NCBI GenBank assembly: GCA_042217365.1
Contig: JBDGST010000082.1
Coordinates: 1-33,472, forward strand
From: Haloarculaceae archaeon
Lineage (GTDB): Archaea; Halobacteriota; Halobacteria; Halobacteriales; Haloarculaceae
Length of the DNA stretch: 33,472 nucleotides
Direction of reading: 5' to 3'
Numbering within the stretch: the stretch's first letter is position 1; each line of letters begins with the position of its first letter. The notes beneath the pieces were generated by a model. That model was not told the DNA's origin. It ran no database searches and saw only the letters and a program-made list of their open reading frames with translations. Shown one piece after another: positions 1 to 33,472 of this stretch. The position numbers were made by a program, and so were the translations under genes.

Positions 1-690
1 GGCCTCGTGCTCGCCGCCGCCGACGCGGTAGGCGTCCTCGTTGAACTTCGGCAGCTGACCGGTGCCGCGCATCGACCGCGAGGAGACCGGGATCGGCGGG
101 TGGACGTCCGTGTACCCCTGCTCGCGGTGGACGTCGAGCATGAACTGGATGAGGGCGTGTTCGAGGCGGGCGCCGTCGCCCTGCAGGAAGTAGAAGCCGC
201 CGCCGGTCACCTTCGCGCCGCGGTCGAAGCTCAGGATGTTGAGCTCCTCCCCGAGGTCGTAGTGCGGAACGGGGTCCGCGGGGGCGTCGTGGTCCGCGAA
301 GAACTCGCGGCGCACCTCGACGTTGTCGGTTTCGTCCTCGCCGGGCGGGACGTCCTCGTGGGGGACGTTCGGAACTTCGAGCAGGCGCCGCTCCAGCTCG
401 GCGTCCAGCTCCTCGGCCCGCTCTTCGACCGCCTCGATGCGCTCTTTGAGGTCCTGGGACTCCTCGATGGCCGCCCGGGCCTCCTCTTCTTCGCCCTCCT
501 GTTTGAGCTGGCCGATCCGGCTGCTGACCTCGTTTCGCCGGTGGCGCAGGTCGTCGCCCTCCGCCTTCAGGTCGCGCCACTCCTCGTCGAGCGCGAGGAT
601 CTCGTCGAGGTCGACGTCGTCGTTGTGCCGGAGTTCGAGGCCATCGCGGACGGCCTCGGGGTGCTCCCGCACGAAGCGCCTGCTTAACAT
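1..690 (-). CDS. serS: Seryl-tRNA synthetase, N-terminal ~230 codons (gene continues past window start)
   Basis: Reverse-strand ORF open to position 1 with ATG at 688-690. Translation begins MLSRRFVREHPEAVRDGLELR followed by a long coiled-coil arm, then FYFLQGDGARLEHALIQFMLD and GQLPKFNEDAYRV, which are typical SerS N-terminal arm and class-II core start. Not in the ORF track because it has no in-window stop. Confidence 0.85.
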   Translation of the reverse strand, partial: MLSRRFVREHPEAVRDGLELRHNDDVDLDEILALDEEWRDLKAEGDDLRHRRNEVSSRIGQLKQEGEEEEARAAIEESQDLKERIEAVEERAEELDAELERRLLEVPNVPHEDVPPGEDETDNVEVRREFFADHDAPADPVPHYDLGEELNILSFDRGAKVTGGGFYFLQGDGARLEHALIQFMLDVHREQGYTDVHPPIPVSSRSMRGTGQLPKFNEDAYRVGGGEHEA

Positions 691-864
691 GGGCGTGGGT
701 TCTGGACGGGCGGAATTAGGCGTGTCGGTCGCGTGTGAGGCCGTCCCGACCCGTCGACGAGCCGCCAGCTCCCCCGGCTGTGAGCGTTTGCCGGCCGGGC
801 GGCCGTCGAGGCCGGTGGCGGCGTCGAACCGACGTTCCTATGGGCGACGCGCCGAAGGTCCGCC

Positions 865-1785
865 ATGGACGAATCGCTGCCTGCCGGGGCGGGTGGGTCG
901 ACCGCGCACGCGGACTCTCCCGCCGACCGGTCGACGGGCGACCCGGCGACAGTGGACCTGGACGGCCGGACGCTCGCGTACGCCGAGTACGGCGACCCCG
1001 AGGGGACGCCGGTGTTCGCGTTCCACGGCGTGCTCGGCTCCCGGCTCACGTGGGCGCTCTGTGACGGCGTGGCCCGCGAGTCGGGGATCCGCGTCGTCGC
1101 GCCCGAGCGCCCCGGCTTCGGCCACTCAGCGTTCCAGCCCCGCCGGCGGCTGCTCGACTGGCCCGGCGACGTGGCCGCGCTGGCCGACCGCCTCGGCGTC
1201 GACCGGTTCGGCGTCGTCGGCTTCTCGGCCGGCGGGCCACACGCCGCCGCCTGCGCGCACGCGGTGCCCGACAGGCTCCGCGGGGTCGCGCTCGCCAGCG
1301 CCGTCGCGCCGCCCGGGACGTACGACCGCGCCGACCCGTTCAACCGCGCGCTCCTGTCGGCGACGCGGTTCGTCCCGGGGTTCTCGCAACTGGCGTTCGG
1401 CGTCGGCGCCTGGTCGGCGCGCTACGCCCGCCCGCAGTTCCGGCGGTCGATCGTCGCCACCGCCGGCGGGCCCGACCGGGACCTGTTCGACGAACCCGCG
1501 GGCGACCACCTGCTCGCGGACGCCGCGGAGGCCTTCCGACAGGGCGGCCGCGGGCCGGCCCGCGACCTGCCGCTGGTCGGCAACGACTGGGGGTTCGACG
1601 TCCGCGATATCGACCGCCACGTGTCGCTGTTCCACGGCCGGGCCGACGAGACGGTCACGCCCGGTCTGGCCCGCGCGTTCGCCGACCGCCTGCCGGACTG
1701 CGACCTCCGCCTCTCCGAGGAGGCGCACTACTCGACGTACGTCCGAAACCGGGAAGCGATCCTCCGGGCGGCGGCCGGGCAGTGA
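865..1785 (+). CDS. Alpha/beta-fold hydrolase
   Basis: 306-aa ORF with high GC3. HGVLGSR oxyanion-hole-like motif and a GFSAGG nucleophile elbow (G-x-S-x-G). Overlapping minus-strand ORFs are R/P/S-rich frame artefacts. Confidence 0.75.
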   Translation: MDESLPAGAGGSTAHADSPADRSTGDPATVDLDGRTLAYAEYGDPEGTPVFAFHGVLGSRLTWALCDGVARESGIRVVAPERPGFGHSAFQPRRRLLDWPGDVAALADRLGVDRFGVVGFSAGGPHAAACAHAVPDRLRGVALASAVAPPGTYDRADPFNRALLSATRFVPGFSQLAFGVGAWSARYARPQFRRSIVATAGGPDRDLFDEPAGDHLLADAAEAFRQGGRGPARDLPLVGNDWGFDVRDIDRHVSLFHGRADETVTPGLARAFADRLPDCDLRLSEEAHYSTYVRNREAILRAAAGQ

Positions 1786-1946
1786 GACTGTCGGCTGTAG
1801 CTCCGTGACGGCCCGGCCGGTGACGATACTGACGGACGGAACTGTTGATAGAGTTCGCCGCCACGACGTTCCGGCGAACCGCTATCAGGGCTTCCGTCCG
1901 CCAGTCGAGGACCCACTCTTTTCTCTGTCCCGGCCCGGTGTCGGGT

Positions 1947-3101
1947 ATGGACGCGAACGCAGACGTCCGCGACCTCGCGCGGGAGCTCGTGGCGATCCCG
2001 AGCCACGAGCGCGAGGCGGCGGCGGGCGACCTCGTCGAGGAGTGGCTCTCCGAACACACCAGGGCCGACGTGACCCGGGACGACGCCGGCGCGGACGCGG
2101 GCCGCGGGGGGAACGTCGTCGCGGTGAAGGGCGAGGGGGAGACGACGCTCGCGCTGGTCGGCCACCACGACGTCGTCCCACCGGACGACCGCCAGACCGA
2201 CGACGGCGACTACGTCGTCGAGGAACGGGACGGACGCCTGTACGGCCGCGGCGCGGCCGACATGAAGGGCGCGCTGGCGGCCGCGATGTGTGCCTTCCGG
2301 GACGCGGACCCGGCGTGCGAACTCGCCTTCGCCTCGTTCGTCGGGGAGGAGGACGGCGGCGTCGGCGCCCGGCACGCCGTCGACGAGGGGTTCGTCCCCG
2401 ACTACGCCGTCGTCGGGGAGGGGTCGACCGGCTACTCCGCGCCCGGCGTGACCGACGTCGCCGTCGCGCACAAGGGCCGGCGCGGGTCGACGCTCGTCGC
2501 CGAGGGCCGGGCCGCCCACGCGAGCGAACCAGAGGCCGGCGAGAACGCCATCTACCGGATGGCCGACGCCGTCGAAGCGGTCCGGGACCTGTCCGCGCCC
2601 GAGGCCGAGGTCCTGGGCCACCGACTGCGCGGGAGCGTCGCGGTCACGGAGATCGAGGGCGGGTCGGCCTGGAACGTGATCCCCGACCGCTGCACGGCGA
2701 CGGTCGACGAGCGGACGGTGCCCGGCGAGCGCGTCCCGACGGACTGGGTGGCCGACCTCGCGGGCGTCGCCTGGGAGGTCGACCAGGACCTCCCGCCGAT
2801 GGCGTGTTCCGACCCCGCCTTCGCCGACGCCGTCCTCGACGCCGCGGCGGCCGTCCACGGACGCGCGGGGGAGTCGGAGACGGAGAGTGGTGGGGGCGCA
2901 CCCGGCGACGGCGCACCGGAGCAGGTCGTCAAGCCACACGCCACGGACGCCGGGTGGCTCGCCGACGCGGGGGCCGCCTGCGTGGTCTGTGGCCCGGCCG
3001 AACCCGGCGAGGCCCACACCGCCGACGAGAGCGTCTCGCTCGACGTCCTCGACCGGTGTTACGGGGTCTACCGCCGCGTGGCCGAGTCGTGGGACGCGTG
3101 A
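1947..3101 (+). CDS. M20-family metallopeptidase/deacylase (ArgE/DapE-like)
   Basis: Start moved to ATG 1947 (MDANADVRDLARELVAIPSHE). Motifs HHDVVP, GRGAADMKG and GEEDGG metal-binding pattern characteristic of M20 peptidases. The upstream extension to 1845 is low-complexity. Confidence 0.8.
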   Translation: MDANADVRDLARELVAIPSHEREAAAGDLVEEWLSEHTRADVTRDDAGADAGRGGNVVAVKGEGETTLALVGHHDVVPPDDRQTDDGDYVVEERDGRLYGRGAADMKGALAAAMCAFRDADPACELAFASFVGEEDGGVGARHAVDEGFVPDYAVVGEGSTGYSAPGVTDVAVAHKGRRGSTLVAEGRAAHASEPEAGENAIYRMADAVEAVRDLSAPEAEVLGHRLRGSVAVTEIEGGSAWNVIPDRCTATVDERTVPGERVPTDWVADLAGVAWEVDQDLPPMACSDPAFADAVLDAAAAVHGRAGESETESGGGAPGDGAPEQVVKPHATDAGWLADAGAACVVCGPAEPGEAHTADESVSLDVLDRCYGVYRRVAESWDA

Positions 3102-3159
3102 TCCCGGTCTCCGACGGAGCGGCGGAGTCCTTTTCCGGGACCGACCCCGAACCGGACCC

Positions 3160-3813
3160 GTGCGACGCCGAGCGTTCCTCGCGGCGTGTGCGACCGCCGG
3201 CTTCACCGGCTGTGGGAGCGCGGGCGCCGGCGACGGGACCGGCTCGACGGGCGATCCCCCGGCGACCGACGGCGCAGTCGCTTCCCCGACCGATCCCGCC
3301 GTCGCGTCAGCGACCGACACCGGACCGGGGACCGGCACGCGCTCGACCGACGGACCCGGCGCCGCGGCGACGACTCGCGCCACGCCGACGACTCGCGCCA
3401 CGCCGACGCCGGCTGTCTTCCCCGGCTACGAGACGACCGCGGTACGCGCGACGACGCCGGAGGGCGACCCGCTGGGGTCGGTGACGGCGGCCGTCGCCGA
3501 CACCCCCGAGTTGCGGTACACGGGGTTGAGCGACACCGGGCGACTCCCGGCGGACTACGGGATGCTGTTCGTCTACGGCGCCGTCTCCGACCGAGTGTTC
3601 GTCATGCGGCGGATGGACTTCGGGATCGACGTCGTCTACGCCGACGACGAGGGCGTCGTCACGCGGGTTCACCACGCGCCCGAACCCGGGCCGGACGAGG
3701 TCGGCGACGACCAGGAGTACCCCGGCCGCGGGCGGTACGTTCTCGAAGTGAACTACGGGTGGACGACCGAGCACGGCGTCGGAGAGGGCGACGTCCTCCG
3801 GTTCGATCTGTGA
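3160..3813 (+). CDS. DUF192-like secreted lipoprotein (Tat signal plus lipobox)
   Basis: GTG 3160 gives MRRRAFLAACATAGFTGC (twin-arginine plus lipobox Cys), followed by a T/P/A-rich linker and a C-terminal domain with MRRMDFGIDVVYADDEGVV resembling DUF192 (COG1430). Start codon uncertain; no in-frame ATG nearby. Confidence 0.55.
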   Translation: MRRRAFLAACATAGFTGCGSAGAGDGTGSTGDPPATDGAVASPTDPAVASATDTGPGTGTRSTDGPGAAATTRATPTTRATPTPAVFPGYETTAVRATTPEGDPLGSVTAAVADTPELRYTGLSDTGRLPADYGMLFVYGAVSDRVFVMRRMDFGIDVVYADDEGVVTRVHHAPEPGPDEVGDDQEYPGRGRYVLEVNYGWTTEHGVGEGDVLRFDL

Positions 3814-3957
3814 GCCTGGAACGCGCGTCTCGGCGTCCGCCGGAACCGCAGGATCCACGGGGGTCCGGAAGTGCAGGCGTCCTTGCGGTCGCCGAAAGAG
3901 CCTGCACGCGTCGCCGCGGAACCAGGGTTCATGGCAGTCCGGCCGTAATCGGGGGAC

Positions 3958-5475
3958 ATGGCGACCGAATCCCCCGACGAAGCGACGGAAGCGCCGGAAC
4001 CTTACCCCGAGTTCGTCGACCACGTCGAGCGCCTCTCGTACGTCCAGGACGCCGCGGGTGTCCTGGGCTGGGACCAGCAGGTCACGATGCCCGAGGGCGG
4101 CACGCCCGCCCGGTCGAAGCAGTCCTCCGCGCTGTCCTCGGTGTCACACGACCTGCTGACCGACGACCGCGTGGCCGAGTGGCTCGACGACCTGGACGAC
4201 GCCGACCTCGACGCCGGGCATCGGGCGGTCGTCCGCGAGATCCGCCGCGAGCACGAGCGCGCCGCGGAAGTCCCCGAGGAGCTCGTCGCCGAGATATCGG
4301 AGACGGCCTCGAACGCACTGCCCGTCTGGGAGGAGGCCAAGGCCGAGGACGACTTCGACGCCTTCGCCCCGACGCTGGAGAAGATGGTCGAACTGAAACG
4401 CGAGTACGCCGCGGCCATCGACCCCGACCGGGACCCCTACGAGGTGCTGTTCGAGGACTACGAGCCCTACCTCGGGCTGGACACCGCCGAGCGCGTCCTC
4501 GAACGGCTCCGGGACGAACTCGTGCCGCTGATCGACGAGATCAAGGCCAGCGACGCCGACCTGGCGAACCCATTCGCGGACGGCGAGTACGACCCCGACG
4601 ACCAGGAGGCGCTCGTCCGGGAGGCGCTGGACGACCTGGGATACGACTGGGAGCGGGGCCGCCTGGACACCGCGCCCCATCCCTTCTCGACCGGGAACCA
4701 GTTCGACGCCCGCGTGACGACGCGGTTCGACCCCGCGGACCCGATGGGCGCCGTCGGTTCGACGATACACGAGTTCGGGCACGCCACCTACACGCTCGGC
4801 CTCCCGGACGAGCACTACGGCACGCCGCTGGGCCAGTCGCGGGACCTGACCGTCCACGAGTCACAGTCGCGGCTCTGGGAGAACCACGTCGGCCGCTCGC
4901 GCGCGTTCTGGGAGTTCTTCGCGCCGCGCGTCGAGGAACACCTCGGCGTCGACGCCTCGCCGCGCCGGCTCTACGAGGCGGCCAACCAAATATATCCGGA
5001 GAACCTCATCCGCGTCGAGGCGGACGAACTCACCTACCACATGCACATCGTCCTCCGGTTCGAGATCGAGCGCGACCTGATCGCGGGCGACCTCGACGTC
5101 GCGGAGGTGCCCCAGGTCTGGAACGACAAGACCGAGGAGTACCTCGGCGTGCGCCCCGAGACCGACAGCGAGGGCTGCCTCCAGGACATCCACTGGACGC
5201 ACGGCTCGCTGGGCTACTTCCCGACGTACTCGCTGGGGAGCGTCCTCGCGGCCCAGCTGTACGACAGCCTGGCCGCCGACGTGGGTGACGTCGACCGACT
5301 CGTCCGCGAGGGCGAGTTCGACCCGCTCCACGAGTGGCTGACCGAGCACGTCCACCGCCACGGCTGCCGGTACGAGACCGACGACCTCGTCCGCGAGGCC
5401 ACCGGCGAGTCGTTCACGGCCGACTACTTCCTCGACTACGCCCGCGAGAAGTTCGGGAGCCTCTACGACCTGTAG
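3958..5475 (+). CDS. M32 carboxypeptidase (Taq-type metallocarboxypeptidase)
   Basis: 505 aa with HEFGHATY (HEXXH), HESQSRLWEN and DIHWTHGSLGYFPTYSLG, which are hallmark M32 motifs. Confidence 0.9.
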   Translation: MATESPDEATEAPEPYPEFVDHVERLSYVQDAAGVLGWDQQVTMPEGGTPARSKQSSALSSVSHDLLTDDRVAEWLDDLDDADLDAGHRAVVREIRREHERAAEVPEELVAEISETASNALPVWEEAKAEDDFDAFAPTLEKMVELKREYAAAIDPDRDPYEVLFEDYEPYLGLDTAERVLERLRDELVPLIDEIKASDADLANPFADGEYDPDDQEALVREALDDLGYDWERGRLDTAPHPFSTGNQFDARVTTRFDPADPMGAVGSTIHEFGHATYTLGLPDEHYGTPLGQSRDLTVHESQSRLWENHVGRSRAFWEFFAPRVEEHLGVDASPRRLYEAANQIYPENLIRVEADELTYHMHIVLRFEIERDLIAGDLDVAEVPQVWNDKTEEYLGVRPETDSEGCLQDIHWTHGSLGYFPTYSLGSVLAAQLYDSLAADVGDVDRLVREGEFDPLHEWLTEHVHRHGCRYETDDLVREATGESFTADYFLDYAREKFGSLYDL

Positions 5476-5497
5476 CCGGACGGAACGCCCGACCGGT

Positions 5498-6103
5498 TCA
5501 CGCCAGATTCAGCAGGAACCCGACGATACCGACGACGAGCGTGAGGACGAGTGCCTTCCCCGCGTCGACGCGGTGGCTCACGGCGAGGCCGTACCCCTGG
5601 ATCGCGGCCTTCCACAGCGTGCTGACGAGGCTCACGAGGAGCAACAGCGGCGAGTTGAAACTGGCCGCCCGCCGGAAGAACGCCGCGGCGGCCTCGGGGT
5701 CCGCGGGGGTCTGTCCGGCCAGGTTGAGGAGCGCGACGGTGGTCACCGGGAGGACGACGATCCCGACGAGTTCCGCCTCCCCGACGACCGCGAGGGTCGT
5801 GCCGAAGCCCCGCTCGGCGTCGGCGAACCACATGAACACGTGGACGATCGCGGCGAGCAGGACCCAGCCGACGACGACGCCGAAGAACGCGGCGACGAGG
5901 CCGCCGGAGACGGCCGACCGGATCTCCGACTCCGCTCCCGGCGGGGCGTCTACCCGGGCGACGACTCGCTGCATGAACAGCCAGATCGCGACGGTGATAG
6001 CGAGCGCCTCGGCGACGACCACGCCGGCGCCGACGGCCAGCGAGGGACGGTTCCGGCGCTCGAAGTACTCGGAGGGGCTCCGGAGGGGGGTTCTGGGGAC
6101 CAT
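5498..6103 (-). CDS. Yip1-like multi-pass membrane protein
   Basis: Minus-strand ORF with 4-5 hydrophobic helices (AVGAGVVVAEALAITVAIWLF, GGLVAAFFGVVVGWVLLAAIVHVF ...). Start placed at ATG 6103 (MVPRTPL...) to avoid overlap with the small zinc-finger gene. The longer 6229 start is possible. Confidence 0.55.
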   Translation of the reverse strand: MVPRTPLRSPSEYFERRNRPSLAVGAGVVVAEALAITVAIWLFMQRVVARVDAPPGAESEIRSAVSGGLVAAFFGVVVGWVLLAAIVHVFMWFADAERGFGTTLAVVGEAELVGIVVLPVTTVALLNLAGQTPADPEAAAAFFRRAASFNSPLLLLVSLVSTLWKAAIQGYGLAVSHRVDAGKALVLTLVVGIVGFLLNLA

Positions 6104-6186
6104 ACCGCTCGTGTCGCATCGCCGGGATAAGTTTTCTTCCCCTCCTGTCCTCCCCGGCGCCGCGACCGGGACCGGTTCAGGCCGAG

Positions 6187-6321
6187 TCAGTCGTTCCGTT
6201 CGAACCGGTTCATTCGACAGATCGGACAACAGGCGGGCGTCTCGTCTCGCGGCACGATAAACTGCGAGTCGCAGGCCTTGCAGGCGTACGTTTTCCCCCG
6301 GTCCCGGGTCAGTTCGGCCAT
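6187..6321 (-). CDS. Small zinc-ribbon protein (44 aa), not in ORF track
   Basis: Translation MAELTRDRGKTYACKACDSQFIVPRDETPACCPICRMNRFERND has two Cys pairs (CKAC ... CPIC) forming a C4 zinc ribbon. High GC3 codons. Lies in the gap between the Yip1-like and E1 genes. Confidence 0.55.
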   Translation of the reverse strand: MAELTRDRGKTYACKACDSQFIVPRDETPACCPICRMNRFERND

Positions 6322-6473
6322 CGTGTTCCCACGTTCACGGCGTCAATTGTTAACTGTTGTCATTGATCGTTATCTTCCGGGGCGAGCGCGGCGACCCGCA
6401 CCGGTCCGTGCGAGCGTCCGTCCCGCCGGGACGCATCAGGCCGCTTATTCCCGTGGACGGGTTACGCGGGCGT

Positions 6474-7286
6474 ATGCCAGCGCCGGACCTGGACCCGGAG
6501 CAGCTCGACCGCTACTCGCGGCACGTCATCATGGACGAGGTCGGTCCCGAAGGGCAGGGGGCCCTGCTCGACGCCGCCGTGCTCGTCGTCGGGGCCGGCG
6601 GCCTCGGGTCGCCGGTCGTCCAGTACCTCGCGGCCGCGGGCGTCGGCACGCTGGGGATCGCCGACGACGACGCCGTCGAGCGCTCGAACCTTCAGCGCCA
6701 GGTGGTCCACCGCGACGCCGACGTCGGCCGCCCGAAGGTCGACAGCGCCGCCGAGTTCGTTTCCGACCTGAACCCGGACGTGGACGTGCGGACCCACGAG
6801 ACCCGTCTCACGGCGGACACCGCCGACCTCGTCGAGGCGTACGACTTCGTCGTCGACGCCTCGGACAACTTCCCGACGCGGTACCTCCTCAACGACGCCT
6901 GCACGCTGGCGGGCGTCCCGTTCTCCCACGGCGCGGTCTACCGGTTCGAGGGCCAGGTCACCACCTTCTCCGGCGACGGCCCCTGTTACCGCTGTGTGTT
7001 CCCCGAGGCACCGCCGGAGGGCGCCGTCCCGGACTGCGAGACGACGGGCGTCCTCGGCGTCCTCCCCGGGACCGTCGGCGCCATCCAGGCCACGGAGACG
7101 GTCAAGTACCTCGTCGGCGTCGGCGAGTCACTCGACGGCCGCCTCCTCGCGTACGACGCCGCCGAGATGACCGTCGACGAGGTGACCGTCCGCCGGAATC
7201 CGGACTGCCCGGTCTGTGGCGACGACCCCGCCGTGGCGTCCGTCCGCGACGTCGACTACGGCGACTCCTGCGCCATCGGCGACTGA
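6474..7286 (+). CDS. ubaA: E1-like ubiquitin-like-protein activating enzyme (ThiF/MoeB/UbaA family)
   Basis: Start at ATG 6474 (MPAPDLDPEQLDRYSRHV). Nucleotide-binding VLVVGAGGLGSP, DDDAVERSNLQRQ, and C-terminal CxxC ... CxxC zinc motif (CYRC ... CPVC). A single E1 of this type activates SAMPs/MoaD in haloarchaea (established knowledge). Confidence 0.85.
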   Translation: MPAPDLDPEQLDRYSRHVIMDEVGPEGQGALLDAAVLVVGAGGLGSPVVQYLAAAGVGTLGIADDDAVERSNLQRQVVHRDADVGRPKVDSAAEFVSDLNPDVDVRTHETRLTADTADLVEAYDFVVDASDNFPTRYLLNDACTLAGVPFSHGAVYRFEGQVTTFSGDGPCYRCVFPEAPPEGAVPDCETTGVLGVLPGTVGAIQATETVKYLVGVGESLDGRLLAYDAAEMTVDEVTVRRNPDCPVCGDDPAVASVRDVDYGDSCAIGD

Positions 7287-7565
7287 CCGGCCGGCCGGCG
7301 GGTCCGCTCCCGCCGTCTCCGCGCGTACCCGCGGTCGCCCGGTCGCCCGGCCGGCGGTCCCGGTCCCCTCGGACGAGTCGCCGACTGTTTACAGTCCCAG
7401 TCGCCCGTCCGGTGGGATCCCCGGACCCCTCGGACGAGTCTCCGGACGCTCACAGCTCAACTCGGGCGCCCGACCCGACCGATTCCTCCGGACTGAGAAC
7501 GCGCCAGCACCGATATCAGATGTGATATCTGGGAGAATACGCTTATTCTGTTTCGCGCGTTCGGT

Positions 7566-7973
7566 GTGACTGAACGCTCCCGCAGATCCGGTGATATATC
7601 AATGAAAGACGCTCGGGCGGGCGATATCGACCTCACGACGATTCGCTTCGAGCCGCCGGGCTACGTCGAACTCGTGTTCTCGACGGTGATACTGTGGGGG
7701 TTCGCCGACGCGGGGTCGACGCTCGTGGCCGTCCGCTCGGTCGGACCGGGCGGCGAGGCGAACCCCTGGATCCGGGTCCTGCTGACCCACCACCCGATGC
7801 TGATGGTCGCGCTGAAGGCGGCGGTCGTGCTCTACGTCGGGGTCGTCCTGCTGGAGTGTCGGCCGGTCGTCGAGCGCGTGCCCTACTGGCGGGGCTGGTT
7901 TCTCGGCATCCTCGCCCTGGGCGTGTGGATCGTCCTGACGAACCTCTACGTCGGGCTCTCGGTGCTCGCCTGA
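7566..7973 (+). CDS. Small integral membrane protein (3-4 TM)
   Basis: Hydrophobic segments VELVFSTVILWGFADAG, MLMVALKAAVVLYVGVVLL, GWFLGILALGVWIVLTNLYVGL. Alternative start ATG 7602. Its TGA stop is the first 3 nt of MITE-like copy 1. Confidence 0.5.
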   Translation: MTERSRRSGDISMKDARAGDIDLTTIRFEPPGYVELVFSTVILWGFADAGSTLVAVRSVGPGGEANPWIRVLLTHHPMLMVALKAAVVLYVGVVLLECRPVVERVPYWRGWFLGILALGVWIVLTNLYVGLSVLA

Positions 7974-8085
7974 TAGTGATTACTGCGAGTCTTTACCGCC
8001 GTGATGGCCCCGATCGGTGATGGTGGCCGCTCAATCGGCGTCTCTCGACACCGTTCCCGAGATCAGTCGCAGTAATCACTATGAG
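7971..8085 (+). mobile_element. MITE-like 110-bp palindromic element, copy 1
   Basis: TGATAGTGATTACTGCGA ... TCGCAGTAATCACTATGA: 16-bp perfect terminal inverted repeat (ATAGTGATTACTGCGA), 18 bp with one mismatch. No coding capacity. 96% identical to copy 2 at 11843-11957. Confidence 0.7.
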
Positions 8086-8170
8086 TTGGGCCGCTCTCGC
8101 CGATCCGTCTGCCGGGCGACGGCCGCCCGTCGAGGTTCGTCAATTCGGCCACCCGGATCCCCGTCCTGCG

Positions 8171-9067
8171 TCACAGCGGCCGGACGACGTCTCCGGGCGG
8201 GTCGTCGAACCGGTCGGGGTGGATCACGCCGGCGAGGTGTTCGAGCGTCTCGACCAGTCGCGGCCCGGGGCGGTTGACGTAGTGGTGACCGTCCACGGCG
8301 ACCGCGCGCCCGGCCGCGACGGCCGGGAGGTCGGTCCACCCCGGCCGGTCTTCGAGCGTCGCGCGCTCGGCCAGCGTCCGGTCGAGGTCGAACCCGCAGG
8401 GAGCGGCGACCAGCACCTCCGGGTCGTACTCGCGGATCTCGGCCCACTCGCGGGGACGCGAGCGCTCGCCGGTGTCCGCGAGGCCGTAGCGCCCGCCCGC
8501 CAGGTCGACGATCTGTGGCACCCAGTGGCCGGCGACCATCGCCGGCTCCAGCCAGTCGAGGACCGCCACGCGGGGCCGGTCGTCGACGGCGCTCGCGCGC
8601 TCGGCCACGGCGTCGACCCGCTCGCGCAGGTCGGCCACGAGGTCGGCGGCCCGGTCCGGTCGGCCGACGGCCGCGCCGATCCGTTCGATATCCGCGTACA
8701 GGTCCTCGAGGCTGTGCGTGTCGAGCGCCAGTACCTCGGCGTCGAGGCCGGTCTCCTCGACCGCCTCGCGAACGAGCACCGAGTCGACGGCACAGACGTC
8801 ACAGACGCCCTGGGAGATGACGAGGTCCGGGTCGGCGCGGGCGAGCGCCTCGCGGTCTATCTCGTAGACGCCGCCCGACGCCTCGGCGTCGGCTACCTGT
8901 TCGTTGATCTCGGCGCTCGACGCGTCGGGGTCGACCCGCGAGCGGTTCATCGACGGGAGCTCGGCCGCCGCCGGCGGGTAGTCACACTCGTGGGAGACGC
9001 CCGCGGGCTCGACGCCGAGGGCGAAACAGATCTCCGTCGCGGAGGGCAGCAGCGAGACGACGCGCAT
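8171..9067 (-). CDS. BtuF/FhuD-like substrate-binding protein (class III periplasmic-binding-protein fold) lacking a signal peptide
   Basis: Begins MRVVSLLPSATEICFALG (classic BtuF/FepB N-terminus) but has no signal peptide or lipobox and no adjacent permease/ATPase genes. Confidence 0.65.
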   Translation of the reverse strand: MRVVSLLPSATEICFALGVEPAGVSHECDYPPAAAELPSMNRSRVDPDASSAEINEQVADAEASGGVYEIDREALARADPDLVISQGVCDVCAVDSVLVREAVEETGLDAEVLALDTHSLEDLYADIERIGAAVGRPDRAADLVADLRERVDAVAERASAVDDRPRVAVLDWLEPAMVAGHWVPQIVDLAGGRYGLADTGERSRPREWAEIREYDPEVLVAAPCGFDLDRTLAERATLEDRPGWTDLPAVAAGRAVAVDGHHYVNRPGPRLVETLEHLAGVIHPDRFDDPPGDVVRPL

Positions 9068-9139
9068 ACCCGGGACAGGAACCGGCGCGACGAAAACCTG
9101 GCCCTCCCGGCGTCCGAGTGAGTCCCGCGCGGACAGCGG

Positions 9140-9766
9140 TCAGCACACCGGCTTCGGGTCGACGCCCATCGCGTCGAGCGCGTCGGCGTACGCGTCGTAG
9201 GCGGCGTCGACGACGGTTTCGGCGGCGTCCCGCGCGGCTTCCCAGTCTTGGTCGCCCTCACAGACCGTTTCGAGGAGCGCGGCGCCCGCCTCGACCTGGT
9301 CGTTCGCGTCCGCCCGCAGGTCCCGCGCGAGGTCCGCCCGGCGCTCGTCGGCCTCGTTGACGAAGAAGTTCACCACCTGCAGCCGCGTCCGGTCACAGAC
9401 CAGGCCGCGGCCGACGAGCGCGCCGGCCCTGGCGGGCGTCCCGCTCGCCGACGCGAGCGCGTCTCCGAGGGGGTCCTCCGGCTCAGTTTCGGGCTCGCCA
9501 TCGAGTTCGGCCGCGACCCGCTCGTAGTGCTCGCGCTCGGTCTCGGCCGCGGCCGCGAACGCCTCCGCCGTCGCGCCGTCCGCGTCGTCGGCCCACGATT
9601 CGAACGCTGCCCGACCGTCGGCGGCGGTCCTGGCGACCGATTCCAGCACCGGGCTCGCCGACAGGTCCGCGCCGGTCGCGGCGATCAGGTACTTGTCCGA
9701 GCCCAGGCGGCCGAGTTCCGTCGCCGTTTCGTCCTCGACCGCCTCGACGAACGCCGGTCCGTCCAT
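9140..9766 (-). CDS. Ferritin-like / rubrerythrin-family protein (tentative)
   Basis: Start taken at MDGPAFVEAV (the track ORF begins at an upstream TTG). ExxH-type motifs (ETEREHYERV, VNEADERRADL) suggest a di-iron four-helix bundle. Identification by eye only; start coordinate +/-1. Confidence 0.4.
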   Translation of the reverse strand: MDGPAFVEAVEDETATELGRLGSDKYLIAATGADLSASPVLESVARTAADGRAAFESWADDADGATAEAFAAAAETEREHYERVAAELDGEPETEPEDPLGDALASASGTPARAGALVGRGLVCDRTRLQVVNFFVNEADERRADLARDLRADANDQVEAGAALLETVCEGDQDWEAARDAAETVVDAAYDAYADALDAMGVDPKPVC

Positions 9767-9932
9767 GCCCACACGTTCGGTCGTCGAGGGCTTAGCTGTG
9801 GGGGAGCGCGAGTCGCGCTGCCCGCGAGTCGCGGCCGATCGGAACCGTGGTGGGTGATTATCAACCCCAATAATCGGGGGCGAGATATATACGCTAGTTT
9901 CACTCGATAGCGTGTAGCGAGAGTCGACAAGC

Positions 9933-10262
9933 ATGCTAGAAGCGCTCGACCCCCACAAAGTCGTCCTGCCGATAATCGCACTGATCGGGCTCGTGCCAGT
10001 GGTACTGCACTACCGGGCGGAGTCCCGGTGGTTCGTCGTCGGCTACCTGCTTTTGGTCGTCGCGACGCTGGCGACGAACCTGGAGAGCCTGTTCCTCGGG
10101 GGGATCCTCAACTACGTGGAACACGTCGTGGGGTTGCTGGGGGCGGGCATCGCGTTCCTCGCGGCGGGGTACGTCCGGCGGCGCCGGGTCGTCGGCGGGG
10201 GCGGCGACCCGGACGAGGAGGTACCGGAGGCGACAGCGACTGACGGCGGGGTGGGTCGATGA
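9933..10262 (+). CDS. Small 3-TM membrane protein, translationally coupled to the downstream transducer
   Basis: 109 aa with three hydrophobic helices. TGA overlaps the transducer ATG (ATGA at 10259-10262). TATA-like GATATATAC at 9884-9892. Confidence 0.55.
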   Translation: MLEALDPHKVVLPIIALIGLVPVVLHYRAESRWFVVGYLLLVVATLATNLESLFLGGILNYVEHVVGLLGAGIAFLAAGYVRRRRVVGGGGDPDEEVPEATATDGGVGR

Positions 10263-11845
10263 ACCCCGTCATCGTCGCCGTCGACTTCCTCGCGGTCGTC
10301 GCGTTCGGCGCCGCGGCCGCGGTCGGCGTCCGGACGTACCTGGACACGACGCTCGAGTCCGGGTTCTGGGCGAACTTCACGTTCGCCGCCGGACTCGGCT
10401 TCCTCTGGACCGGCGTCGTGTTCCTGGAGTGGCTCGGCGTCGCAGGGGCGGTGATGGACGCGCTCGGGACGTCGCTGCTGGCGGTCCTGATCGGCGTCGT
10501 CGCCATCAGTTCGACCGGGACCATCGCCACGGTCGAGGACCTCAAGACGGCCCGGGGAGACGCCCAAAAGCGCCGGCGGGAGGCCGAGAGCCAGCGCGAG
10601 GAAGCCGAAGACGCCAGGGCGAGCGCCGAGGAAGCCAGACAGGAGGCCGAGCGGGCGAAAGCCGAGGCCGAGGAGCTGAACGACCACCTCAGGGAGAAGG
10701 CGGACGCGTTCAGCTCGGCGATGAGCGCCGCGGCGGACGGGGACCTCACCCGGCGGATGGACCCCCAGAGCCGCACGGAGGCGATGACGGCGATCGCCGA
10801 GAGCTTCAACGAGATGATGGCCGAACTCGAACGGACGGTCGCGGGCATCCGCTCGTTCGCCGACGAGGTCGCGACCGCCAGCGAGGAGGCGGCCGCCAGC
10901 GCTGGCGAGTCACGCGACGCCAGCGAGGACGTCAGCGAGTCCGTTCAGACGATCTCGGCGGACGCCGACAAACAGTCCGAGAGCCTCGGCGAGGTCACCT
11001 CCGAGATGCAGAGCCTCTCGGGCGCCATCGAGGAGGTCGCGTCGTCCTCCGACGAGATCGCGTCGACGGCGGGGGACGCGGCCGACCTCGGGGAATCGGG
11101 CCGGGAGGCGGCTACCGACGCGATGGACGACATGGCCGACATTCAGGACAAGTCGACCCAGACCATCGACAGGGTCGAGTCCCTGACCGAGGAGATGGAC
11201 GAGGTCGGCGAGATCGTCTCGCTGATCACCGACATCGCCGAGCAGACGAACATGCTGGCGCTGAACGCCTCGATCGAGGCCGCCCGCGCCGGCGAGGCCG
11301 GCGAGGGGTTCGCCGTCGTCGCAGACGAGATCAAGGGCCTCGCCGGCGAGGCCGCCGAGGCGACCGAGGAGATCGAGGCCATGCTCGCGGACATCCAGGA
11401 GTCGACGGACGCGACAGCCGAGGACGTGCGCGAGATGGACGACCGCGTCTCCTCCGGCGCGGAGACGATCCAGGAGGCCCTCGACGCCATCGACGACATC
11501 GCGGCGAGCGTCGACGAGGTGAACCGGAGCATCCAGGAGATAAACGACGCGACCGACGACCAGGCCAGTTCGACCGAGGAGGTCGCGAGCATGATCGACC
11601 GGGTAGCCGAAACAGCCGACAGCATCAGTTCGGAGTCGAGCAACGTCTCGGCCGCCGCGGAGGAACAGACGGCGTCTCTCTCGGAGGTGTCGAACAGCGT
11701 CGAGTCGCTGAGCGAACGGTCGGTCGCCCTCCGGGACCGCCTCGAACAGTTCACGCTGGACGAGGACGACGCGGCGGTCGTCGGTTCGTCCGCCGACGCC
11801 ACGCCCGTCACGACGGCCGACGGCGGTCGGCCGACCGACGACTGA
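10259..11845 (+). CDS. Methyl-accepting chemotaxis transducer (haloarchaeal Htr-type MCP)
   Basis: Two N-terminal TM helices, HAMP-like region, long methyl-accepting coiled coil with MCP signalling signature EQTNMLALNASIEAARAGEAGEGFAVVADEIKGLA. Stop codon TGA is the first 3 nt of MITE-like copy 2. Confidence 0.85.
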   Translation: MNPVIVAVDFLAVVAFGAAAAVGVRTYLDTTLESGFWANFTFAAGLGFLWTGVVFLEWLGVAGAVMDALGTSLLAVLIGVVAISSTGTIATVEDLKTARGDAQKRRREAESQREEAEDARASAEEARQEAERAKAEAEELNDHLREKADAFSSAMSAAADGDLTRRMDPQSRTEAMTAIAESFNEMMAELERTVAGIRSFADEVATASEEAAASAGESRDASEDVSESVQTISADADKQSESLGEVTSEMQSLSGAIEEVASSSDEIASTAGDAADLGESGREAATDAMDDMADIQDKSTQTIDRVESLTEEMDEVGEIVSLITDIAEQTNMLALNASIEAARAGEAGEGFAVVADEIKGLAGEAAEATEEIEAMLADIQESTDATAEDVREMDDRVSSGAETIQEALDAIDDIAASVDEVNRSIQEINDATDDQASSTEEVASMIDRVAETADSISSESSNVSAAAEEQTASLSEVSNSVESLSERSVALRDRLEQFTLDEDDAAVVGSSADATPVTTADGGRPTDD

Positions 11846-11957
11846 TAGTGATTACTGCGAGTCTTTACCGCCGTGATGGCCCCGATCGGTGATGGTGGCC
11901 GCTAAACCGGCGTCTCTCGACACCCTTCCTGAAATCAGTCGCAGTAATCACTATGAG
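11843..11957 (+). mobile_element. MITE-like 110-bp palindromic element, copy 2
   Basis: Same TIRs as copy 1 and 5 mismatches over 115 bp. Same orientation, 3.87 kb downstream of copy 1. Begins with the TGA stop of the MCP gene and ends ...CACTATGAG. Confidence 0.7.
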
Positions 11958-12011
11958 CGCGCGTTGTGCGCCGACGGGCTCCTTAACCCCGCCGGGCTCC
12001 TACGGGCGTGC

Positions 12012-13208
12012 ATGGCAGACGTCGACCCGCCGAGCGTCACGCCGGCACGGCTCCAGGAGCGGATCGACGCGGGCGACCCCGTCAGGGTGCTCGACCTCCG
12101 CAACCGGGACGAGGTCGAGCGCTGGCGGCTCTCCGGCCCATCGGTGACGGTCTCCCAGAAGCCCAACGCCCGGTTCATCCAGGCCCGCGTCACCGATTCC
12201 GTCGAACAGTTCGTCGCCGACGTCGACGGCGAGGGGCCGATCACCGCGGTCTGTGCCCGCGGCGAGGCGAGCGCCGACGTCGCGGCGACGCTGGTCGAAC
12301 GCGGGTACGACGCCCGCAACCTCGCGGGCGGGATGGAGGCGTGGGCCCGCCTCCTGACGGCGACCGAAATCGCCGACGGGGCGACCGAGAGCGCATCCCC
12401 GGGGGACGCGAGTGGCTCCGGCGCGACGGTCGTCCAGTACCGCCGGCCCGCGAGCGGCTGTCTCGGGTACGCCGTCTACGCCGGCGGCGAGGCGGCGGTC
12501 GTCGACCCGCTACGAGCGTTCGCCGACCGGTACGTCGCCGACGCCCGCGAGCGCGGCGCGTCCATCGAGTACGCGGTCGACACGCACGTCCACGCCGACC
12601 ACCTCAGCGGCGTCCGCGCCCTCGCCGGGGCGACCGGGGCCGAACCGGTCCTACCGGCGGCCGCCGCCGACCGCGGGGCGACGTTCGACGTGACGACCGT
12701 GACCGACGGCGACGCGCTCGCAGTCGGGGACTCGAACCTGACGGCGGTCGCGGCGCCCGGCCACACCACGGGGATGACCGCCTTCGCGGTCGGGGACGTC
12801 CTGCTGACCGGCGACAGCCTCTTCGTCGAGAGCGTCGCCCGGCCGGACCTCGAACGGGGCGCCGACGGCGCCCGCGCCCTCGCGCGGGACCTCTACCGGA
12901 CGCTGACGGAGCGCTTCGCCCGGTTTCCCGACCGAACGCTCGTCGCCCCGGGTCACCACGGCGACGGGGCGACCCCGGACGGCGACGGCGCCTGCGTCGC
13001 CCGGCTGGGCGACCTCCGCGGAACCCGCCCGTTCTCGATGTCCGAAGCGGCGTTCGTCGACTACGTCACCGGCGACATGCCCCCGCGCCCGGCCAACTTC
13101 GAGCGGATAATCGCCGTCAACCTCGGCCGGGAGTCGGTCGACGCCGACGAGGCGTTCGAACTCGAACTCGGCCCGAACAACTGCGCGGCCGCGGCCGCTC
13201 CCGAGTGA
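12012..13208 (+). CDS. Rhodanese-domain / metallo-beta-lactamase-fold fusion protein
   Basis: Start ATG 12012 (MADVDPPSV...). N-terminal rhodanese-like module (LDLRNRDEVERWRL ... AVCARGEAS with active-site Cys) followed by an MBL fold (THVHADHLSG, APGHTTG, GDSLF). The track's 11889 start begins inside the MITE and is unlikely. Confidence 0.75.
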   Translation: MADVDPPSVTPARLQERIDAGDPVRVLDLRNRDEVERWRLSGPSVTVSQKPNARFIQARVTDSVEQFVADVDGEGPITAVCARGEASADVAATLVERGYDARNLAGGMEAWARLLTATEIADGATESASPGDASGSGATVVQYRRPASGCLGYAVYAGGEAAVVDPLRAFADRYVADARERGASIEYAVDTHVHADHLSGVRALAGATGAEPVLPAAAADRGATFDVTTVTDGDALAVGDSNLTAVAAPGHTTGMTAFAVGDVLLTGDSLFVESVARPDLERGADGARALARDLYRTLTERFARFPDRTLVAPGHHGDGATPDGDGACVARLGDLRGTRPFSMSEAAFVDYVTGDMPPRPANFERIIAVNLGRESVDADEAFELELGPNNCAAAAAPE

Positions 13209-13278
13209 TCACCGTAGTTCGGGGGTGTCGGGACTGGCTGAGGGTCGGGGGGTGTCGTCCCGTCGGGATCGCCCGCCT

Positions 13279-13572
13279 TCAGAACGGGAACCGGTCGCGC
13301 AGCCAGTCGCCGATCGACGTCCCCTCGTCCGGGTCGACGGGGCCGACGACGCCGTCCTCCGGGCGGATCACCGTCCGCTCGGCCTCTTCGGTCGCCTCGA
13401 TGAGGCCGTCGGCCTTCAGGTCCGCGAGCGCGTCCTCGAGCGTGTCGATGTCGACGTCGACCTGCGACCGGAGTTCGAAGACGGTCATGCCCTCCTCGCG
13501 CCGGTCGGCCAGCGCGTCGAGCACCGCGACCTCGGTGTCGTCGCGGTCCCGAAACTCCGGCTTCGCTCTCAT
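13279..13572 (-). CDS. Small winged-helix DNA-binding protein (97 aa)
   Basis: Start ATG 13572 (MRAKPEFRDRDDTEVAVLDALADRREEGMTVFELRSQVDVDIDTLEDALADLKADGLI), an HTH plus wing pattern. The longer 153-aa ORF N-terminus is low-complexity. Confidence 0.5.
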   Translation of the reverse strand: MRAKPEFRDRDDTEVAVLDALADRREEGMTVFELRSQVDVDIDTLEDALADLKADGLIEATEEAERTVIRPEDGVVGPVDPDEGTSIGDWLRDRFPF

Positions 13573-13748
13573 AGTCGCCCGTTCGAGCGGACAGGTCTTG
13601 TGCTTATCCCTCGGCGTCGGGCGGTCCCGCGGCCCGGACCGTGCGACTCCGCCGTCGCCGCTCGCCCGCTCCGCTCCGGCCGCGGCTGTCGACTCCACTG
13701 TCTCGACGAACGACGGCCGTAACCGCCCTGCCTCGCGCAAGCAGTACG

Positions 13749-13756
13749 CTTATAGT
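13749..13756 (+). promoter_or_regulatory. TATA-like box (CTTATAGT), ~28 nt upstream of ATG 13780, consistent with a leaderless transcript
   Basis: AT-rich hexamer in otherwise GC-rich DNA at the canonical archaeal -27/-28 spacing from the start codon. Confidence 0.4.
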
Positions 13757-13779
13757 GCGCAGGAGGTCATGACTTGACA

Positions 13780-14706
13780 ATGAGTCTCAAGTGTTCGCTC
13801 CTGGGTCACAGCTTCGGCGAGACGACCGTCGAGCGCGAACGCGAGGAGGAGGGCTCCGAGGTCGTCATCACCATCACGGAACTGGAGACGTGCACCCGGT
13901 GTGGCGAGACGCGCGTCGTCTCCGAGAACAAGGAGGTGACGGCGCTGGAGGCGCACGGCGAGGGGCCGGCGACGGACGCGGCCGCCGGGGCCACCGGCGG
14001 GCCGCCGGGCGAGAGCGGTGGGACACACCCCGCTGTGGACCCCGATGCCGACGTCGAGTCCGGCGATCCGGAGTCGGCCGACGAGCCCGACCGGACTGAC
14101 GACGCCGAGATCCTCGGCGACGACGGCACCGAGGGGTCCGCACAGGCCCAGGCCCGCTCGGAACCGACGAATATCCCGGACGCCGAGGGGGGCGAGGCGT
14201 CCGCGGGGAAGGACGTCCAGGCCGGAGAGGAGGACGCGGTCATCATCGACGCCGAAGAGGGGGAGGAAACGCGCGCCGGACCGGACCAGGCTGACGCCGG
14301 AGAGTCGGAGGAAGACGCCGGGGCGTGGCCGGAGAGCGAGGACGGGACGGAGGAACCCGCCGGCGGCAACGGCGACGCGGAGCGCGTCGCTACCGACGTG
14401 ACGGGCCCCTCCGAAGGGGGTCGGACTCCGGGCGCCTGGCCCGAGGAGGACGACGACGCGGACGCCGGGGACGCGGCGATGGACGAGTGGCCCGAGGAGA
14501 CGAAACGCGACGTGGGGGACGAGGGGGACGCCGGCCCGGCCATCGACGAGACCACCTCCGAGGCCGTCACCGTCCCCGAGGGGATGTACAAGTGCTCGGA
14601 GTGTGGGTTCACGACCGAGGTCGAGTCGTCGTCGCTCCGGGCCGGCGACTTCTGTCCGGAGTGTCGCCGGGGGACGCTCGTCCAGCGCGAGGACGCCGGG
14701 TCGTAG
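13780..14706 (+). CDS. Highly acidic zinc-ribbon protein (N- and C-terminal C4 ribbons)
   Basis: ATG 13780 (MSLKCSLLGH ... CTRCGE) and C-terminal YKCSECGF ... FCPECRRG. The central ~200 aa are D/E/G/A-rich and disordered-like. The track's 13774 start is a TTG. Confidence 0.55.
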   Translation: MSLKCSLLGHSFGETTVEREREEEGSEVVITITELETCTRCGETRVVSENKEVTALEAHGEGPATDAAAGATGGPPGESGGTHPAVDPDADVESGDPESADEPDRTDDAEILGDDGTEGSAQAQARSEPTNIPDAEGGEASAGKDVQAGEEDAVIIDAEEGEETRAGPDQADAGESEEDAGAWPESEDGTEEPAGGNGDAERVATDVTGPSEGGRTPGAWPEEDDDADAGDAAMDEWPEETKRDVGDEGDAGPAIDETTSEAVTVPEGMYKCSECGFTTEVESSSLRAGDFCPECRRGTLVQREDAGS

Positions 14707-14967
14707 CCCTCCCGCCTCTCCCCGAGGCTTCTGTCTTCGTTCGCGGCCCCGGGAGTTGCCTCCCGGTTTCGACTTTTCGGGGGAACTCCCGTCCGTCTCT
14801 TCCCACCGGGTGTCACCGGTCCGTTCGAACCCGGGACGTTGCTCGGCGTCCTCGACGGCGTCAGCCCGCTCAGAGACGCGTCCGCGGCCCGCTCGCCCGA
14901 CGGCGGACGGGCGGCGGGTTCGGCCGCCCTCGAAAAACGTAAGAGCGGCGCTCGCAAATGGCCGCCC

Positions 14968-15360
14968 ATGCGGGAGTACAAGATGCGCCGTGGCGAGCAC
15001 CTCCACGAGCGCGTCGAGGACATGGAGGAGACGGTCGAGGACTACTTCGGCCCCGTCACCGGTACCGAGGAGTACAAGGGCAGCGAACTACTGGTCGTCG
15101 GGGACCCGGACAACCCGGTCTTCGAACGCATCGTCGTCGGCGCCGTCGAGTACAGCGGCAAGAAGGACAAACTCGCGGTCGAGTTCGAGGAGCGACCGGC
15201 CGAGGAGGTCATCGCCGAGGGGAACGCCGACGCCGCTGCCGACGCCGTCGACGTGAAGAACGACTTCCTGCTGGAGGCGACCGCCCGGGACGCCATGAGC
15301 CGCCGCGAATCGATGAAACGCGCCGTAGAGGACAGCCCCGACGCGGCCGACGAGGTCTGA
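14968..15360 (+). CDS. Conserved hypothetical acidic protein (130 aa)
   Basis: ATG 14968 (MREYKMRRGEHLHERVEDMEETVEDYFGPVTG ...), high GC3, no recognisable motif. Confidence 0.45.
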   Translation: MREYKMRRGEHLHERVEDMEETVEDYFGPVTGTEEYKGSELLVVGDPDNPVFERIVVGAVEYSGKKDKLAVEFEERPAEEVIAEGNADAAADAVDVKNDFLLEATARDAMSRRESMKRAVEDSPDAADEV

Positions 15361-15585
15361 TTGTGGTCGGTGGAGACCGTTTCCGGATCGCGCCGACCCC
15401 CGGGGACGGCACGTACCGGTGAATCGCTCCAACAGTCACGATAACTGGTTCTGCCCATCCGGGTCCCGGAACGACCGGCGCGCAGTCCCGACGCCGCGGC
15501 CGACGCGAACACCGGCAGCCGACGGAATCCGCGCACTGTCGGCTGTAACTTCCTGATACTGTCGGGTGTGACTTCGTAACGATAT

Positions 15586-15605
15586 CCGCCACCCCGGGGT
15601 GGCGG
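15586..15605. repeat. Perfect 20-bp palindrome CCGCCACCCCGGGGTGGCGG in a 424-bp gene-free interval
   Basis: Exact reverse-complement symmetry. Sits in the intergenic region 15361-15784 that has no convincing ORF. Confidence 0.6.
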
Positions 15606-15784
15606 AATTCTCGACAGGCTCACAGTCGATAGTACCACAGCCCACCCCTCGCGGGGGAACTCGCCCCGGGCCGTGGGTCCCAGCCACGGACTCCCGTCCG
15701 CGGGCCCGGGGATACGAGCCGGGGGAAGCCCGCCGCTGGGGGAGTTGCTGTGGGGAGAAAACGTCTCGGCGCCGCGCCGGGTCG

Positions 15785-15979
15785 TTACTTACGCGTCAGG
15801 TTCGTCGCGCGCGGGCCCTTCTGGGCCTGCTCGATGTCGAACTCGACCGCCTGTCCCTCTTCGAGGTCCGGACCGCCGACGTCTTCCATGTGGAAGAACA
15901 CGTCCTCGTCCGCGTCCTCAGTCGAAATGAAACCGTAGCCGCCGGTGTCGTTGAAGAAGTCAACTTCGCCTTCTGCCAT
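15785..15979 (-). CDS. cspA: Cold-shock protein (CspA family, 64 aa)
   Basis: MAEGEVDFFNDTGGYGFISTEDADEDVFFHMEDVGG ... Cold-shock domain RNP1/RNP2 motifs (GYGFI, VFFH). Start at ATG 15979; the longer track ORF has a spurious N-extension. Confidence 0.9.
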   Translation of the reverse strand: MAEGEVDFFNDTGGYGFISTEDADEDVFFHMEDVGGPDLEEGQAVEFDIEQAQKGPRATNLTRK

Positions 15980-16235
15980 TGCCTTTGTCCGGACGAGCAG
16001 GGCACGGATAAGCCTTCCGAGAGCGCCGGGGCCACGGGACGCGGTACCGTGCAACCCGGTCCAGACGGGGCGCCATCGCCCCGACCCCGGGAGTCGGTAC
16101 TGTCACGGCCCCGAGAGTTGACGCCGCGCCGGCCCCGGGAGTCAGCGCCGTTCCGGCGTTCCGGACCGGCCACCTCAGCCGAGAGAACCGACTCCCGGAC
16201 GGGGATTTTTACCGGCGCGCGTCCAAGTTCGGCCG

Positions 16236-16988
16236 ATGAGTACGGACGAGGAGTCGCTGTACGTGGGGGTCGACTGGGCGGGCGAGTCGTGGGTCGCCGT
16301 CGCGTTCGACCGTTCGGGGTTCCACGAGGCCGCCGTGTTTCCCGGGATCGGCGACCTCTGGGTGCACTACGAGGAACGCGCGGAAGCCGTCCTCGTCGAC
16401 GTGCCGGTCGGTCTCGTCGACGAGGGGGACCCGGTCCGGGCGTGCGACGAACTGGCGCGGGAGGTCGTCGGTTCGCGCGCGAGCGCCGTGACCACCCCGC
16501 CGGTCAGGGAAGCGACGCGCAAGCGCCGCTATCCCGCGGCCAAGCGGGTCAACGAACGCAAGGGCGGCCGCGACCTCTCGAAGCAGGCCTTCGCCATCAG
16601 CGACGGGATCGCCGCGGTCGACGAACTCCTCCAGAACGTCCCCGAAGCCCGGCAGGCGTTCGCCGAGTCCCACCCCGAAGTCTGTTTCCGCGCGTTCGCG
16701 GGCGAGCCCCTCGACCACTCCAAGCGCGTTGCCGCCGGCTACGCCGAGCGGATGCGGACGCTCGCCGGACACGACAGGGACGCCCCGCCCGCGGTCCAAG
16801 CCGCCGCCGAGGCCACCGCCGGCCACGAAGTCGCCGTCGACGACGTGCTCGACGCGATGGCCCTGGCCTACACCGCCCGCCCCGGGCCCGGGGACCTCCG
16901 TTCGCTCCCCGCGGACCCGCCCACCGATTCCGAGGGCCTGCCGATGCGGATCGTCTACCGCGCCGCCGAGCCCCTGGTCGAGGAGTGA
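16236..16988 (+). CDS. DUF429-family protein (predicted RNase H-like nuclease)
   Basis: N-terminal LYVGVDWAGESWVAVAFD (GxDxA motif of DUF429) plus conserved HPEVCFRAF block. Confidence 0.65.
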   Translation: MSTDEESLYVGVDWAGESWVAVAFDRSGFHEAAVFPGIGDLWVHYEERAEAVLVDVPVGLVDEGDPVRACDELAREVVGSRASAVTTPPVREATRKRRYPAAKRVNERKGGRDLSKQAFAISDGIAAVDELLQNVPEARQAFAESHPEVCFRAFAGEPLDHSKRVAAGYAERMRTLAGHDRDAPPAVQAAAEATAGHEVAVDDVLDAMALAYTARPGPGDLRSLPADPPTDSEGLPMRIVYRAAEPLVEE

Positions 16989-17090
16989 CCGCGCCCCGGG
17001 AACTGTCGCCCCGCGGCGACGGAACCCGGAACCGTCGTTTGGCGGTCCCTACCGTCGCGGTATTCGGTGCGTAGGTACTGTCGGTGGCAC

Positions 17091-17100
17091 AATAGTTATT
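17091..17100 (+). promoter_or_regulatory. TATA-like box (AATAGTTATT), ~29 nt upstream of ATG 17125
   Basis: Only AT-rich decamer in the interval, at leaderless-promoter spacing. Confidence 0.35.
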
Positions 17101-17124
17101 CACTGCCGAGGTGTATTAGAGTCC

Positions 17125-17460
17125 ATGACAGATAGGACACTGACACACCAGCTCGTCCTCCTCGGCATCGCGGAGCTCCGCGAACAGGGAGAAACTCCGG
17201 CCCACGCGGGGGAGATCCGTCGAGTGTGTCGCGACAAACTCGACGGCGTCGACGGCGACCTCGTCGGGACGCCCACGGAAGCCGAGATAGCACGGGCGCT
17301 CAACGAACTCGAAGTCGACGGGCTCGTGGAGGGGATCCGCGGCGACCGCTCGGTCGCCGGCAAGGGTCGACCCGACTACGACCTGGCCGTCGACCCGACA
17401 GCCATCCACGACGAGATCACCGACGACGACCGCCTCGAACCGATCGCAAACCGGGGGTGA
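17125..17460 (+). CDS. Winged-helix transcription-regulator-like protein (111 aa)
   Basis: ATG 17125 (MTDRTLTHQLVLLGIAELREQGETPAHAGEIRRV ... ALNELEVDGLVEG), a PadR/MarR-like wHTH pattern. The track's 16729 start lies inside the previous gene. Confidence 0.5.
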   Translation: MTDRTLTHQLVLLGIAELREQGETPAHAGEIRRVCRDKLDGVDGDLVGTPTEAEIARALNELEVDGLVEGIRGDRSVAGKGRPDYDLAVDPTAIHDEITDDDRLEPIANRG

Positions 17461-17539
17461 CCCAGGTCGGAACGCGTCGCCTCCCTCGTCAATTGCGTCG
17501 TCCCCCTCGCCGCCCGCGCCGGTGACGCGACCGGCGGGA

Positions 17540-18313
17540 TCAGGAGAGTTCGGCGTCGCAGGCCGGGCAGACCCGGACGCGCGCCGGTATCTCGGTCCCG
17601 CAGTACCTGCAGAACTTCGTGTCCCCGGCGTCCGGCTTCCGATCGCCTCGACACGCGGGGCACTCCTCGCCGGTGTAAGTCCGCTCGTGCTCCTCGCAGT
17701 ACTCCCTGGTGTCCGAGTCGCTCCCGGCGCCGTCCGCGGAGCCGTCGTCCGCCGTCGCGACTTTCGACCGGTTGACGACGCTGTCGTCGACGGTGACCTC
17801 GCGCCCGTCTTTGACCGCCGACCCCTTCCCGGCTCCGTCGCCGGTCGCGGACCCGATCTCCGAGCGGTTGACGACGCTGTCGCGGACCTCGGTCCGGTTT
17901 TCGACCTTGTTCCCGGCGACGTAATCGCCGCCGCGGACCTCGACGCGCGCGTCGCGCTGGACTTCGAGTTTCAGCGTCGTCTGGTACCCGATCTCGATCG
18001 TCGCGTCGCGGCGGACCCGCTCGACGTGTCCCTCCCCGATATCGGTCTCGTCCCGGTTCGTCCGGACGATGACCCCGTTGGTGTTGTTGCGGTTCCGGAC
18101 TTCGAGGCAGTCGTCCCGGGCGTTCAGGACGACCGGCGCCGTGCCGTTTTTCTTCCGGGACACGGTCGCGTCGGCCACGCCGAGCCGGTAGATCTCGTCC
18201 CCCTGTGCGGCCAGGACCTCCTGTGTATCTCCCGGGTCGCGGTAGACTTCGGTCTCCGACTCGACCGGCACTTCGGCTGACTCCGTCCCCACGACCGAAA
18301 GATAACCCCTCAT
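17540..18313 (-). CDS. Zinc-ribbon protein with beta-strand-rich repeat region and two DSVVNRS motifs (paralogue of 28396..29028)
   Basis: 257 aa with alternating-pattern repeats (TLKLEVQRDARVEVRGGDYVAGNKVENRTEV), RDSVVNRSEIG and DDSVVNRSKVA, then C-terminal YCEEHERTYTGEECPACRG and FCRYCGTEIPARVRVCPACDAEL (double zinc ribbon). Confidence 0.6.
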   Translation of the reverse strand: MRGYLSVVGTESAEVPVESETEVYRDPGDTQEVLAAQGDEIYRLGVADATVSRKKNGTAPVVLNARDDCLEVRNRNNTNGVIVRTNRDETDIGEGHVERVRRDATIEIGYQTTLKLEVQRDARVEVRGGDYVAGNKVENRTEVRDSVVNRSEIGSATGDGAGKGSAVKDGREVTVDDSVVNRSKVATADDGSADGAGSDSDTREYCEEHERTYTGEECPACRGDRKPDAGDTKFCRYCGTEIPARVRVCPACDAELS

Positions 18314-18463
18314 TACTCGGTATGAGTCAGATCATCGGGGAAATAGGTTTCCCTCCCCGAAACACTCCCCCGGCGGGCGTGCTCTCCGCCCGGTCCCGCT
18401 TCGGTTCCGGGCGGCCGCCCGGCCGTCGGTCCCCTCGCGGGTGCCTGTCCAATCACCGGTCGG

Positions 18464-19222
18464 TCACCCCGACTCCGCCCGCTGGTACAGCCGTTTCGTC
18501 CGCTCGGCCAGCCGGTCGACCCGGTCGCGCCGCTCGGCGTCCAGTTCCCCGTCGGTCGGCACCACTTCGAGCTGCTCGACCAGCGCGTCGAGGTCCGCCC
18601 GCACGTCGGCGTACGCGTCGTCGTCGACCGGATGCTCCCGGACGTAGTCGCGCAGTTCGGCGGCGCGCCTGTGACAGGCCTCGGCGGACTCGCCGGCCGC
18701 AGTCTGGAGGTGCTCGGCCAGCGAGGCGGCCAGGTAGTCGTCCCCGTCGTCGCCCCCGTCGGCGGGAGCGGCTTCCTCGACGTCCGTGAGCCGGCGGCGC
18801 GCGCGCTCGCGGACCGCCTCTGGCGTCGCGTCGGTCGCCAGCTCCGACAGCGTCTCGCGGATCTCGGCGACGCGCTCGTCCGGTGCGTCCCTGGCGAACT
18901 CCCGGAGCCGGTCGATCGCGTCCAGCCGGTCGTCTTTGAACGTTCCGTCGCGCGCGAGCGCGGCGAACGCCGGGACGACCACGCCGGCGGCGCCGTCGGG
19001 GTCGGATTCGAAACACTCCCGGAGCTTCTCGCGTGCGAGGTCGCGCTCGGCCCGCCCGGTCGCGTCGAGCGCGACCTCCCGGAGCGCTTCGAGCGCCGCT
19101 CGCTTGCCCTCCGGCCCGGCGTCGGGGAACGCGCGGGCGAGCTCCTCGATCGCCTCCTCGCGGTCCCGCGAGTACGGCGAGTCCAGCGCCGTCTCGCGGT
19201 GGGTCCGTATCGCCTCGTTCAT
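18464..19222 (-). CDS. HEAT-like alpha-helical repeat protein (252 aa)
   Basis: Start ATG 19222 (MNEAIRTHRET). Repeated ~30-aa helical units (EEAIEELARAFPDAGPEGKRAALEALREVAL ..., RLDAIDRLREFARDAPDERVAEIRETLSEL ...). Start is 31 nt downstream of the SPFH gene stop. Confidence 0.55.
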   Translation of the reverse strand: MNEAIRTHRETALDSPYSRDREEAIEELARAFPDAGPEGKRAALEALREVALDATGRAERDLAREKLRECFESDPDGAAGVVVPAFAALARDGTFKDDRLDAIDRLREFARDAPDERVAEIRETLSELATDATPEAVRERARRRLTDVEEAAPADGGDDGDDYLAASLAEHLQTAAGESAEACHRRAAELRDYVREHPVDDDAYADVRADLDALVEQLEVVPTDGELDAERRDRVDRLAERTKRLYQRAESG

Positions 19223-19253
19223 CGTTCGGCCTCCTCGCGTCGTGTGTCTTCGG

Positions 19254-21095
19254 TCATAGTTCGGTCCCGCAGTCGGTACAGAACGCCTGGTCGGCCGGCA
19301 CGGCCGCGCCACACGACGGACAGGCCACGGAGCCGCCCGACCGGTCGGCCCCGCCGCCCTGGTCGCCGCTACCGCTCTCTTCGCCACCGCCGCTCCGGCC
19401 TCCGCTCTCGCCGCCACCGCCGCCCGGGCCGTCGCCGCCGCCCTGGACGATGGTCGTGTCCCCGGAGTCGCTCGACCCGCCCGCGTCGGGGACGATGACG
19501 TTGTCGGAGGTGTCCTCGGCGGCTGCCTCGGCCGTGTCGCCCATGTTGTCCATCGCGGACTCGCTGGTCTCCTGGACGCGGTCCATCGCGTCCTCCATGG
19601 TCTCGCGCAGTTCCTCGCGGAACTGTTCCTGGTCCTCGACGCGCTGGCGCTCGGTCTCGGCGTCGTGGGCCTCCTGGCGGGCTTTCGCGAGTTCGTCGCT
19701 CTCCTTGGCGCCCAGGGCTTCGAGCTGTTCCGGCGTGAGGTCCTCGGCCTTCTCGATCTCCGCGAGCTCCGCCACCGCCTCGTCGACGCTGTCCATGCTC
19801 GCCAGCGTGTCGAGGTCGACCTCGTCGCGGGCCTGGAGGCGCTCTCTCTCCACCTCGACCTCGTGTTCCTCGCGGCGCATCTCGATGTCCTGCTCGCGCT
19901 CCTCGACGTCCAGGCCGTCCATGTCCTTGCGCTTTTTCGCGTCCAGCAGGTCGTCTATCTCCGACATGTCCTGCTCGTGTTCTATCTCCCGGCGCTCGGC
20001 CTCGGCCTCCGTGCGCGTGGTCTTTTTCTCCTGGTCGTGCTCGACCTCCTCGCGCTCGGCCTCGTGGCGGTGGCGCCGCCGCATGTCGTCTTTCTCGTGG
20101 GACTGCTCGATCTCCTGGGTCTCCAGCTCGTGGTCGGCGCTCTGCCGGGCCGACCCCCGCCTGACCCGCTGGCGCTGGTCGTGGACCACCCGCTCGGTCT
20201 CGCGTTCGGTCTCGCGCTTGTCCAGCTCCAGCTCGTCGTCGGCGATGTCCTGCTTCTCACGCTCGATCTCGACCTCCTTGCGCCGCTCGCGGACCTCGTC
20301 GAGGTCGTCGCCGTACTCGAACGAGAGGAGGTCCACGAGCCGGAGCCCGTTGCGCTCCAGGGTCCGGCGCAGTTCGTGCTCGACGTCCTGCCGGAGGTCC
20401 CGTTTCAGCTCGCGGTTCCCGTAGAGGTCGTCGCGCTCGTAGCCGCTGATGGTCGCCTCTAACTCGTCGCGGATCGCGTCGCCCAGCGTCGCGGTCAGCG
20501 TCTCGGCGGTGACGGCGTCGCGGGTGCGCAGCATCTCCGTGAAGAACAGCTGCGGGTCGTCGACCTCGATCACGAGTTCGACCCCGACGCTGACGAGGTA
20601 GTCCGTCGCCGTCCGGACGTCGTCGACCTCGACCGTGACGGCGGTGGTCCCCTCGTTGACGAGAAAGACCGCGTAGTCCTGGCCCCGCCTGAAGTCCTTC
20701 AGCTTCCGGCCCAGCGAGTCGAGGGTGTGCTTGCCGGGGCCGAGTGTCCCCTTGATCTCGCCGTTCTCCAGCAGGAGCGCCCGGTTGCCCGCCTCGATCT
20801 TCACTTCCTCTTTCTGTCGCAGGCGCGCGAGGAACCCCCGAGCCTGCAGGTCGCTCCCGGTGGCGCGGCGGGCGAACTCGTACTCGCGCAGCTGCAACAC
20901 GTCGCTGTCGCCGGCCCGGGCGGCGTCCGGGTCCGCCCCGCCGGTCAGCTCCGCTCCGCACTCGGCGCAGTAGGCGGCGTCGGCCGGGTTGTCAGCGCCG
21001 CAACTCGGACAGCTCGCCGCCAGCGACGTCCCGCACTCCCCGCAGAACCGGGCGTCGGCCGGCGCCGTCGCGCCGCAGCTCGGACACTGCATCAC
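19254..21095 (-). CDS. Triple zinc-ribbon SPFH/band-7 (flotillin-like) protein with ~330-aa E/R/D-rich coiled coil
   Basis: N-terminal CPSCGATAPADARFCGECG plus CPSCGADNPADAAYCAECG (double zinc ribbon). SPFH-like core (VKIEAGNRALLLENGEIKGTLGPGKHTL ... VFLVNEGTTAVTVEVDDVRTATDYLVSVGVELVIEVDDPQLFF ... RELKRDLRQDVEHELRRTLERNGLRLVDLLSFEY). Long charged coiled coil, then a G/S-rich linker and C-terminal CPSCGAAVPADQAFCTDCG. Confidence 0.7.
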   Translation of the reverse strand: MMQCPSCGATAPADARFCGECGTSLAASCPSCGADNPADAAYCAECGAELTGGADPDAARAGDSDVLQLREYEFARRATGSDLQARGFLARLRQKEEVKIEAGNRALLLENGEIKGTLGPGKHTLDSLGRKLKDFRRGQDYAVFLVNEGTTAVTVEVDDVRTATDYLVSVGVELVIEVDDPQLFFTEMLRTRDAVTAETLTATLGDAIRDELEATISGYERDDLYGNRELKRDLRQDVEHELRRTLERNGLRLVDLLSFEYGDDLDEVRERRKEVEIEREKQDIADDELELDKRETERETERVVHDQRQRVRRGSARQSADHELETQEIEQSHEKDDMRRRHRHEAEREEVEHDQEKKTTRTEAEAERREIEHEQDMSEIDDLLDAKKRKDMDGLDVEEREQDIEMRREEHEVEVERERLQARDEVDLDTLASMDSVDEAVAELAEIEKAEDLTPEQLEALGAKESDELAKARQEAHDAETERQRVEDQEQFREELRETMEDAMDRVQETSESAMDNMGDTAEAAAEDTSDNVIVPDAGGSSDSGDTTIVQGGGDGPGGGGGESGGRSGGGEESGSGDQGGGADRSGGSVACPSCGAAVPADQAFCTDCGTEL

Positions 21096-21177
21096 CGATC
21101 ACCCCCGTCCGCGGCGGACGTGCGGTCCAGTCGGTCGTGTGCCGTTTCGACAGTGTCGTGTCGCTGTCCGAACATGG

Positions 21178-21447
21178 TTATCTGAGCCCCTGTAAGTAGT
21201 CCTGTCGCCCGGCGAACGAGCGTTCGAGCGCGGCGACGGCGTCCTCGCCCGCCTCGTAGAGCCGGTCGGACGCGTCGTCGAGCGCGCGCTTCGCGTCGTC
21301 GAGGTCTCGCTCCAGCTTCTCGCGGATCGCCCGGTCGGTCGCCGCCCGCGCCTCGTGGGTCCGGTAGTCGTACCCCGGGACGACCCGCTTGAGGAGCGCG
21401 CTGTTCGTCGACAGTTTCCCCTCGTCGACGTCGTCGAGTAGACTCAT
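21178..21447 (-). CDS. Small helical protein (89 aa), hypothetical
   Basis: High GC3. Lies between the AAA and SPFH genes on the same strand. TATA-like ACTATACT about 50 nt upstream. Confidence 0.45.
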   Translation of the reverse strand: MSLLDDVDEGKLSTNSALLKRVVPGYDYRTHEARAATDRAIREKLERDLDDAKRALDDASDRLYEAGEDAVAALERSFAGRQDYLQGLR

Positions 21448-21635
21448 GCGCCGTGACCTCCCGGACTCGGTCTGACCATTATCCGTGTTCCTGCAGTATA
21501 GTGTTTGGCGTCAGTTCGGCCCGCTGACGTGCTCGCCGAGGCCCGCCCCCCGTCAGTCGGCGGACCCTCGTCGGGCCGGCGGTGGCCGGGGGACGCGCCC
21601 GCGACTCGCCCGGTTCGGTCTCGTCCCGCCATCGG

Positions 21636-22802
21636 TCAGCCCTCCCAGTCGGCGAGGCTGGACTCGGTTTCCTCGATGGCCGCCTCGAGGTGGTCCTGCG
21701 TGATGCGTCGTATCTCGTCGGCCTCGCGGGCGTCCTGGAGGGCCTTGCGGGCCGCGTCCGTCGCGACCAGTTCCATGTCGCTGGCGGAGTACCCCTCGGT
21801 CCGGTCCTCGATGGTCTCCCAGTCTATCTCCTCGGTGAGGACCGGCCTGTCCCGGAGGTGGACCCGGAGGATGGCGCTGCGGGCTGCGGGGTCCGGCGGC
21901 GGCACCTCGATCCGCTCGTCGAACCGGCCCGACCGCTTGATGGCGTCGTCGACCGACTCGAGCAGGTTCGTCGCCGCGAACACGACCACGTCCTCGCCCT
22001 GGATGTCGCTCAACTCGGTCAGGATCTGGTTGACCATCTGGCGCTCGCTCTGGGTCTTCTGTGCGCCCCCGGAGCGCTGCCCGGCGATGGCGTCGACCTC
22101 GTCGACGAAGACGAGACACGGCTGGTTGTCCCGCGCGACCGCGAACAGGTCCGCGACGTTGTCCGCGGCCTCGCCGACCAGCGACGAAGTCAGGTCAGAC
22201 GGCGTCACCTCGACGAAGTTGTAGTCGAGCTTGCCCGCGAGCGCACGCGTGACGTACGTCTTGCCCGTTCCCGGCGGCCCGTAGAGGAGGACGCCGTTCA
22301 CGACGCCGAGGTCGTACTCCTCGTAGAGCTCCGGGCGTTCGAGCGGGTCGACGACCTTCTCGATGAGGGTCTGCTTGAGGTCGCTCATCCCGCCGACGTC
22401 GTCGAAGTCCAGGTCCGGCGGGTCCTCCAGGTACTCGCTCGCGTCGGCGACGTCCCCCTCGCCGTCCCCGTCCGCGTCGACCTCGTCGGGACTGTCCGCG
22501 TTCGACCCGCCTGTCGCGCCGGCGTCGGCGTTCGCGCTCGACCCGTCACGACCCGTTCCTCCCGACGCCCGTTCGGCGAGCGTCTCGGCTGCCTCCCGCA
22601 GGTTCGCCGCCAGGTCGCGTCGCTTCTTCGCGACGGCGTCCCGGGACTCCAGACCGGCTATCTCGTCGAGCAGTTCGGCGCACTTCCGGTAGTGCGTGGC
22701 GGCCTCGTCCGGTTCGTCGCGCTCGCGGGCCTTCTCGGCGCGCTCGCGGTGGCGCCGGTAGTCGTCTTTCAGGATCTCCCTGTGGGCGTCGTCTCCCAGC
22801 AT
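21636..22802 (-). CDS. MIT-domain AAA+ ATPase (Vps4/CdvC-like)
   Basis: N-terminal three-helix region (EAATHYRKCAELLDEIAG ...) resembling a MIT domain. Single AAA cassette with Walker A GPPGTGKT, Walker B CLVFVDEVD, second region of homology and arginine finger (SGRFDERIEV). Start is 22 nt downstream of the Snf7-like gene stop. Confidence 0.85.
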   Translation of the reverse strand: MLGDDAHREILKDDYRRHRERAEKARERDEPDEAATHYRKCAELLDEIAGLESRDAVAKKRRDLAANLREAAETLAERASGGTGRDGSSANADAGATGGSNADSPDEVDADGDGEGDVADASEYLEDPPDLDFDDVGGMSDLKQTLIEKVVDPLERPELYEEYDLGVVNGVLLYGPPGTGKTYVTRALAGKLDYNFVEVTPSDLTSSLVGEAADNVADLFAVARDNQPCLVFVDEVDAIAGQRSGGAQKTQSERQMVNQILTELSDIQGEDVVVFAATNLLESVDDAIKRSGRFDERIEVPPPDPAARSAILRVHLRDRPVLTEEIDWETIEDRTEGYSASDMELVATDAARKALQDAREADEIRRITQDHLEAAIEETESSLADWEG

Positions 22803-22824
22803 AGGTGAAAGACCGACCAGCCCG

Positions 22825-23487
22825 TCAGAGGTCGTCTATCGACACTTCTCCGGTGTCGATGTCGTCGTCGATGTCGATTCCCTCCTCGATGCTGACCTCC
22901 GATTCGGCCTCGATGTCGACCTCCTCGGCGGACATCTCGGAGGTGGCGATCTGCTCCATCACTTCCTCCTCTTCGCCGACTTCCATCTCCAGCTGGTCGT
23001 CCATGATCGGGACGTCCAGTGCGTCCTGGATCTCCTGCATGTCCTCCATTTCGATGCCGAACGACGCCATCCGCTCCATGATCTCGCTCTGGATCTCCTG
23101 GGCGTTGGCGTCACTCATCGCCTCGTCGATCGCGATGTCCTCGTCGTCGTGCAGGTCCATGATGTCCCGCATGCCCTGGATGCTGAGCACCGTGCCGAGC
23201 TTGACGTTGTTCGCCCGGTACTTCTTCTTCTTGATGGCGTATTTCTTCTTCTCGAACTTGGCCTTCTGCGCGTACTTCTTGCGCTGCAGCTCGCCCTCCT
23301 GGGCGCCCTCCTGGAGCAGTTTCCTGTACTTGCGCCGGTGTTTGTCCATCTCCTGCTCGAGCTTCTTCGAGCGGTGCTCCAGCTTCGAGATGTCCTTCCG
23401 GAGCTCCGTGTCGCTGTAAACGCTCTCTTCGAGCAGTGACTCGCCCGTACCGTTGAACCGTTCCTGAACCCAGTTGCGCAGTTCCAT
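22825..23487 (-). CDS. ESCRT-III / Snf7-like protein (PspA/Vipp1/ESCRT-III superfamily), 220 aa
   Basis: Basic N-terminal half (KKYAQKAKFEKKKYAIKKKKYRANNVKLGTVLSIQ) aligns by eye with CHMP4/Snf7 alpha1-alpha2 (KRAALQALKRKKRYEKQLAQIDGTLSTIEFQ). DIAIDEAMSDANAQEIQSEIMERMAS matches Snf7 alpha4-alpha5 (MDIDKVDELMQDIADQQELAEEISTAIS). Very acidic C-terminal tail ending ...EVSIDDL. High GC3 codons; the plus-strand overlapping ORF is S-rich junk. Confidence 0.7.
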   Translation of the reverse strand: MELRNWVQERFNGTGESLLEESVYSDTELRKDISKLEHRSKKLEQEMDKHRRKYRKLLQEGAQEGELQRKKYAQKAKFEKKKYAIKKKKYRANNVKLGTVLSIQGMRDIMDLHDDEDIAIDEAMSDANAQEIQSEIMERMASFGIEMEDMQEIQDALDVPIMDDQLEMEVGEEEEVMEQIATSEMSAEEVDIEAESEVSIEEGIDIDDDIDTGEVSIDDL

Positions 23488-23511
23488 GGTTGTATCGTTT
23501 GCCAGTCTGCT

Positions 23512-23521
23512 GTTATTATTG
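23512..23521 (-). promoter_or_regulatory. TATA-like box (minus-strand CAATAATAAC), ~28-30 nt upstream of ATG 23487
   Basis: Only AT-rich stretch in the 100-bp intergenic region; leaderless spacing. Confidence 0.4.
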
Positions 23522-23586
23522 TTTGGACCGTCCGTCGCCCGGCTGGCCGTCGACCGCCCGCCGTTTCCCGGCCGGTCTGTGACCCG

Positions 23587-23871
23587 CTACTCGATCTCCG
23601 GTTTCGCTATCGATAGCGTCCCGACGATCCCCAGCGCCGCGCCGACGCCGGCGACCACGATCAGGAGACGCTTGTCCTCGAAGGCCAGGTCGAACAGCCG
23701 GGCCCCGAGGGTCGCCTCCGCGTAGACGACCGCCGCGCCGATCACCAGCCCGCCGACCGACCCGTAGACCACCCGCTGCTCCATCAGGCTGTACACCCCG
23801 ACGACCAGACCGACGCCCAGCACGACGTTCGCCAGTAACGCGAGCGCCATCGCCCAGAGTTCGAGAGGCAT
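23587..23871 (-). CDS. Small membrane protein (94 aa, 3 TM)
   Basis: LWAMALALLANVVLGVGLVVGVY, GGLVIGAAVVYAEATLG, LLIVVAGVGAALGIVGTL. Stop is 100 nt upstream of the Snf7-like gene. Confidence 0.5.
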   Translation of the reverse strand: MPLELWAMALALLANVVLGVGLVVGVYSLMEQRVVYGSVGGLVIGAAVVYAEATLGARLFDLAFEDKRLLIVVAGVGAALGIVGTLSIAKPEIE

Positions 23872-24193
23872 CTTTTGCCATCACACCGTCTGACAGATCC
23901 ATTCGTTTATAGATACATAAAGATTTGGGTCCATTAGAGGTTTGAGGGAGTCTCCAAAATGGAGGTTATCGAGAGTGGAACGAACGAAAAGTGGCGAGAA
24001 CCGTAGAGACGGGCTCGGCCGCGCAGCCGACGACTCGACGGGTTCACGCCTCTTTCGAGCGCCGGTCGGAGCCCGGGCGACCACGGCTTCGACACCCCCG
24101 AAGCCGTCGACAGCCTCGATCAGCCGCGAGAGGTACTCCGGTCGAAACTCGACGGCTGACCCCCCTATCCGCGCCGACCGGACGGCAGGGAGA

Positions 24194-24349
24194 TCACTCT
24201 TCGTAGAACAGGAAGACGAGGATCTGACTCTCCCACTGGGTGACTTCGACGTCCCGTACGTCGTAGTGTTCGTGGAAGCTGTCCAGTTGCGACTGGATCT
24301 CTTCGACGTTGTTCGTCTGGTAGTCGAATTCGAGGATTTGCGTCTGCAT
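24194..24349 (-). CDS. Small conserved-looking ORF (51 aa), not in ORF track as a separate gene
   Basis: MQTQILEFDYQTNNVEEIQSQLDSFHEHYDVRDVEVTQWESQILVFLFYEE. Almost every codon is G/C-ending, i.e. genome-typical usage despite a low-GC amino-acid composition. It is the 3' tail of the artefactual 623-aa minus-strand ORF. Confidence 0.4.
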   Translation of the reverse strand: MQTQILEFDYQTNNVEEIQSQLDSFHEHYDVRDVEVTQWESQILVFLFYEE

Positions 24350-24547
24350 AGACCGACGTCGGACGGCCGCTCCTTTGCCTTTGTGGCGCCGGGGCGCCGG
24401 GAAGTAGCCATCGCCCGGTGGCGGCTGATAGCGCGCTCGCCGACTCCCGTGGCGAAGACGGTGACGGAGTACGTTCGGGTTGACCGCGATTCCACCGATA
24501 GTAGTTGCGGGAAAAATACTTTCACAGATGGCTGATATTGGGGCTCC

Positions 24548-26098
24548 ATGGCGAAGAGGGCGCCAGGATTCATCGACGGCGGAGAAGCCGTCACGGACGA
24601 ACAGGCGCGGACCGAGATACTCGCGGGCGCGTTCGAAGAGGCGGCGGGCGGGTACTTCGAGCGTCAGGTCGAGTACGAGCAGGCGATCGCCGACGCGCGG
24701 GAGGACAGAGACGACGCCAAGCGCGCGGGGATCGCAGGCGTGATCGCGGGTCTGGTCCTCGTGGTCGCCGGGCCGCTGATGGACGTCCTGCCGGTGTCGC
24801 TGCTCGGGCTCGTCGTCGCGGCGGTCGTCGGCTATCTCAAGTACCGCGAACACGAGGCGGCGGTCGAGCGCATCGAGGACAACCGGCGTGCGCTCAGGGA
24901 GGACAGACCGGACGGGCAGGTGTCGTTCGTGTCGCAGGTCGCCGTCCCTGCGTATCTCGTCCAGTACAGCGACCGGCACATGGTCTTCGACGGGCTGAAC
25001 CAGGCGCCGCGGACCGACCTGGAACTCGCGCTGGTCGACGGCGACGCGCTCCACGGGGCGCGCGCGGACCTCGAAGAGGTCGCGGACGTCCTCGACGAGT
25101 ATCTGTCGGGCCAAGAGGTCCTCGACCCGGCGTTCGCACAGGAGGTCTGCCCGGGGATCACCGACCACCGGCGCCTCGAAAAGCCGGTCACCGACCGGAT
25201 GGACCGGATGACGGCGATCGCCCGGGACGTTGACGTCGAGTCGATATCGGTCAACGTCCACGCGAACGACGGGATCGCCCGCAGCGTTCGGACGCTCAGC
25301 CGCGACGGGCTCCTGCGAGGGGACGGCGACCTGCCGGTCGTCGAGACCGAACAGTCGATGGCCGAGTGCGAGCAACTCGTCACAGATATCAGGGGCGTCG
25401 AGCAGCAGGCGGTCAGCGGCGACATGCTCGACCAGGCGCGGGACCACCGCGACGCGGTCGTAGAGGTCGCCGACGAGTTCGCCGAACCGCTGGGCACGAA
25501 CGCGGAGACCGTGGCGGAGCACTTCGACGCCCACGCCGGCGCAGTCGAGGACAGCACCGCCAAGTTCGTCTGCGAGGAGTGCCTCGCCGAGGAACTCGCG
25601 GCGGTCGACGACGAACTCGACCTGGTGGCGGAGATCCTCAGCGAGGAGACGGGGAGTTTCGGCGTCGCGCTGAGCGACCCCGACCTCGACGAGATCACGG
25701 TCGACGGCGAGGGGTCGTTCACCGACCAGGTCAGGGCCGACATCGAGGAGCACATCCCGGTACTCGAAGACGAACTCCGCGAGGCGTACAACACGCTCGG
25801 TGACATGGGTCCCGACGGCGACTACTGCATGAAACACGAGAGCGTCGAGACGGTCCCGGTCGCCCGCGACGGTCACCTGTTCGGCGAGGTGTGGCGGAGC
25901 CTCTACTACGAGTTTCGGGGACCGATCATGGACAGCGTCGAGGACCTCGAACGCGAATCCGAGGAAGTCAGACAGAACAAGGAACAGAAGATGATCGACC
26001 TCGCCCAGTACGAACAGATCAAGGACTCGGCCGAGCGGGATTTCCACGCCGTCAAGGCCGACCACGACGCCGCCGAAACCATCGAACGGAGGCTGTGA
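24548..26098 (+). CDS. Membrane-anchored hypothetical protein (516 aa, TM hairpin near N-terminus, large acidic cytoplasmic domain)
   Basis: GIAGVIAGLVLVVAGPLMDVLPVSLLGLVVAAVVGYL forms two TM helices. The remainder is acidic with no recognisable motif. TGA overlaps the next ATG (26096-26100). Confidence 0.6.
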   Translation: MAKRAPGFIDGGEAVTDEQARTEILAGAFEEAAGGYFERQVEYEQAIADAREDRDDAKRAGIAGVIAGLVLVVAGPLMDVLPVSLLGLVVAAVVGYLKYREHEAAVERIEDNRRALREDRPDGQVSFVSQVAVPAYLVQYSDRHMVFDGLNQAPRTDLELALVDGDALHGARADLEEVADVLDEYLSGQEVLDPAFAQEVCPGITDHRRLEKPVTDRMDRMTAIARDVDVESISVNVHANDGIARSVRTLSRDGLLRGDGDLPVVETEQSMAECEQLVTDIRGVEQQAVSGDMLDQARDHRDAVVEVADEFAEPLGTNAETVAEHFDAHAGAVEDSTAKFVCEECLAEELAAVDDELDLVAEILSEETGSFGVALSDPDLDEITVDGEGSFTDQVRADIEEHIPVLEDELREAYNTLGDMGPDGDYCMKHESVETVPVARDGHLFGEVWRSLYYEFRGPIMDSVEDLERESEEVRQNKEQKMIDLAQYEQIKDSAERDFHAVKADHDAAETIERRL

Positions 26099-27141
26099 TG
26101 TCGGGGAACCAGAACGTCAGGGTCTCGGTCGACGAGCGGAAGATCGGCAAAGCCGCCGGATCGGCCGTCTCGGGCGAACTGAAAGGCGAACTCAGCTCGA
26201 TCAAGAGCAACACGAGCGAGACGGCCGACCAGGTCCGCGAGATGAAACGAGAAGTGAGCGCCCTCCAGCGGCGCGTCGAGAGCCTCGAGGAGCGGATGAC
26301 CGAGATCGAGCGGACCAAGGCCGAGGCCCAGCGGGAGGCCACCGAATCCATCAAGGACGAACTCGAACGGCAGCTGGAGGAGAAAAAGCGGCAGTTCGAG
26401 GAGAAAAAGCGGGACGTCCTCGGCGACTACCAGTCGAGCATCCGGCGGCTGAAAGACCGGTTCGTCAACTCGATCCCCGGGCAGAGCGAGGGGTTCGAGC
26501 GGGTGACCGAGGAGTTCGATCGAGCGGTCGAACTCCGGGACTCGGTCGTCGAGGAGGCACGGCGGCTCGGGAGCCACGGCGCGGCGGCCGTCCACGAGTA
26601 CCGCCGCAGACACGTCGAGGAGTCCCGGACGGCCTTTACCGACGCCATCGACGACTTCCTCGCCGACCGCCGGGAGACCGCGAACACGATCGACTCGCTC
26701 CAGACGGCGGTGCCCGGCGTCGACGGCAACGAGCGAGTGCACGTCCCGTTCTGGGTGGTCGGGATCGAGCGCGACGGCAGGGAAGAGGTCTACGTGTTGC
26801 CGATCCAGACGCGGGCGGAACCCGAAGCCGCGCCGACCGCCCGGGCGCCGTACGCGTCGTACCTCAAGCCCCACGACACCCACTACTACGGCGACTGGAC
26901 GGACGCGGTCGAGGCGTACGTCCGCCAGGACCACGTGCGCGACAGGCTCGCCGCCGACGACCCGACGTTCGCCGACCCCGACGTCCTCCGGGACCTCCCC
27001 GGCGTCCACGACAGGTTCGTGGACGCGCTCACGGAGTTCGAGTTCGGGGACCGGCGAACGACCGGGTCGACGACCCGACGGGCTGGGCAAGCACAGCGGC
27101 AGCGGCAAGCCGCTCGAACAGGGGCACAGAACGATGACTGA
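26098..27141 (+). CDS. Coiled-coil protein (347 aa)
   Basis: N-terminal heptad-rich region (VSALQRRVESLEERMTEIERTKAEAQREATESIKDELERQLEEKKRQFEEKKRD) followed by a globular domain. 8-nt overlap with the next gene. Confidence 0.6.
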   Translation: MSGNQNVRVSVDERKIGKAAGSAVSGELKGELSSIKSNTSETADQVREMKREVSALQRRVESLEERMTEIERTKAEAQREATESIKDELERQLEEKKRQFEEKKRDVLGDYQSSIRRLKDRFVNSIPGQSEGFERVTEEFDRAVELRDSVVEEARRLGSHGAAAVHEYRRRHVEESRTAFTDAIDDFLADRRETANTIDSLQTAVPGVDGNERVHVPFWVVGIERDGREEVYVLPIQTRAEPEAAPTARAPYASYLKPHDTHYYGDWTDAVEAYVRQDHVRDRLAADDPTFADPDVLRDLPGVHDRFVDALTEFEFGDRRTTGSTTRRAGQAQRQRQAARTGAQNDD

Positions 27142-28399
27142 GGAAGTACTGGGCGCCATCACGTCCGACAAGGTCGAGACCGACAACACGAACTTCGCGA
27201 CGCTGAAGGCCGACCAGACCTGCGAGGAGGCGCTGATCCCCCGGGACAACGCGGTCAGACAGCTCAACTGGCAGGTCACCCTTGAGAAAGGGTCCATCTA
27301 CAACCCCCAGGAGGACGTCGGCGTCTACGCCCAGGAGGTCGACTGCAAGTACGGGGTGCAGGTCGACGGCACGGTCTTCGGACGCGACGCCGTCTCCGTC
27401 GAACACGGGGGCGCGATGCACTCGGCCGCGAGCGACGAGGGCGAGGCGGCGCCGGTCATCGGGGCCCGGGTCCTCGGCTCGGTCGTCTCCGACGGGTCCG
27501 TCGAGGTGGTCTCGCCGGACTCGAAACTCGACGACTGGGAGCCCAGGCCGGTCACCGTCTACGGCGACCTCGTCGGCGGCCACGTCTCCATCGAGGAACC
27601 GACCGTCGTCTACGGGAACGTCCTCGCCGAGCAGATGCTCTGGGTCGACGCGCCGACGGTCGTGTTCGGCGACGTCCGCTCGGAGGGATCCCTCGAGGCG
27701 ACCGACCTGTTCGCGTTCTCGATAACCGCCCGCGACGAGGTCACCCTCGGCGAGCGCGTCGTCACGGTCAACCCCGTGGTCCGGTCCGACGAGGGGACGA
27801 TAACCCTCGTCGACGACGTCGCGGTCTTCGACTCGGCCACGCTCGCCCGCGTCGGGGACGCCCACGACGTCGACAGCGTCGCGGTCGGCCCGTGGGTGCT
27901 GGACGAGGAGACCGTCTGGGAGGGCGACCGGCTGGTCCCCGCCGACGTCATCGACCACGGTGACGGAGAACTCGCAACCCGGGCGTGGCGGACGGTGTCG
28001 GAACCCGATAGCGAGTACGCGTACGTCCAGTCGCTGCTACAGCGCCACGTCGCCGAGTTCCGGCGCGATCCCCCCGACATCGAGCAGTTCCGGTACGGCG
28101 GCCTCGTCAGCGTGGGCGAGAGCAGCCCCGACGACGACGGCGGCGTCACCGTCGAACACCACGGCGAGGGCGACGTCGTGCTTGGCGACCAGGAGAAGGA
28201 GGTGGAGGAAGAGGACCTGACGACCATCGACAACAGCGTGACGGACGTCACCGAGACGAAGACCGTCCACGACGAGCGCACGACCATCGAGGACAGCGTC
28301 CTCAACCGGTCCGACGTCGGGGGGGTCGGCGACGCGGACGGGAGCGACGGCGAAGCGGCCGACGGGACCCAGATGCCGGCGGAACCGCGGGAGGAGTGA
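27134..28399 (+). CDS. Bactofilin-like (polymer-forming beta-helix) protein with C-terminal DSVLNRS module (421 aa)
   Basis: Repeated windings of the form VTVYGDLVGGHVSIEEPTVVYGNVLAEQMLWVDAPTVVFGDVRSEGSLEA match the bactofilin/DUF583 pattern x-V-x-G-D/N-V-x-A. C-terminal block GDVVLGDQEKEVEE ... DERTTIEDSVLNRSDVG is shared with the next gene. Confidence 0.6.
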   Translation: MTEEVLGAITSDKVETDNTNFATLKADQTCEEALIPRDNAVRQLNWQVTLEKGSIYNPQEDVGVYAQEVDCKYGVQVDGTVFGRDAVSVEHGGAMHSAASDEGEAAPVIGARVLGSVVSDGSVEVVSPDSKLDDWEPRPVTVYGDLVGGHVSIEEPTVVYGNVLAEQMLWVDAPTVVFGDVRSEGSLEATDLFAFSITARDEVTLGERVVTVNPVVRSDEGTITLVDDVAVFDSATLARVGDAHDVDSVAVGPWVLDEETVWEGDRLVPADVIDHGDGELATRAWRTVSEPDSEYAYVQSLLQRHVAEFRRDPPDIEQFRYGGLVSVGESSPDDDGGVTVEHHGEGDVVLGDQEKEVEEEDLTTIDNSVTDVTETKTVHDERTTIEDSVLNRSDVGGVGDADGSDGEAADGTQMPAEPREE

Positions 28400-29028
28400 C
28401 CGTGGGCTACTGCGAAGACCACGACCGCGTGTATCGCGGCGCCGAGTGCCCCGACTGCGCCGGTTCGGCCGCGGGAAGCGACGCCGGACGGACCGCGGAC
28501 CCGGCGACGGGGCGGAACACCGGGGCCGGCGCGGACGGGGACGACCCCCGGTCGAGTGACGCCCGGGACGCGTCCAGGGACCCCGCGAACGTCCGCGAGC
28601 ATGTCGAGGACGGCGTCGCGGACGCGCTCGGGGACGTCGACGTCGACGTCGAAGACGGGGACGTGGTCGTCGGCGACCAGGAGAAGACCGCCGAGAAGAC
28701 CGTCCGGACCGAGATCGACGACAGCACCGCCGACGTCACCGAGGAGACGACGACCCGCGACGAGCGGACCACCGTCGAGGACAGCGTCCTCAACCGCTCG
28801 ACGGTCGAGGGCGACGCCGACGTCGAGGACAGCGTCCTCAACCGGTCGGACGTCGGAGACGGGGCCGGCGCCGAGGACTCCGCAGTCGAGCGGTCGAGCG
28901 TAGGCGGTGAGTCGGGCGGAGGAGGGGCAGAAACCGGAAGCCACGAAACGGAGTTCTGTATCTACTGCGGGGCGGAAGTCCCCGCCGGGAGCGAAACCTG
29001 CCCCCAGTGCGGGGAGTCCCTGTCGTAG
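28396..29028 (+). CDS. Zinc-ribbon protein with tandem DSVLNRS repeats (210 aa), paralogue of 17540..18313
   Basis: GTG start overlapping the previous stop (GTGA). N-terminal YCEDHDRVYRGAECPDCAG (compare YCEEHERTYTGEECPACRG in the 17540 gene). GDVVVGDQEK ... DERTTVEDSVLNRSTVEGDADVEDSVLNRSDVGDGAGAEDSAVERSSVGG. C-terminal FCIYCGAEVPAGSETCPQCG. Confidence 0.6.
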   Translation: MTVGYCEDHDRVYRGAECPDCAGSAAGSDAGRTADPATGRNTGAGADGDDPRSSDARDASRDPANVREHVEDGVADALGDVDVDVEDGDVVVGDQEKTAEKTVRTEIDDSTADVTEETTTRDERTTVEDSVLNRSTVEGDADVEDSVLNRSDVGDGAGAEDSAVERSSVGGESGGGGAETGSHETEFCIYCGAEVPAGSETCPQCGESLS

Positions 29029-29035
29029 AGACCGC

Positions 29036-29281
29036 TCAGGAGTGGCGCGCGAAGTGGTAGACGACGCCCCAGGCGAACGAGACGGCGACGACGACCACGA
29101 GCATCCCCGTCGTCTGGCGGGTCATCGTCACGCCCGTCGTCGAGGCGACCAAGTCCCGGACCACGACGCCCGCCCGCGCGAGCGACGGCGTGTGGTTCCA
29201 GACGTACTTCGAGAGTACCGTCCCGACGACCATGCTCACGAACGTTGCGAGCGCGTGGGAACCGCCAGTCTTTGCCGGCAT
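29036..29281 (-). CDS. Small 2-TM membrane protein (81 aa)
   Basis: Start ATG 29281 (MPAKTGGSHALATFVSMVVGTVLSKYVW ... MLVVVVAVSFAWGVVYHF). The longer ORF N-extension is S/T-rich junk. Confidence 0.45.
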   Translation of the reverse strand: MPAKTGGSHALATFVSMVVGTVLSKYVWNHTPSLARAGVVVRDLVASTTGVTMTRQTTGMLVVVVAVSFAWGVVYHFARHS

Positions 29282-29294
29282 AGCTGTGTTCCCC

Positions 29295-31289
29295 TCAGGT
29301 GCCACACTGCAGCGACAGCCCGAGTTCGTCGAGGTAGAGCTGTTCGCCGGCTCCCTCGGCTTCGAGGTCGTTGAACGCCCGCTTGACGACGTGTGGCTCG
29401 TAGCCGTGCTCAACGACGTCCTCCAGCAGGACCGACTCGTGGGCGACGTCCTCGACGTACTCGCGCCGGATCGTCTCGACGCAGTCGCTCACTCGCTCCG
29501 CCTCGATCGGCGGCGCGAACAGGTCGGCGTTCTCGCTGGCGACCGGATCCGTCTCGTCGTACGCGACTGACCCGTCCTGGAGGTCGACCAGGCAGACGCT
29601 CAGGTACTGGCTGTACCGCGAGCGGGCGAGGTCCTCGGTCGTGACCTGGTCGCGCACGCGCTCGCTCCACCCGGTGGGCGACGCCAGGGCCAGCAGGTAG
29701 CCGTACTCCCCGTCCTCGGCCTCGGCGACGGCCTCGTTGACGACCGACAGCAGGTCGTCCAGGTCCGCCGGGGTGGCGTCGAAGCCGTTGGTCGCGAACG
29801 CCTCCAGGTCCGCGAGTACGCGGGCCTCGACGACCATCTCCGTGTCGCTGCCCAGACCGAGGTACCGCGAGGTCGTCACCTCGTAGCGCGCGGCCCCGTT
29901 GGTCGGGTAGCCGTCCGGGTCCCCGCCGTCGAGCAGCGACGCCACGCGCGGGCGCTCGCTCCGCCGGCTGCTCCGCCCCTCCCAGTAGCCGTCGGGCACT
30001 TCGAACGTCCCCTGGCGGGTCCGTAGCGAGTCGACCTCGGCCATCGAGATGTCGAACCGCCCGAGGTAGTCCATCTCCAGCACCTTCCCCATCGTCGCGG
30101 TGACGACGTTCTCGCCCTCGATCCCGGCGTCCTCTCCCGCGGGGACTGATTGCTCGACGTCGGCGACTCGCTCCTCGAGGGCCCGCTGTCGCTCGTCGAG
30201 CGTCTCGCGGGCCGTCTCGATCCGCTCGCGCTCGCGTTCGAGGCGCTCGACCTCCTCGCGGATCTCCTCGCGCTGGTCGCGCAGCGCCTCGATCTCGTCC
30301 TCGACGAGTTCCGTCGCCTCCTCGCGGGCCCGGCGGTCGGCCTCCTCGCGGGCGGTTTCTTTGACTGCTTCGAGGTCCTCGATCTTGACCCGCAGCCGCT
30401 GTTCCATGTCGGTCGTGCGCTCGATTCGCGCGCCGAGGTCGTCGAGGACGTCGCCCTCGTCGGCGCCCTCGCGGCGACGCTCGACCGCGTCGAGTTCCGC
30501 CCGGAGCTGCTCGGGGTCGGCCTCCCGACTCGCGAGTTCGCCCTCGAGCGAACTGAGCTTCGTCTCCAGCTCTCGCTGCTGGCGCTCGAACCGCTCGTCG
30601 ATCGTCGCCGAGAGGTCGTCGAGTTCCTCCCGGAGCTCGGCGCGGACCCGCTCGCGCTCGTCGGCGGCCTCGTTGACGGCCGTGACCGCCTCCTCGATGG
30701 CCTCGACCATGTGTTCGAGCCCGTGGGTCTCGACGTAGGTGAAAAAGCCCCGCCGGATCTTCTCGCGGCGGTCCTCGTACCGGTCGAGCAGGCGCTCGAT
30801 CACGTCCTGCTGGACCTCCGGGTTCTCGATTAGCTCGTCGACGTTGGCTATCTGGGTCGAGGTGTACTCCTCGACGAGTTCGTACACCTCGCCCTCCATG
30901 CGGCGGATCTTCGCCTCGATCTGGTCCTCGGAGAGCGCGTCGAACTGCTTGTACCGGTCGAAGTCGACGACCGCCTGCAGCTCGGCCTCGATGAAGTCGT
31001 CGGCCATCGCCCGGGGCACCGACGCCCCGTCCTCGGCGTAGAAACTGGCCGCGAGCAGGAGGCGCGCCAGGCGGAACGTCCCGCGAACGCGGTCGCGCTC
31101 GGCGCCGGTCAGGAAGTCCGGGCAGTCCTCGCTGAACTCCCAGACGAACTCCTCCTCGCTGGCCTTGATCTCGTTGTACCGCTCGACGCGGGTGCGCTCG
31201 GGCATCCGTTCGAGCGCGGCCAGGTCCTCGTCGATCACCGTCTCGGCCGCGTGTGTCAGTTCCTCGAACCGCTGTGCGCAGTCGCTCAT
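29295..31289 (-). CDS. Large coiled-coil protein (664 aa) with N- and C-terminal globular domains of unknown function
   Basis: Central ~300 aa of E/R-rich heptads (ELREELDDLSATIDERFERQQRELETKLSSLEGELASREAD ... EEVERLERERERIETARETLDERQRALEERVADVEQ). C-terminal domain contains GSDTEMVVEARV ... GYLLALASPTGWS, which could be a PD-(D/E)xK-like core (speculative). Confidence 0.6.
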   Translation of the reverse strand: MSDCAQRFEELTHAAETVIDEDLAALERMPERTRVERYNEIKASEEEFVWEFSEDCPDFLTGAERDRVRGTFRLARLLLAASFYAEDGASVPRAMADDFIEAELQAVVDFDRYKQFDALSEDQIEAKIRRMEGEVYELVEEYTSTQIANVDELIENPEVQQDVIERLLDRYEDRREKIRRGFFTYVETHGLEHMVEAIEEAVTAVNEAADERERVRAELREELDDLSATIDERFERQQRELETKLSSLEGELASREADPEQLRAELDAVERRREGADEGDVLDDLGARIERTTDMEQRLRVKIEDLEAVKETAREEADRRAREEATELVEDEIEALRDQREEIREEVERLERERERIETARETLDERQRALEERVADVEQSVPAGEDAGIEGENVVTATMGKVLEMDYLGRFDISMAEVDSLRTRQGTFEVPDGYWEGRSSRRSERPRVASLLDGGDPDGYPTNGAARYEVTTSRYLGLGSDTEMVVEARVLADLEAFATNGFDATPADLDDLLSVVNEAVAEAEDGEYGYLLALASPTGWSERVRDQVTTEDLARSRYSQYLSVCLVDLQDGSVAYDETDPVASENADLFAPPIEAERVSDCVETIRREYVEDVAHESVLLEDVVEHGYEPHVVKRAFNDLEAEGAGEQLYLDELGLSLQCGT

Positions 31290-31338
31290 CGTTTCACCCG
31301 TGATCCCGTGGTTCGTCGCCGCGTCTGTGGCTGCCCGT

Positions 31339-31881
31339 TCATTGTTGGCTATTCGCGTAGTCCGCCAGTTCGGTCTCGAAGAAGTCCGCGAGGAACGACG
31401 GCGCGGGCGGGTAGCCGTCCACCCGGACCGTCACCGTCGTCGTTCCCCCGTCCCCGTCCCCGTCGACCCCGTAGGTGACGGTCGCTCGGCCCTTCTTCGT
31501 GTAGACCTCGTACTCGTTTCGCGCCGCCGACTGCAACACCGCCTTCTTCTTCGAGAGCATGTACTCGACGAACGACTCGACGGCGTCCGCCTGCGCGTCG
31601 ACCGATTGCTCGACCGTGTAGCGTTCGGTCGTGACGTCCGGTTCGACCGGTTCGAGCCGGTACGAGGCGACCTGGTCGGCGGGCACCTTGCCGACGAGGT
31701 CCTCGTAGAGCTCGTCGTGGTCGACGCCGTCGGCGACCCGGACCAGGCCCGACGGCTTCTCCACGTCGCCGTCGTCCCAGTTGTTGAACAGGTACTCGAC
31801 CCGCTTTCGCTCGGCGTCGTCCTCGTAGTCGACGACGAACAGGTACCGGTCGTCCCCGTCTGTCTGGTCGTTCCGTGTCAT
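31339..31881 (-). CDS. Hypothetical protein (180 aa) with Cas2/VapD-like N-terminal strand pattern
   Basis: Start ATG 31881 (MTRNDQTDGDDRYLFVVDYEDDAERKRVEYLFNNW ...), which by eye resembles the Cas2 beta1-alpha1 signature (LVLVFYDISDERRRARLSELL). The 50-nt gap to the 664-aa gene on the same strand suggests an operon. Confidence 0.45.
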   Translation of the reverse strand: MTRNDQTDGDDRYLFVVDYEDDAERKRVEYLFNNWDDGDVEKPSGLVRVADGVDHDELYEDLVGKVPADQVASYRLEPVEPDVTTERYTVEQSVDAQADAVESFVEYMLSKKKAVLQSAARNEYEVYTKKGRATVTYGVDGDGDGGTTTVTVRVDGYPPAPSFLADFFETELADYANSQQ

Positions 31882-32056
31882 GGTTCGTGGGTGCATCCGG
31901 CGTCCCCCCGCACCGCGTCACGGGTCTGTCGAACGCTGTCCGTTCGGATTGTGTGCAGCGACGAAAAAAAGTCTTTTCCATAATGGAGACTTCAGGGAGA
32001 CACCATTCGGTACGGTCCATGGAGAAACGCGACTGGAGAGTAAAGTCGAGTCCGGT

Positions 32057-32374
32057 AGAGGAACGCGGGGTCCGCTCCGGTCACACTTCCTGCGACCGGG
32101 GACGATGGACCTGGCGACGGGCTGTTCGGGGATCCAGGCCATCGACAGCAACTTCGGCCGGACGGCCCTCTACGGACAGCCGAAGATCGGCGGCATGGAC
32201 CTCGTGGCGGACGAACTCGCCGCGGCGTCGGCGCTCCTGTTCGGGCAGGCCGACGAGCGGACCCCCGTCGTGGTCGTCCGCGGACTCGACTACGAGGACG
32301 GGGAAGGGATCCCCAACTCGGGCGGACTGGTCCGGCGCGGACTCCGGAAGACGATCCGGCTCACCGGGTCGTGA
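32057..32374 (+). pseudogene. cofE: 5'-truncated remnant of cofE (F420-0:gamma-glutamyl ligase), C-terminal ~100 codons only
   Basis: DLATGCSGIQAIDSNFGRTALYGQPKIGGMDLVADELAAASALLFGQADERTPVVVVRGL matches the conserved CofE C-terminus (GISGVKAM ... GRKDLYGREL ... AVADEIAAFANLLMGEGGDGIPAVVVRGL). Nothing corresponding to the N-terminal ~150 residues is present; upstream DNA is AT-richer non-coding sequence. Confidence 0.55.
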
Positions 32375-32439
32375 AGCCGCTGTCGACGGTGAGCGCTTCG
32401 CCGTTAGTGCACGACGCGCCGTCGGATCACTTCCACATC

Positions 32440-32640
32440 TGAATTCGAGTCTACGGATATCTATTCCAGATAAATACATCAAATTATAGCTCAAAAATGA
32501 TAATCTGTAGATTTAGGTCCAAATAGTCTCAATAGCGCCTAATATAGACGTTAAAACAGTCAATATGGTCTCATAATTTCCAAATATATTATCTATCTCC
32601 CATACCTGTGATGATAGTCTCGACTTCTCGAACTATAAGG
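32440..32640. other. AT-rich (~35-40% GC) island in a ~68% GC genome
   Basis: Read directly: ctattccagataaatacatcaaattatagctcaaaaatgataatctgtagatttaggtccaaatagtctcaatagcgcctaatatagacg ... Contains short recurring words (tagtctc / ggtctca / tctcaata). No ORF with genome-typical codon usage. Confidence 0.6.
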
Positions 32641-32739
32641 GAAATATTCCGGAGGCGCCAGGCAGGAATCCGGTCCCGGACCGCTCCGGAACGACGTCCT
32701 CGGTGAAGCTCTAGCGCGGATCCGGGCCGGCCCCCGAAC

Positions 32740-32784
32740 GATCCCGGAGCAGTCCCGGTACAGTCCCGGACCGGGCCCGGAGCA
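32740..32784 (+). repeat. Four tandem 11-bp units NNTCCCGGNNC (gatcccggagc agtcccggtac agtcccggacc g ggcccggagc), plus a related palindromic copy GGTCCCGGACC at 32672-32682
   Basis: Seen directly. Lies 115-230 nt upstream of the xylA start, so it is a candidate operator array. Confidence 0.5.
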
Positions 32785-32899
32785 GCCTCTGAACGTGGTC
32801 GGATCGACCGGCCGTCCCCGGGCCGGTGGAACCGCTGATGTCGCAATATTCAAGTAGTCTCTGGGAGCACCACTACGTATTCCCCACGGAGGTAACACT

Positions 32900-33472
32900 A
32901 TGAGCGAGTACTTCCCCGAAGTCGACGAGATCACGTACGAGGGACCGGCATCCGAGGACCCGCTGTCGTTCAGGTACTACGAGCCCGACCGACAGGTCGG
33001 CGGGAAGACCATGGAAGAACACCTGCGGTTCTCGGTCGCCTACTGGCACACACTGGTCGAGGAGGGGACCGACCCGTTCGGAGCGGGGACGGCCCAGCGT
33101 CCCTGGGACGACATCGACGACCCGATGGAGAAGGCCCACGCGCGGGTCGACGCGGCCTTCGAACTCTTCGAGAAGCTCGGGGTCCCGTACTTCTGTTTCC
33201 ACGACCGCGACGTCGCGCCGCGGGGTGACGGGCTGGCCGAATCCAACGCGAAGCTCGACGAGGCCGTCGACCACATCGAGGAGAAGATGGACGAGACGGG
33301 CGTCGACCTGCTGTGGGGCACGGCCCAGCTGTTCATGGAGCCCAAGTACATGCACGGCGCAGCGACCTCGCCCAACGCGGACGTGTTCGCCCACGCCGCC
33401 GCGCAGGTCAAGAAGGCGATGGAGGTCACCGAGCGCCTCGGCGGCGAGAACTTCGTCTTCTGGGGCGGCCGC
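32900..33472 (+). CDS. xylA: Xylose isomerase, N-terminal 191 codons (gene continues past window end)
   Basis: [52 protein letters not shown] ... [10 protein letters not shown] ... [11 protein letters not shown] is the classic XylA N-terminus. GGAGGT Shine-Dalgarno-like motif 7 nt upstream of the ATG. Confidence 0.85.

What the first reader, a model, noticed from the sequence alone, without database searches (positions are those of the whole stretch)
7971..11957. Two copies of a 110-bp MITE-like element, each inserted exactly on the TGA stop codon of the upstream gene and ending in ...CTATGAG
- **Copies:** 7971-8085 and 11843-11957 are 96% identical (5 mismatches).
- **Structure:** 16-bp perfect terminal inverted repeats ATAGTGATTACTGCGA / TCGCAGTAATCACTAT, 18 bp with one mismatch when the flanking TGA/TCA is included. 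No ORF. Internal direct repeat GTGATGG ... GGTGATGG.
- **Placement:** both copies supply the TGA stop of the preceding gene, a membrane protein in one case and the MCP in the other. This may reflect TGA target preference or duplication, and would rewrite the host C-termini.
- **RNA consequence:** as RNA each would form a ~50-bp hairpin directly after the stop codon, a potential terminator or stability element.
- **Orientation:** the copies are direct repeats 3.87 kb apart, bracketing a BtuF-like gene, a ferritin-like gene and the sensor-transducer pair.
Basis: seen in the sequence. Interest (0 to 1): 0.6.

Follow-up and report, generated by a model that had tools for sequence, protein, structure and literature searches.

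The report
Haloarchaeal MITE that lands on TGA
The two repeats are copies of a 108-bp non-coding mobile element (a MITE related to IS630-family insertion sequences) found across salt-loving archaea; it inserts at C-TGA-G sites and duplicates the TGA, so it often sits on a gene's stop codon without changing the protein.

Summary
Two 114-bp stretches (7971-8084 and 11843-11956) differ at 5 positions. Each is a 108-bp element with perfect 15/16-bp terminal inverted repeats, flanked by TGA on both sides.

It is a real MITE, not a local duplication.
- A scan of one genome per species found 90 TIR-paired copies (75 with clean flanking repeats) in more than 12 genera of Halobacteria. Dozens occur in some MAGs, and nearly all are the same length.
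- 75 of 88 copies carry identical flanking trinucleotides (TGA/TGA 40, TCA/TCA 35). Target consensus is G-n-C|TSA|G.
- An orthologous empty site in Halorubrum shows a clean TGA duplication.
- The termini match 1.12-kb IS630-family insertion sequences (HTH + DDE_3 transposase) from haloarchaeal plasmids. These begin TAGTG and are mostly flanked by TSA. No partner with identical ends was found.

The stop-codon placement follows from the target. About 48% of copies sit on a TGA stop, against 33% of comparable non-genic CTSAG sites. The duplication regenerates the stop, so C-termini are not rewritten.

The "50-bp hairpin/terminator" idea fails. Only the TIR stem is conserved, there is no covariation and no T-run, and orientation relative to the gene is random.

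Verdict: an ordinary new member of a known kind. The unusual detail is a 3-bp TSA duplication where IS630 elements normally duplicate TA.

The parts
7566..7973 (+). DUF5658 membrane-protein gene; its TGA stop (7971-7973) is the left target-site duplication of copy A
   Evidence: ORF list, translation, Pfam PF18902 at E=1e-6
7971..7973 (.). Left TGA of the target-site duplication, copy A; also the stop codon of the upstream gene
   Evidence: Sequence; family-wide flanking statistics
7974..8081 (+). MITE copy A, 108 bp, 56.5% G+C in a 69.6% G+C window
   Evidence: matches the family profile at E=4e-31
7974..7988 (+). Left terminal inverted repeat TAGTGATTACTGCGA of copy A, followed by the subterminal TCTTTACCG motif shared with IS630-family IS ends
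8067..8081 (-). Right terminal inverted repeat of copy A
8082..8084 (.). Right TGA of the target-site duplication, copy A
8171..9067 (-). Periplasmic binding protein gene (BtuF-like) converging on copy A; a neighbour, not part of the element
   Evidence: Pfam PF01497 at E=7e-23
10259..11845 (+). Methyl-accepting chemotaxis transducer gene; its TGA stop (11843-11845) is the left target-site duplication of copy B
   Evidence: C-terminal tail aligns to the ends of homologues
11843..11845 (.). Left TGA of the target-site duplication, copy B; also the stop codon
11846..11953 (+). MITE copy B, 108 bp, same orientation as copy A, 5 internal differences
11954..11956 (.). Right TGA of the target-site duplication, copy B

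Best explanation
Each copy is a 108-bp miniature inverted-repeat transposable element (MITE).

**How it works.**
- It has no coding capacity. It is moved in trans by the DDE transposase of an IS630-family insertion sequence of a lineage restricted to Halobacteria.
- The transposase recognises the 15-bp ends (TAGTGATTACTGCGA) and a subterminal TTTACC motif.
- It inserts at the near-palindromic target C|TSA|G with a staggered cut. Gap repair then leaves TGA, or TCA on the other strand, on both sides.

**Why it sits on stop codons.**
- The target contains TGA, and the duplication regenerates it upstream of the element. An insertion on a TGA stop therefore leaves the protein intact.
- Insertions inside genes are lost to selection. 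Stop codons and intergenic sites are what survive.

**Shown versus inferred.**
- Shown: structure, copy number, flanking duplication, target consensus, an empty site, and relatedness of the ends to IS630-family elements.
- Inferred: which transposase moves it, the 3-nt stagger, and that both window copies are independent, selectively neutral insertions.
For: **Multicopy and widespread.**
Nearly all are Halobacteria of more than 12 genera.
- 81 of 90 paired copies span exactly 110 bp from TIR to TIR.

**Target duplication.**
- Of 88 copies, 40 have TGA/TGA flanks, 35 have TCA/TCA and 13 have something else.
- Internal orientation is independent of the flank strand (40:35).
- C at -1 in 63 of 75, G at +1 in 52 of 75, G at -3 in 55 of 75.

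**Empty site.**
- Hrr. glutamatedens reads ...GGTC TGA [108 bp] TGA GGGG...
- Hrr. sp. F4 and Hrr. aquaticum read ...GGTC TGA GGAG... at the orthologous dehydrogenase stop.

**Related autonomous elements.**
- 1.02-1.13-kb IS in haloarchaeal plasmids carry HTH_33/HTH_32/HTH_29 and DDE_3 ORFs and match NCBIfam transpos_IS630.
- Their ends begin TAGTG. Flanks are identical TSA in 7 of 10 finished-replicon copies.
- The MITE's left arm is 23/30 identical to their 3' ends, z about 10.

**Stop-codon share.** 36 of 75 insertions fall on predicted TGA stops, 33 are intergenic and 6 intragenic. Background CTSAG sites split 57/114/282. The annotated arsB stop in Hrr. lacusprofundi pHLAC01 is another case.

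**Composition.** Element G+C is 55-56% against 69.6% for the window.
Against: - No full-length IS with the exact MITE ends was found in the window, in the fetched loci or in metagenomes. The best IS ends are 22/25 identical.
- IS630-family elements canonically duplicate TA, not three bases (PMC2170065).
- In metagenome contigs the full-length IS have identical flanks in only 13 of 27 cases. I attribute this to chimeric assembly across a 1.1-kb repeat, but did not prove it.
- The window's own genome is not in the collections (best MCP homologue 57% identical). Its copy number, its transposase and the empty sites of these two copies are therefore unknown.
- Sequence alone cannot separate a 3-bp stagger (108-bp element) from a 1-bp stagger (110-bp element with A...T ends).
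Confidence: 0.88

Rival explanations
1. Local segmental duplication: one 115-bp intergenic sequence was copied 3.9 kb away within this locus, with no transposition involved.
For: Only two copies lie in the 33-kb window. They are in direct orientation and 96% identical.
Against: Homologous copies of the same length and with the same ends occur in over 100 unrelated loci in more than 12 genera. They carry site-specific TSA flanks, and a clean empty site exists.
Confidence: 0.01
2. A selected 3'-UTR RNA element (terminator, stability hairpin or sRNA) that is kept after stop codons because it acts on the upstream transcript.
For: - Both window copies follow a stop codon in the same orientation.
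- The RNA folds better than shuffles (z -4.2 and -4.5).
- Length is strikingly constant across genera.
- Internal blocks are conserved.
- There is a roughly two-fold excess at stops over non-genic CTSAG sites.
Against: - The consensus fold keeps only the TIR stem, with 0 covarying pairs.
- Both strands fold equally well, as any TIR element would.
- Orientation relative to the upstream gene is 19:17.
- No T-run or terminator-like site lies in either copy.
- No Rfam family matches.
- 33 of 75 copies are intergenic and away from stops.
Confidence: 0.05
3. The two copies act together as the ends of a composite, MITE-bracketed mobile unit, or as a recombination cassette, that moved the 3.87-kb segment (binding protein, sensor and transducer genes) as a block.
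For: - The copies are direct repeats bracketing a functionally coherent gene set.
- Homologues of the transducer pair sit in different neighbourhoods elsewhere.
- In Hrr. salinarum pHAR02 a copy sits exactly at a rearrangement breakpoint.
Against: - Each copy has its own TGA/TGA flanks and lies on the intact stop of a different gene.
- For transposition of a block the outer ends must be in inverted orientation. Because each copy's own TIRs are symmetric this is not excluded, but no second copy of the block and no empty site for it was found.
- All flanks are TGA or TCA, so the flanks cannot discriminate.
Confidence: 0.04
4. The element is a 'small mobile repeat' of the kind described in Haloquadratum walsbyi. 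It would be moved by an unknown mechanism unrelated to IS630 transposases, and the resemblance of its ends to IS630-type IS would be convergent or incidental.
For: - Hqr. walsbyi SMRs are about 108-111 bp with prominent ITRs and strong target preference. Their mobilisation is called enigmatic (PMC3119063).
- No exact-end partner IS was found here.
Against: - End similarity extends 30-45 bp into the IS 3' end, with the same subterminal motif.
- IS and MITE share the same TSA flanks and the same terminal TAGTG.
Confidence: 0.06

Closest known systems
MITEs of prokaryotic IS630/Tc1-mariner-type elements (for example Sulfolobus SM1 with ISC1048, or cyanobacterial IS630-derived MITEs; recalled from my own knowledge)
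   Same: Short and non-coding. The TIRs copy the ends of an IS630-family IS. The target is fixed and AT-cored, and the duplication is part of the target. Copy number is high. Terminal xAGTG resembles Tc1-type ends.
   Different: The duplication is three bases (T-S-A) rather than the canonical TA (PMC2170065). The preferred target is C-TSA-G, so the element coincides with TGA stops. No partner with identical ends has been identified yet.
Haloarchaeal IS630-family insertion sequences annotated in Hrr. ezzemoulense, Natribaculum breve, Halovenus salina, Natrarchaeobaculum and Halocatena plasmids (loci L127-L131, L120, L121, L216-L218)
   Same: Termini begin TAGTG(A/T)TTA, with TTTACC about 20 bp inside. 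Flanks are TSA. The MITE's left arm is 23/30 identical to their 3' end.
   Different: They are 1.02-1.13 kb and encode a two-ORF HTH + DDE_3 transposase. Their own two ends are only about 60-70% alike, whereas the MITE's TIRs are perfect.
Haloquadratum walsbyi small mobile repeats HqIRS42/43/55 (Dyall-Smith et al. 2011, PMC3119063)
   Same: About 108-111 bp, with prominent ITRs, high copy number and strong target preference. One insertion is recorded as 'in gene, sequence not affected'. Strain-specific insert sizes of 111 equal 108 + 3.
   Different: They are described as causing no target duplication, as targeting palindromes of IS605-type elements and PATEs, and as having ITRs unrelated to any transposon. 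Sequence relatedness could not be tested here; none is present on plasmid PL47.
Halobacterium salinarum and Haloquadratum MITEs catalogued in ISfinder (MITEHsal1-14, HqIRS32-39; PMC7002104, PMC3119063)
   Same: The same concept and the same definition: termini homologous to a resident transposon class, with a TSD set by that transposase.
   Different: Those belong to the ISH4, ISH8, ISH9 and ISH11 classes with 5-9-bp duplications. Neither paper lists one tied to an IS630-type element.

Membership tests
MITE (non-autonomous DDE-transposon derivative) | Short and without coding capacity for a transposase | tested here: met
   108 bp. The only ORFs that touch it are read-through artefacts starting at the junction ATG.
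MITE (non-autonomous DDE-transposon derivative) | Terminal inverted repeats | tested here: met
   15-bp perfect TIRs (16 with the adjoining A/T) in both copies. They are invariant or nearly so across 34 diverse copies.
MITE (non-autonomous DDE-transposon derivative) | Flanking target-site duplication | tested here: met
   TGA/TGA in 40 and TCA/TCA in 35 of 88 copies. Both window copies are TGA/TGA.
MITE (non-autonomous DDE-transposon derivative) | Many dispersed copies at unrelated loci | tested here: met
   More than 117 loci with the scan truncated. About 40 loci in one MAG and about 29 in another.
MITE (non-autonomous DDE-transposon derivative) | Presence/absence polymorphism with a precise empty site | tested here: met
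   Hrr. glutamatedens is filled; Hrr. sp. F4 and Hrr. aquaticum are empty. Not available for the two window copies.
MITE (non-autonomous DDE-transposon derivative) | Ends homologous to an autonomous IS that makes the same duplication | tested here: met
   IS630-family IS with TAGTG ends and TSA flanks. 23/30 identity to the MITE arm, z about 10. A partner with identical ends was not found.
MITE (non-autonomous DDE-transposon derivative) | Mobilisation in trans by that transposase | not testable with these tools
   Needs a transposition or binding assay.
IS630 / Tc1-mariner superfamily (for the presumed partner) | Transposase with N-terminal HTH domains and a DDE_3 catalytic domain | tested here: met
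   PF13592, PF13565, PF13551 and PF13358. NF033545 transpos_IS630 scores 101.2 bits against a cutoff of 100.
IS630 / Tc1-mariner superfamily (for the presumed partner) | Insertion at TA with a 2-bp TA duplication | tested here: not met
   The flanks are T-S-A on both sides and the central base is copied. The TA norm is taken from PMC2170065. This is a variant within the family, not an exclusion of the transposase.
Intrinsic terminator / structured RNA element | Conserved stem with covariation; T-run after the stem; fixed orientation relative to the transcript | tested here: not met
   0 covarying pairs and only the TIR stem conserved. No terminator-like site lies in the copies. Orientation is 19:17. 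No Rfam hit.
Haloquadratum small mobile repeats (HqIRS42/43/55) | About 110 bp with prominent ITRs and high copy number | tested here: met
   108 bp with 15-bp ITRs and dozens of copies per genome. Compared with the description in PMC3119063.
Haloquadratum small mobile repeats (HqIRS42/43/55) | No target duplication; ITRs unrelated to any transposon; insertion into palindromes of IS605-type elements or PATEs | tested here: not met
   Here a TSA duplication is present and the ends resemble IS630-type IS. Whether the published 'no duplication' is itself a misreading could not be tested.

The most novel reading that the evidence does not exclude
A Halobacteria-specific lineage of IS630-family transposases has shifted from the canonical TA target to C-TSA-G with a 3-bp duplication. 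This makes the elements and their MITEs 'stop-codon-safe': an insertion on TGA regenerates the stop. The residual two-fold excess at stops may reflect selection for, or targeting of, gene ends. The 'enigmatic' 108-111-bp small mobile repeats of Haloquadratum walsbyi may belong to the same class, which would explain how they are mobilised.
Probability: 0.3. Interest if true: 0.5.

Novelty: new member of a known kind. Interest (0 to 1): 0.33.

Why it matters
**For annotation.**
- The family marks many gene ends in haloarchaeal genomes.
- It breaks short-read assemblies: many MAG contigs end inside it.
- It creates a spurious junction ATG that can seed false ORFs.

**For mobile-element biology.**
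- It documents an IS630-type lineage whose target and duplication are T-S-A rather than TA.
- It shows how a target that contains a stop codon yields neutral insertions in gene-dense, high-GC genomes where TGA is the common stop.
- It gives a testable lead on the unexplained small mobile repeats of Haloquadratum.

**For this locus.** The two direct copies are a substrate for homologous deletion of the 3.87-kb chemotaxis/binding-protein segment. There is no evidence that they regulate it.

Tried and rejected
- **Rfam.** At gathering threshold on the whole window, and at E<=1 on copy A: nothing.
- **Terminator and promoter consensus scan.** No site inside either copy.
- **Consensus RNA structure.** On 34 diverse copies only the TIR stem is conserved and nothing covaries.
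- **Parent IS in held sequence.** Searches with a loosened TIR and with tblastn of the transposase, over the window and the fetched 8-kb genome blocks, found none.
- **Parent IS in metagenomes.** A pattern joining the exact MITE TIR to the conserved IS 3' coding end gave 0 hits.
- **Viral contigs.** A scan for full MITE copies gave 0 hits.
- **Window proteins.** Exact look-up of the window MCP: not on record. Its best homologue is 57% identical, so no empty site for the window copies could be obtained.
- **Empty site for the Hrr. salinarum pHAR02 copy.** Homology to other plasmids stops exactly at the TGA, but the right side is rearranged, so this is only a half site.
- **First stop-codon control.** A crude GC3 gene caller overstated the enrichment. 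It was replaced by a codon-usage caller with 83% coding coverage.
- **Haloquadratum plasmid PL47.** Searched for SMR-like elements of about 108 bp: none.


Full report
**1. The observation**

The repeat is real. The repeat finder reports one two-copy family of 119 nt at 7967-8085 and 11839-11957, 95% identical. An alignment with flanks shows identity running from C7970/C11842 to G8085/G11957, with unrelated sequence outside. The five differences are all internal: 8032, 8035, 8053, 8058 and 8061.

The 16-mer ATAGTGATTACTGCGA occurs four times in the window, once at each end of each copy. Chance expectation is 0.03 even with three mismatches allowed. ORF 7566-7973 has a DUF5658 domain and ORF 10259-11845 has an MCP signalling domain. 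Both end on the TGA directly left of a copy. A profile built from the family finds no other copy in the window. The copies have 55-56% G+C in a 69.6% G+C window.

**2. A large family, not a local duplication**

- PLSDB holds an 82% identical copy on Halorubrum salinarum pHAR02.
- A TIR-only search adds a degenerate copy on Hrr. lacusprofundi pHLAC01. It overlaps the annotated stop codon of arsB.
- Apart from 13 single-arm chance hits in bacteria, every locus is from Halobacteria: Halolamina, Halorubrum, Halovenus, Salinibaculum, Salinirussus, Halococcoides, Natrinema, Natronomonas, Halosimplex and unnamed Haloarculaceae, Haloferacaceae and Halobacteriales. One MAG contributes about 40 loci and another about 29.
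- Of 90 TIR pairs, 81 span exactly 110 bp.

**3. The TGA is a target-site duplication**

I oriented all copies by their internal sequence and read the flanks. They are either ctg|ATAG...CTAT|gag or ctc|ATAG...CTAT|cag. Read as trinucleotides that include the adjoining A and T, 40 of 88 copies are flanked by TGA...TGA, 35 by TCA...TCA and 13 by something else.

The central base is therefore copied, not palindromic. Internal orientation is independent of which strand reads TGA (40:35). With all sites turned to read TGA, the target is G(-3, 55/75) n C(-1, 63/75) | TGA | G(+1, 52/75).

An orthologous comparison settles the point. Hrr. glutamatedens reads ...GGTGGTC TGA [108 bp] TGA GGGGCGGACGGCTC... 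Hrr. sp. F4 reads ...GGTGGTC TGA GGAGCGGACGGCTC..., and Hrr. aquaticum is the same. The TGA is the stop of a D-2-hydroxyacid dehydrogenase that is 83-92% identical between these species.

The element proper is therefore 108 bp, TAGTG...CACTA. In the window it lies at 7974-8081 and 11846-11953.

One caveat remains. The target always supplies T and A, so sequence alone cannot separate two readings:
- a 3-bp stagger with a 108-bp element;
- a 1-bp stagger with a 110-bp element ending A...T.

I favour 3 bp by analogy with TA-flanked IS630/Tc1 ends. This is inference.

**4. The cognate insertion sequences**

Two Natribaculum breve plasmids carry a 1.12-kb element that starts with the same end, TAGTGATTAGTTCGAATCTTTACCG. 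It encodes an HTH_33/HTH_32/HTH_29 ORF and a DDE_3 ORF in adjacent frames.

A tblastn search of PLSDB found relatives at 52-100% identity in 14 records. They come from Natribaculum, Halorubrum, Natrinema, Halovenus, Natrarchaeobaculum, Halococcus, Natronococcus and Halocatena, and most annotated records label them IS630 family transposase. NCBIfam transpos_IS630 matches.

In finished replicons these IS are 1,023-1,133 bp and begin TAGTG(A/T). They have TTTACC about 20 bp inside each end. Seven of ten independent copies have identical TSA flanks, two have TGA/TCA hybrids and one is odd.

The MITE's left arm is 23/30 identical, ungapped, to the 3' ends of the Hrr. ezzemoulense and Natribaculum IS (z about 10). 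Similarity runs about 45 bp inward.

Eighty further IS loci came from hypersaline metagenomes. Their ends are the same kind, at best 22/25 identical to the MITE, but only 13 of 27 have identical flanks. The most likely cause is chimeric short-read assembly across a 1.1-kb repeat, because 108-bp MITEs from similar assemblies do not show the effect. I did not prove this.

No IS with the exact MITE ends was found.

IS630-family elements normally insert at TA and duplicate it (PMC2170065). This lineage differs by one extra central base.

**5. Why stop codons**

I removed each MITE and one TSA copy in silico. I then called genes with a codon-usage model trained on the same loci, which gave 83% coding coverage.

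| Site class | MITE insertions (75) | All other CTSAG sites in the same 545 kb |
|---|---|---|
| On the TGA stop of a predicted gene | 36 | 57 |
| Intergenic | 33 | 114 |
| Intragenic | 6 | 282 |

Among non-intragenic sites the stop share is 0.52 for MITEs against 0.33 for background (odds ratio 2.2, p = 0.008).

Most of the association therefore follows from two things: a target that contains TGA, and loss of intragenic insertions. A roughly two-fold residue remains. It could reflect the extended GC-rich target, or selection against insertions in promoters.

The duplication restores the stop, so proteins are unchanged. The empty and filled Halorubrum alleles end identically. The window transducer's ...ADGGRPTDD tail ends where its homologues end.

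**6. No evidence for an RNA role**

- Each copy folds better than shuffled sequence on both strands. The structure is a 16-19-bp terminal stem around a branched interior.
- Across 34 diverse copies RNAalifold keeps only the 15 TIR pairs, and no pair covaries.
- No terminator-like site lies in either copy.
- No Rfam family matches.
- At stop-codon insertions the element is in the window-like orientation 19 times and inverted 17 times.
- The strict length and the conserved internal blocks are best read as transposase requirements and recent spread.

**7. The bracketed 3.87 kb**

The segment between the copies holds a convergent Peripla_BP_2 gene, small unassigned ORFs and the sensor-transducer pair. 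Homologous transducer pairs elsewhere have different neighbours.

Each copy has its own TGA/TGA flanks, which is uninformative because every insertion carries TGA or TCA. Two independent insertions are the simplest reading. The direct repeats could mediate deletion. Block mobilisation cannot be excluded but has no positive support.

**8. Comparison with what is known, and verdict**

The element meets every sequence-testable criterion for a MITE. It belongs with IS630-family derivatives and departs from that family's TA rule.

Published haloarchaeal MITE catalogues list classes tied to ISH4, ISH8, ISH9 and ISH11 with 5-9-bp duplications (PMC7002104, PMC3119063).

The nearest look-alikes are the Haloquadratum 'small mobile repeats'. 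They are 108-111 bp with strong ITRs, are recorded as making no duplication, and their mobilisation is unexplained. Their strain-specific insert sizes of 111 equal 108 + 3. Whether they are the same class could not be tested.

Overall this is a genuine, widespread and otherwise ordinary MITE. It is a new member of a known kind, with one modestly unusual property: a T-S-A target and duplication that makes it stop-codon-safe.

Noticed in passing
window 8081-8083 and 11953-11955: The right junction CTA|TGA|G creates an ATG in every TGA-type insertion. The mechanical ORFs 8081-9121 (346 aa, no Pfam hit) and 11953-12147 start there. They look like artefacts that could seed false gene calls.
   Followed up: partly
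L001 3548-4004 (Hrr. salinarum pHAR02) versus L122 and L123: Homology to a gene conserved at about 90% on roughly 18 other haloarchaeal plasmids stops exactly at the MITE's TGA, and the rest of that gene is missing. The copy therefore sits at a rearrangement or deletion breakpoint.
   Followed up: partly
L136-L215 (metagenome contigs) versus L120-L131 and L216-L221 (finished plasmids): The full-length IS630-type elements have non-identical TGA/TCA flanks in about half of the metagenome contigs, but in only 2-3 of 10 finished replicons. The cause is either chimeric assembly or frequent recombination between IS copies.
   Followed up: partly
L127 464-520; L121 and L120 IS 5' ends; window 7989-7997: The subterminal TTTACC motif lies 23-28 bp upstream of the transposase ATG in the full-length IS. 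That is the spacing of a haloarchaeal TATA box for a leaderless mRNA. The MITE keeps the motif facing inward, so it might start transcripts that read out of the far end. This is speculative.
   Followed up: no
L003, L005, L034, L065, L066, L075, L082, L088, L092, L096, L101, L109 (contig ends): Many MAG contigs end inside the MITE, with a single TIR within about 30-115 bp of a contig end. The family evidently breaks short-read assemblies.
   Followed up: no
L004 6394-6556 (Halovenus amylolytica): A 163-bp arrangement with an extra degenerate left end 52 bp upstream of a normal copy. It looks like a nested or partially duplicated MITE.
   Followed up: no
L112 3730-4800 and 6096-6116: A solitary right TIR with no left partner lies 1.3 kb from a tyrosine-recombinase-like ORF. 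It may be a truncated copy at the edge of an integrated element.
   Followed up: no
PMC3119063 Tables S5 and S8: Haloquadratum small mobile repeats HqIRS42/43/55 have strain-specific insert sizes of 108-111 bp. One is recorded as 'in gene, sequence not affected'. IS630-type transposons (ISHwa7, HqIRS14) are present with no target duplication recorded. They may be the same class as the element here.
   Followed up: partly
window 12012 onward: The gene downstream of copy B appears to start at ATG 12012, in frame with ORF 11889-13208, 55 bp after the MITE. A TTAA-containing stretch lies about 27 bp upstream. The 12008-13777 ORF I submitted to Pfam is the wrong frame and gave no hit.
   Followed up: no

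Follow-up and report, generated by a model that had tools for sequence, protein, structure and literature searches.

The closest described counterpart of the locus analysed here is the Halo_FHA ESCRT system of Halobacteria, with Halomicrobium mukohataei pHmuk01 as an example locus (Makarova et al., 2024, mBio, PMC10936438). In the text and table parts of that paper covered here, Halo_FHA systems are proposed to be phosphorylation-driven, and ESCRT systems are described as typically recruiting partners via short tails, with tail-peptide docking as the norm. Judged by sequence comparison, the cluster in our window (the whole 33.5-kb stretch of DNA that was analysed) is a variant of this system. 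The two have in common an arCOG07402-type ESCRT-III gene preceding a gene for a Vps4-like ATPase, an FHA domain homologous to arCOG13166, and Ser/Thr kinases and PP2C phosphatases, which in our case are found in related loci. They differ in that the FHA protein of the window carries repeats of a module that we call M, a CHCC finger and a Zn ribbon instead of a CdvA-like helical C-terminus, and in that the cluster includes an SPFH-Zn-ribbon protein, a type that the covered parts of the paper give only for Meth_adaptin systems. The window cluster further adds a 252-aa helical protein, coiled-coil proteins and an operon with a beta-helix protein; neither a beta-helix/bactofilin component nor M is mentioned in those same parts. 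The window showed no arCOG09748/arCOG08177-like genes.

The minus-strand array of the cluster begins with a 94-aa membrane protein that is conserved in related loci (TM94, 23587..23871), and continues with a 220-aa ESCRT-III-like protein (22825..23487), a Vps4/CdvC-like AAA+ ATPase with an MIT-like N-terminus (21636..22802), p89, an SPFH/Band-7 protein (19254..21095), a conserved alpha-helical protein of about 252 aa (18464..19222) and, last, gene A. The ESCRT-III-like protein had no Pfam or PDB sequence match, and its assignment comes from the alignment of its family profile to the arCOG07402 ESCRT-III of H. mukohataei (hhalign 95.6%, E=1.1e-8, 180 columns). The ATPase matches Pfam AAA (1.9e-37), NCBIfam CdvC over residues 10-382 (E=1.2e-45, under the equivalog cutoff) and the H. 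mukohataei Vps4 (28% identical, E=1e-31, aligned from residue 9). The cluster-conserved SPFH protein (Pfam Band_7, 35.9 bits against a cutoff of 23.6) contains a coiled coil, two N-terminal Zn ribbons and one C-terminal Zn ribbon, and also matches Pfam DZR and Zn_Ribbon_1. The 252-aa helical protein, whose family is unassigned and which had no Pfam match, is conserved by tblastn in 10 related loci among those compared and usually lies directly upstream of A. On the plus strand, genes for a 516-aa two-TM protein (TM516, 24548-26098) and a 347-aa coiled-coil protein (CC347, 26098-27141) open an operon and, in related loci, always precede genes B and C. Genes for a 664-aa coiled-coil protein (29295-31289) and a 185-aa protein (31339-31896), both on the minus strand beyond C, are likewise conserved beside the cluster in most related loci (tblastn), and A, B and C thus do not bracket the whole unit, as a sequence-only reading of the window had proposed. 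Its description of the region as cytoskeleton-like was roughly right but imprecise; the region is an ESCRT-III/Vps4/SPFH/FHA cluster with a beta-helix protein among its members.

That reading had also pointed to a short motif, DSV[LV]NRS, in three genes, and all the copies were found where it had placed them. Gene A (17540..18313, minus strand) contains RDSVVNRSEIG (aa 144-154) and DDSVVNRSKVA (aa 176-186), gene B (27134..28399, plus strand) EDSVLNRSDVG (aa 386-396), and gene C (28396..29028, plus strand) EDSVLNRSTVE, EDSVLNRSDVG and a degenerate EDSAVERSSVG; in a six-frame translation of the whole window these five copies and the degenerate one are confined to the three genes. Because the surrounding sequence is acidic and of low complexity, such a motif could in principle be a chance effect of composition in acidic haloarchaeal proteins rich in Ser, Thr and Val, and homology would then not extend past its seven residues. 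This explanation is already refuted for practical purposes. The back-translated DNA pattern had 5 matches in the window and none in 100 dinucleotide-preserving shuffles, and the proteins align significantly well beyond the motif (BLASTP E=3e-8 over 115 aa for A and C, 4e-6 with 31/50 identical for B and C, 5e-4 for A and B), as do the profiles of the B and A modules (E=3.8e-12, probability 97.6%). Moreover, the motif is kept in orthologues of all three families, with positions invariant across genera, which removes what the sequence-only reading had itself named as grounds for rejection. The CHCC finger noted as common to A and C is homologous on its own (12/19 identical, E=7e-7), and both proteins end in the expected FC-YCG...CP-C ribbon. 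M, the C-x2-H-x8-CPxC finger and the C-terminal Zn ribbon are therefore homologous modules that sit in differing order, and the domain shuffling suggested earlier is genuine.

DSV[LV]NRS forms the best-conserved end of M, a discrete module of about 54 residues that begins with GD[VI]VxGxQxK, continues with a variable number of heptads of the form xDxST(T/E)V and ends with T-x-V-x-D-S-V-V-N-R-S-x-[IV]-G, this terminal unit being repeatable after Gly/Asp-rich spacers. Orthologues from Halosimplex, Haloplanus, Salarchaeum and Salinarchaeum preserve M (mean column identity 69%), and the linkers that flank it are unconserved. It falls outside all Pfam, NCBIfam and PADLOC families, in agreement with the earlier failure to name one. 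A profile of M retrieved just 37 proteins from 1.84 billion (1.84e9) representatives, 19 of them at E<=1e-10, and essentially all belong to five architectures: FHA, M and zinc fingers (A); beta-helix and M (B); CHCC finger, M and Zn ribbon (C); TM, M and Zn ribbon, encoded in a Haloplanus cluster (L007:4154-5020); and HEAT, M and Zn ribbon (P0130). The modules are confined to clusters of this type. With at least these five architectures, shuffling reaches further than the sequence-only reading had seen. M is nearly always succeeded by a C-terminal Zn ribbon; P0097 is a natural B protein with extra DSVV-type units and such a ribbon. The presence of M on the co-encoded A, B and C, on the TM and HEAT proteins and on P0097 suggests, as its likeliest role, that of a shared protein-protein assembly or docking module of a rare haloarchaeal ESCRT-type membrane-remodelling system, with M segments pairing or binding a common core subunit. 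We hold this view tentatively, at a probability of roughly 45%.

The 257-aa protein A consists of an FHA domain (aa 1-120, 17954..18313), a shortened M with two DSVVNRS units, the CHCC finger and a C-terminal Zn ribbon. The FHA fold is bona fide (AlphaFold2 pLDDT ~96; hhalign 97.4%, E=1.3e-11 to the arCOG13166 FHA of H. mukohataei), and its TVSR and NG signatures align with GarA. The start and first unit of M (GGDYVAGNKVENRTEVRDSVVNRSEIG, aa 128-154, 17852..17932) have a pLDDT of ~43 and are followed by the second unit (aa 174-186, 17756..17794). The confidently predicted finger (YCEEHERTYTGEECPACRG, aa 205-223, 17645..17701) has C206, H209, C218 and C221 conserved in at least 90% of the A-family alignment and P219 invariant. 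The ribbon (FCRYCG...CPAC, aa 234-252, 17558..17614) matches Pfam Zn_Ribbon_1 with 21 bits (E=2.9e-4), under the 25-bit cutoff, and 22/24 family members match. The Pfam models PF13240 (Zn_Ribbon_1) and PF12773 (DZR) include the C-terminal FCxYCG...CPxCG ribbons of A and C, and the SPFH ribbons are of the same type; they describe the ribbon only, and M and the N-terminal CHCC finger fall outside them. ArnA of Sulfolobales, a Zn ribbon and FHA regulator (PDB 5a8i), has the domain order opposite to that of A, lacks M and the CHCC finger, and unlike A lies in a context of archaellum and DNA-damage regulation.

An FHA domain in cis to Thr-rich repeats raises another possibility, namely that M is a multi-site Ser/Thr phospho-acceptor whose heptads (T-x-x-D or T-x-V-x-D) are phosphorylated by Hanks-type kinases, read by the A-type FHA domain and erased by PP2C. 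Such a region would be comparable to the N-terminal ETTS of GarA or the SDT/SCD clusters of eukaryotes, and M in A might bring about autoinhibition or head-to-tail oligomerisation. The likeness to GarA/OdhI-type proteins is one of analogy only, and the Thr-rich segment of A differs in being C-terminal, repeated and found also on non-FHA proteins. Consistent with such a role, the Thr at position -4 from the D of DSV never varies (T141 in A, module position T40 in B and C), M is predicted to be non-globular, as is usual for FHA ligands, and phosphorylation has been proposed to drive Halo_FHA systems in the covered parts of PMC10936438. A has 62 homologues and lies in or near an equivalent cluster at L009, L013 and L015-L018; PP2C directly adjoins A-type genes in L013, L016 and L017 and lies two genes away in L018, and Pkinase genes flank them in L001-L003, L009, L015, L017 and L018. 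However, none of the window genes scanned encodes a kinase or PP2C, the canonical beta3-beta4 Arg of FHA domains was looked for in A and not identified, and the most conserved positions of M (the starting G, D, V, G, Q and K; D and V in DSVV) are not phosphorylatable. Furthermore, the extra units of the window gene C have no Thr (DADVEDSVLNRS), and B and C still carry M in Haloplanus and Salarchaeum clusters whose surroundings (+/-10 kb) include no A-type gene; neither genus is represented among the 62 matches to A. We consider a phospho-acceptor role unlikely.

Protein B (421 aa) is predicted by AlphaFold2, confidently at residues 10-316, to form a bactofilin-like beta-helix followed by a small helical domain and a low-confidence tail that contains M (aa 344-397, GEGDVVLGDQEK...EDSVLNRSDVGG, 28163..28324; pLDDT ~30). 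Its 38 homologues come from Halosimplex, Haloplanus, Salarchaeum and Halobaculum, and it is carried by just 4/185,579 species genomes. G346, D347, G351, Q353, D366, S368, D380 and T383 are invariant in 25 orthologues, and D387, S388 and V389 reach at least 90% conservation. The bactofilin model (PF04519) is matched by 4/25 of these orthologues, at E>=0.042. Compared with bactofilins and halofilins, B is much longer (~230 beta-helix residues), with a conserved N-terminal segment, an extra helical domain and the M tail, and it has neither the head-to-head double domain of HalA nor the TM domain of HalB from Haloferax volcanii (PMC11459167).

The beta-helix of B makes it pertinent to ask whether the DSVxNRS repeats themselves fold into a short beta-solenoid of hexapeptide- or bactofilin-like rungs, capping or extending the helix of B and forming small domains in A and C, as was proposed from an apparent periodicity of ~14 residues. 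GDVVxG looks like the rung motifs of the helix of B, and V-x-D-S-V-[VI]-x-x-x-x-[IV]-G looks like the rungs of left-handed beta-helices (Hexapep PF00132, LbH_EIF2B PF25084), the subclade variant VDDSVVGPDADVGG being the closest. Units in C recur every 16 aa, near a bactofilin rung, 6/24 A-type members match LbH_EIF2B (best E=7.7e-4), 3 match Hexapep (0.0027), and the A profile weakly matches the LbH region of GlmU; these matches, weak as they are, hint at a beta-helix-like unit. Nevertheless, no B or C family member matches a hexapeptide family, and the dominant period within M is 7, neither 6 nor 18, with tandem units spaced by 16 aa in C and by 32 aa in A and spacers varying from ~5 to 30 residues among orthologues. 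Aliphatic residues, at just one per ~7 positions, are too sparse to fill a solenoid core, and ~90 residues of helical domain and linker lie between M and the helix of B. AlphaFold2, run with 24-25-sequence alignments, gave M a pLDDT of 27-46 in A and B, every M segment falling below 50, and predicted no beta-helix for it, whereas the flanking domains, including the helix of B, exceeded 90. A self-folding solenoid is thus very unlikely. The models are of monomers, and their low values count against docking as well; M may be merely a conserved disordered region. In favor of docking, its conservation alternates by position (T-x-V-x-D-S-V-V) and beta-branched residues make up much of it (T 14.5%, V 14%, I 6%), from which, together with the weak hexapeptide/LbH matches of some A-type members, we infer a beta-strand character.

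Gene C encodes a 210-aa protein with a CHCC finger (YCEDHDRVYRGAECPDCAG, 28408..28464), an acidic linker, M (aa 87-139) and two further DSV units (aa 140-154 and 158-171; together with M 28654..28908), and a Zn ribbon (28954..29013) that scores 28.3 bits against Zn_Ribbon_1, over the 25-bit cutoff. All 23 sequences of the family alignment share C6, H9, C18, P19 and C21 of the finger. Translation probably starts at the GTG at 28402 (MGYCEDH..., matching orthologues), 3 nt past the stop of B. C lies directly 3' of B in every locus examined, with a gap of 0-3 nt in Halosimplex, Haloplanus, Salarchaeum, Salinarchaeum and metagenome-assembled genomes. The local duplication proposed for B and C stands insofar as the two share a homologous block, but it is not recent, as the pair, each with its own M, is kept across at least 4 genera. 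M of B is 78% identical to that of its Halosimplex marinum orthologue and 63% identical to that of C in the window; orthologous copies are closer than paralogous copies of the same genome, which makes the duplication old. The M copies of B and C are nonetheless more alike within genomes (56%) than between them (49%), and only 7 of 5040 permutations match or beat the true pairing (p=0.0014; 7 pairs, related genomes). This same-genome signal reflects co-evolution or gene conversion, and conversion between adjacent genes could yield such a p-value without physical contact.

The strict coupling of B and C and the co-variation of their modules argue for the docking role of M, as do the ESCRT-III, Vps4 and arCOG13166-type FHA homologies, given that tail peptides are the usual means of docking in ESCRT systems (PMC10936438, parts covered). 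Against it weigh the small number of related pairs behind the co-variation and L015-L018, four loci that combine an A-type protein with the ESCRT core and show no B-C operon in the surrounding +/-10 kb, such that M in A cannot depend solely on B or C. This last observation would suit an extended docking peptide for one non-FHA core component, with no M-M contact. Candidate partners would be the MIT-like domain of the Vps4 ATPase, the ESCRT-III protein or the 252-aa helical protein, by analogy with MIM motifs or the E3B tail of CdvA. The gene for the helical protein adjoins A in the window, L013, L017 and L018, P0130 joins HEAT repeats to M, and short tails typically recruit ESCRT partners (PMC10936438, same parts). 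Yet M, with 54 residues and internal repeats, far exceeds known MIM/E3B motifs in length, and a direct comparison found the HEAT region of P0130 not homologous to the 252-aa protein. We regard docking of this kind as quite unlikely.

In summary, M marks a rare cluster that combines ESCRT-type membrane-remodelling proteins with a phospho-threonine reader and a bactofilin-like beta-helix protein. In the docking model that we favor, the system would be built on ESCRT-III, a Vps4-like ATPase, an SPFH protein and an FHA phospho-reader, and shuffling has put M behind unrelated heads (FHA, bactofilin-like beta-helix, CHCC zinc finger, membrane anchor and HEAT repeats). The M segments that separate subunits carry could then pair mutually or with one common core subunit, possibly via extended beta-strand contacts formed only in the complex. 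Such pairing would tether the zinc-finger adaptor C, and the FHA reader A where present, to the beta-helical scaffold B at the membrane, with the Ser/Thr kinases and PP2C found in related loci as possible regulators.

Genes A (17540-18313, minus strand), B (27134-28399, plus strand) and C (28396-29028, plus strand), which encode an FHA protein, a beta-helix protein and a zinc-finger protein, have in common a segment of about 54 residues, here called M, that ends in the motif DSV[LV]NRS. Every copy of this motif reported by the sequence-only reading was found in its place and none occurs elsewhere in the six-frame translation of the window, while the back-translated pattern gave five matches against none in 100 shuffles. 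The similarity between A and C extends well beyond the seven motif residues (E = 3e-8, and E = 7e-7 for the CHCC finger, C-x2-H-x8-CPxC, alone), B and C are identical at 31 of 50 aligned positions (E = 4e-6), A and B align at E = 5e-4, and comparison of profiles for the B tail and the middle of A gave 97.6% (E = 3.8e-12). A chance origin of the motif is excluded.

When 24 A-type, 25 B-type and 23 C-type sequences are aligned, M stands out within the non-globular regions as the stretch of highest conservation. It opens with G-x-G-D-[VI]-V-x-G-x-Q-x-K, continues through a variable count of heptads of the form x-D-x-S-T-(T/E)-V and closes with T-x-V-x-D-S-V-V-N-R-S-x-[IV]-G, one subclade of A having GPD in place of NRS (DSVVGPDAxVGG). 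M is rich in D (16%), T (14.5%), V (14%), E (12%) and S (9.5%), aliphatic residues occupy about one position in 7, and extra units are spaced 16 residues apart in C and 32 in A. We discarded the idea of N-R-S as an N-glycosylation sequon, reasoning from the cytoplasmic features of the proteins (they carry zinc ribbons and show no signal peptide) and from orthologues that have KDS, GPD or SGS. The repeats had been read as a short, autonomous beta-solenoid cap with a period of ~14 residues. Weak HMM matches to Hexapep (3 of 24 members, best 0.0027) and LbH_EIF2B (6 of 24, best 7.7e-4) are consistent with such a fold, but they occur in A-type members only, and no B or C member matches a hexapeptide family. 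Moreover, the autocorrelation peaks at a lag of 7 (class identity 0.33, with a secondary peak at 13-14) rather than at 6 or 18, hydrophobicity is low, the spacers are variable, and the AF2 prediction of the repeat region, at low confidence, gives no beta-helix for M, all of which makes a solenoid cap unlikely.

M has no model in Pfam, NCBIfam or PADLOC and none was found by PDB sequence search, in agreement with the initial statement that the motif could not be assigned to a named family. While a word-index search returned only three homologues of C, the family emerged through synteny and profile search: a 54-column profile of M, run against 1.84 billion representative proteins, gave 37 matches at E <= 1e-3 and 19 at E <= 1e-10, the three weakest-looking of the 37 (P0131-P0133) being unrelated low-complexity repeats. 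The true matches represent five architectures. Most are of the C type, with an N-terminal CHCC finger, an acidic linker, M with zero to three extra units and a C-terminal zinc ribbon; the A type joins FHA, a short M, the CHCC finger and the zinc ribbon, and the B type joins a beta-helix to M. Transmembrane helices precede M and the zinc ribbon in P0124, P0128, P0129 and a gene inside the Haloplanus pelagicus cluster (L007:4154-5020), and genuine HEAT repeats (PF13646 at 2e-11) take that place in P0130. Together with P0097, a B protein that carries extra DSVV-type units and a C-terminal zinc ribbon, these architectures bear out the proposed domain shuffling and show it to be wider than first seen. 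P0130 was considered as a fusion of the 252-aa helical protein of the cluster, but the two are not homologous, and the label "HEAT-like" for the latter is unsupported by Pfam. Two metagenomic B orthologues (P0077 and P0080) have helix-hairpin-helix domains fused after M (HHH_5, best E = 5.7e-13), which hints, as far as the sequences go, at a variant with a nucleic-acid-binding tail.

Carriers of B are few. Among 185,579 species-representative genomes they comprise only Halosimplex marinum, Salarchaeum sp. III, Haloplanus litoreus and an uncultured Salinarchaeum, a list that a search of proteins extends to H. pelagicus, H. halophilus and one Halobaculum genome. A viral or mobile origin was rejected, given that IMG/VR yielded nothing related to A or B, that no tRNA lies in the window and that housekeeping genes occupy its flanks. 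A role in anti-phage defence was likewise set aside, as the PADLOC matches are limited to generic AAA (IetA/TRIP13) and coiled-coil ones, with none for A, B or C.

Two divergent gene arrays make up the region around A, B and C in this metagenome-assembled contig, covered in full by the window (33,472 bp) and of ~70% GC, in which ABEJ40_05735 and ABEJ40_05785 are 100% identical to genes A and B, respectively. In order of transcription, the minus-strand array encodes a 94-aa membrane protein (23587-23871), a 220-aa ESCRT-III-like protein (22825-23487), a Vps4-like AAA+ ATPase (21636-22802), an 89-aa protein, a 613-aa SPFH/Band-7 protein with three zinc ribbons (19254-21095), the 252-aa helical protein (18464-19222) and, last, A. 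The plus-strand array runs from a 516-aa two-TM protein (TM516) through a 347-aa coiled-coil protein (CC347) to B and C. The open reading frame of C opens at GTG 28396, overlapping the stop codon of B, and a second GTG, at 28402, lies 3 nt after the TGA; since orthologues of C begin with MGYC or MPYC, the latter is the likelier start, and B and C are tightly coupled whichever is used. On the far side of C are genes for a 664-aa coiled-coil protein (29295-31289, minus strand) and a 185-aa protein (31339-31896, minus strand), whose conservation beside the cluster extends the functional unit to ~31.9 kb. A 51-aa open reading frame at 24194-24349 (minus strand), MQTQILEFDYQTNNVEEIQSQLDSFHEHYDVRDVEVTQWESQILVFLFYEE, is nested within a longer spurious frame and kept at the same spot, just upstream of and divergent from TM516, in five other loci, where identity ranges from 86% to 37%; the cluster probably encodes it as a genuine small protein. 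GC falls to 0.60 at 23000-24000 (about 0.70 elsewhere), across the ESCRT-III-like gene and the divergent intergenic region between the arrays, and codon position 2 of that gene has an unusually low GC of 0.26 because the sequence is rich in Lys and Glu. Gene A is adjoined by a DUF429 gene (16236-16988) and a small open reading frame within 16729-17460 that appears winged-helix-like by eye, and some kilobases upstream of the cluster is the gene for a DUF7093 protein whose C-terminus is a zinc ribbon (13774-14706, plus strand).

The core of the cluster is related to a published archaeal ESCRT system, Halo_FHA, which we compared through the Halomicrobium mukohataei pHmuk01 locus (PMC10936438). 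The ATPase matches Pfam AAA at 1.9e-37, is Vps4-like, has an MIT-like region at its N-terminus, aligns over its full length with NCBIfam CdvC (residues 10-382 on profile positions 6-352, E = 1.2e-45, below the equivalog cutoff) and is 28% identical to H. mukohataei Vps4 from residue 9 (BLASTP, E = 1e-31). For the 220-aa protein, which has no Pfam Snf7 match and whose profile has no PDB match, ESCRT-III homology was recovered solely by profile comparison (hhalign) with a published arCOG07402 member, WP_126967198 (95.6%, E = 1.1e-8, 180 columns); the second paralogue gave only 10.9%. The A-family profile matches the arCOG13166 FHA protein WP_012807434 by the same method (97.4%, E = 1.3e-11, 108 columns). 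These three homologies identify the cluster as a variant of Halo_FHA. It differs from the published system in that the C-terminus of arCOG13166 is CdvA-like and helical, without M or zinc modules, whereas the C-terminal half of A consists of M repeats, CHCC finger and zinc ribbon. In the parts of the source available to us, SPFH is named only for Meth_adaptin systems, Ser/Thr kinases and phosphatases are described for some Halo_FHA loci, and a beta-helix or bactofilin component is not mentioned (PMC10936438). A literature search joining bactofilin, ESCRT and archaea returned nothing relevant. M, itself undescribed, is a marker for a new form of the Halo_FHA ESCRT system.

The head of A has the 11-stranded beta-sandwich of the FHA fold; Pfam FHA is absent from the families listed for the window protein and from the 25 families most often matched across the 24 members (E <= 1), and a PDB sequence search with the N-terminal profile gave no match at E <= 10. 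In an alignment with GarA (sequence verified against the PDB) that has a low overall probability of 12%, the invariant S52-R53 and N79, which is at least 90% conserved and followed by G80, fall on the TVSR and NG signatures. The canonical beta3-beta4 Arg was not located in A, R25 being invariant but uncertain in its position in the fold. Of the B orthologues, 4 of 25 match the Bactofilin HMM PF04519 (best E = 0.042), the window protein not among them. Gene C has no predicted globular part outside its two zinc modules, and its zinc ribbon scores 28.3 bits against a 25-bit gathering cutoff (PF13240 Zn_Ribbon_1/PF12773 DZR); that of A scores 21 bits, below the cutoff, but 22 of 24 relatives match and the conservation of its four Cys is at least 90%. 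Short ribbons of this type (CPxCG...FCxxCG) recur three times in the SPFH protein, once each in A and C and once in a Haloplanus TM protein (L007:3352-4137), and may thus constitute another module that proteins of the system share.

The copies of M in B and C had been taken for a local duplication. The module is 78% identical between window and H. marinum for B and likewise for C, compared with 63% between B and C within the window, so that the duplication predates these genera; the modules are paralogous and have been shuffled, as proposed, but not recently duplicated. The copies co-vary nonetheless: mean B-C identity of M is 56% in the same genome versus 49% across genomes, and the observed same-genome value is reached by only 7 of the 5040 pairings in an exact permutation of seven genome pairs. 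The pattern is indicative of co-evolution or gene conversion, between which the 79-83% DNA identity of the DSVLNRS-coding stretches cannot discriminate, since a strong GC3 bias limits synonymous choice.

Searches of 13 related loci with the window proteins (tblastn) found the ESCRT core (the 94-aa membrane protein, ESCRT-III, Vps4, the SPFH zinc-ribbon protein and the 252-aa helical protein) in most, and the 664-aa and 185-aa proteins in fewer of them. The TM516-CC347-B-C operon is present in the window, Halosimplex, two species of Haloplanus, Salarchaeum, Salinarchaeum and several metagenome-assembled genomes, and was not found within 10 kb on either side of the core in L015-L018. A-type genes are located within the core or adjacent to it in the window, L009, L013 and L015-L018, ~10 kb away behind two kinases in one metagenome-assembled genome (L002/L005), and ~500 kb away amid five kinase genes in H. 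marinum (L003). A PP2C Ser/Thr phosphatase gene directly adjoins the A-type gene at L013:13417-14133, L016:10884-11615 and L017:10778-11851 and is two genes from it in L018 (13851-14564). Pkinase genes stand beside A-type genes in L001-L003, L009, L015, L017 and L018, and PQQ-beta-propeller Ser/Thr kinases flank the A-type gene at several loci other than those with PP2C; the window genes scanned include neither kinase nor PP2C.

This setting could suggest that M is a phospho-acceptor read by the FHA domain of A, the main alternative to the reading that we favour. The FHA/kinase/PP2C context, an invariant Thr in M and the precedent of GarA all speak for it, but invariant positions of M are non-phosphorylatable, and M is retained in the clusters of Haloplanus and Salarchaeum, in which no A-type gene is seen. 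We favour instead an assembly or docking module, to which we assign a probability of roughly 45%, because M is a conserved non-globular segment, rich in beta-formers and common to several unrelated, co-encoded proteins, is followed by a near-constant zinc ribbon, co-varies between B and C and lies in an ESCRT setting. Tail-mediated recruitment is usual in ESCRT-type systems. As a docking module, M would tie C, and likewise A and the TM and HEAT types where present, to scaffold protein B, to a core subunit that they share, or to both; the probable route would be intermolecular beta-strand pairing, formed only in the complex. A bolder proposal, which we consider unlikely, is that M is an undescribed heptad-periodic Thr/Asp/Val-rich domain, unfolded alone, whose intermolecular beta-assembly is switched by Ser/Thr phosphorylation and couples a bactofilin-like scaffold to the ESCRT-III/Vps4/SPFH machine. 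PQQ-kinases would then write the mark, PP2C would erase it and the FHA head of A would read it.

Haloarchaea divide with FtsZ, and their ESCRT-like clusters are sporadic. The present type, found in a handful of genera only, joins ESCRT-III/Vps4 to SPFH, a bactofilin-like beta-helix protein and an FHA/kinase/PP2C layer. For annotation, M provides a new sequence family for proteins now called hypothetical or named after the zinc ribbon alone. The finding would gain interest if M were a phospho-regulated link between the beta-helical scaffold and ESCRT-III: phospho-regulation of M would make it a prokaryotic counterpart of eukaryotic FHA-ligand clusters, and a phosphorylation-switched assembly would amount to a composite ESCRT-cytoskeleton system, of which we know no example in any domain of life. 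As the sole element common to otherwise unrelated subunits, M is a concrete bait and deletion target for interactions in an archaeal ESCRT variant.

Follow-up and report, generated by a model that had tools for sequence, protein, structure and literature searches.

The window, i.e. the whole 33,472-nucleotide stretch of DNA from a Haloarculaceae archaeon that was analysed, carries six consecutive ORFs on its minus strand, whose positions, order and spacing (gaps of 22–190 nt) are as a sequence-only reading of the DNA had described them. In the order of transcription they encode a 94-aa small membrane protein (TM94; 23587..23871), a 220-aa ESCRT-III-like protein (22825..23487), a 388-aa Vps4/CdvC-like AAA ATPase (21636..22802), an 89-aa helical protein (h89; 21178..21447), a 613-aa SPFH protein (19254..21095) and a 252-aa HEAT-like adaptor with a CdvA-like C-terminal domain (18464..19222), separated by 99, 22, 188, 82 and 31 nt. 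The start of the last gene is ATG 19222; a longer GTG ORF from 19417 was rejected since the orthologs begin with MNE/MQE. Treating the six genes as a unit proved too narrow, because the conserved neighbourhood also includes the genes for an FHA-like protein, for arCOG09748 and arCOG08177 proteins, the div operon and a 51-aa ORF, and the cluster is part of a module of about 14 genes. The 257-aa FHA-like protein (17540..18313, minus strand) is encoded next to the HEAT-like gene. On the other side, the 51-aa ORF (s51; 24197..24349, minus strand) is followed by four plus-strand genes, div516 (24548..26098), div347 (26098..27141), the bactofilin-like div421 (27134..28399) and div210 (28396..29028), and then, 6–8 kb upstream of the cluster and again on the minus strand, by the genes for a 664-aa arCOG09748 ortholog (29295..31289) and a 185-aa arCOG08177 ortholog (31339..31896). 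TATA-like boxes suggest several transcription units and not one operon; a strong AT-rich box lies upstream of TM94.

A clade of ESCRT systems named Halo_FHA has been described computationally, with a locus of Natronolimnobius baerhuensis (MWPH01000006.1) as its representative (Makarova et al. 2024, mBio, PMC10936438). The window is orthologous to that locus, with protein identities of 38–70% and an exact mapping of its genes to the accessions. The 220-aa protein shares 69% identity with WP_087715648 (annotated as ESCRT-III/Snf7 family; ESCRT-III in Table S1 of PMC10936438), the ATPase 68% with WP_087715647 (Vps4, arCOG01307), the 613-aa protein 57% over its full length with WP_087715646 (SPFH, arCOG15283, listed as an “ESCRT system component”), the 257-aa protein 38% with WP_087715645 (FHA) and the 185-aa protein 70% with WP_087715649. 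Both loci contain arCOG07402 (the 220-aa protein), arCOG01307, arCOG15283, the HEAT-like protein, arCOG13166 (the 257-aa protein), arCOG09748 and arCOG08177, and five core genes stand in the same order. In the window the div operon separates these core genes from the arCOG09748 and arCOG08177 genes, which in N. baerhuensis are located directly upstream of the ESCRT-III gene. Moreover, the window has in addition div516-347-421-210, the 51-aa ORF, TM94 (not detected in related locus L001) and the 89-aa ORF, whereas the window, in which no kinase or phosphatase gene was found, has no counterpart of the PP2C and kinase genes located after FHA in N. baerhuensis. The combined locus had been considered possibly novel; the link of SPFH to the ESCRT-III-like/Vps4-like pair is already published, the SPFH protein being present in Table S1 (PMC10936438).

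Wherever the DNA of a related locus spans both the 220-aa and the AAA gene, the two are neighbours. This holds for 22 loci: 15 distinct ones retrieved with the 220-aa protein as anchor (L001 and a further 14 from a genome scan), L018 and L020, for which the anchor was div421, and L021–L026, for which it was the SPFH core; the sequences of L020 are the same as those of L012, and L003 duplicates L002. The scan found its 14 loci among 185,579 species representatives and, needing exact peptide patterns, under-counts. Only about half of the 220-aa-anchored loci have the SPFH gene. It is always accompanied by the 252-aa gene where the DNA extends over both, and eight of the nine orthologs found by anchoring on the SPFH core are flanked by other system genes. 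It is clear that synteny of the cluster genes is far above chance. The conservation expected for the six genes extends over several haloarchaeal genera under both anchorings, with the exception of the 89-aa gene, homologs of which (55–60% identity over about 60 aa; two were extracted, from L002 and L005, with lengths of about 175 aa) occur only in the close relatives L002, L005 and L021–L023 and not in L001, L024 or any distant locus, so that h89 is lineage-specific and probably accessory. Genes for Ser/Thr kinases or PP2C adjoin most related loci.

Of the 9 related loci with div genes, 8 also carry the SPFH gene, the HEAT-like gene or both, and at least three arrangements of the genes are seen among them. 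In the remaining one, L019, the FHA/zinc-ribbon gene is close by, and the DNA that was fetched contains no SPFH or HEAT gene. In L012, L018, L020 and L028 the order is SPFH-div516-div347-div421-div210-HEAT, and in L012 and L020 the FHA gene comes next. A hydropathy scan of div516 (516 aa; orthologs in nine loci, 48–66% identity) predicted a transmembrane hairpin at about residues 57–99 and a large cytoplasmic domain; its gene lies directly 3′ of SPFH in five related loci (L006, L012/L020, L018, L028). The 347-aa div347, characterised by synteny and by weak matches of coiled-coil type only, combines a coiled coil at the N-terminus with a globular C-terminal part, and its orthologs are always found between div516 and div421. 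The 421-aa div421 has a bactofilin-like β-helix core at about residues 60–230 and a disordered acidic tail with one DSVLNRS motif, and the acidic, 210-aa div210 (orthologs in L002, L006, L012/L020, L018, L019, L024 and L028) has an N-terminal CxxH...CPxC element, three motifs of the DSV[VL]NRS type and a C-terminal zinc ribbon (Pfam Zn_Ribbon_1, 28.3 bits). The DSV[VL]NRS motif was counted six times in the window, where 0.02 occurrences would be expected. The conserved s51 (MQTQILEFDYQ...) gave tblastn matches in nine distinct related loci (E = 1e-7 to 1e-27) and is divergent from and just upstream of div516 in 8 of the 9 loci that have div516; in L019 it is found on the strand opposite to div210, about 1 kb further downstream, and in L029 about 40 nt from the contig end. 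TM94 is encoded directly upstream of the ESCRT-III-like gene and has orthologs in ten distinct loci, including the simple-type L007; the three transmembrane segments proposed for it correspond to three hydrophobic segments in the hydropathy scan. The 664-aa protein (“ESCRT system protein with C-terminal winged helix”) is 51% identical to WP_054862121 and 35% identical over its full length to WP_012807456 of H. mukohataei (E = 2e-114); its ortholog is found in 13 of the 15 distinct 220-aa-anchored loci; L004 lacks it, and in L015 none passes the threshold of the matrix. The 185-aa protein (“ESCRT system protein, inactivated Cas2 + TBD domains”) is 41% identical to HMUK_RS15890 of H. mukohataei (E = 1.5e-40).

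Pfam finds no MIT, Snf7 or HEAT domain in the cluster, so that these three labels of the sequence-only reading needed other tests. The 220-aa family forms 82 clusters at 50% identity in a set of 1.84 billion representatives. None of the sequence and profile tests tied it to Snf7, CdvB or PspA: Pfam Snf7 matched none of 51 members, profile searches of the PDB returned no ESCRT-III chain, and hhalign probabilities were 0.3% for Snf7 and 0.8% for PspA, with a tropomyosin control higher at 10%. The AF2 model consists of an N-terminal Trp/Phe helix, a long helical hairpin (26–62/66–112), two short helices and an acidic tail that is disordered; in this model the order of helices is ESCRT-III-like and the N-terminal helix is amphipathic. 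Chains of the ESCRT-III superfamily are enriched in the Foldseek results, making up 14 of the top 50 matches, none of them significant. The name Snf7-like found no confirmation by sequence, and rests on predicted architecture, context and the published annotation.

The 388-aa protein consists of an MIT-like N-terminus, an acidic linker and one AAA cassette (Pfam AAA, 1.9e-37), in which Walker A, Walker B, sensor 1 and the arginine fingers are all intact and pore loop 1 reads SSLVGE, without the aromatic residue typical of Vps4. The N-terminal profile matched the CdvC MIT domains 2V6Y (E = 0.003) and 2W2U (E = 0.008), which gives moderate support to an MIT domain. The NCBIfam CdvC model is the sole one spanning residues 10–382, at 156 bits against the 650 bits that it requires. 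Overall, a CdvC/Vps4-type architecture is supported by these matches.

The SPFH assignment of the 613-aa protein passed the profile search (Pfam Band_7 at residues 99–281, 35.9 bits against a cut-off of 23.6), and its three zinc ribbons were recovered as a double one at residues 4–47 and a third at 590–613 (Pfam DZR, Zn_Ribbon_1). The coiled coil, proposed to be about 330 aa long, shrank to a charged, Pro/Gly-poor helix of about 250 aa (residues 282–530; E 23%, D 12%, R 12%) followed by a Gly-rich linker, and its likeness to flotillin EA repeats is compositional only. No transmembrane segment was predicted by the hydropathy scan. The 252-aa protein, 50% identical to WP_054862127 (UniRef “HEAT repeat domain-containing”), contains helical repeats in an internally duplicated N-terminal domain (residues 4–80 versus 82–158; hhalign probability 98.3%, E = 2e-14); Pfam HEAT gave nothing above threshold. 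Its C-terminus (about 162–252) aligns to that of the one-piece FHA proteins; by this alignment the C-terminal helical domain is equivalent to the “CdvA-like” domain of arCOG13166, which in simpler loci is fused to the FHA domain and in the window has moved to the HEAT-like protein. The 257-aa protein contains DSVVNRS twice, together with a CxxH...CPxC element and a zinc ribbon at its C-terminus; its N-terminus matches the arCOG13166 protein of H. mukohataei (E = 3e-9), and its profile hit only FHA domains in the PDB, 3GQS (E = 0.21) and 1MZK (E = 1.3), so that its assignment as FHA is of moderate strength.

With a probability of about 0.62, mechanism and output included, the cluster forms the centre of an ESCRT-like system for membrane remodelling in haloarchaea, which belongs to an SPFH-carrying subtype of the Halo_FHA clade. 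Every functional step is drawn by analogy, since the literature reports no experiment on any member of this clade. Known precedents are that YdjI recruits PspA, that HflK/C forms a cage and that the MIT domain of Vps4 binds ESCRT-III tails (cited in PMC10936438, PMC7619361). The 220-aa protein would bind membrane through its N-terminal Trp/Phe helix and a basic patch on the hairpin and polymerise there into an ESCRT-III-like filament, on whose acidic C-terminal tails the MIT-like domain would dock, and the ATPase hexamer would then use ATP to remodel or disassemble the polymer. SPFH oligomers, formed via the long charged helix, could build a cup or cage on the membrane, perhaps anchored by the div516 hairpin, that marks a patch and recruits the 220-aa protein. 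The 252-aa adaptor may link to the core through its CdvA-like C-terminus and bind partners with its helical repeats; the FHA/zinc-ribbon protein may read phosphothreonine marks, and the DSV[VL]NRS motifs in disordered regions of div421, div210 and the FHA protein probably dock onto one common partner.

The working model for the SPFH protein is the YdjI–PspA pair of the Bacillus subtilis YdjG-YdjH-YdjI-PspA module, in which SPFH is likewise genetically linked to an ESCRT-III-superfamily protein and is needed to bring PspA to the membrane (Scholz et al. 2021, cited in PMC10936438); that module lacks a Vps4-like ATPase and an FHA/kinase layer, and PspA, unlike the 220-aa protein, is clearly recognisable by sequence. 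Compared by description, the Meth_adaptin system of Methanosarcinales-type methanogens (Methanosalsum zhilinae, WP_013898576) has the same arCOG15283 SPFH, with coiled coil and zinc ribbon, adjoining ESCRT-III and Vps4 as in the window, but carries adaptin-appendage, GOLD and ProX proteins and no FHA, arCOG09748/08177 or div genes (PMC10936438). The Sulfolobales Cdv system (CdvA, CdvB, CdvC) resembles the window in having ESCRT-III and MIT-AAA side by side and a CdvA-type recruiting element; the winged helix that is C-terminal in CdvB and binds CdvA is found in the window on the separate arCOG09748 protein.

Cdv drives cytokinesis in archaea devoid of FtsZ, and ESCRT-III/Vps4 divide Sulfolobales and probably Thermoplasmata (PMC10936438, PMC7619361). 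An accessory machine of cell division or shape may thus be considered, with a bactofilin-like polymer, SPFH and the ESCRT-III/Vps4-like pair acting at the division site or poles, e.g. in late abscission with FtsZ/SepF under cell-cycle kinase control. Bactofilins are bacterial scaffolds for cell shape and division, and the fold of div421 and the kinases and PP2C next to related loci would agree with such a role. It is nevertheless unlikely: the patchy distribution (82 clusters; 14 loci in the under-counting scan), with FtsZ kept by all hosts, makes a core division function improbable, and one copy is plasmid-borne (pHmuk01 of H. mukohataei). Quite unlikely is membrane-protein quality control, in which an SPFH cage would house or regulate a Cdc48/PAN-like unfoldase acting on membrane-associated substrates selected by FHA/phosphorylation, with the 220-aa protein as substrate adaptor or regulator instead of an ESCRT-III polymer. 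The established SPFH-AAA partnership is HflK/C-FtsH (Ma et al. 2022, cited in PMC10936438), which like the window combines an SPFH-family scaffold with a classic-clade AAA, functionally coupled in bacteria; the AAA core indeed scores best with PAN (207), FtsH (203) and CDC48 (192 bits, versus 156 for CdvC) and has Cdc48 D2 as top PDB matches, and the 220-aa protein has no sequence tie to ESCRT-III. However, the ATPase lacks a protease domain and a transmembrane anchor, as the SPFH protein lacks a transmembrane segment; its N-terminus matches CdvC MIT and not Cdc48 N-domains or PAN coiled coils, and the modelled 220-aa protein has the helix order and amphipathic helix of ESCRT-III. The ATPase and 220-aa genes form a pair in 22/22 loci that cover both, and SPFH, missing from about half of the 220-aa-anchored loci, cannot be the obligatory partner of the ATPase. 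A stress/defence island for anti-viral budding or an abortive membrane response, spread horizontally and with an ATPase related to IetA-type anti-phage ATPases, is very improbable: PADLOC IetA (132 bits) and NCBIfam IteA (133 bits) matches, the patchy distribution, the plasmid copy and the lower GC content of the divergent promoter region (0.60) would suit it, but the IetA score is below the generic PAN, FtsH, CDC48 and CdvC scores, no IetS-like partner is present, PADLOC matches on other proteins are coiled-coil noise only, PHROGs matches are generic AAA only, and the ORFs scanned in the window showed no integrase, tRNA or repeat boundary.

For the ESCRT-like membrane-remodelling system, the division of haloarchaea with FtsZ makes regulated budding, protein sorting or local membrane repair the most likely output, and not cytokinesis. 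What is new is the composition of the module, which had not been described before and falls within a known kind of ESCRT system.

The window is a contig of a metagenome-assembled genome of a Haloarculaceae archaeon, with a GC content of ~0.70, and its 220-aa protein is recorded as ABEJ40_05760. The six minus-strand ORFs that the sequence-only reading had joined into one membrane module, combining an ESCRT-III/Vps4-like pair with an SPFH and a HEAT-like protein, were all found at the positions assigned to them, with gaps of 99, 22, 188, 82 and 31 nt. In order they encode TM94 (94 aa, with the three hydrophobic segments of the small 3-TM protein proposed), the ESCRT-III-like protein (220 aa), an AAA ATPase (388 aa), the small protein h89, the SPFH protein (613 aa) and the HEAT-like protein (252 aa); for the last of these a GTG start at 19417 was ruled out, since the orthologs begin at the position of 19222. 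Synteny across haloarchaea was borne out as well, the ESCRT-III-like and AAA genes being adjacent in 22 of the 22 loci that cover both. The observation is confirmed and its interpretation is partly supported. MIT, Snf7 and HEAT were not recognised by Pfam, so that these three labels needed separate tests, and the supposed novelty of an SPFH-ESCRT-III/Vps4 link in haloarchaea has largely been pre-empted by Makarova et al. 2024 (PMC10936438).

That survey describes Halo_FHA, a clade of Vps4-containing systems in Halobacteriales, whose signature is the FHA-domain protein arCOG13166 and some loci of which add, as optional members, arCOG09748, arCOG08177, Ser/Thr kinases and phosphatases; the neighbourhood of Natronolimnobius baerhuensis is drawn as the representative in its Figure S5 (PMC10936438). 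P0051, a homolog 69% identical to the 220-aa protein of the window, comes from the same organism. The N. baerhuensis contig encodes, in order, proteins of 226 aa, 400 aa (AAA), 592 aa (DZR and Band_7), 264 aa and 271 aa (zinc ribbon), followed by a PP2C and two kinases, with genes for 182-aa and 666-aa proteins upstream in divergent orientation. Accessions were assigned by exact-sequence look-up and compared with the listings in Table S1 of PMC10936438, where the 226-aa protein (WP_087715648) appears as ESCRT-III/Snf7 family, arCOG07402, the 400-aa protein (WP_087715647) as Vps4, arCOG01307, the 271-aa protein (WP_087715645) as FHA fused to a CdvA-like domain, arCOG13166, the 182-aa protein (WP_087715649) as arCOG08177 and the 666-aa protein (WP_054862121) as arCOG09748. 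The 400-aa protein is also in the Vps4 tree list of that paper and the SPFH protein (WP_087715646) is listed in arCOG15283, while the 264-aa protein (WP_054862127) was not found in the accessible part of the supplementary tables. The link between ESCRT-III/Vps4 and a zinc-ribbon SPFH protein in haloarchaea was therefore already catalogued; the main text treats SPFH for the Meth_adaptin clade only (PMC10936438). In the literature searched, the Halo_FHA clade was met in no paper other than Makarova et al. 2024, haloarchaeal systems receive no discussion in a 2025 review, and no experimental study of Halo_FHA systems was found.

The window carries the corresponding genes. Its AAA protein aligns with WP_087715647 over the full length at 68% identity, and the gene immediately upstream (22-nt gap) encodes the 220-aa protein, 69% identical to WP_087715648. 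An FHA gene (257 aa, 17540-18313, minus strand) adjoins the six-gene cluster, its product being 38% identical to WP_087715645 and matching arCOG13166 of H. mukohataei (E = 3e-9). Orthologs of the two optional proteins are found at 29295-31896 on the minus strand, namely arCOG09748 (664 aa, 29295-31289; E = 2e-114 to the H. mukohataei member) and arCOG08177 (185 aa, 31339-31896; E = 1.5e-40). Kinases and PP2C adjoin most related loci, and none was found within the window. On plasmid pHmuk01 of H. mukohataei (56-83 kb), genes of the Halo_FHA type are dispersed across ~25 kb and include three ESCRT-III paralogs, one of them preceded by a small membrane protein that echoes the pairing of TM94 with the ESCRT-III-like protein in the window. 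Convergent with the FHA gene of the window lies a plus-strand gene (17116-17460) whose small product weakly resembles the C-terminal winged helix of Cdc6 (E = 0.0016); it is not conserved in the other loci.

When every protein of the window was run by tblastn against related loci, the natural unit proved to exceed six genes. Three sets of loci were compared: 15 distinct ones with the 220-aa protein as anchor (L001 and 14 from a genome scan, L003 repeating L002), three with the plus-strand gene div421 (the sequences of L020 being those of L012) and nine with the SPFH core; the last set came from a metagenome scan that replaced a word-indexed search with the SPFH N-terminus, which had returned mostly unrelated zinc-ribbon proteins and two true orthologs. 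In the first of these sets arCOG09748 was detected in 13 of the 15 loci. Among the related loci the genes for the SPFH and 252-aa proteins occur only together (the window, L001, L002, L005, L006, L012/L020, L018, L021-L024, L027 and L028). Four plus-strand genes, div516-div347-div421-div210 (24548-29028), diverge from the cluster and accompany SPFH and HEAT genes in Halosimplex, Salarchaeum, Salinarchaeum, Haloplanus and several metagenomic contigs. At least three arrangements of them were seen, the commonest being SPFH-div516-div347-div421-div210-HEAT (L012, L018, L020 and L028), with the FHA gene next in L012 and L020. A 51-aa ORF, s51 (24197-24349, minus strand; MQTQILEFDYQTNNVEEIQSQLDSFHEHYDVRDVEVTQWESQILVFLFYEE), masked by a spurious 623-aa antisense ORF at whose end it lies, and without a family assignment, is kept in nine distinct related loci; it lies divergently upstream of div516 in eight of the nine loci bearing that gene, and in L019 it is placed ~1 kb downstream of div210.

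The gene for h89 (21178-21447, minus strand) was found only in close relatives. Compared with L002 (11913-12440), it matches the N-terminal portion of a ~175-aa gene that Halosimplex and another metagenome-assembled genome carry, the two extracted orthologs (L002 and L005) both being ~175 aa long. It is absent from L024, where the arrangement is otherwise identical, and is therefore either a gene in decay or an accessory of particular lineages. In J07HX64 (L004, scaffold KE356579.1) the downstream genes seemed to be lost; this was rejected, because a masked run of N bases interrupts the AAA gene and accounts for both its apparent truncation and the missing genes.

The product of div421 (27134-28399, plus strand) is confidently modelled with a beta-helix core and is predicted to be bactofilin-like. 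Its family comprises 38 homologs, haloarchaeal in every case where the source is named, and in some sources the relatives are called 'polymer-forming cytoskeletal protein' or 'DUF342'. A link between bactofilin and ESCRT-III in haloarchaea was met in no paper of the literature searched, and the accessible text and supplements of PMC10936438 mention neither bactofilin nor polymer-forming or DUF342 proteins, the div genes possibly being listed unmarked in Table S2. An accessory of division or cell shape, one of the rival explanations of the locus, we consider unlikely.

div421 shares a short motif with two other proteins of the locus. [DE]DSV[VL]NRSx[VI]G has six copies in the window, against ~0.02 expected by chance, and recurs in orthologs; the copies, situated in acidic disordered regions, number two in the FHA/zinc-ribbon protein (17861-17884 and 17765-17788, minus strand), one in the disordered tail of div421 (28289-28312, plus strand) and three in div210 (28777-28800, 28825-28848 and 28873-28896, plus strand). 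DSV[VL]NRS may be a common docking motif. Besides a terminal zinc ribbon, the FHA/zinc-ribbon protein and div210 have a second element in common, C-x2-H-x-R-x-Y-x5-C-P-x-C, which occupies residues 189-208 of the former (~17690-17749, minus strand; EYCEEHERTYTGEECPACRG) and residues 15-34 of the latter (~28438-28497, plus strand; GYCEDHDRVYRGAECPDCAG), and which the FHA protein of N. baerhuensis also carries at its C-terminus.

A scan for sigma-70 promoters and terminators found nothing, being not applicable to archaea, and the positions of AT-rich boxes were used instead. The start codons of TM94, the ESCRT-III-like gene, h89 and div516, and weakly that of FHA, are preceded at 25-40 nt by TATA-like boxes, at a background density of AT-rich hexamers of 0.9 per 100 nt; none was seen before the starts of the AAA, HEAT-like, div347, div421 and div210 genes. 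These positions suggest, as read from the sequence, the transcription units TM94; ESCRT-III-like and AAA; h89-SPFH-HEAT; FHA; div516 through to div210; and arCOG08177 with arCOG09748. In the divergent intergenic region 23872-24547 the GC content is the lowest of the locus (~0.60), and AT-rich boxes are dense ahead of both TM94 and div516; this stretch is probably a regulatory region that the two sides share.

The Snf7 label of the 220-aa protein was not upheld by sequence. Pfam gave no Snf7 match for the window protein or for 51 aligned family members, only coiled-coil noise, and neither phmmer nor profile searches of the PDB with the family returned an ESCRT-III chain. The hhalign probabilities for Snf7 (0.3%) and PspA (0.8%) fell below that of a tropomyosin control (10%), so that this comparison is uninformative. 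Significant similarity to Snf7, CdvB or PspA at the level of sequence or profile was not found; from 1.84 billion representatives HMMER retrieved only 82 clusters of the family. In the AF2 model (pLDDT 67) an N-terminal helix, in which Trp6 and Phe11 are invariant, precedes a long hairpin (26-62/66-112) bearing the invariant basic patch KAKFEKKKY.IKKKK; towards the C-terminus come two short helices and a disordered acidic tail. The order of helices in this model resembles that of ESCRT-III. Foldseek gave no significant match, 14 of the 50 top matches being chains of the ESCRT-III superfamily. As the sequence tests were all negative, the putative membership of ESCRT-III is drawn from the architecture, from the context and from the arCOG assignment in the literature.

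Of the label MIT-AAA, the second half is confirmed: Pfam recognises one AAA cassette (E = 1.9e-37) together with AAA_lid_3, and the Walker A and B, sensor 1 and arginine-finger motifs are intact and invariant in 15 orthologs. The MIT domain, unmatched by Pfam, has moderate support from a profile of 12 N-termini, which matches the CdvC MIT structures 2V6Y (E = 0.003) and 2W2U (E = 0.008) and CdvC 4LCB (E = 0.086), the CdvC matches lying at N-terminal positions and the remaining ones being TPR repeats. The only model to align residues 10-382 is the NCBIfam CdvC model NF041006, at 156 bits against a cut-off of 650 bits; with the AAA core alone the PAN, FtsH and CDC48 models score 207, 203 and 192 bits, above CdvC, and the best PDB matches are to Cdc48 D2. 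Pore loop 1 lacks the aromatic residue (K-W/Y-x-G-E) of Vps4, Cdc48 and katanin, and reads S-S-L-V-G-E invariantly in the window and 14 orthologs (S-L-V-G-E being residues 207-211, 22170-22184, minus strand); the corresponding loop of the H. mukohataei Vps4 is S-K-Y-F-G-E.

The SPFH assignment of the 613-aa protein was confirmed by Pfam Band_7 (PF01145), which matches residues 99-281 with 35.9 bits, above the curated cut-off of 23.6 bits, and by 57% identity over the full length to WP_087715646. The zinc ribbons are likewise where they had been placed, a double ribbon at the N-terminus (residues 4-47) and a third at residues 590-613. The coiled coil had been put at ~330 aa; the charged stretch almost without Pro and Gly is shorter, ~250 aa (residues 282-530, 51% charged, as judged by composition only), and is followed by a Gly-rich linker. 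A Kyte-Doolittle scan detected no hydrophobic segment that could serve as a membrane anchor of the kind found in stomatin, HflK/C and flotillin. A quality-control module resembling HflK/C-FtsH, another of the rivals, seems to us improbable.

The profile of the FHA protein, which Pfam FHA does not match, found only FHA domains in the PDB, with weak scores (3GQS, E = 0.21; 1MZK, E = 1.3); the alignment to these spans the V-S-R and N-G motifs, and residues S52, R53 and N79 are conserved. In loci of the Halonotius type, FHA and a C-terminal helical domain are on one protein. In the window and in N. baerhuensis the helical "CdvA-like" domain is carried by the HEAT-like protein (residues 162-252), and FHA is fused instead to DSVVNRS motifs and a zinc ribbon; this split, present also in the published N. 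baerhuensis locus, is undiscussed in the accessible main text. Profiles of the CdvA-like domain found nothing meaningful in the PDB. The HEAT label of the 252-aa protein has no Pfam HEAT match behind it, and what speaks for it is an internal duplication of the N-terminal half, in which residues 4-80 and 82-158 form a tandem of ~78-aa units (hhalign 98.3%; 18749-19213, minus strand). UniRef names an ortholog 'HEAT repeat domain-containing'. In two orthologs Adaptin_N appears below threshold (E = 0.03-0.05), which is of interest, adaptin being a theme that other archaeal ESCRT systems show.

A known defence system was rejected, PADLOC giving a generic AAA match with no partner, as was a virus or provirus, PHROGs matches being to generic AAA proteins only; with nothing beyond this similarity from either source, a defence island is highly improbable. 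The best-supported reading is that the locus encodes a phospho-regulated ESCRT-like membrane-remodelling machine. By analogy with characterised systems, the ESCRT-III-like protein would polymerise on the membrane and the MIT-AAA ATPase would turn this polymer over; the SPFH protein, having no transmembrane segment, may scaffold a membrane patch and recruit the polymer, as YdjI does for PspA, and the HEAT/CdvA-like and FHA proteins could act as adaptors.

A more extensive reading, to which as a whole we give a probability of about 0.3, is that the SPFH-bearing Halo_FHA loci form a distinct, undescribed supermodule of ~13 genes. Its usual order would be SPFH-(51-aa ORF, opposite strand)-div516-div347-div421-div210-HEAT/CdvA-like, in which div516 would supply a membrane hairpin and div347 a coiled coil, with FHA/zinc ribbon next where seen, alongside TM94-ESCRT-III-Vps4 and arCOG08177-arCOG09748. 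A beta-helix cytoskeletal polymer and an SPFH cage would be coupled, under phospho-control, to an ESCRT-III/Vps4 engine. DSV[VL]NRS would be the docking signal that assembles the three proteins bearing it on one receptor, which could be the winged helix of arCOG09748, in the manner of the CdvA peptide on the CdvB winged helix. If true, FtsZ-dividing haloarchaea would possess a dedicated scaffolded budding or membrane-compartment machine.

The SPFH-ESCRT link itself is already published, and what is added here lies in the wider gene content and in how the domains are rearranged. The div operon with its bactofilin-like protein, the 51-aa ORF, the shared linear motif and the non-aromatic pore loop appear to be undescribed. 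We know of no experimental tests of ESCRT-like systems outside TACK and Asgard archaea. The locus and its relatives offer a compact and conserved parts list, in which an ESCRT-III-like protein and a Vps4-like ATPase are accompanied by an SPFH scaffold, a protein resembling bactofilin and control through FHA and kinases, and bear on what ESCRT-like systems do in archaea that divide by FtsZ. As the carriers include cultivable species (Halosimplex marinum, Haloplanus pelagicus, Salarchaeum sp. and N. baerhuensis), this question is directly testable. The locus also bears on an ancient partnership of SPFH and ESCRT-III, an idea raised by Makarova et al. 2024 (PMC10936438).

Follow-up and report, generated by a model that had tools for sequence, protein, structure and literature searches.

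The window, by which we mean the whole stretch of 33,472 nucleotides of Haloarculaceae archaeon contig JBDGST010000082.1 (assembly GCA_042217365.1), contains four genes, here called A to D, that form one translationally coupled operon. Their order was the same in all 12 distinct haloarchaeal loci that were set against the window. In the haloarchaeal loci with enough sequenced flank, A-D lie within about 10-15 kb of genes for an SPFH protein, a HEAT-like protein and a 51-aa protein, together with the main-clade ESCRT set. On the basis of this genomic linkage, we tentatively favour the view that A-D serve as a membrane-anchored scaffold or adaptor for membrane remodelling by ESCRT-III and SPFH proteins. 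If this is true, A-D would represent an undescribed accessory of the ESCRT machinery. The genes concerned are listed in Table 1.

Table 1. Coordinates of the A-D operon and of neighbouring genes in the window.
Feature	Position	Strand	Size	Remarks
Gene A	24548..26098	+	516 aa	
Gene B	26098..27141	+	347 aa	ORF and junction
Gene C	27134..28399	+	421 aa	
Gene D	28402..29028	+	208 aa	From GTG 28402; 210 aa if GTG 28396
s51, acidic protein	24197..24349	-	51 aa	Divergent from A; GC3 0.82
mem94, small polytopic membrane protein	23587..23871	-		Hydropathy, synteny; first gene of the ESCRT-III/Vps4 operon
Protein in the ESCRT-III slot	22825..23487	-	220 aa	Directly upstream of the AAA ATPase; position and synteny
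Vps4/CdvC-like AAA ATPase	21636..22802	-		Single classic AAA domain; PF00004, 1.9e-37
SPFH/zinc-ribbon protein	19254..21098	-	614 aa	Pfam DZR 1.5e-16, Band_7 1e-8, Zn_ribbon_3 8e-13
Helical-repeat protein, HEAT-like by eye	18464..19222	-	252 aa	ORF
Zn263, paralogue of D	17540..18313	-		125-aa N-terminal domain, DSVVNRS repeats, CxxH..CxxC knuckle, zinc ribbon
Coiled-coil protein	29295..31289	-	664 aa	Convergent with D; coiled-coil matches
arCOG08177-type protein	31339..31917	-	192 aa	Inactivated Cas2-like domain and TBP/DUF3568 domain

All four open reading frames that had been reported in a first-pass annotation of this DNA were present, and the tightly coupled operon that it described is indeed conserved, as judged from the gene order in 12/12 loci. 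A and B share 1 nt at their stop and start codons (TGATG at 26096-26100), and B and C overlap by 8 nt (ATGACTGA at 27134-27141). The 8-nt overlap was found again in both Haloplanus and Salarchaeum, and the 1-nt overlap is seen again in the gene calls of Haloplanus, while Salarchaeum has a 1-nt gap there. This recurrence indicates that the tight packing is conserved and not due to chance. An overlap had also been annotated at the third junction (GTGA at 28396-28399). However, the homologues of D begin with MPYC or MGYC, so that GTG 28402 is more likely to be the true start than GTG 28396. The A/B and B/C overlaps stand, whereas the C/D junction is tight (2 nt after the stop codon of C) but probably without overlap. 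GC3 values of 0.89-0.94 for all four genes and an acidic, halophile-type composition show that A-D are real coding regions.

The products of A-D appear to build a membrane-anchored protein assembly, possibly a physical complex, rather than to be enzymes. Protein A can be divided into an N-terminal helix, a hairpin at about residues 57-99 and a mostly helical cytoplasmic domain of about 420 residues. The hydropathy profile has a single hydrophobic stretch of 43 residues (57-99), consistent with a membrane hairpin of two helices, as the first-pass annotation had proposed. The large domain contains a split CxxC...CxxH zinc motif, and a helix of 74 residues forms its end; the AlphaFold2 model of protein A has a low pTM of 0.32 and gave no informative fold match. 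Protein B had rightly been described as a coiled-coil protein, and only generic coiled-coil families match it (residues ~25-205). Its C-terminal region is conserved, with an invariant VPFWV...E in an alignment of 12 orthologues. Protein B only weakly resembles the proteins that occupy the B slot in distant loci (Prob 28 and 8). The annotation of D as a double zinc ribbon was half correct: the C terminus is a zinc ribbon (PF13240, E 1.4e-6), but the N terminus is a conserved C-x2-H-x8-C-x2-C zinc knuckle. The two are separated by a disordered acidic linker whose DxSTT/EDSVLNRS repeats are also found in the tail of protein C.

Protein C starts with a conserved segment (residues 1-46), which is followed by a right-handed beta-helix (~47-231), a helical domain (234-319) in which an AWRT motif is invariant, and an acidic, threonine-rich tail that is disordered and has a GDVVxGDQEK...DxSTT...EDSVLNRSDVG module. 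The repeat strings that had earlier been quoted as a bactofilin/DUF583 winding pattern are present in gene C, and AlphaFold2 predicted the right-handed beta-helix with high confidence (pLDDT above 90), giving it about nine turns and two insertions. Membership of the bactofilin family itself was not borne out. PF04519 did not match the window protein at E <= 1, weak matches were seen in only 5 of its 38 close homologues (best E 0.042), and the family threshold was reached by neither the window protein nor any of the 38. One distant relative did exceed it (30.0 bits vs 27.9). When the C-family profile was compared with solved structures, bactofilin TtBac (6RIA) ranked first, though as a marginal match (E 0.028; 2.9e-4 with a broadened profile), yet hhalign gave a probability of just 31% for protein C against this sequence. 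The Bactofilin, Ice_binding, LbH_EIF2B and Hexapep models matched the distant relatives about equally weakly. We consequently describe protein C as distantly bactofilin-like, family membership not being established, and do not call it a bactofilin or halofilin.

Bactofilins (PF04519/DUF583; TtBac 6RIA, BacA 2N3D) likewise have a right-handed, single-stranded beta-helix whose turns comprise ~17-18 residues and include glycine-containing motifs, as predicted in C, and protein C too ends in a disordered tail. However, the bactofilin core has 5-6 turns and lacks the structured domains that flank the longer helix of C on its N- and C-terminal sides; such domains also set C apart from the haloarchaeal halofilins HalA and HalB. 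The second, head-to-head bactofilin domain of HalA and the signal peptide and 5-TM domain of HalB are absent from protein C. Furthermore, the C family is rare and patchy across Halobacteria (38 clusters; 4 GTDB species genomes) and is encoded in an operon alongside a dedicated anchor, a coiled-coil partner and a zinc protein, whereas HalA and HalB homologues in haloarchaea number in the hundreds (PMC11459167).

That the operon is divergently oriented to an ESCRT-III-like cluster, as noted previously, was substantiated by the correspondence of the divergent genes to the ESCRT-type cluster of Makarova et al. 2024 (PMC10936438). The main-clade euryarchaeal system defined there comprises Vps4 (arCOG01307), ESCRT-III (arCOG07402), arCOG09748 and arCOG08177, and the genes on either side of the operon agree with it in size, order and pairing. 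The ESCRT-III-slot gene lies directly upstream of the gene for a single-domain AAA ATPase, and the gene for a 192-aa protein with arCOG08177 motifs lies directly upstream of that for a ~660-aa coiled-coil protein. The ATPase has a helical N-terminal region of ~120 residues and matches the NCBIfam CdvC model over its full length (residues 10-382, E 1.2e-45), yet below the family cut-off; its closest solved sequences are Cdc48 D2 domains. The 220-aa protein, which is basic in its N-terminal half and acidic in its C-terminal half, showed no Snf7/PspA similarity by Pfam, PDB or hhalign tests, and we term it ESCRT-III-like on the basis of its position and the literature. It has at least 164 homologues, one of them from halophilic archaeon J07HX64, and an arCOG07402 ESCRT-III protein from this genome is listed by Makarova et al. 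2024 (PMC10936438). The 192-aa protein had no Pfam match; its segments YLFVVDYEDDAERKRVEYL and ESFVEYMLSKKKAVLQ agree with the arCOG08177 alignment in Fig. S3 of PMC10936438. In every case, the synteny of the compared loci places the 664-aa gene after the 192-aa gene. This is the order in which arCOG09748 comes after arCOG08177 in Table S2 of PMC10936438, and the 664-aa protein is for this reason probably an arCOG09748-type ESCRT component. Table S1 of PMC10936438 lists Vps4, ESCRT-III and arCOG08177 of Haloplanus natans with near-consecutive accessions, and arCOG08177 and arCOG09748 of Halosimplex halophilum; both genera are also found among the loci compared here. As far as the text of that paper goes, A-D and the 51-aa, HEAT-like and SPFH/zinc-ribbon genes are not described as components, and SPFH is mentioned for the Meth_adaptin type only.

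Wherever the sequenced flank sufficed, one or more of the SPFH, AAA, ESCRT-III-slot, 664-aa and 192-aa genes was located within 10 kb. The SPFH gene was present in all such loci; in its product, a double zinc ribbon at the N terminus precedes an SPFH/Band_7 domain and a long charged region, and another zinc ribbon forms the C terminus. The 51-aa gene, too, was kept in all haloarchaeal loci that were flanked by enough sequence. The HEAT-like gene was found in nine distinct loci (10 tblastn matches, two of which are the same Salarchaeum region), and is the fifth gene directly after D in Haloplanus and in loci L007 and L020. The linkage persists although the modules are ordered and oriented differently in Haloplanus, Salarchaeum, Halosimplex and Salinarchaeum, a pattern that is typical of functional coupling and not of inherited synteny. 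An A-B-C core also occurs on distant low-GC contigs from non-halophiles, and no AAA or ESCRT genes were detected near it in the sequenced flank (full 10-kb flanks in L008 and L013), which suggests that the core can work without ESCRT. Genes of the FHA, PP2C and Ser/Thr kinase types occur in the distant C-like loci, and one of the distant loci (L010) has a 52-aa look-alike of the 51-aa protein. These signalling genes resemble the kinase and phosphatase genes of main-clade ESCRT loci and the FHA, kinase and phosphatase genes of Halo_FHA loci (PMC10936438). The ESCRT-III-slot family has at least 164 clusters and the C family 38, so that the former is the more widespread and most such ESCRT loci must be without A-D.

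The linkage to ESCRT and SPFH genes in all adequately flanked haloarchaeal loci favours an ESCRT accessory over a halofilin-like cytoskeleton that determines cell shape. In such an accessory, protein A would insert its hairpin into the membrane and expose its long helical zinc-binding domain on the cytoplasmic side, with B as a coiled-coil partner. C would form a rigid right-handed beta-helix of about nine turns ending in the disordered tail, and D, which is small and has zinc motifs at both ends, would carry the tail module of C. Together, and perhaps as a polymer, A-D would mark a site on the membrane, where they would bring in or organise ESCRT-III and SPFH assemblies, the outcome being membrane repair or vesicle budding.

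Such a role would resemble the recruitment of PspA by YdjG/YdjH/YdjI or of ESCRT-III by CdvA. PspA belongs to the ESCRT-III superfamily, and its recruitment needs two membrane proteins as well as an SPFH protein that ends in a zinc finger (PMC8581546). The PspA-YdjG-YdjH-YdjI membrane-stress system of Bacillus subtilis thus has the same logic of an anchor, an SPFH-zinc protein and an ESCRT-III-type protein, but this is a functional analogy only. The system comes from a bacterium, and an AAA ATPase, a beta-helix protein and a coiled-coil partner are all missing from it. In Crenarchaeota, the membrane-binding, polymer-forming CdvA recruits ESCRT-III, which is then remodelled by a Vps4-type ATPase. 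CdvA-CdvB-CdvC therefore provides a parallel in its combination of a dedicated polymer-forming recruiter, ESCRT-III and a Vps4-type ATPase, although A-D showed no PRC-barrel or CdvA-type domain. Since haloarchaea divide with FtsZ, a division role for A-D is unlikely.

A self-contained bactofilin-type cytoskeleton that controls cell shape, in which C polymerises end to end, A anchors the filament and B and D are accessory, seems to us improbable but deserves consideration. It would account for the fold and turns of C, its best solved-sequence match, the one distant relative above the Pfam threshold and the ESCRT-free A-B-C cores, and one source has named a C homologue "polymer-forming cytoskeletal protein". 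Nevertheless, PF04519 gave no match to the window protein, and the weak hhalign score, the equally weak scores of hexapeptide, ice-binding and eIF2B beta-helix models and the rarity of the family argue against this explanation, as does the consistent ESCRT and SPFH linkage. Moreover, the structured domains flanking the helix of C could block the end-to-end stacking of bactofilins.

It is less probable still that the genes represent a conflict or defence module or the cargo of a mobile island, with A as a SLATT-like two-helix membrane effector triggered via its zinc-ribbon, beta-helix and ATPase partners. This idea could draw on the patchy spread over Halobacteria, a chromosomal site of the island that differs from genome to genome, a drop in GC at 23-24 kb, matches of the AAA ATPase to the PADLOC IetA models, and one A homologue with precomputed matches across the hairpin region to PF11239 and to PF18181, which we take to be a SLATT family. 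However, the IetA match reflects generic AAA similarity, and A, C and D had no PADLOC or PHROG match and no viral-contig matches, the viral-contig search revealing no relative of C. No tRNA gene was found in the window, no integrase or transposase was seen among the scanned genes, A-D contain no nuclease, protease or NTPase domain nor any other effector domain that could be recognised, and the neighbours match a described ESCRT system. We give similarly little credence to a membrane-tethered nucleic-acid-handling complex, such as a chromosome or plasmid tether, in which zinc ribbons and the HhH domains of some homologues bind DNA or RNA. Zinc knuckles or ribbons are indeed present in A, D, Zn263 and the SPFH protein, non-halophile relatives of C contain a Cys4 insert as well as zinc ribbons at the C terminus, and the C homologues P0012 and P0015 end in HhH domains (PF14520, 5.7e-13). 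Yet this fusion is rare (2/38), archaeal zinc ribbons are often protein-protein modules, and A, C and D are strongly acidic (D+E 22-25%, K+R 6-9%). Genes for helicases, nucleases, partition ATPases or recombinases are also absent from the conserved set.

Lastly, C, D and Zn263 have a tail module in common, GDVVxGxQxK-(DxSTT)n-EDSVVNRSDIG. We speculate that this module is likely to be a docking or co-assembly element, which might be recognised by the ATPase or controlled via threonine phosphorylation. An apparent resemblance of Zn263 to FHA domains, seen by eye, was not confirmed. In the C-type protein P0032, the C-terminal zinc ribbon known from D is fused into the same polypeptide.

The four plus-strand genes that we refer to as A to D, encoding a membrane-hairpin protein, a coiled-coil protein, a beta-helix protein and a small zinc protein, were found exactly where the first-pass annotation had placed them. 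The three junction sequences it had reported were likewise confirmed, namely TGATG at 26096-26100 (A/B), ATGACTGA at 27134-27141 (B/C) and GTGA at 28396-28399 (C/D). The coding signature of these genes is typical of a high-GC halophile, with GC3 values of 0.89-0.94 and an Asp plus Glu content of 20-25%, and the window proteins have been deposited under hypothetical-protein tags (ABEJ40_057xx; contig of 33,472 bp from a Haloarculaceae MAG). Independent gene calls of Haloplanus pelagicus and Salarchaeum sp. contain the same 8-nt overlap between B and C; at the A/B junction there is a 1-nt overlap in Haloplanus and a 1-nt gap in Salarchaeum. These near-identical junctions indicate that the tight packing of the genes is conserved. 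Since D homologues start with MPYC or MGYC, the translation start of D is most likely the GTG at 28402 (MGYCEDH..., 2 nt past the stop codon of C) rather than the codon at 28396.

Features of the four-gene operon and of its neighbourhood in the window
Feature	Position	Strand	Remarks
A	24548-26098	+	ORF, 516 aa
B	26098-27141	+	ORF, 347 aa
C	27134-28399	+	ORF, 421 aa
D	28396-29028	+	ORF, 210 aa as reported; 208 aa from GTG at 28402
s51, 51-aa gene	24197-24349	-	divergently placed; in every haloarchaeal locus with enough flank, position variable
mem94, 220-aa protein and AAA ATPase operon	23871 down to 21636	-	neighbour module
614-aa SPFH protein	19254-21098	-	double zinc ribbon, SPFH/Band_7, zinc ribbon
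252-aa helical-repeat gene	18464-19222	-	HEAT-like by eye; kept in 9 distinct related loci
Zn263, D paralogue	17540-18313	-	present in some loci
192-aa and 664-aa coiled-coil operon	31917 down to 29295	-	neighbour module
Tail module sites	C 28160-28330; D 28650-28900; Zn263 17640-17900

All window proteins were compared by tblastn with 14 haloarchaeal loci, 12 of them distinct. The P0097 locus was too short to be of use. The order A-B-C-D was identical in every locus compared, and the conservation of the operon thus extends to all 12 distinct loci. Moreover, a constant set of neighbour genes accompanies A-D wherever the contig reaches far enough. The neighbour modules vary in order and orientation among genera and yet remain spaced within about 10-15 kb, and this combination of reshuffling and continued proximity is a classic signature of functional coupling between A-D and these modules. 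In Haloplanus and in two further loci (L007 and L020), the 252-aa gene is even the fifth gene directly after D. The adjacency to an ESCRT-III-like cluster that had been noted previously is real, and the linkage is tighter than had been proposed. The chromosomal flanks of the island differ from genome to genome; the window contains no tRNA genes, and no integrase or viral genes were seen among the genes scanned. The C family comprises 38 clusters among 5.8 billion proteins, all of them haloarchaeal, and a search of 185,579 species genomes in GTDB gave four hits, in Halosimplex marinum, Salarchaeum sp. III, Haloplanus litoreus and a MAG of Salinarchaeum. The A family is distributed in the same way. 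The product of s51 is an acidic peptide (MQTQILEFDY...FLFYEE) that matched no family.

The designation of the neighbouring genes as an ESCRT-III-like cluster proved essentially right, and the cluster matches a previously described module, the main-clade euryarchaeal ESCRT system of Makarova et al. (2024; PMC10936438). According to the main text and tables of that study, this system comprises Vps4 (arCOG01307), an ESCRT-III gene (arCOG07402) upstream of it, arCOG09748, a helical protein of about 600 aa with a coiled coil and a C-terminal winged helix, and arCOG08177, a protein of about 170 aa with an inactivated Cas2 domain and a TBP/DUF3568 domain. The same tables list arCOG08177, ESCRT-III and Vps4 of Haloplanus natans with near-consecutive accessions, and Halosimplex halophilum is likewise listed with main-clade components. 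The 192-aa protein of the window contains the motifs YLFVVDYEDDAERKRVEYL and ESFVEYMLSKKKAVLQ, which match the arCOG08177 alignment (Fig. S3 of PMC10936438), and it is followed by the 664-aa gene, which mirrors the position of arCOG09748 after arCOG08177 in Table S2 of the same study. Judged by motifs and gene order, arCOG08177 thus lies beside a putative arCOG09748, as expected for a main-clade neighbourhood. The AAA ATPase has a single classic AAA domain (PF00004, 1.9e-37) plus an AAA lid domain. The CdvC model of NCBIfam aligned with it over the full length (residues 10-382, E 1.2e-45) at a score of 156, which is below the cut-off of 650, and over the ATPase core the PAN and FtsH models outscored CdvC.

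The 220-aa gene, by its size and its position directly upstream of the AAA gene, fits the ESCRT-III slot. This arrangement is conserved, and the J07HX64 genome, for which an arCOG07402 protein is listed in PMC10936438, encodes a homologue 69% identical to its product. No Snf7/PspA signal was obtained in Pfam with the single sequence or with 30 homologues, no ESCRT-III signal was obtained in the PDB by phmmer or profile, and hhalign revealed no similarity between the 220-aa family and yeast Snf7, for which an approximate sequence was used. It should be noted that the assignment of this protein as ESCRT-III is a weak point of our interpretation, as it rests on position, on the charge pattern, with a basic N-terminal and an acidic C-terminal half, and on the literature. 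The SPFH protein has a long charged E/R/D-rich region between its SPFH/Band_7 domain and its C-terminal zinc ribbon. In this respect it resembles YdjI of B. subtilis, the recruiter of PspA, in which an SPFH domain is combined with a region of low complexity plus a zinc finger. The main text of PMC10936438 mentions neither A-D nor the 51-aa and HEAT-like genes, nor an SPFH protein of the main clade.

No Pfam or NCBIfam family matched C. An AlphaFold2 model based on an alignment of 38 sequences predicted a beta-helix at residues ~47-231 with pLDDT values mostly above 90, then a helical domain (234-319) and, last, a disordered tail (317-414). The modelled beta-helix is single-stranded and right-handed, as are those of bactofilins. 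In the sequence it corresponds to about nine turns, each 17-18 residues long and with turns of the YG[DN]V type, about 185 residues overall; it is interrupted by two insertions (98-107 and 126-139) and preceded by a conserved structured N-terminal segment. The beta-helix claimed in the first-pass annotation is thus supported by the model, whereas the assignment of C to the bactofilin family is not, the window protein having no match to PF04519 at E <= 1. Membership in this family is defined by a Pfam gathering score of 27.9 bits. PF04519 gave weak matches in 5 of 38 close C homologues (best E 0.042). Among 44 distant relatives scanned with Pfam, 14 were touched by Bactofilin (best 3.6e-7), 11 by Ice_binding and 8 by LbH_EIF2B, and only P0144 of ten distant relatives scanned singly passed the Bactofilin gathering score, with 30.0 bits. 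When the C-family profile was compared with all PDB sequences, the bactofilin TtBac (6RIA) ranked first at an E of 0.028, and hhalign of the C family against the TtBac sequence gave a probability of 31%. With a broadened beta-helix profile of 33 sequences, distant relatives included, 6RIA again ranked first (E 2.9e-4, spanning almost the whole bactofilin domain); hexapeptide acyltransferases followed from 0.0046 with ice-binding proteins behind them, and BacA (2N3D) was found at an E of 0.28.

The architecture of C also departs from that of the known families. Bactofilins polymerise into filaments independently of nucleotides and have a compact core of about six turns (~100 aa), whose free ends stack head to head and which is flanked only by disordered tails, whereas the helix of C has about nine turns and is bounded on either side by structured domains. 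In the halofilin HalA (PMC11459167), two bactofilin subdomains lie head to head and are linked by an alpha-helical hairpin; in C, one continuous beta-helix is followed by the helical domain, and a second beta-helix is absent from the model. HalB combines an extracellular bactofilin domain with a Sec signal peptide and with a transmembrane domain of five helices (PMC11459167), features that are missing from C, which has no hydrophobic segment. Because the family scores fall short and the architecture differs, we refer to C as a bactofilin-like beta-solenoid rather than a bactofilin or halofilin; the evidence for a relationship is suggestive and below family standards, and C could belong to the bactofilin superfamily as a very remote member. 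Two C homologues, P0012 and P0015, have helix-hairpin-helix domains at their C-terminal end (PF14520, 5.7e-13), which hints at nucleic-acid binding in some C variants.

Hydropathy analysis of A revealed one hydrophobic stretch of 43 residues (57-99), which in the AlphaFold2 model (mean pLDDT 74, pTM 0.32) lies around the turn that joins two long helices, 36-77 and 81-118. The hairpin is followed in this model by a mixed alpha/beta and helical cytoplasmic region that ends in a helix of 74 residues. A CxxC (342/345) and a CxxH (427/430) motif are nearly invariant across 42 A homologues. B matched coiled-coil types only, over residues ~25-205, and its C-terminal region, which contains VPFWV...E, is conserved. 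In D, a conserved N-terminal C-x2-H-x8-C-x2-C knuckle is followed by an acidic linker, and a zinc ribbon is located at the C-terminus (PF13240, 1.4e-6).

A tail module of the form GD[VI]VxGxQxK - (DxSTT)n - [ED]DSV[VL]NRS[DE][IV]G is common to C, D and Zn263. D contains it two to three times with a period of about 16-17 residues. In Zn263, a conserved N-terminal domain of 125 aa is followed by two DSVVNRS repeats, the knuckle YCEEHERTYTGEECPAC as in D and a C-terminal zinc ribbon. This N-terminal domain looked FHA-like by eye, an assignment that was dropped after nothing was found in Pfam at E <= 10 or in a PDB search. The tail module is also joined to a three-TM domain in the proteins P0141 and P0142, and P0032 is a C-type protein with the tail module and a zinc ribbon at its end. 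AlphaFold2 predicts the tail to be disordered (pLDDT ~30), and its repeats are rich in TxxD motifs. That several proteins of the same neighbourhood bear a common portable tail suggests that it may serve as a shared docking or co-assembly element. How it would do so is a matter of speculation: it could be recognised by the N-domain of the AAA ATPase, be added as a beta-strand to the helix of C, or be regulated through phospho-threonine, the last option being raised by the many TxxD motifs and by the FHA, PP2C and kinase genes in related loci.

When 1.84 billion representative proteins were searched exhaustively with a profile, only 75 relatives of C came back, in two groups. Many of them are from non-halophiles and share the layout of C, from the N-terminal segment through the beta-helix to a Cys4 insert and a W-x-W-R motif, the counterpart of the invariant AWRT in halophiles; some of these end in a zinc ribbon and are in effect C+D fusions. 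The others are short proteins that match the C-terminal tail only. In four of the distant loci (L008, L009, L013 and L014), an A-like gene is followed by a coiled-coil gene (~300-340 aa) and then by a C-like gene. The A-like genes were related to the A family by hhalign (Prob 96.6 for L008, 89 for L009 and 87 for L013), and those of L008 and L009 have the hairpin and the split zinc motif. For the proteins in the B slot of distant loci, hhalign against the B family gave weak Prob values of 28% and 8%, and they are taken as putative orthologues of B from position and architecture. The C-like gene of L011 comes after a coiled-coil gene and is itself followed by one for a Ser/Thr kinase; the contig ends before the A slot. 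L010 has a 52-aa look-alike of s51 (3867-4025, minus strand; ending ...VLVVYEE) together with a repeat protein and genes of the FHA and PP2C types. Neither L008 nor L013, whose flanks extend the full 10 kb, contains an AAA or ESCRT gene, and the distant contigs have a GC content of 36-55%. Since distant loci carry the core in the absence of AAA or ESCRT genes, A-(B)-C is an older module that is independent of ESCRT, and its constant linkage to genes of the ESCRT and SPFH types is a trait of haloarchaea.

The distant loci also yielded several minor observations. The repeat protein of L010 (630 aa) occupies a place similar to that of the 252-aa HEAT-like gene. Genes for an FHA protein (PF00498, 1.2e-6), a PP2C phosphatase and a Ser/Thr kinase lie near distant C-like genes (L010 4800-6390; L011 2074-4125). 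As described in the main text of PMC10936438, Ser/Thr kinase and phosphatase genes are often found beside main-clade ESCRT genes, and FHA, kinase and phosphatase genes occur in Halo_FHA loci. The L010 proteins encoded at 1971-3863 and 4155-4649 share a near-identical C-terminal peptide (...WESxGFxVxEL...YxTLRKQIEG), which parallels the shared-tail principle of the haloarchaeal loci.

Tentatively, we favour a reading of A-D as a scaffold or adaptor anchored in the membrane, which would cooperate with ESCRT-III/Vps4 and with the SPFH protein when membranes are repaired or vesicles are formed. Its closest functional analogue is the PspA-YdjGHI system of B. subtilis, in which PspA, a member of the ESCRT-III superfamily, depends for its recruitment to the membrane on a pair of membrane proteins together with an SPFH protein that has a zinc finger at its C-terminus (PMC8581546); CdvA is a second functional analogue. 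The distant loci lacking ESCRT genes would suit an autonomous shape cytoskeleton of the bactofilin type. We consider this unlikely, as the helix of C is capped, the C family is rare and the linkage to ESCRT genes is invariable in haloarchaea. That A-D represent a defence or mobile module is improbable, as neither PADLOC nor PHROG nor viral-contig comparisons lend support to it. In PADLOC-DB v2, A, C, D and the SPFH, 220-aa and 192-aa proteins were unmatched, B and the 664-aa protein matched just the coiled-coil regions of ZorA, JetC and LmuB, and the AAA ATPase matched IetA and TRIP13 generically; PHROGs and the viral-contig scan gave nothing specific. A complex that tethers nucleic acids seems, by a shade, more improbable still, and the residual probability goes to an explanation outside those considered here.

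The scaffold or adaptor reading can be extended to a more specific proposal, which we regard as doubtful though worth stating. The triad of anchor, coiled-coil protein and beta-helix protein, with the zinc-ribbon protein separate or fused, might be a hitherto unrecognised membrane-anchored beta-solenoid scaffold that is sparse but widespread and probably archaeal. In haloarchaea it would have been recruited as a site-defining upstream adaptor of ESCRT-III/Vps4/SPFH, a functional counterpart of CdvA or ESCRT-I/II, with the DxSTT...DSVVNRS tails as phospho-regulated or ATPase-recognised assembly tags.

These proposals bear on the question of what task the ESCRT-type machinery performs in FtsZ-dividing Euryarchaeota and how it is targeted to the membrane. 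Published comparative work names, in its main text, Vps4, ESCRT-III and two accessory arCOG families, and no membrane anchor or scaffold. If the linkage is functional, A-D together with the SPFH/zinc-ribbon, HEAT-like and 51-aa genes are candidates for this missing targeting layer, and they are testable in culturable Haloplanus, Halosimplex or Salarchaeum strains. Archaeal cell biology would then gain a third, structurally distinct bactofilin-like lineage, and the parallel to bacterial PspA-SPFH would support the idea of an ancient alliance of SPFH scaffolds with polymers of the ESCRT-III type. Should the linkage be non-functional, a conserved protein triad outside any current curated family would still remain. 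Both among bactofilin-like beta-solenoids and among archaeal ESCRT neighbourhoods, the four-gene module and its extra partners appear to be undescribed.

Lastly, two further small ORFs were noted on the minus strand. A putative 110-aa ORF between the SPFH and AAA genes (21178-21510) matched no family and is kept only in Halosimplex marinum. An 81-aa ORF directly downstream of the 664-aa gene (29036-29281; GC3 0.93) looks by eye like a membrane protein with two hydrophobic segments and is also conserved only in Halosimplex marinum (L004, 62% identity). The GC content dips to about 0.60 at 23001-24000 and 32001-33000, compared to 0.66-0.77 elsewhere in the window. By inspection, the former dip falls on the gene of the lysine-rich 220-aa protein and on the divergent intergenic region, and the latter lies in an apparently non-coding stretch after the 192-aa gene.
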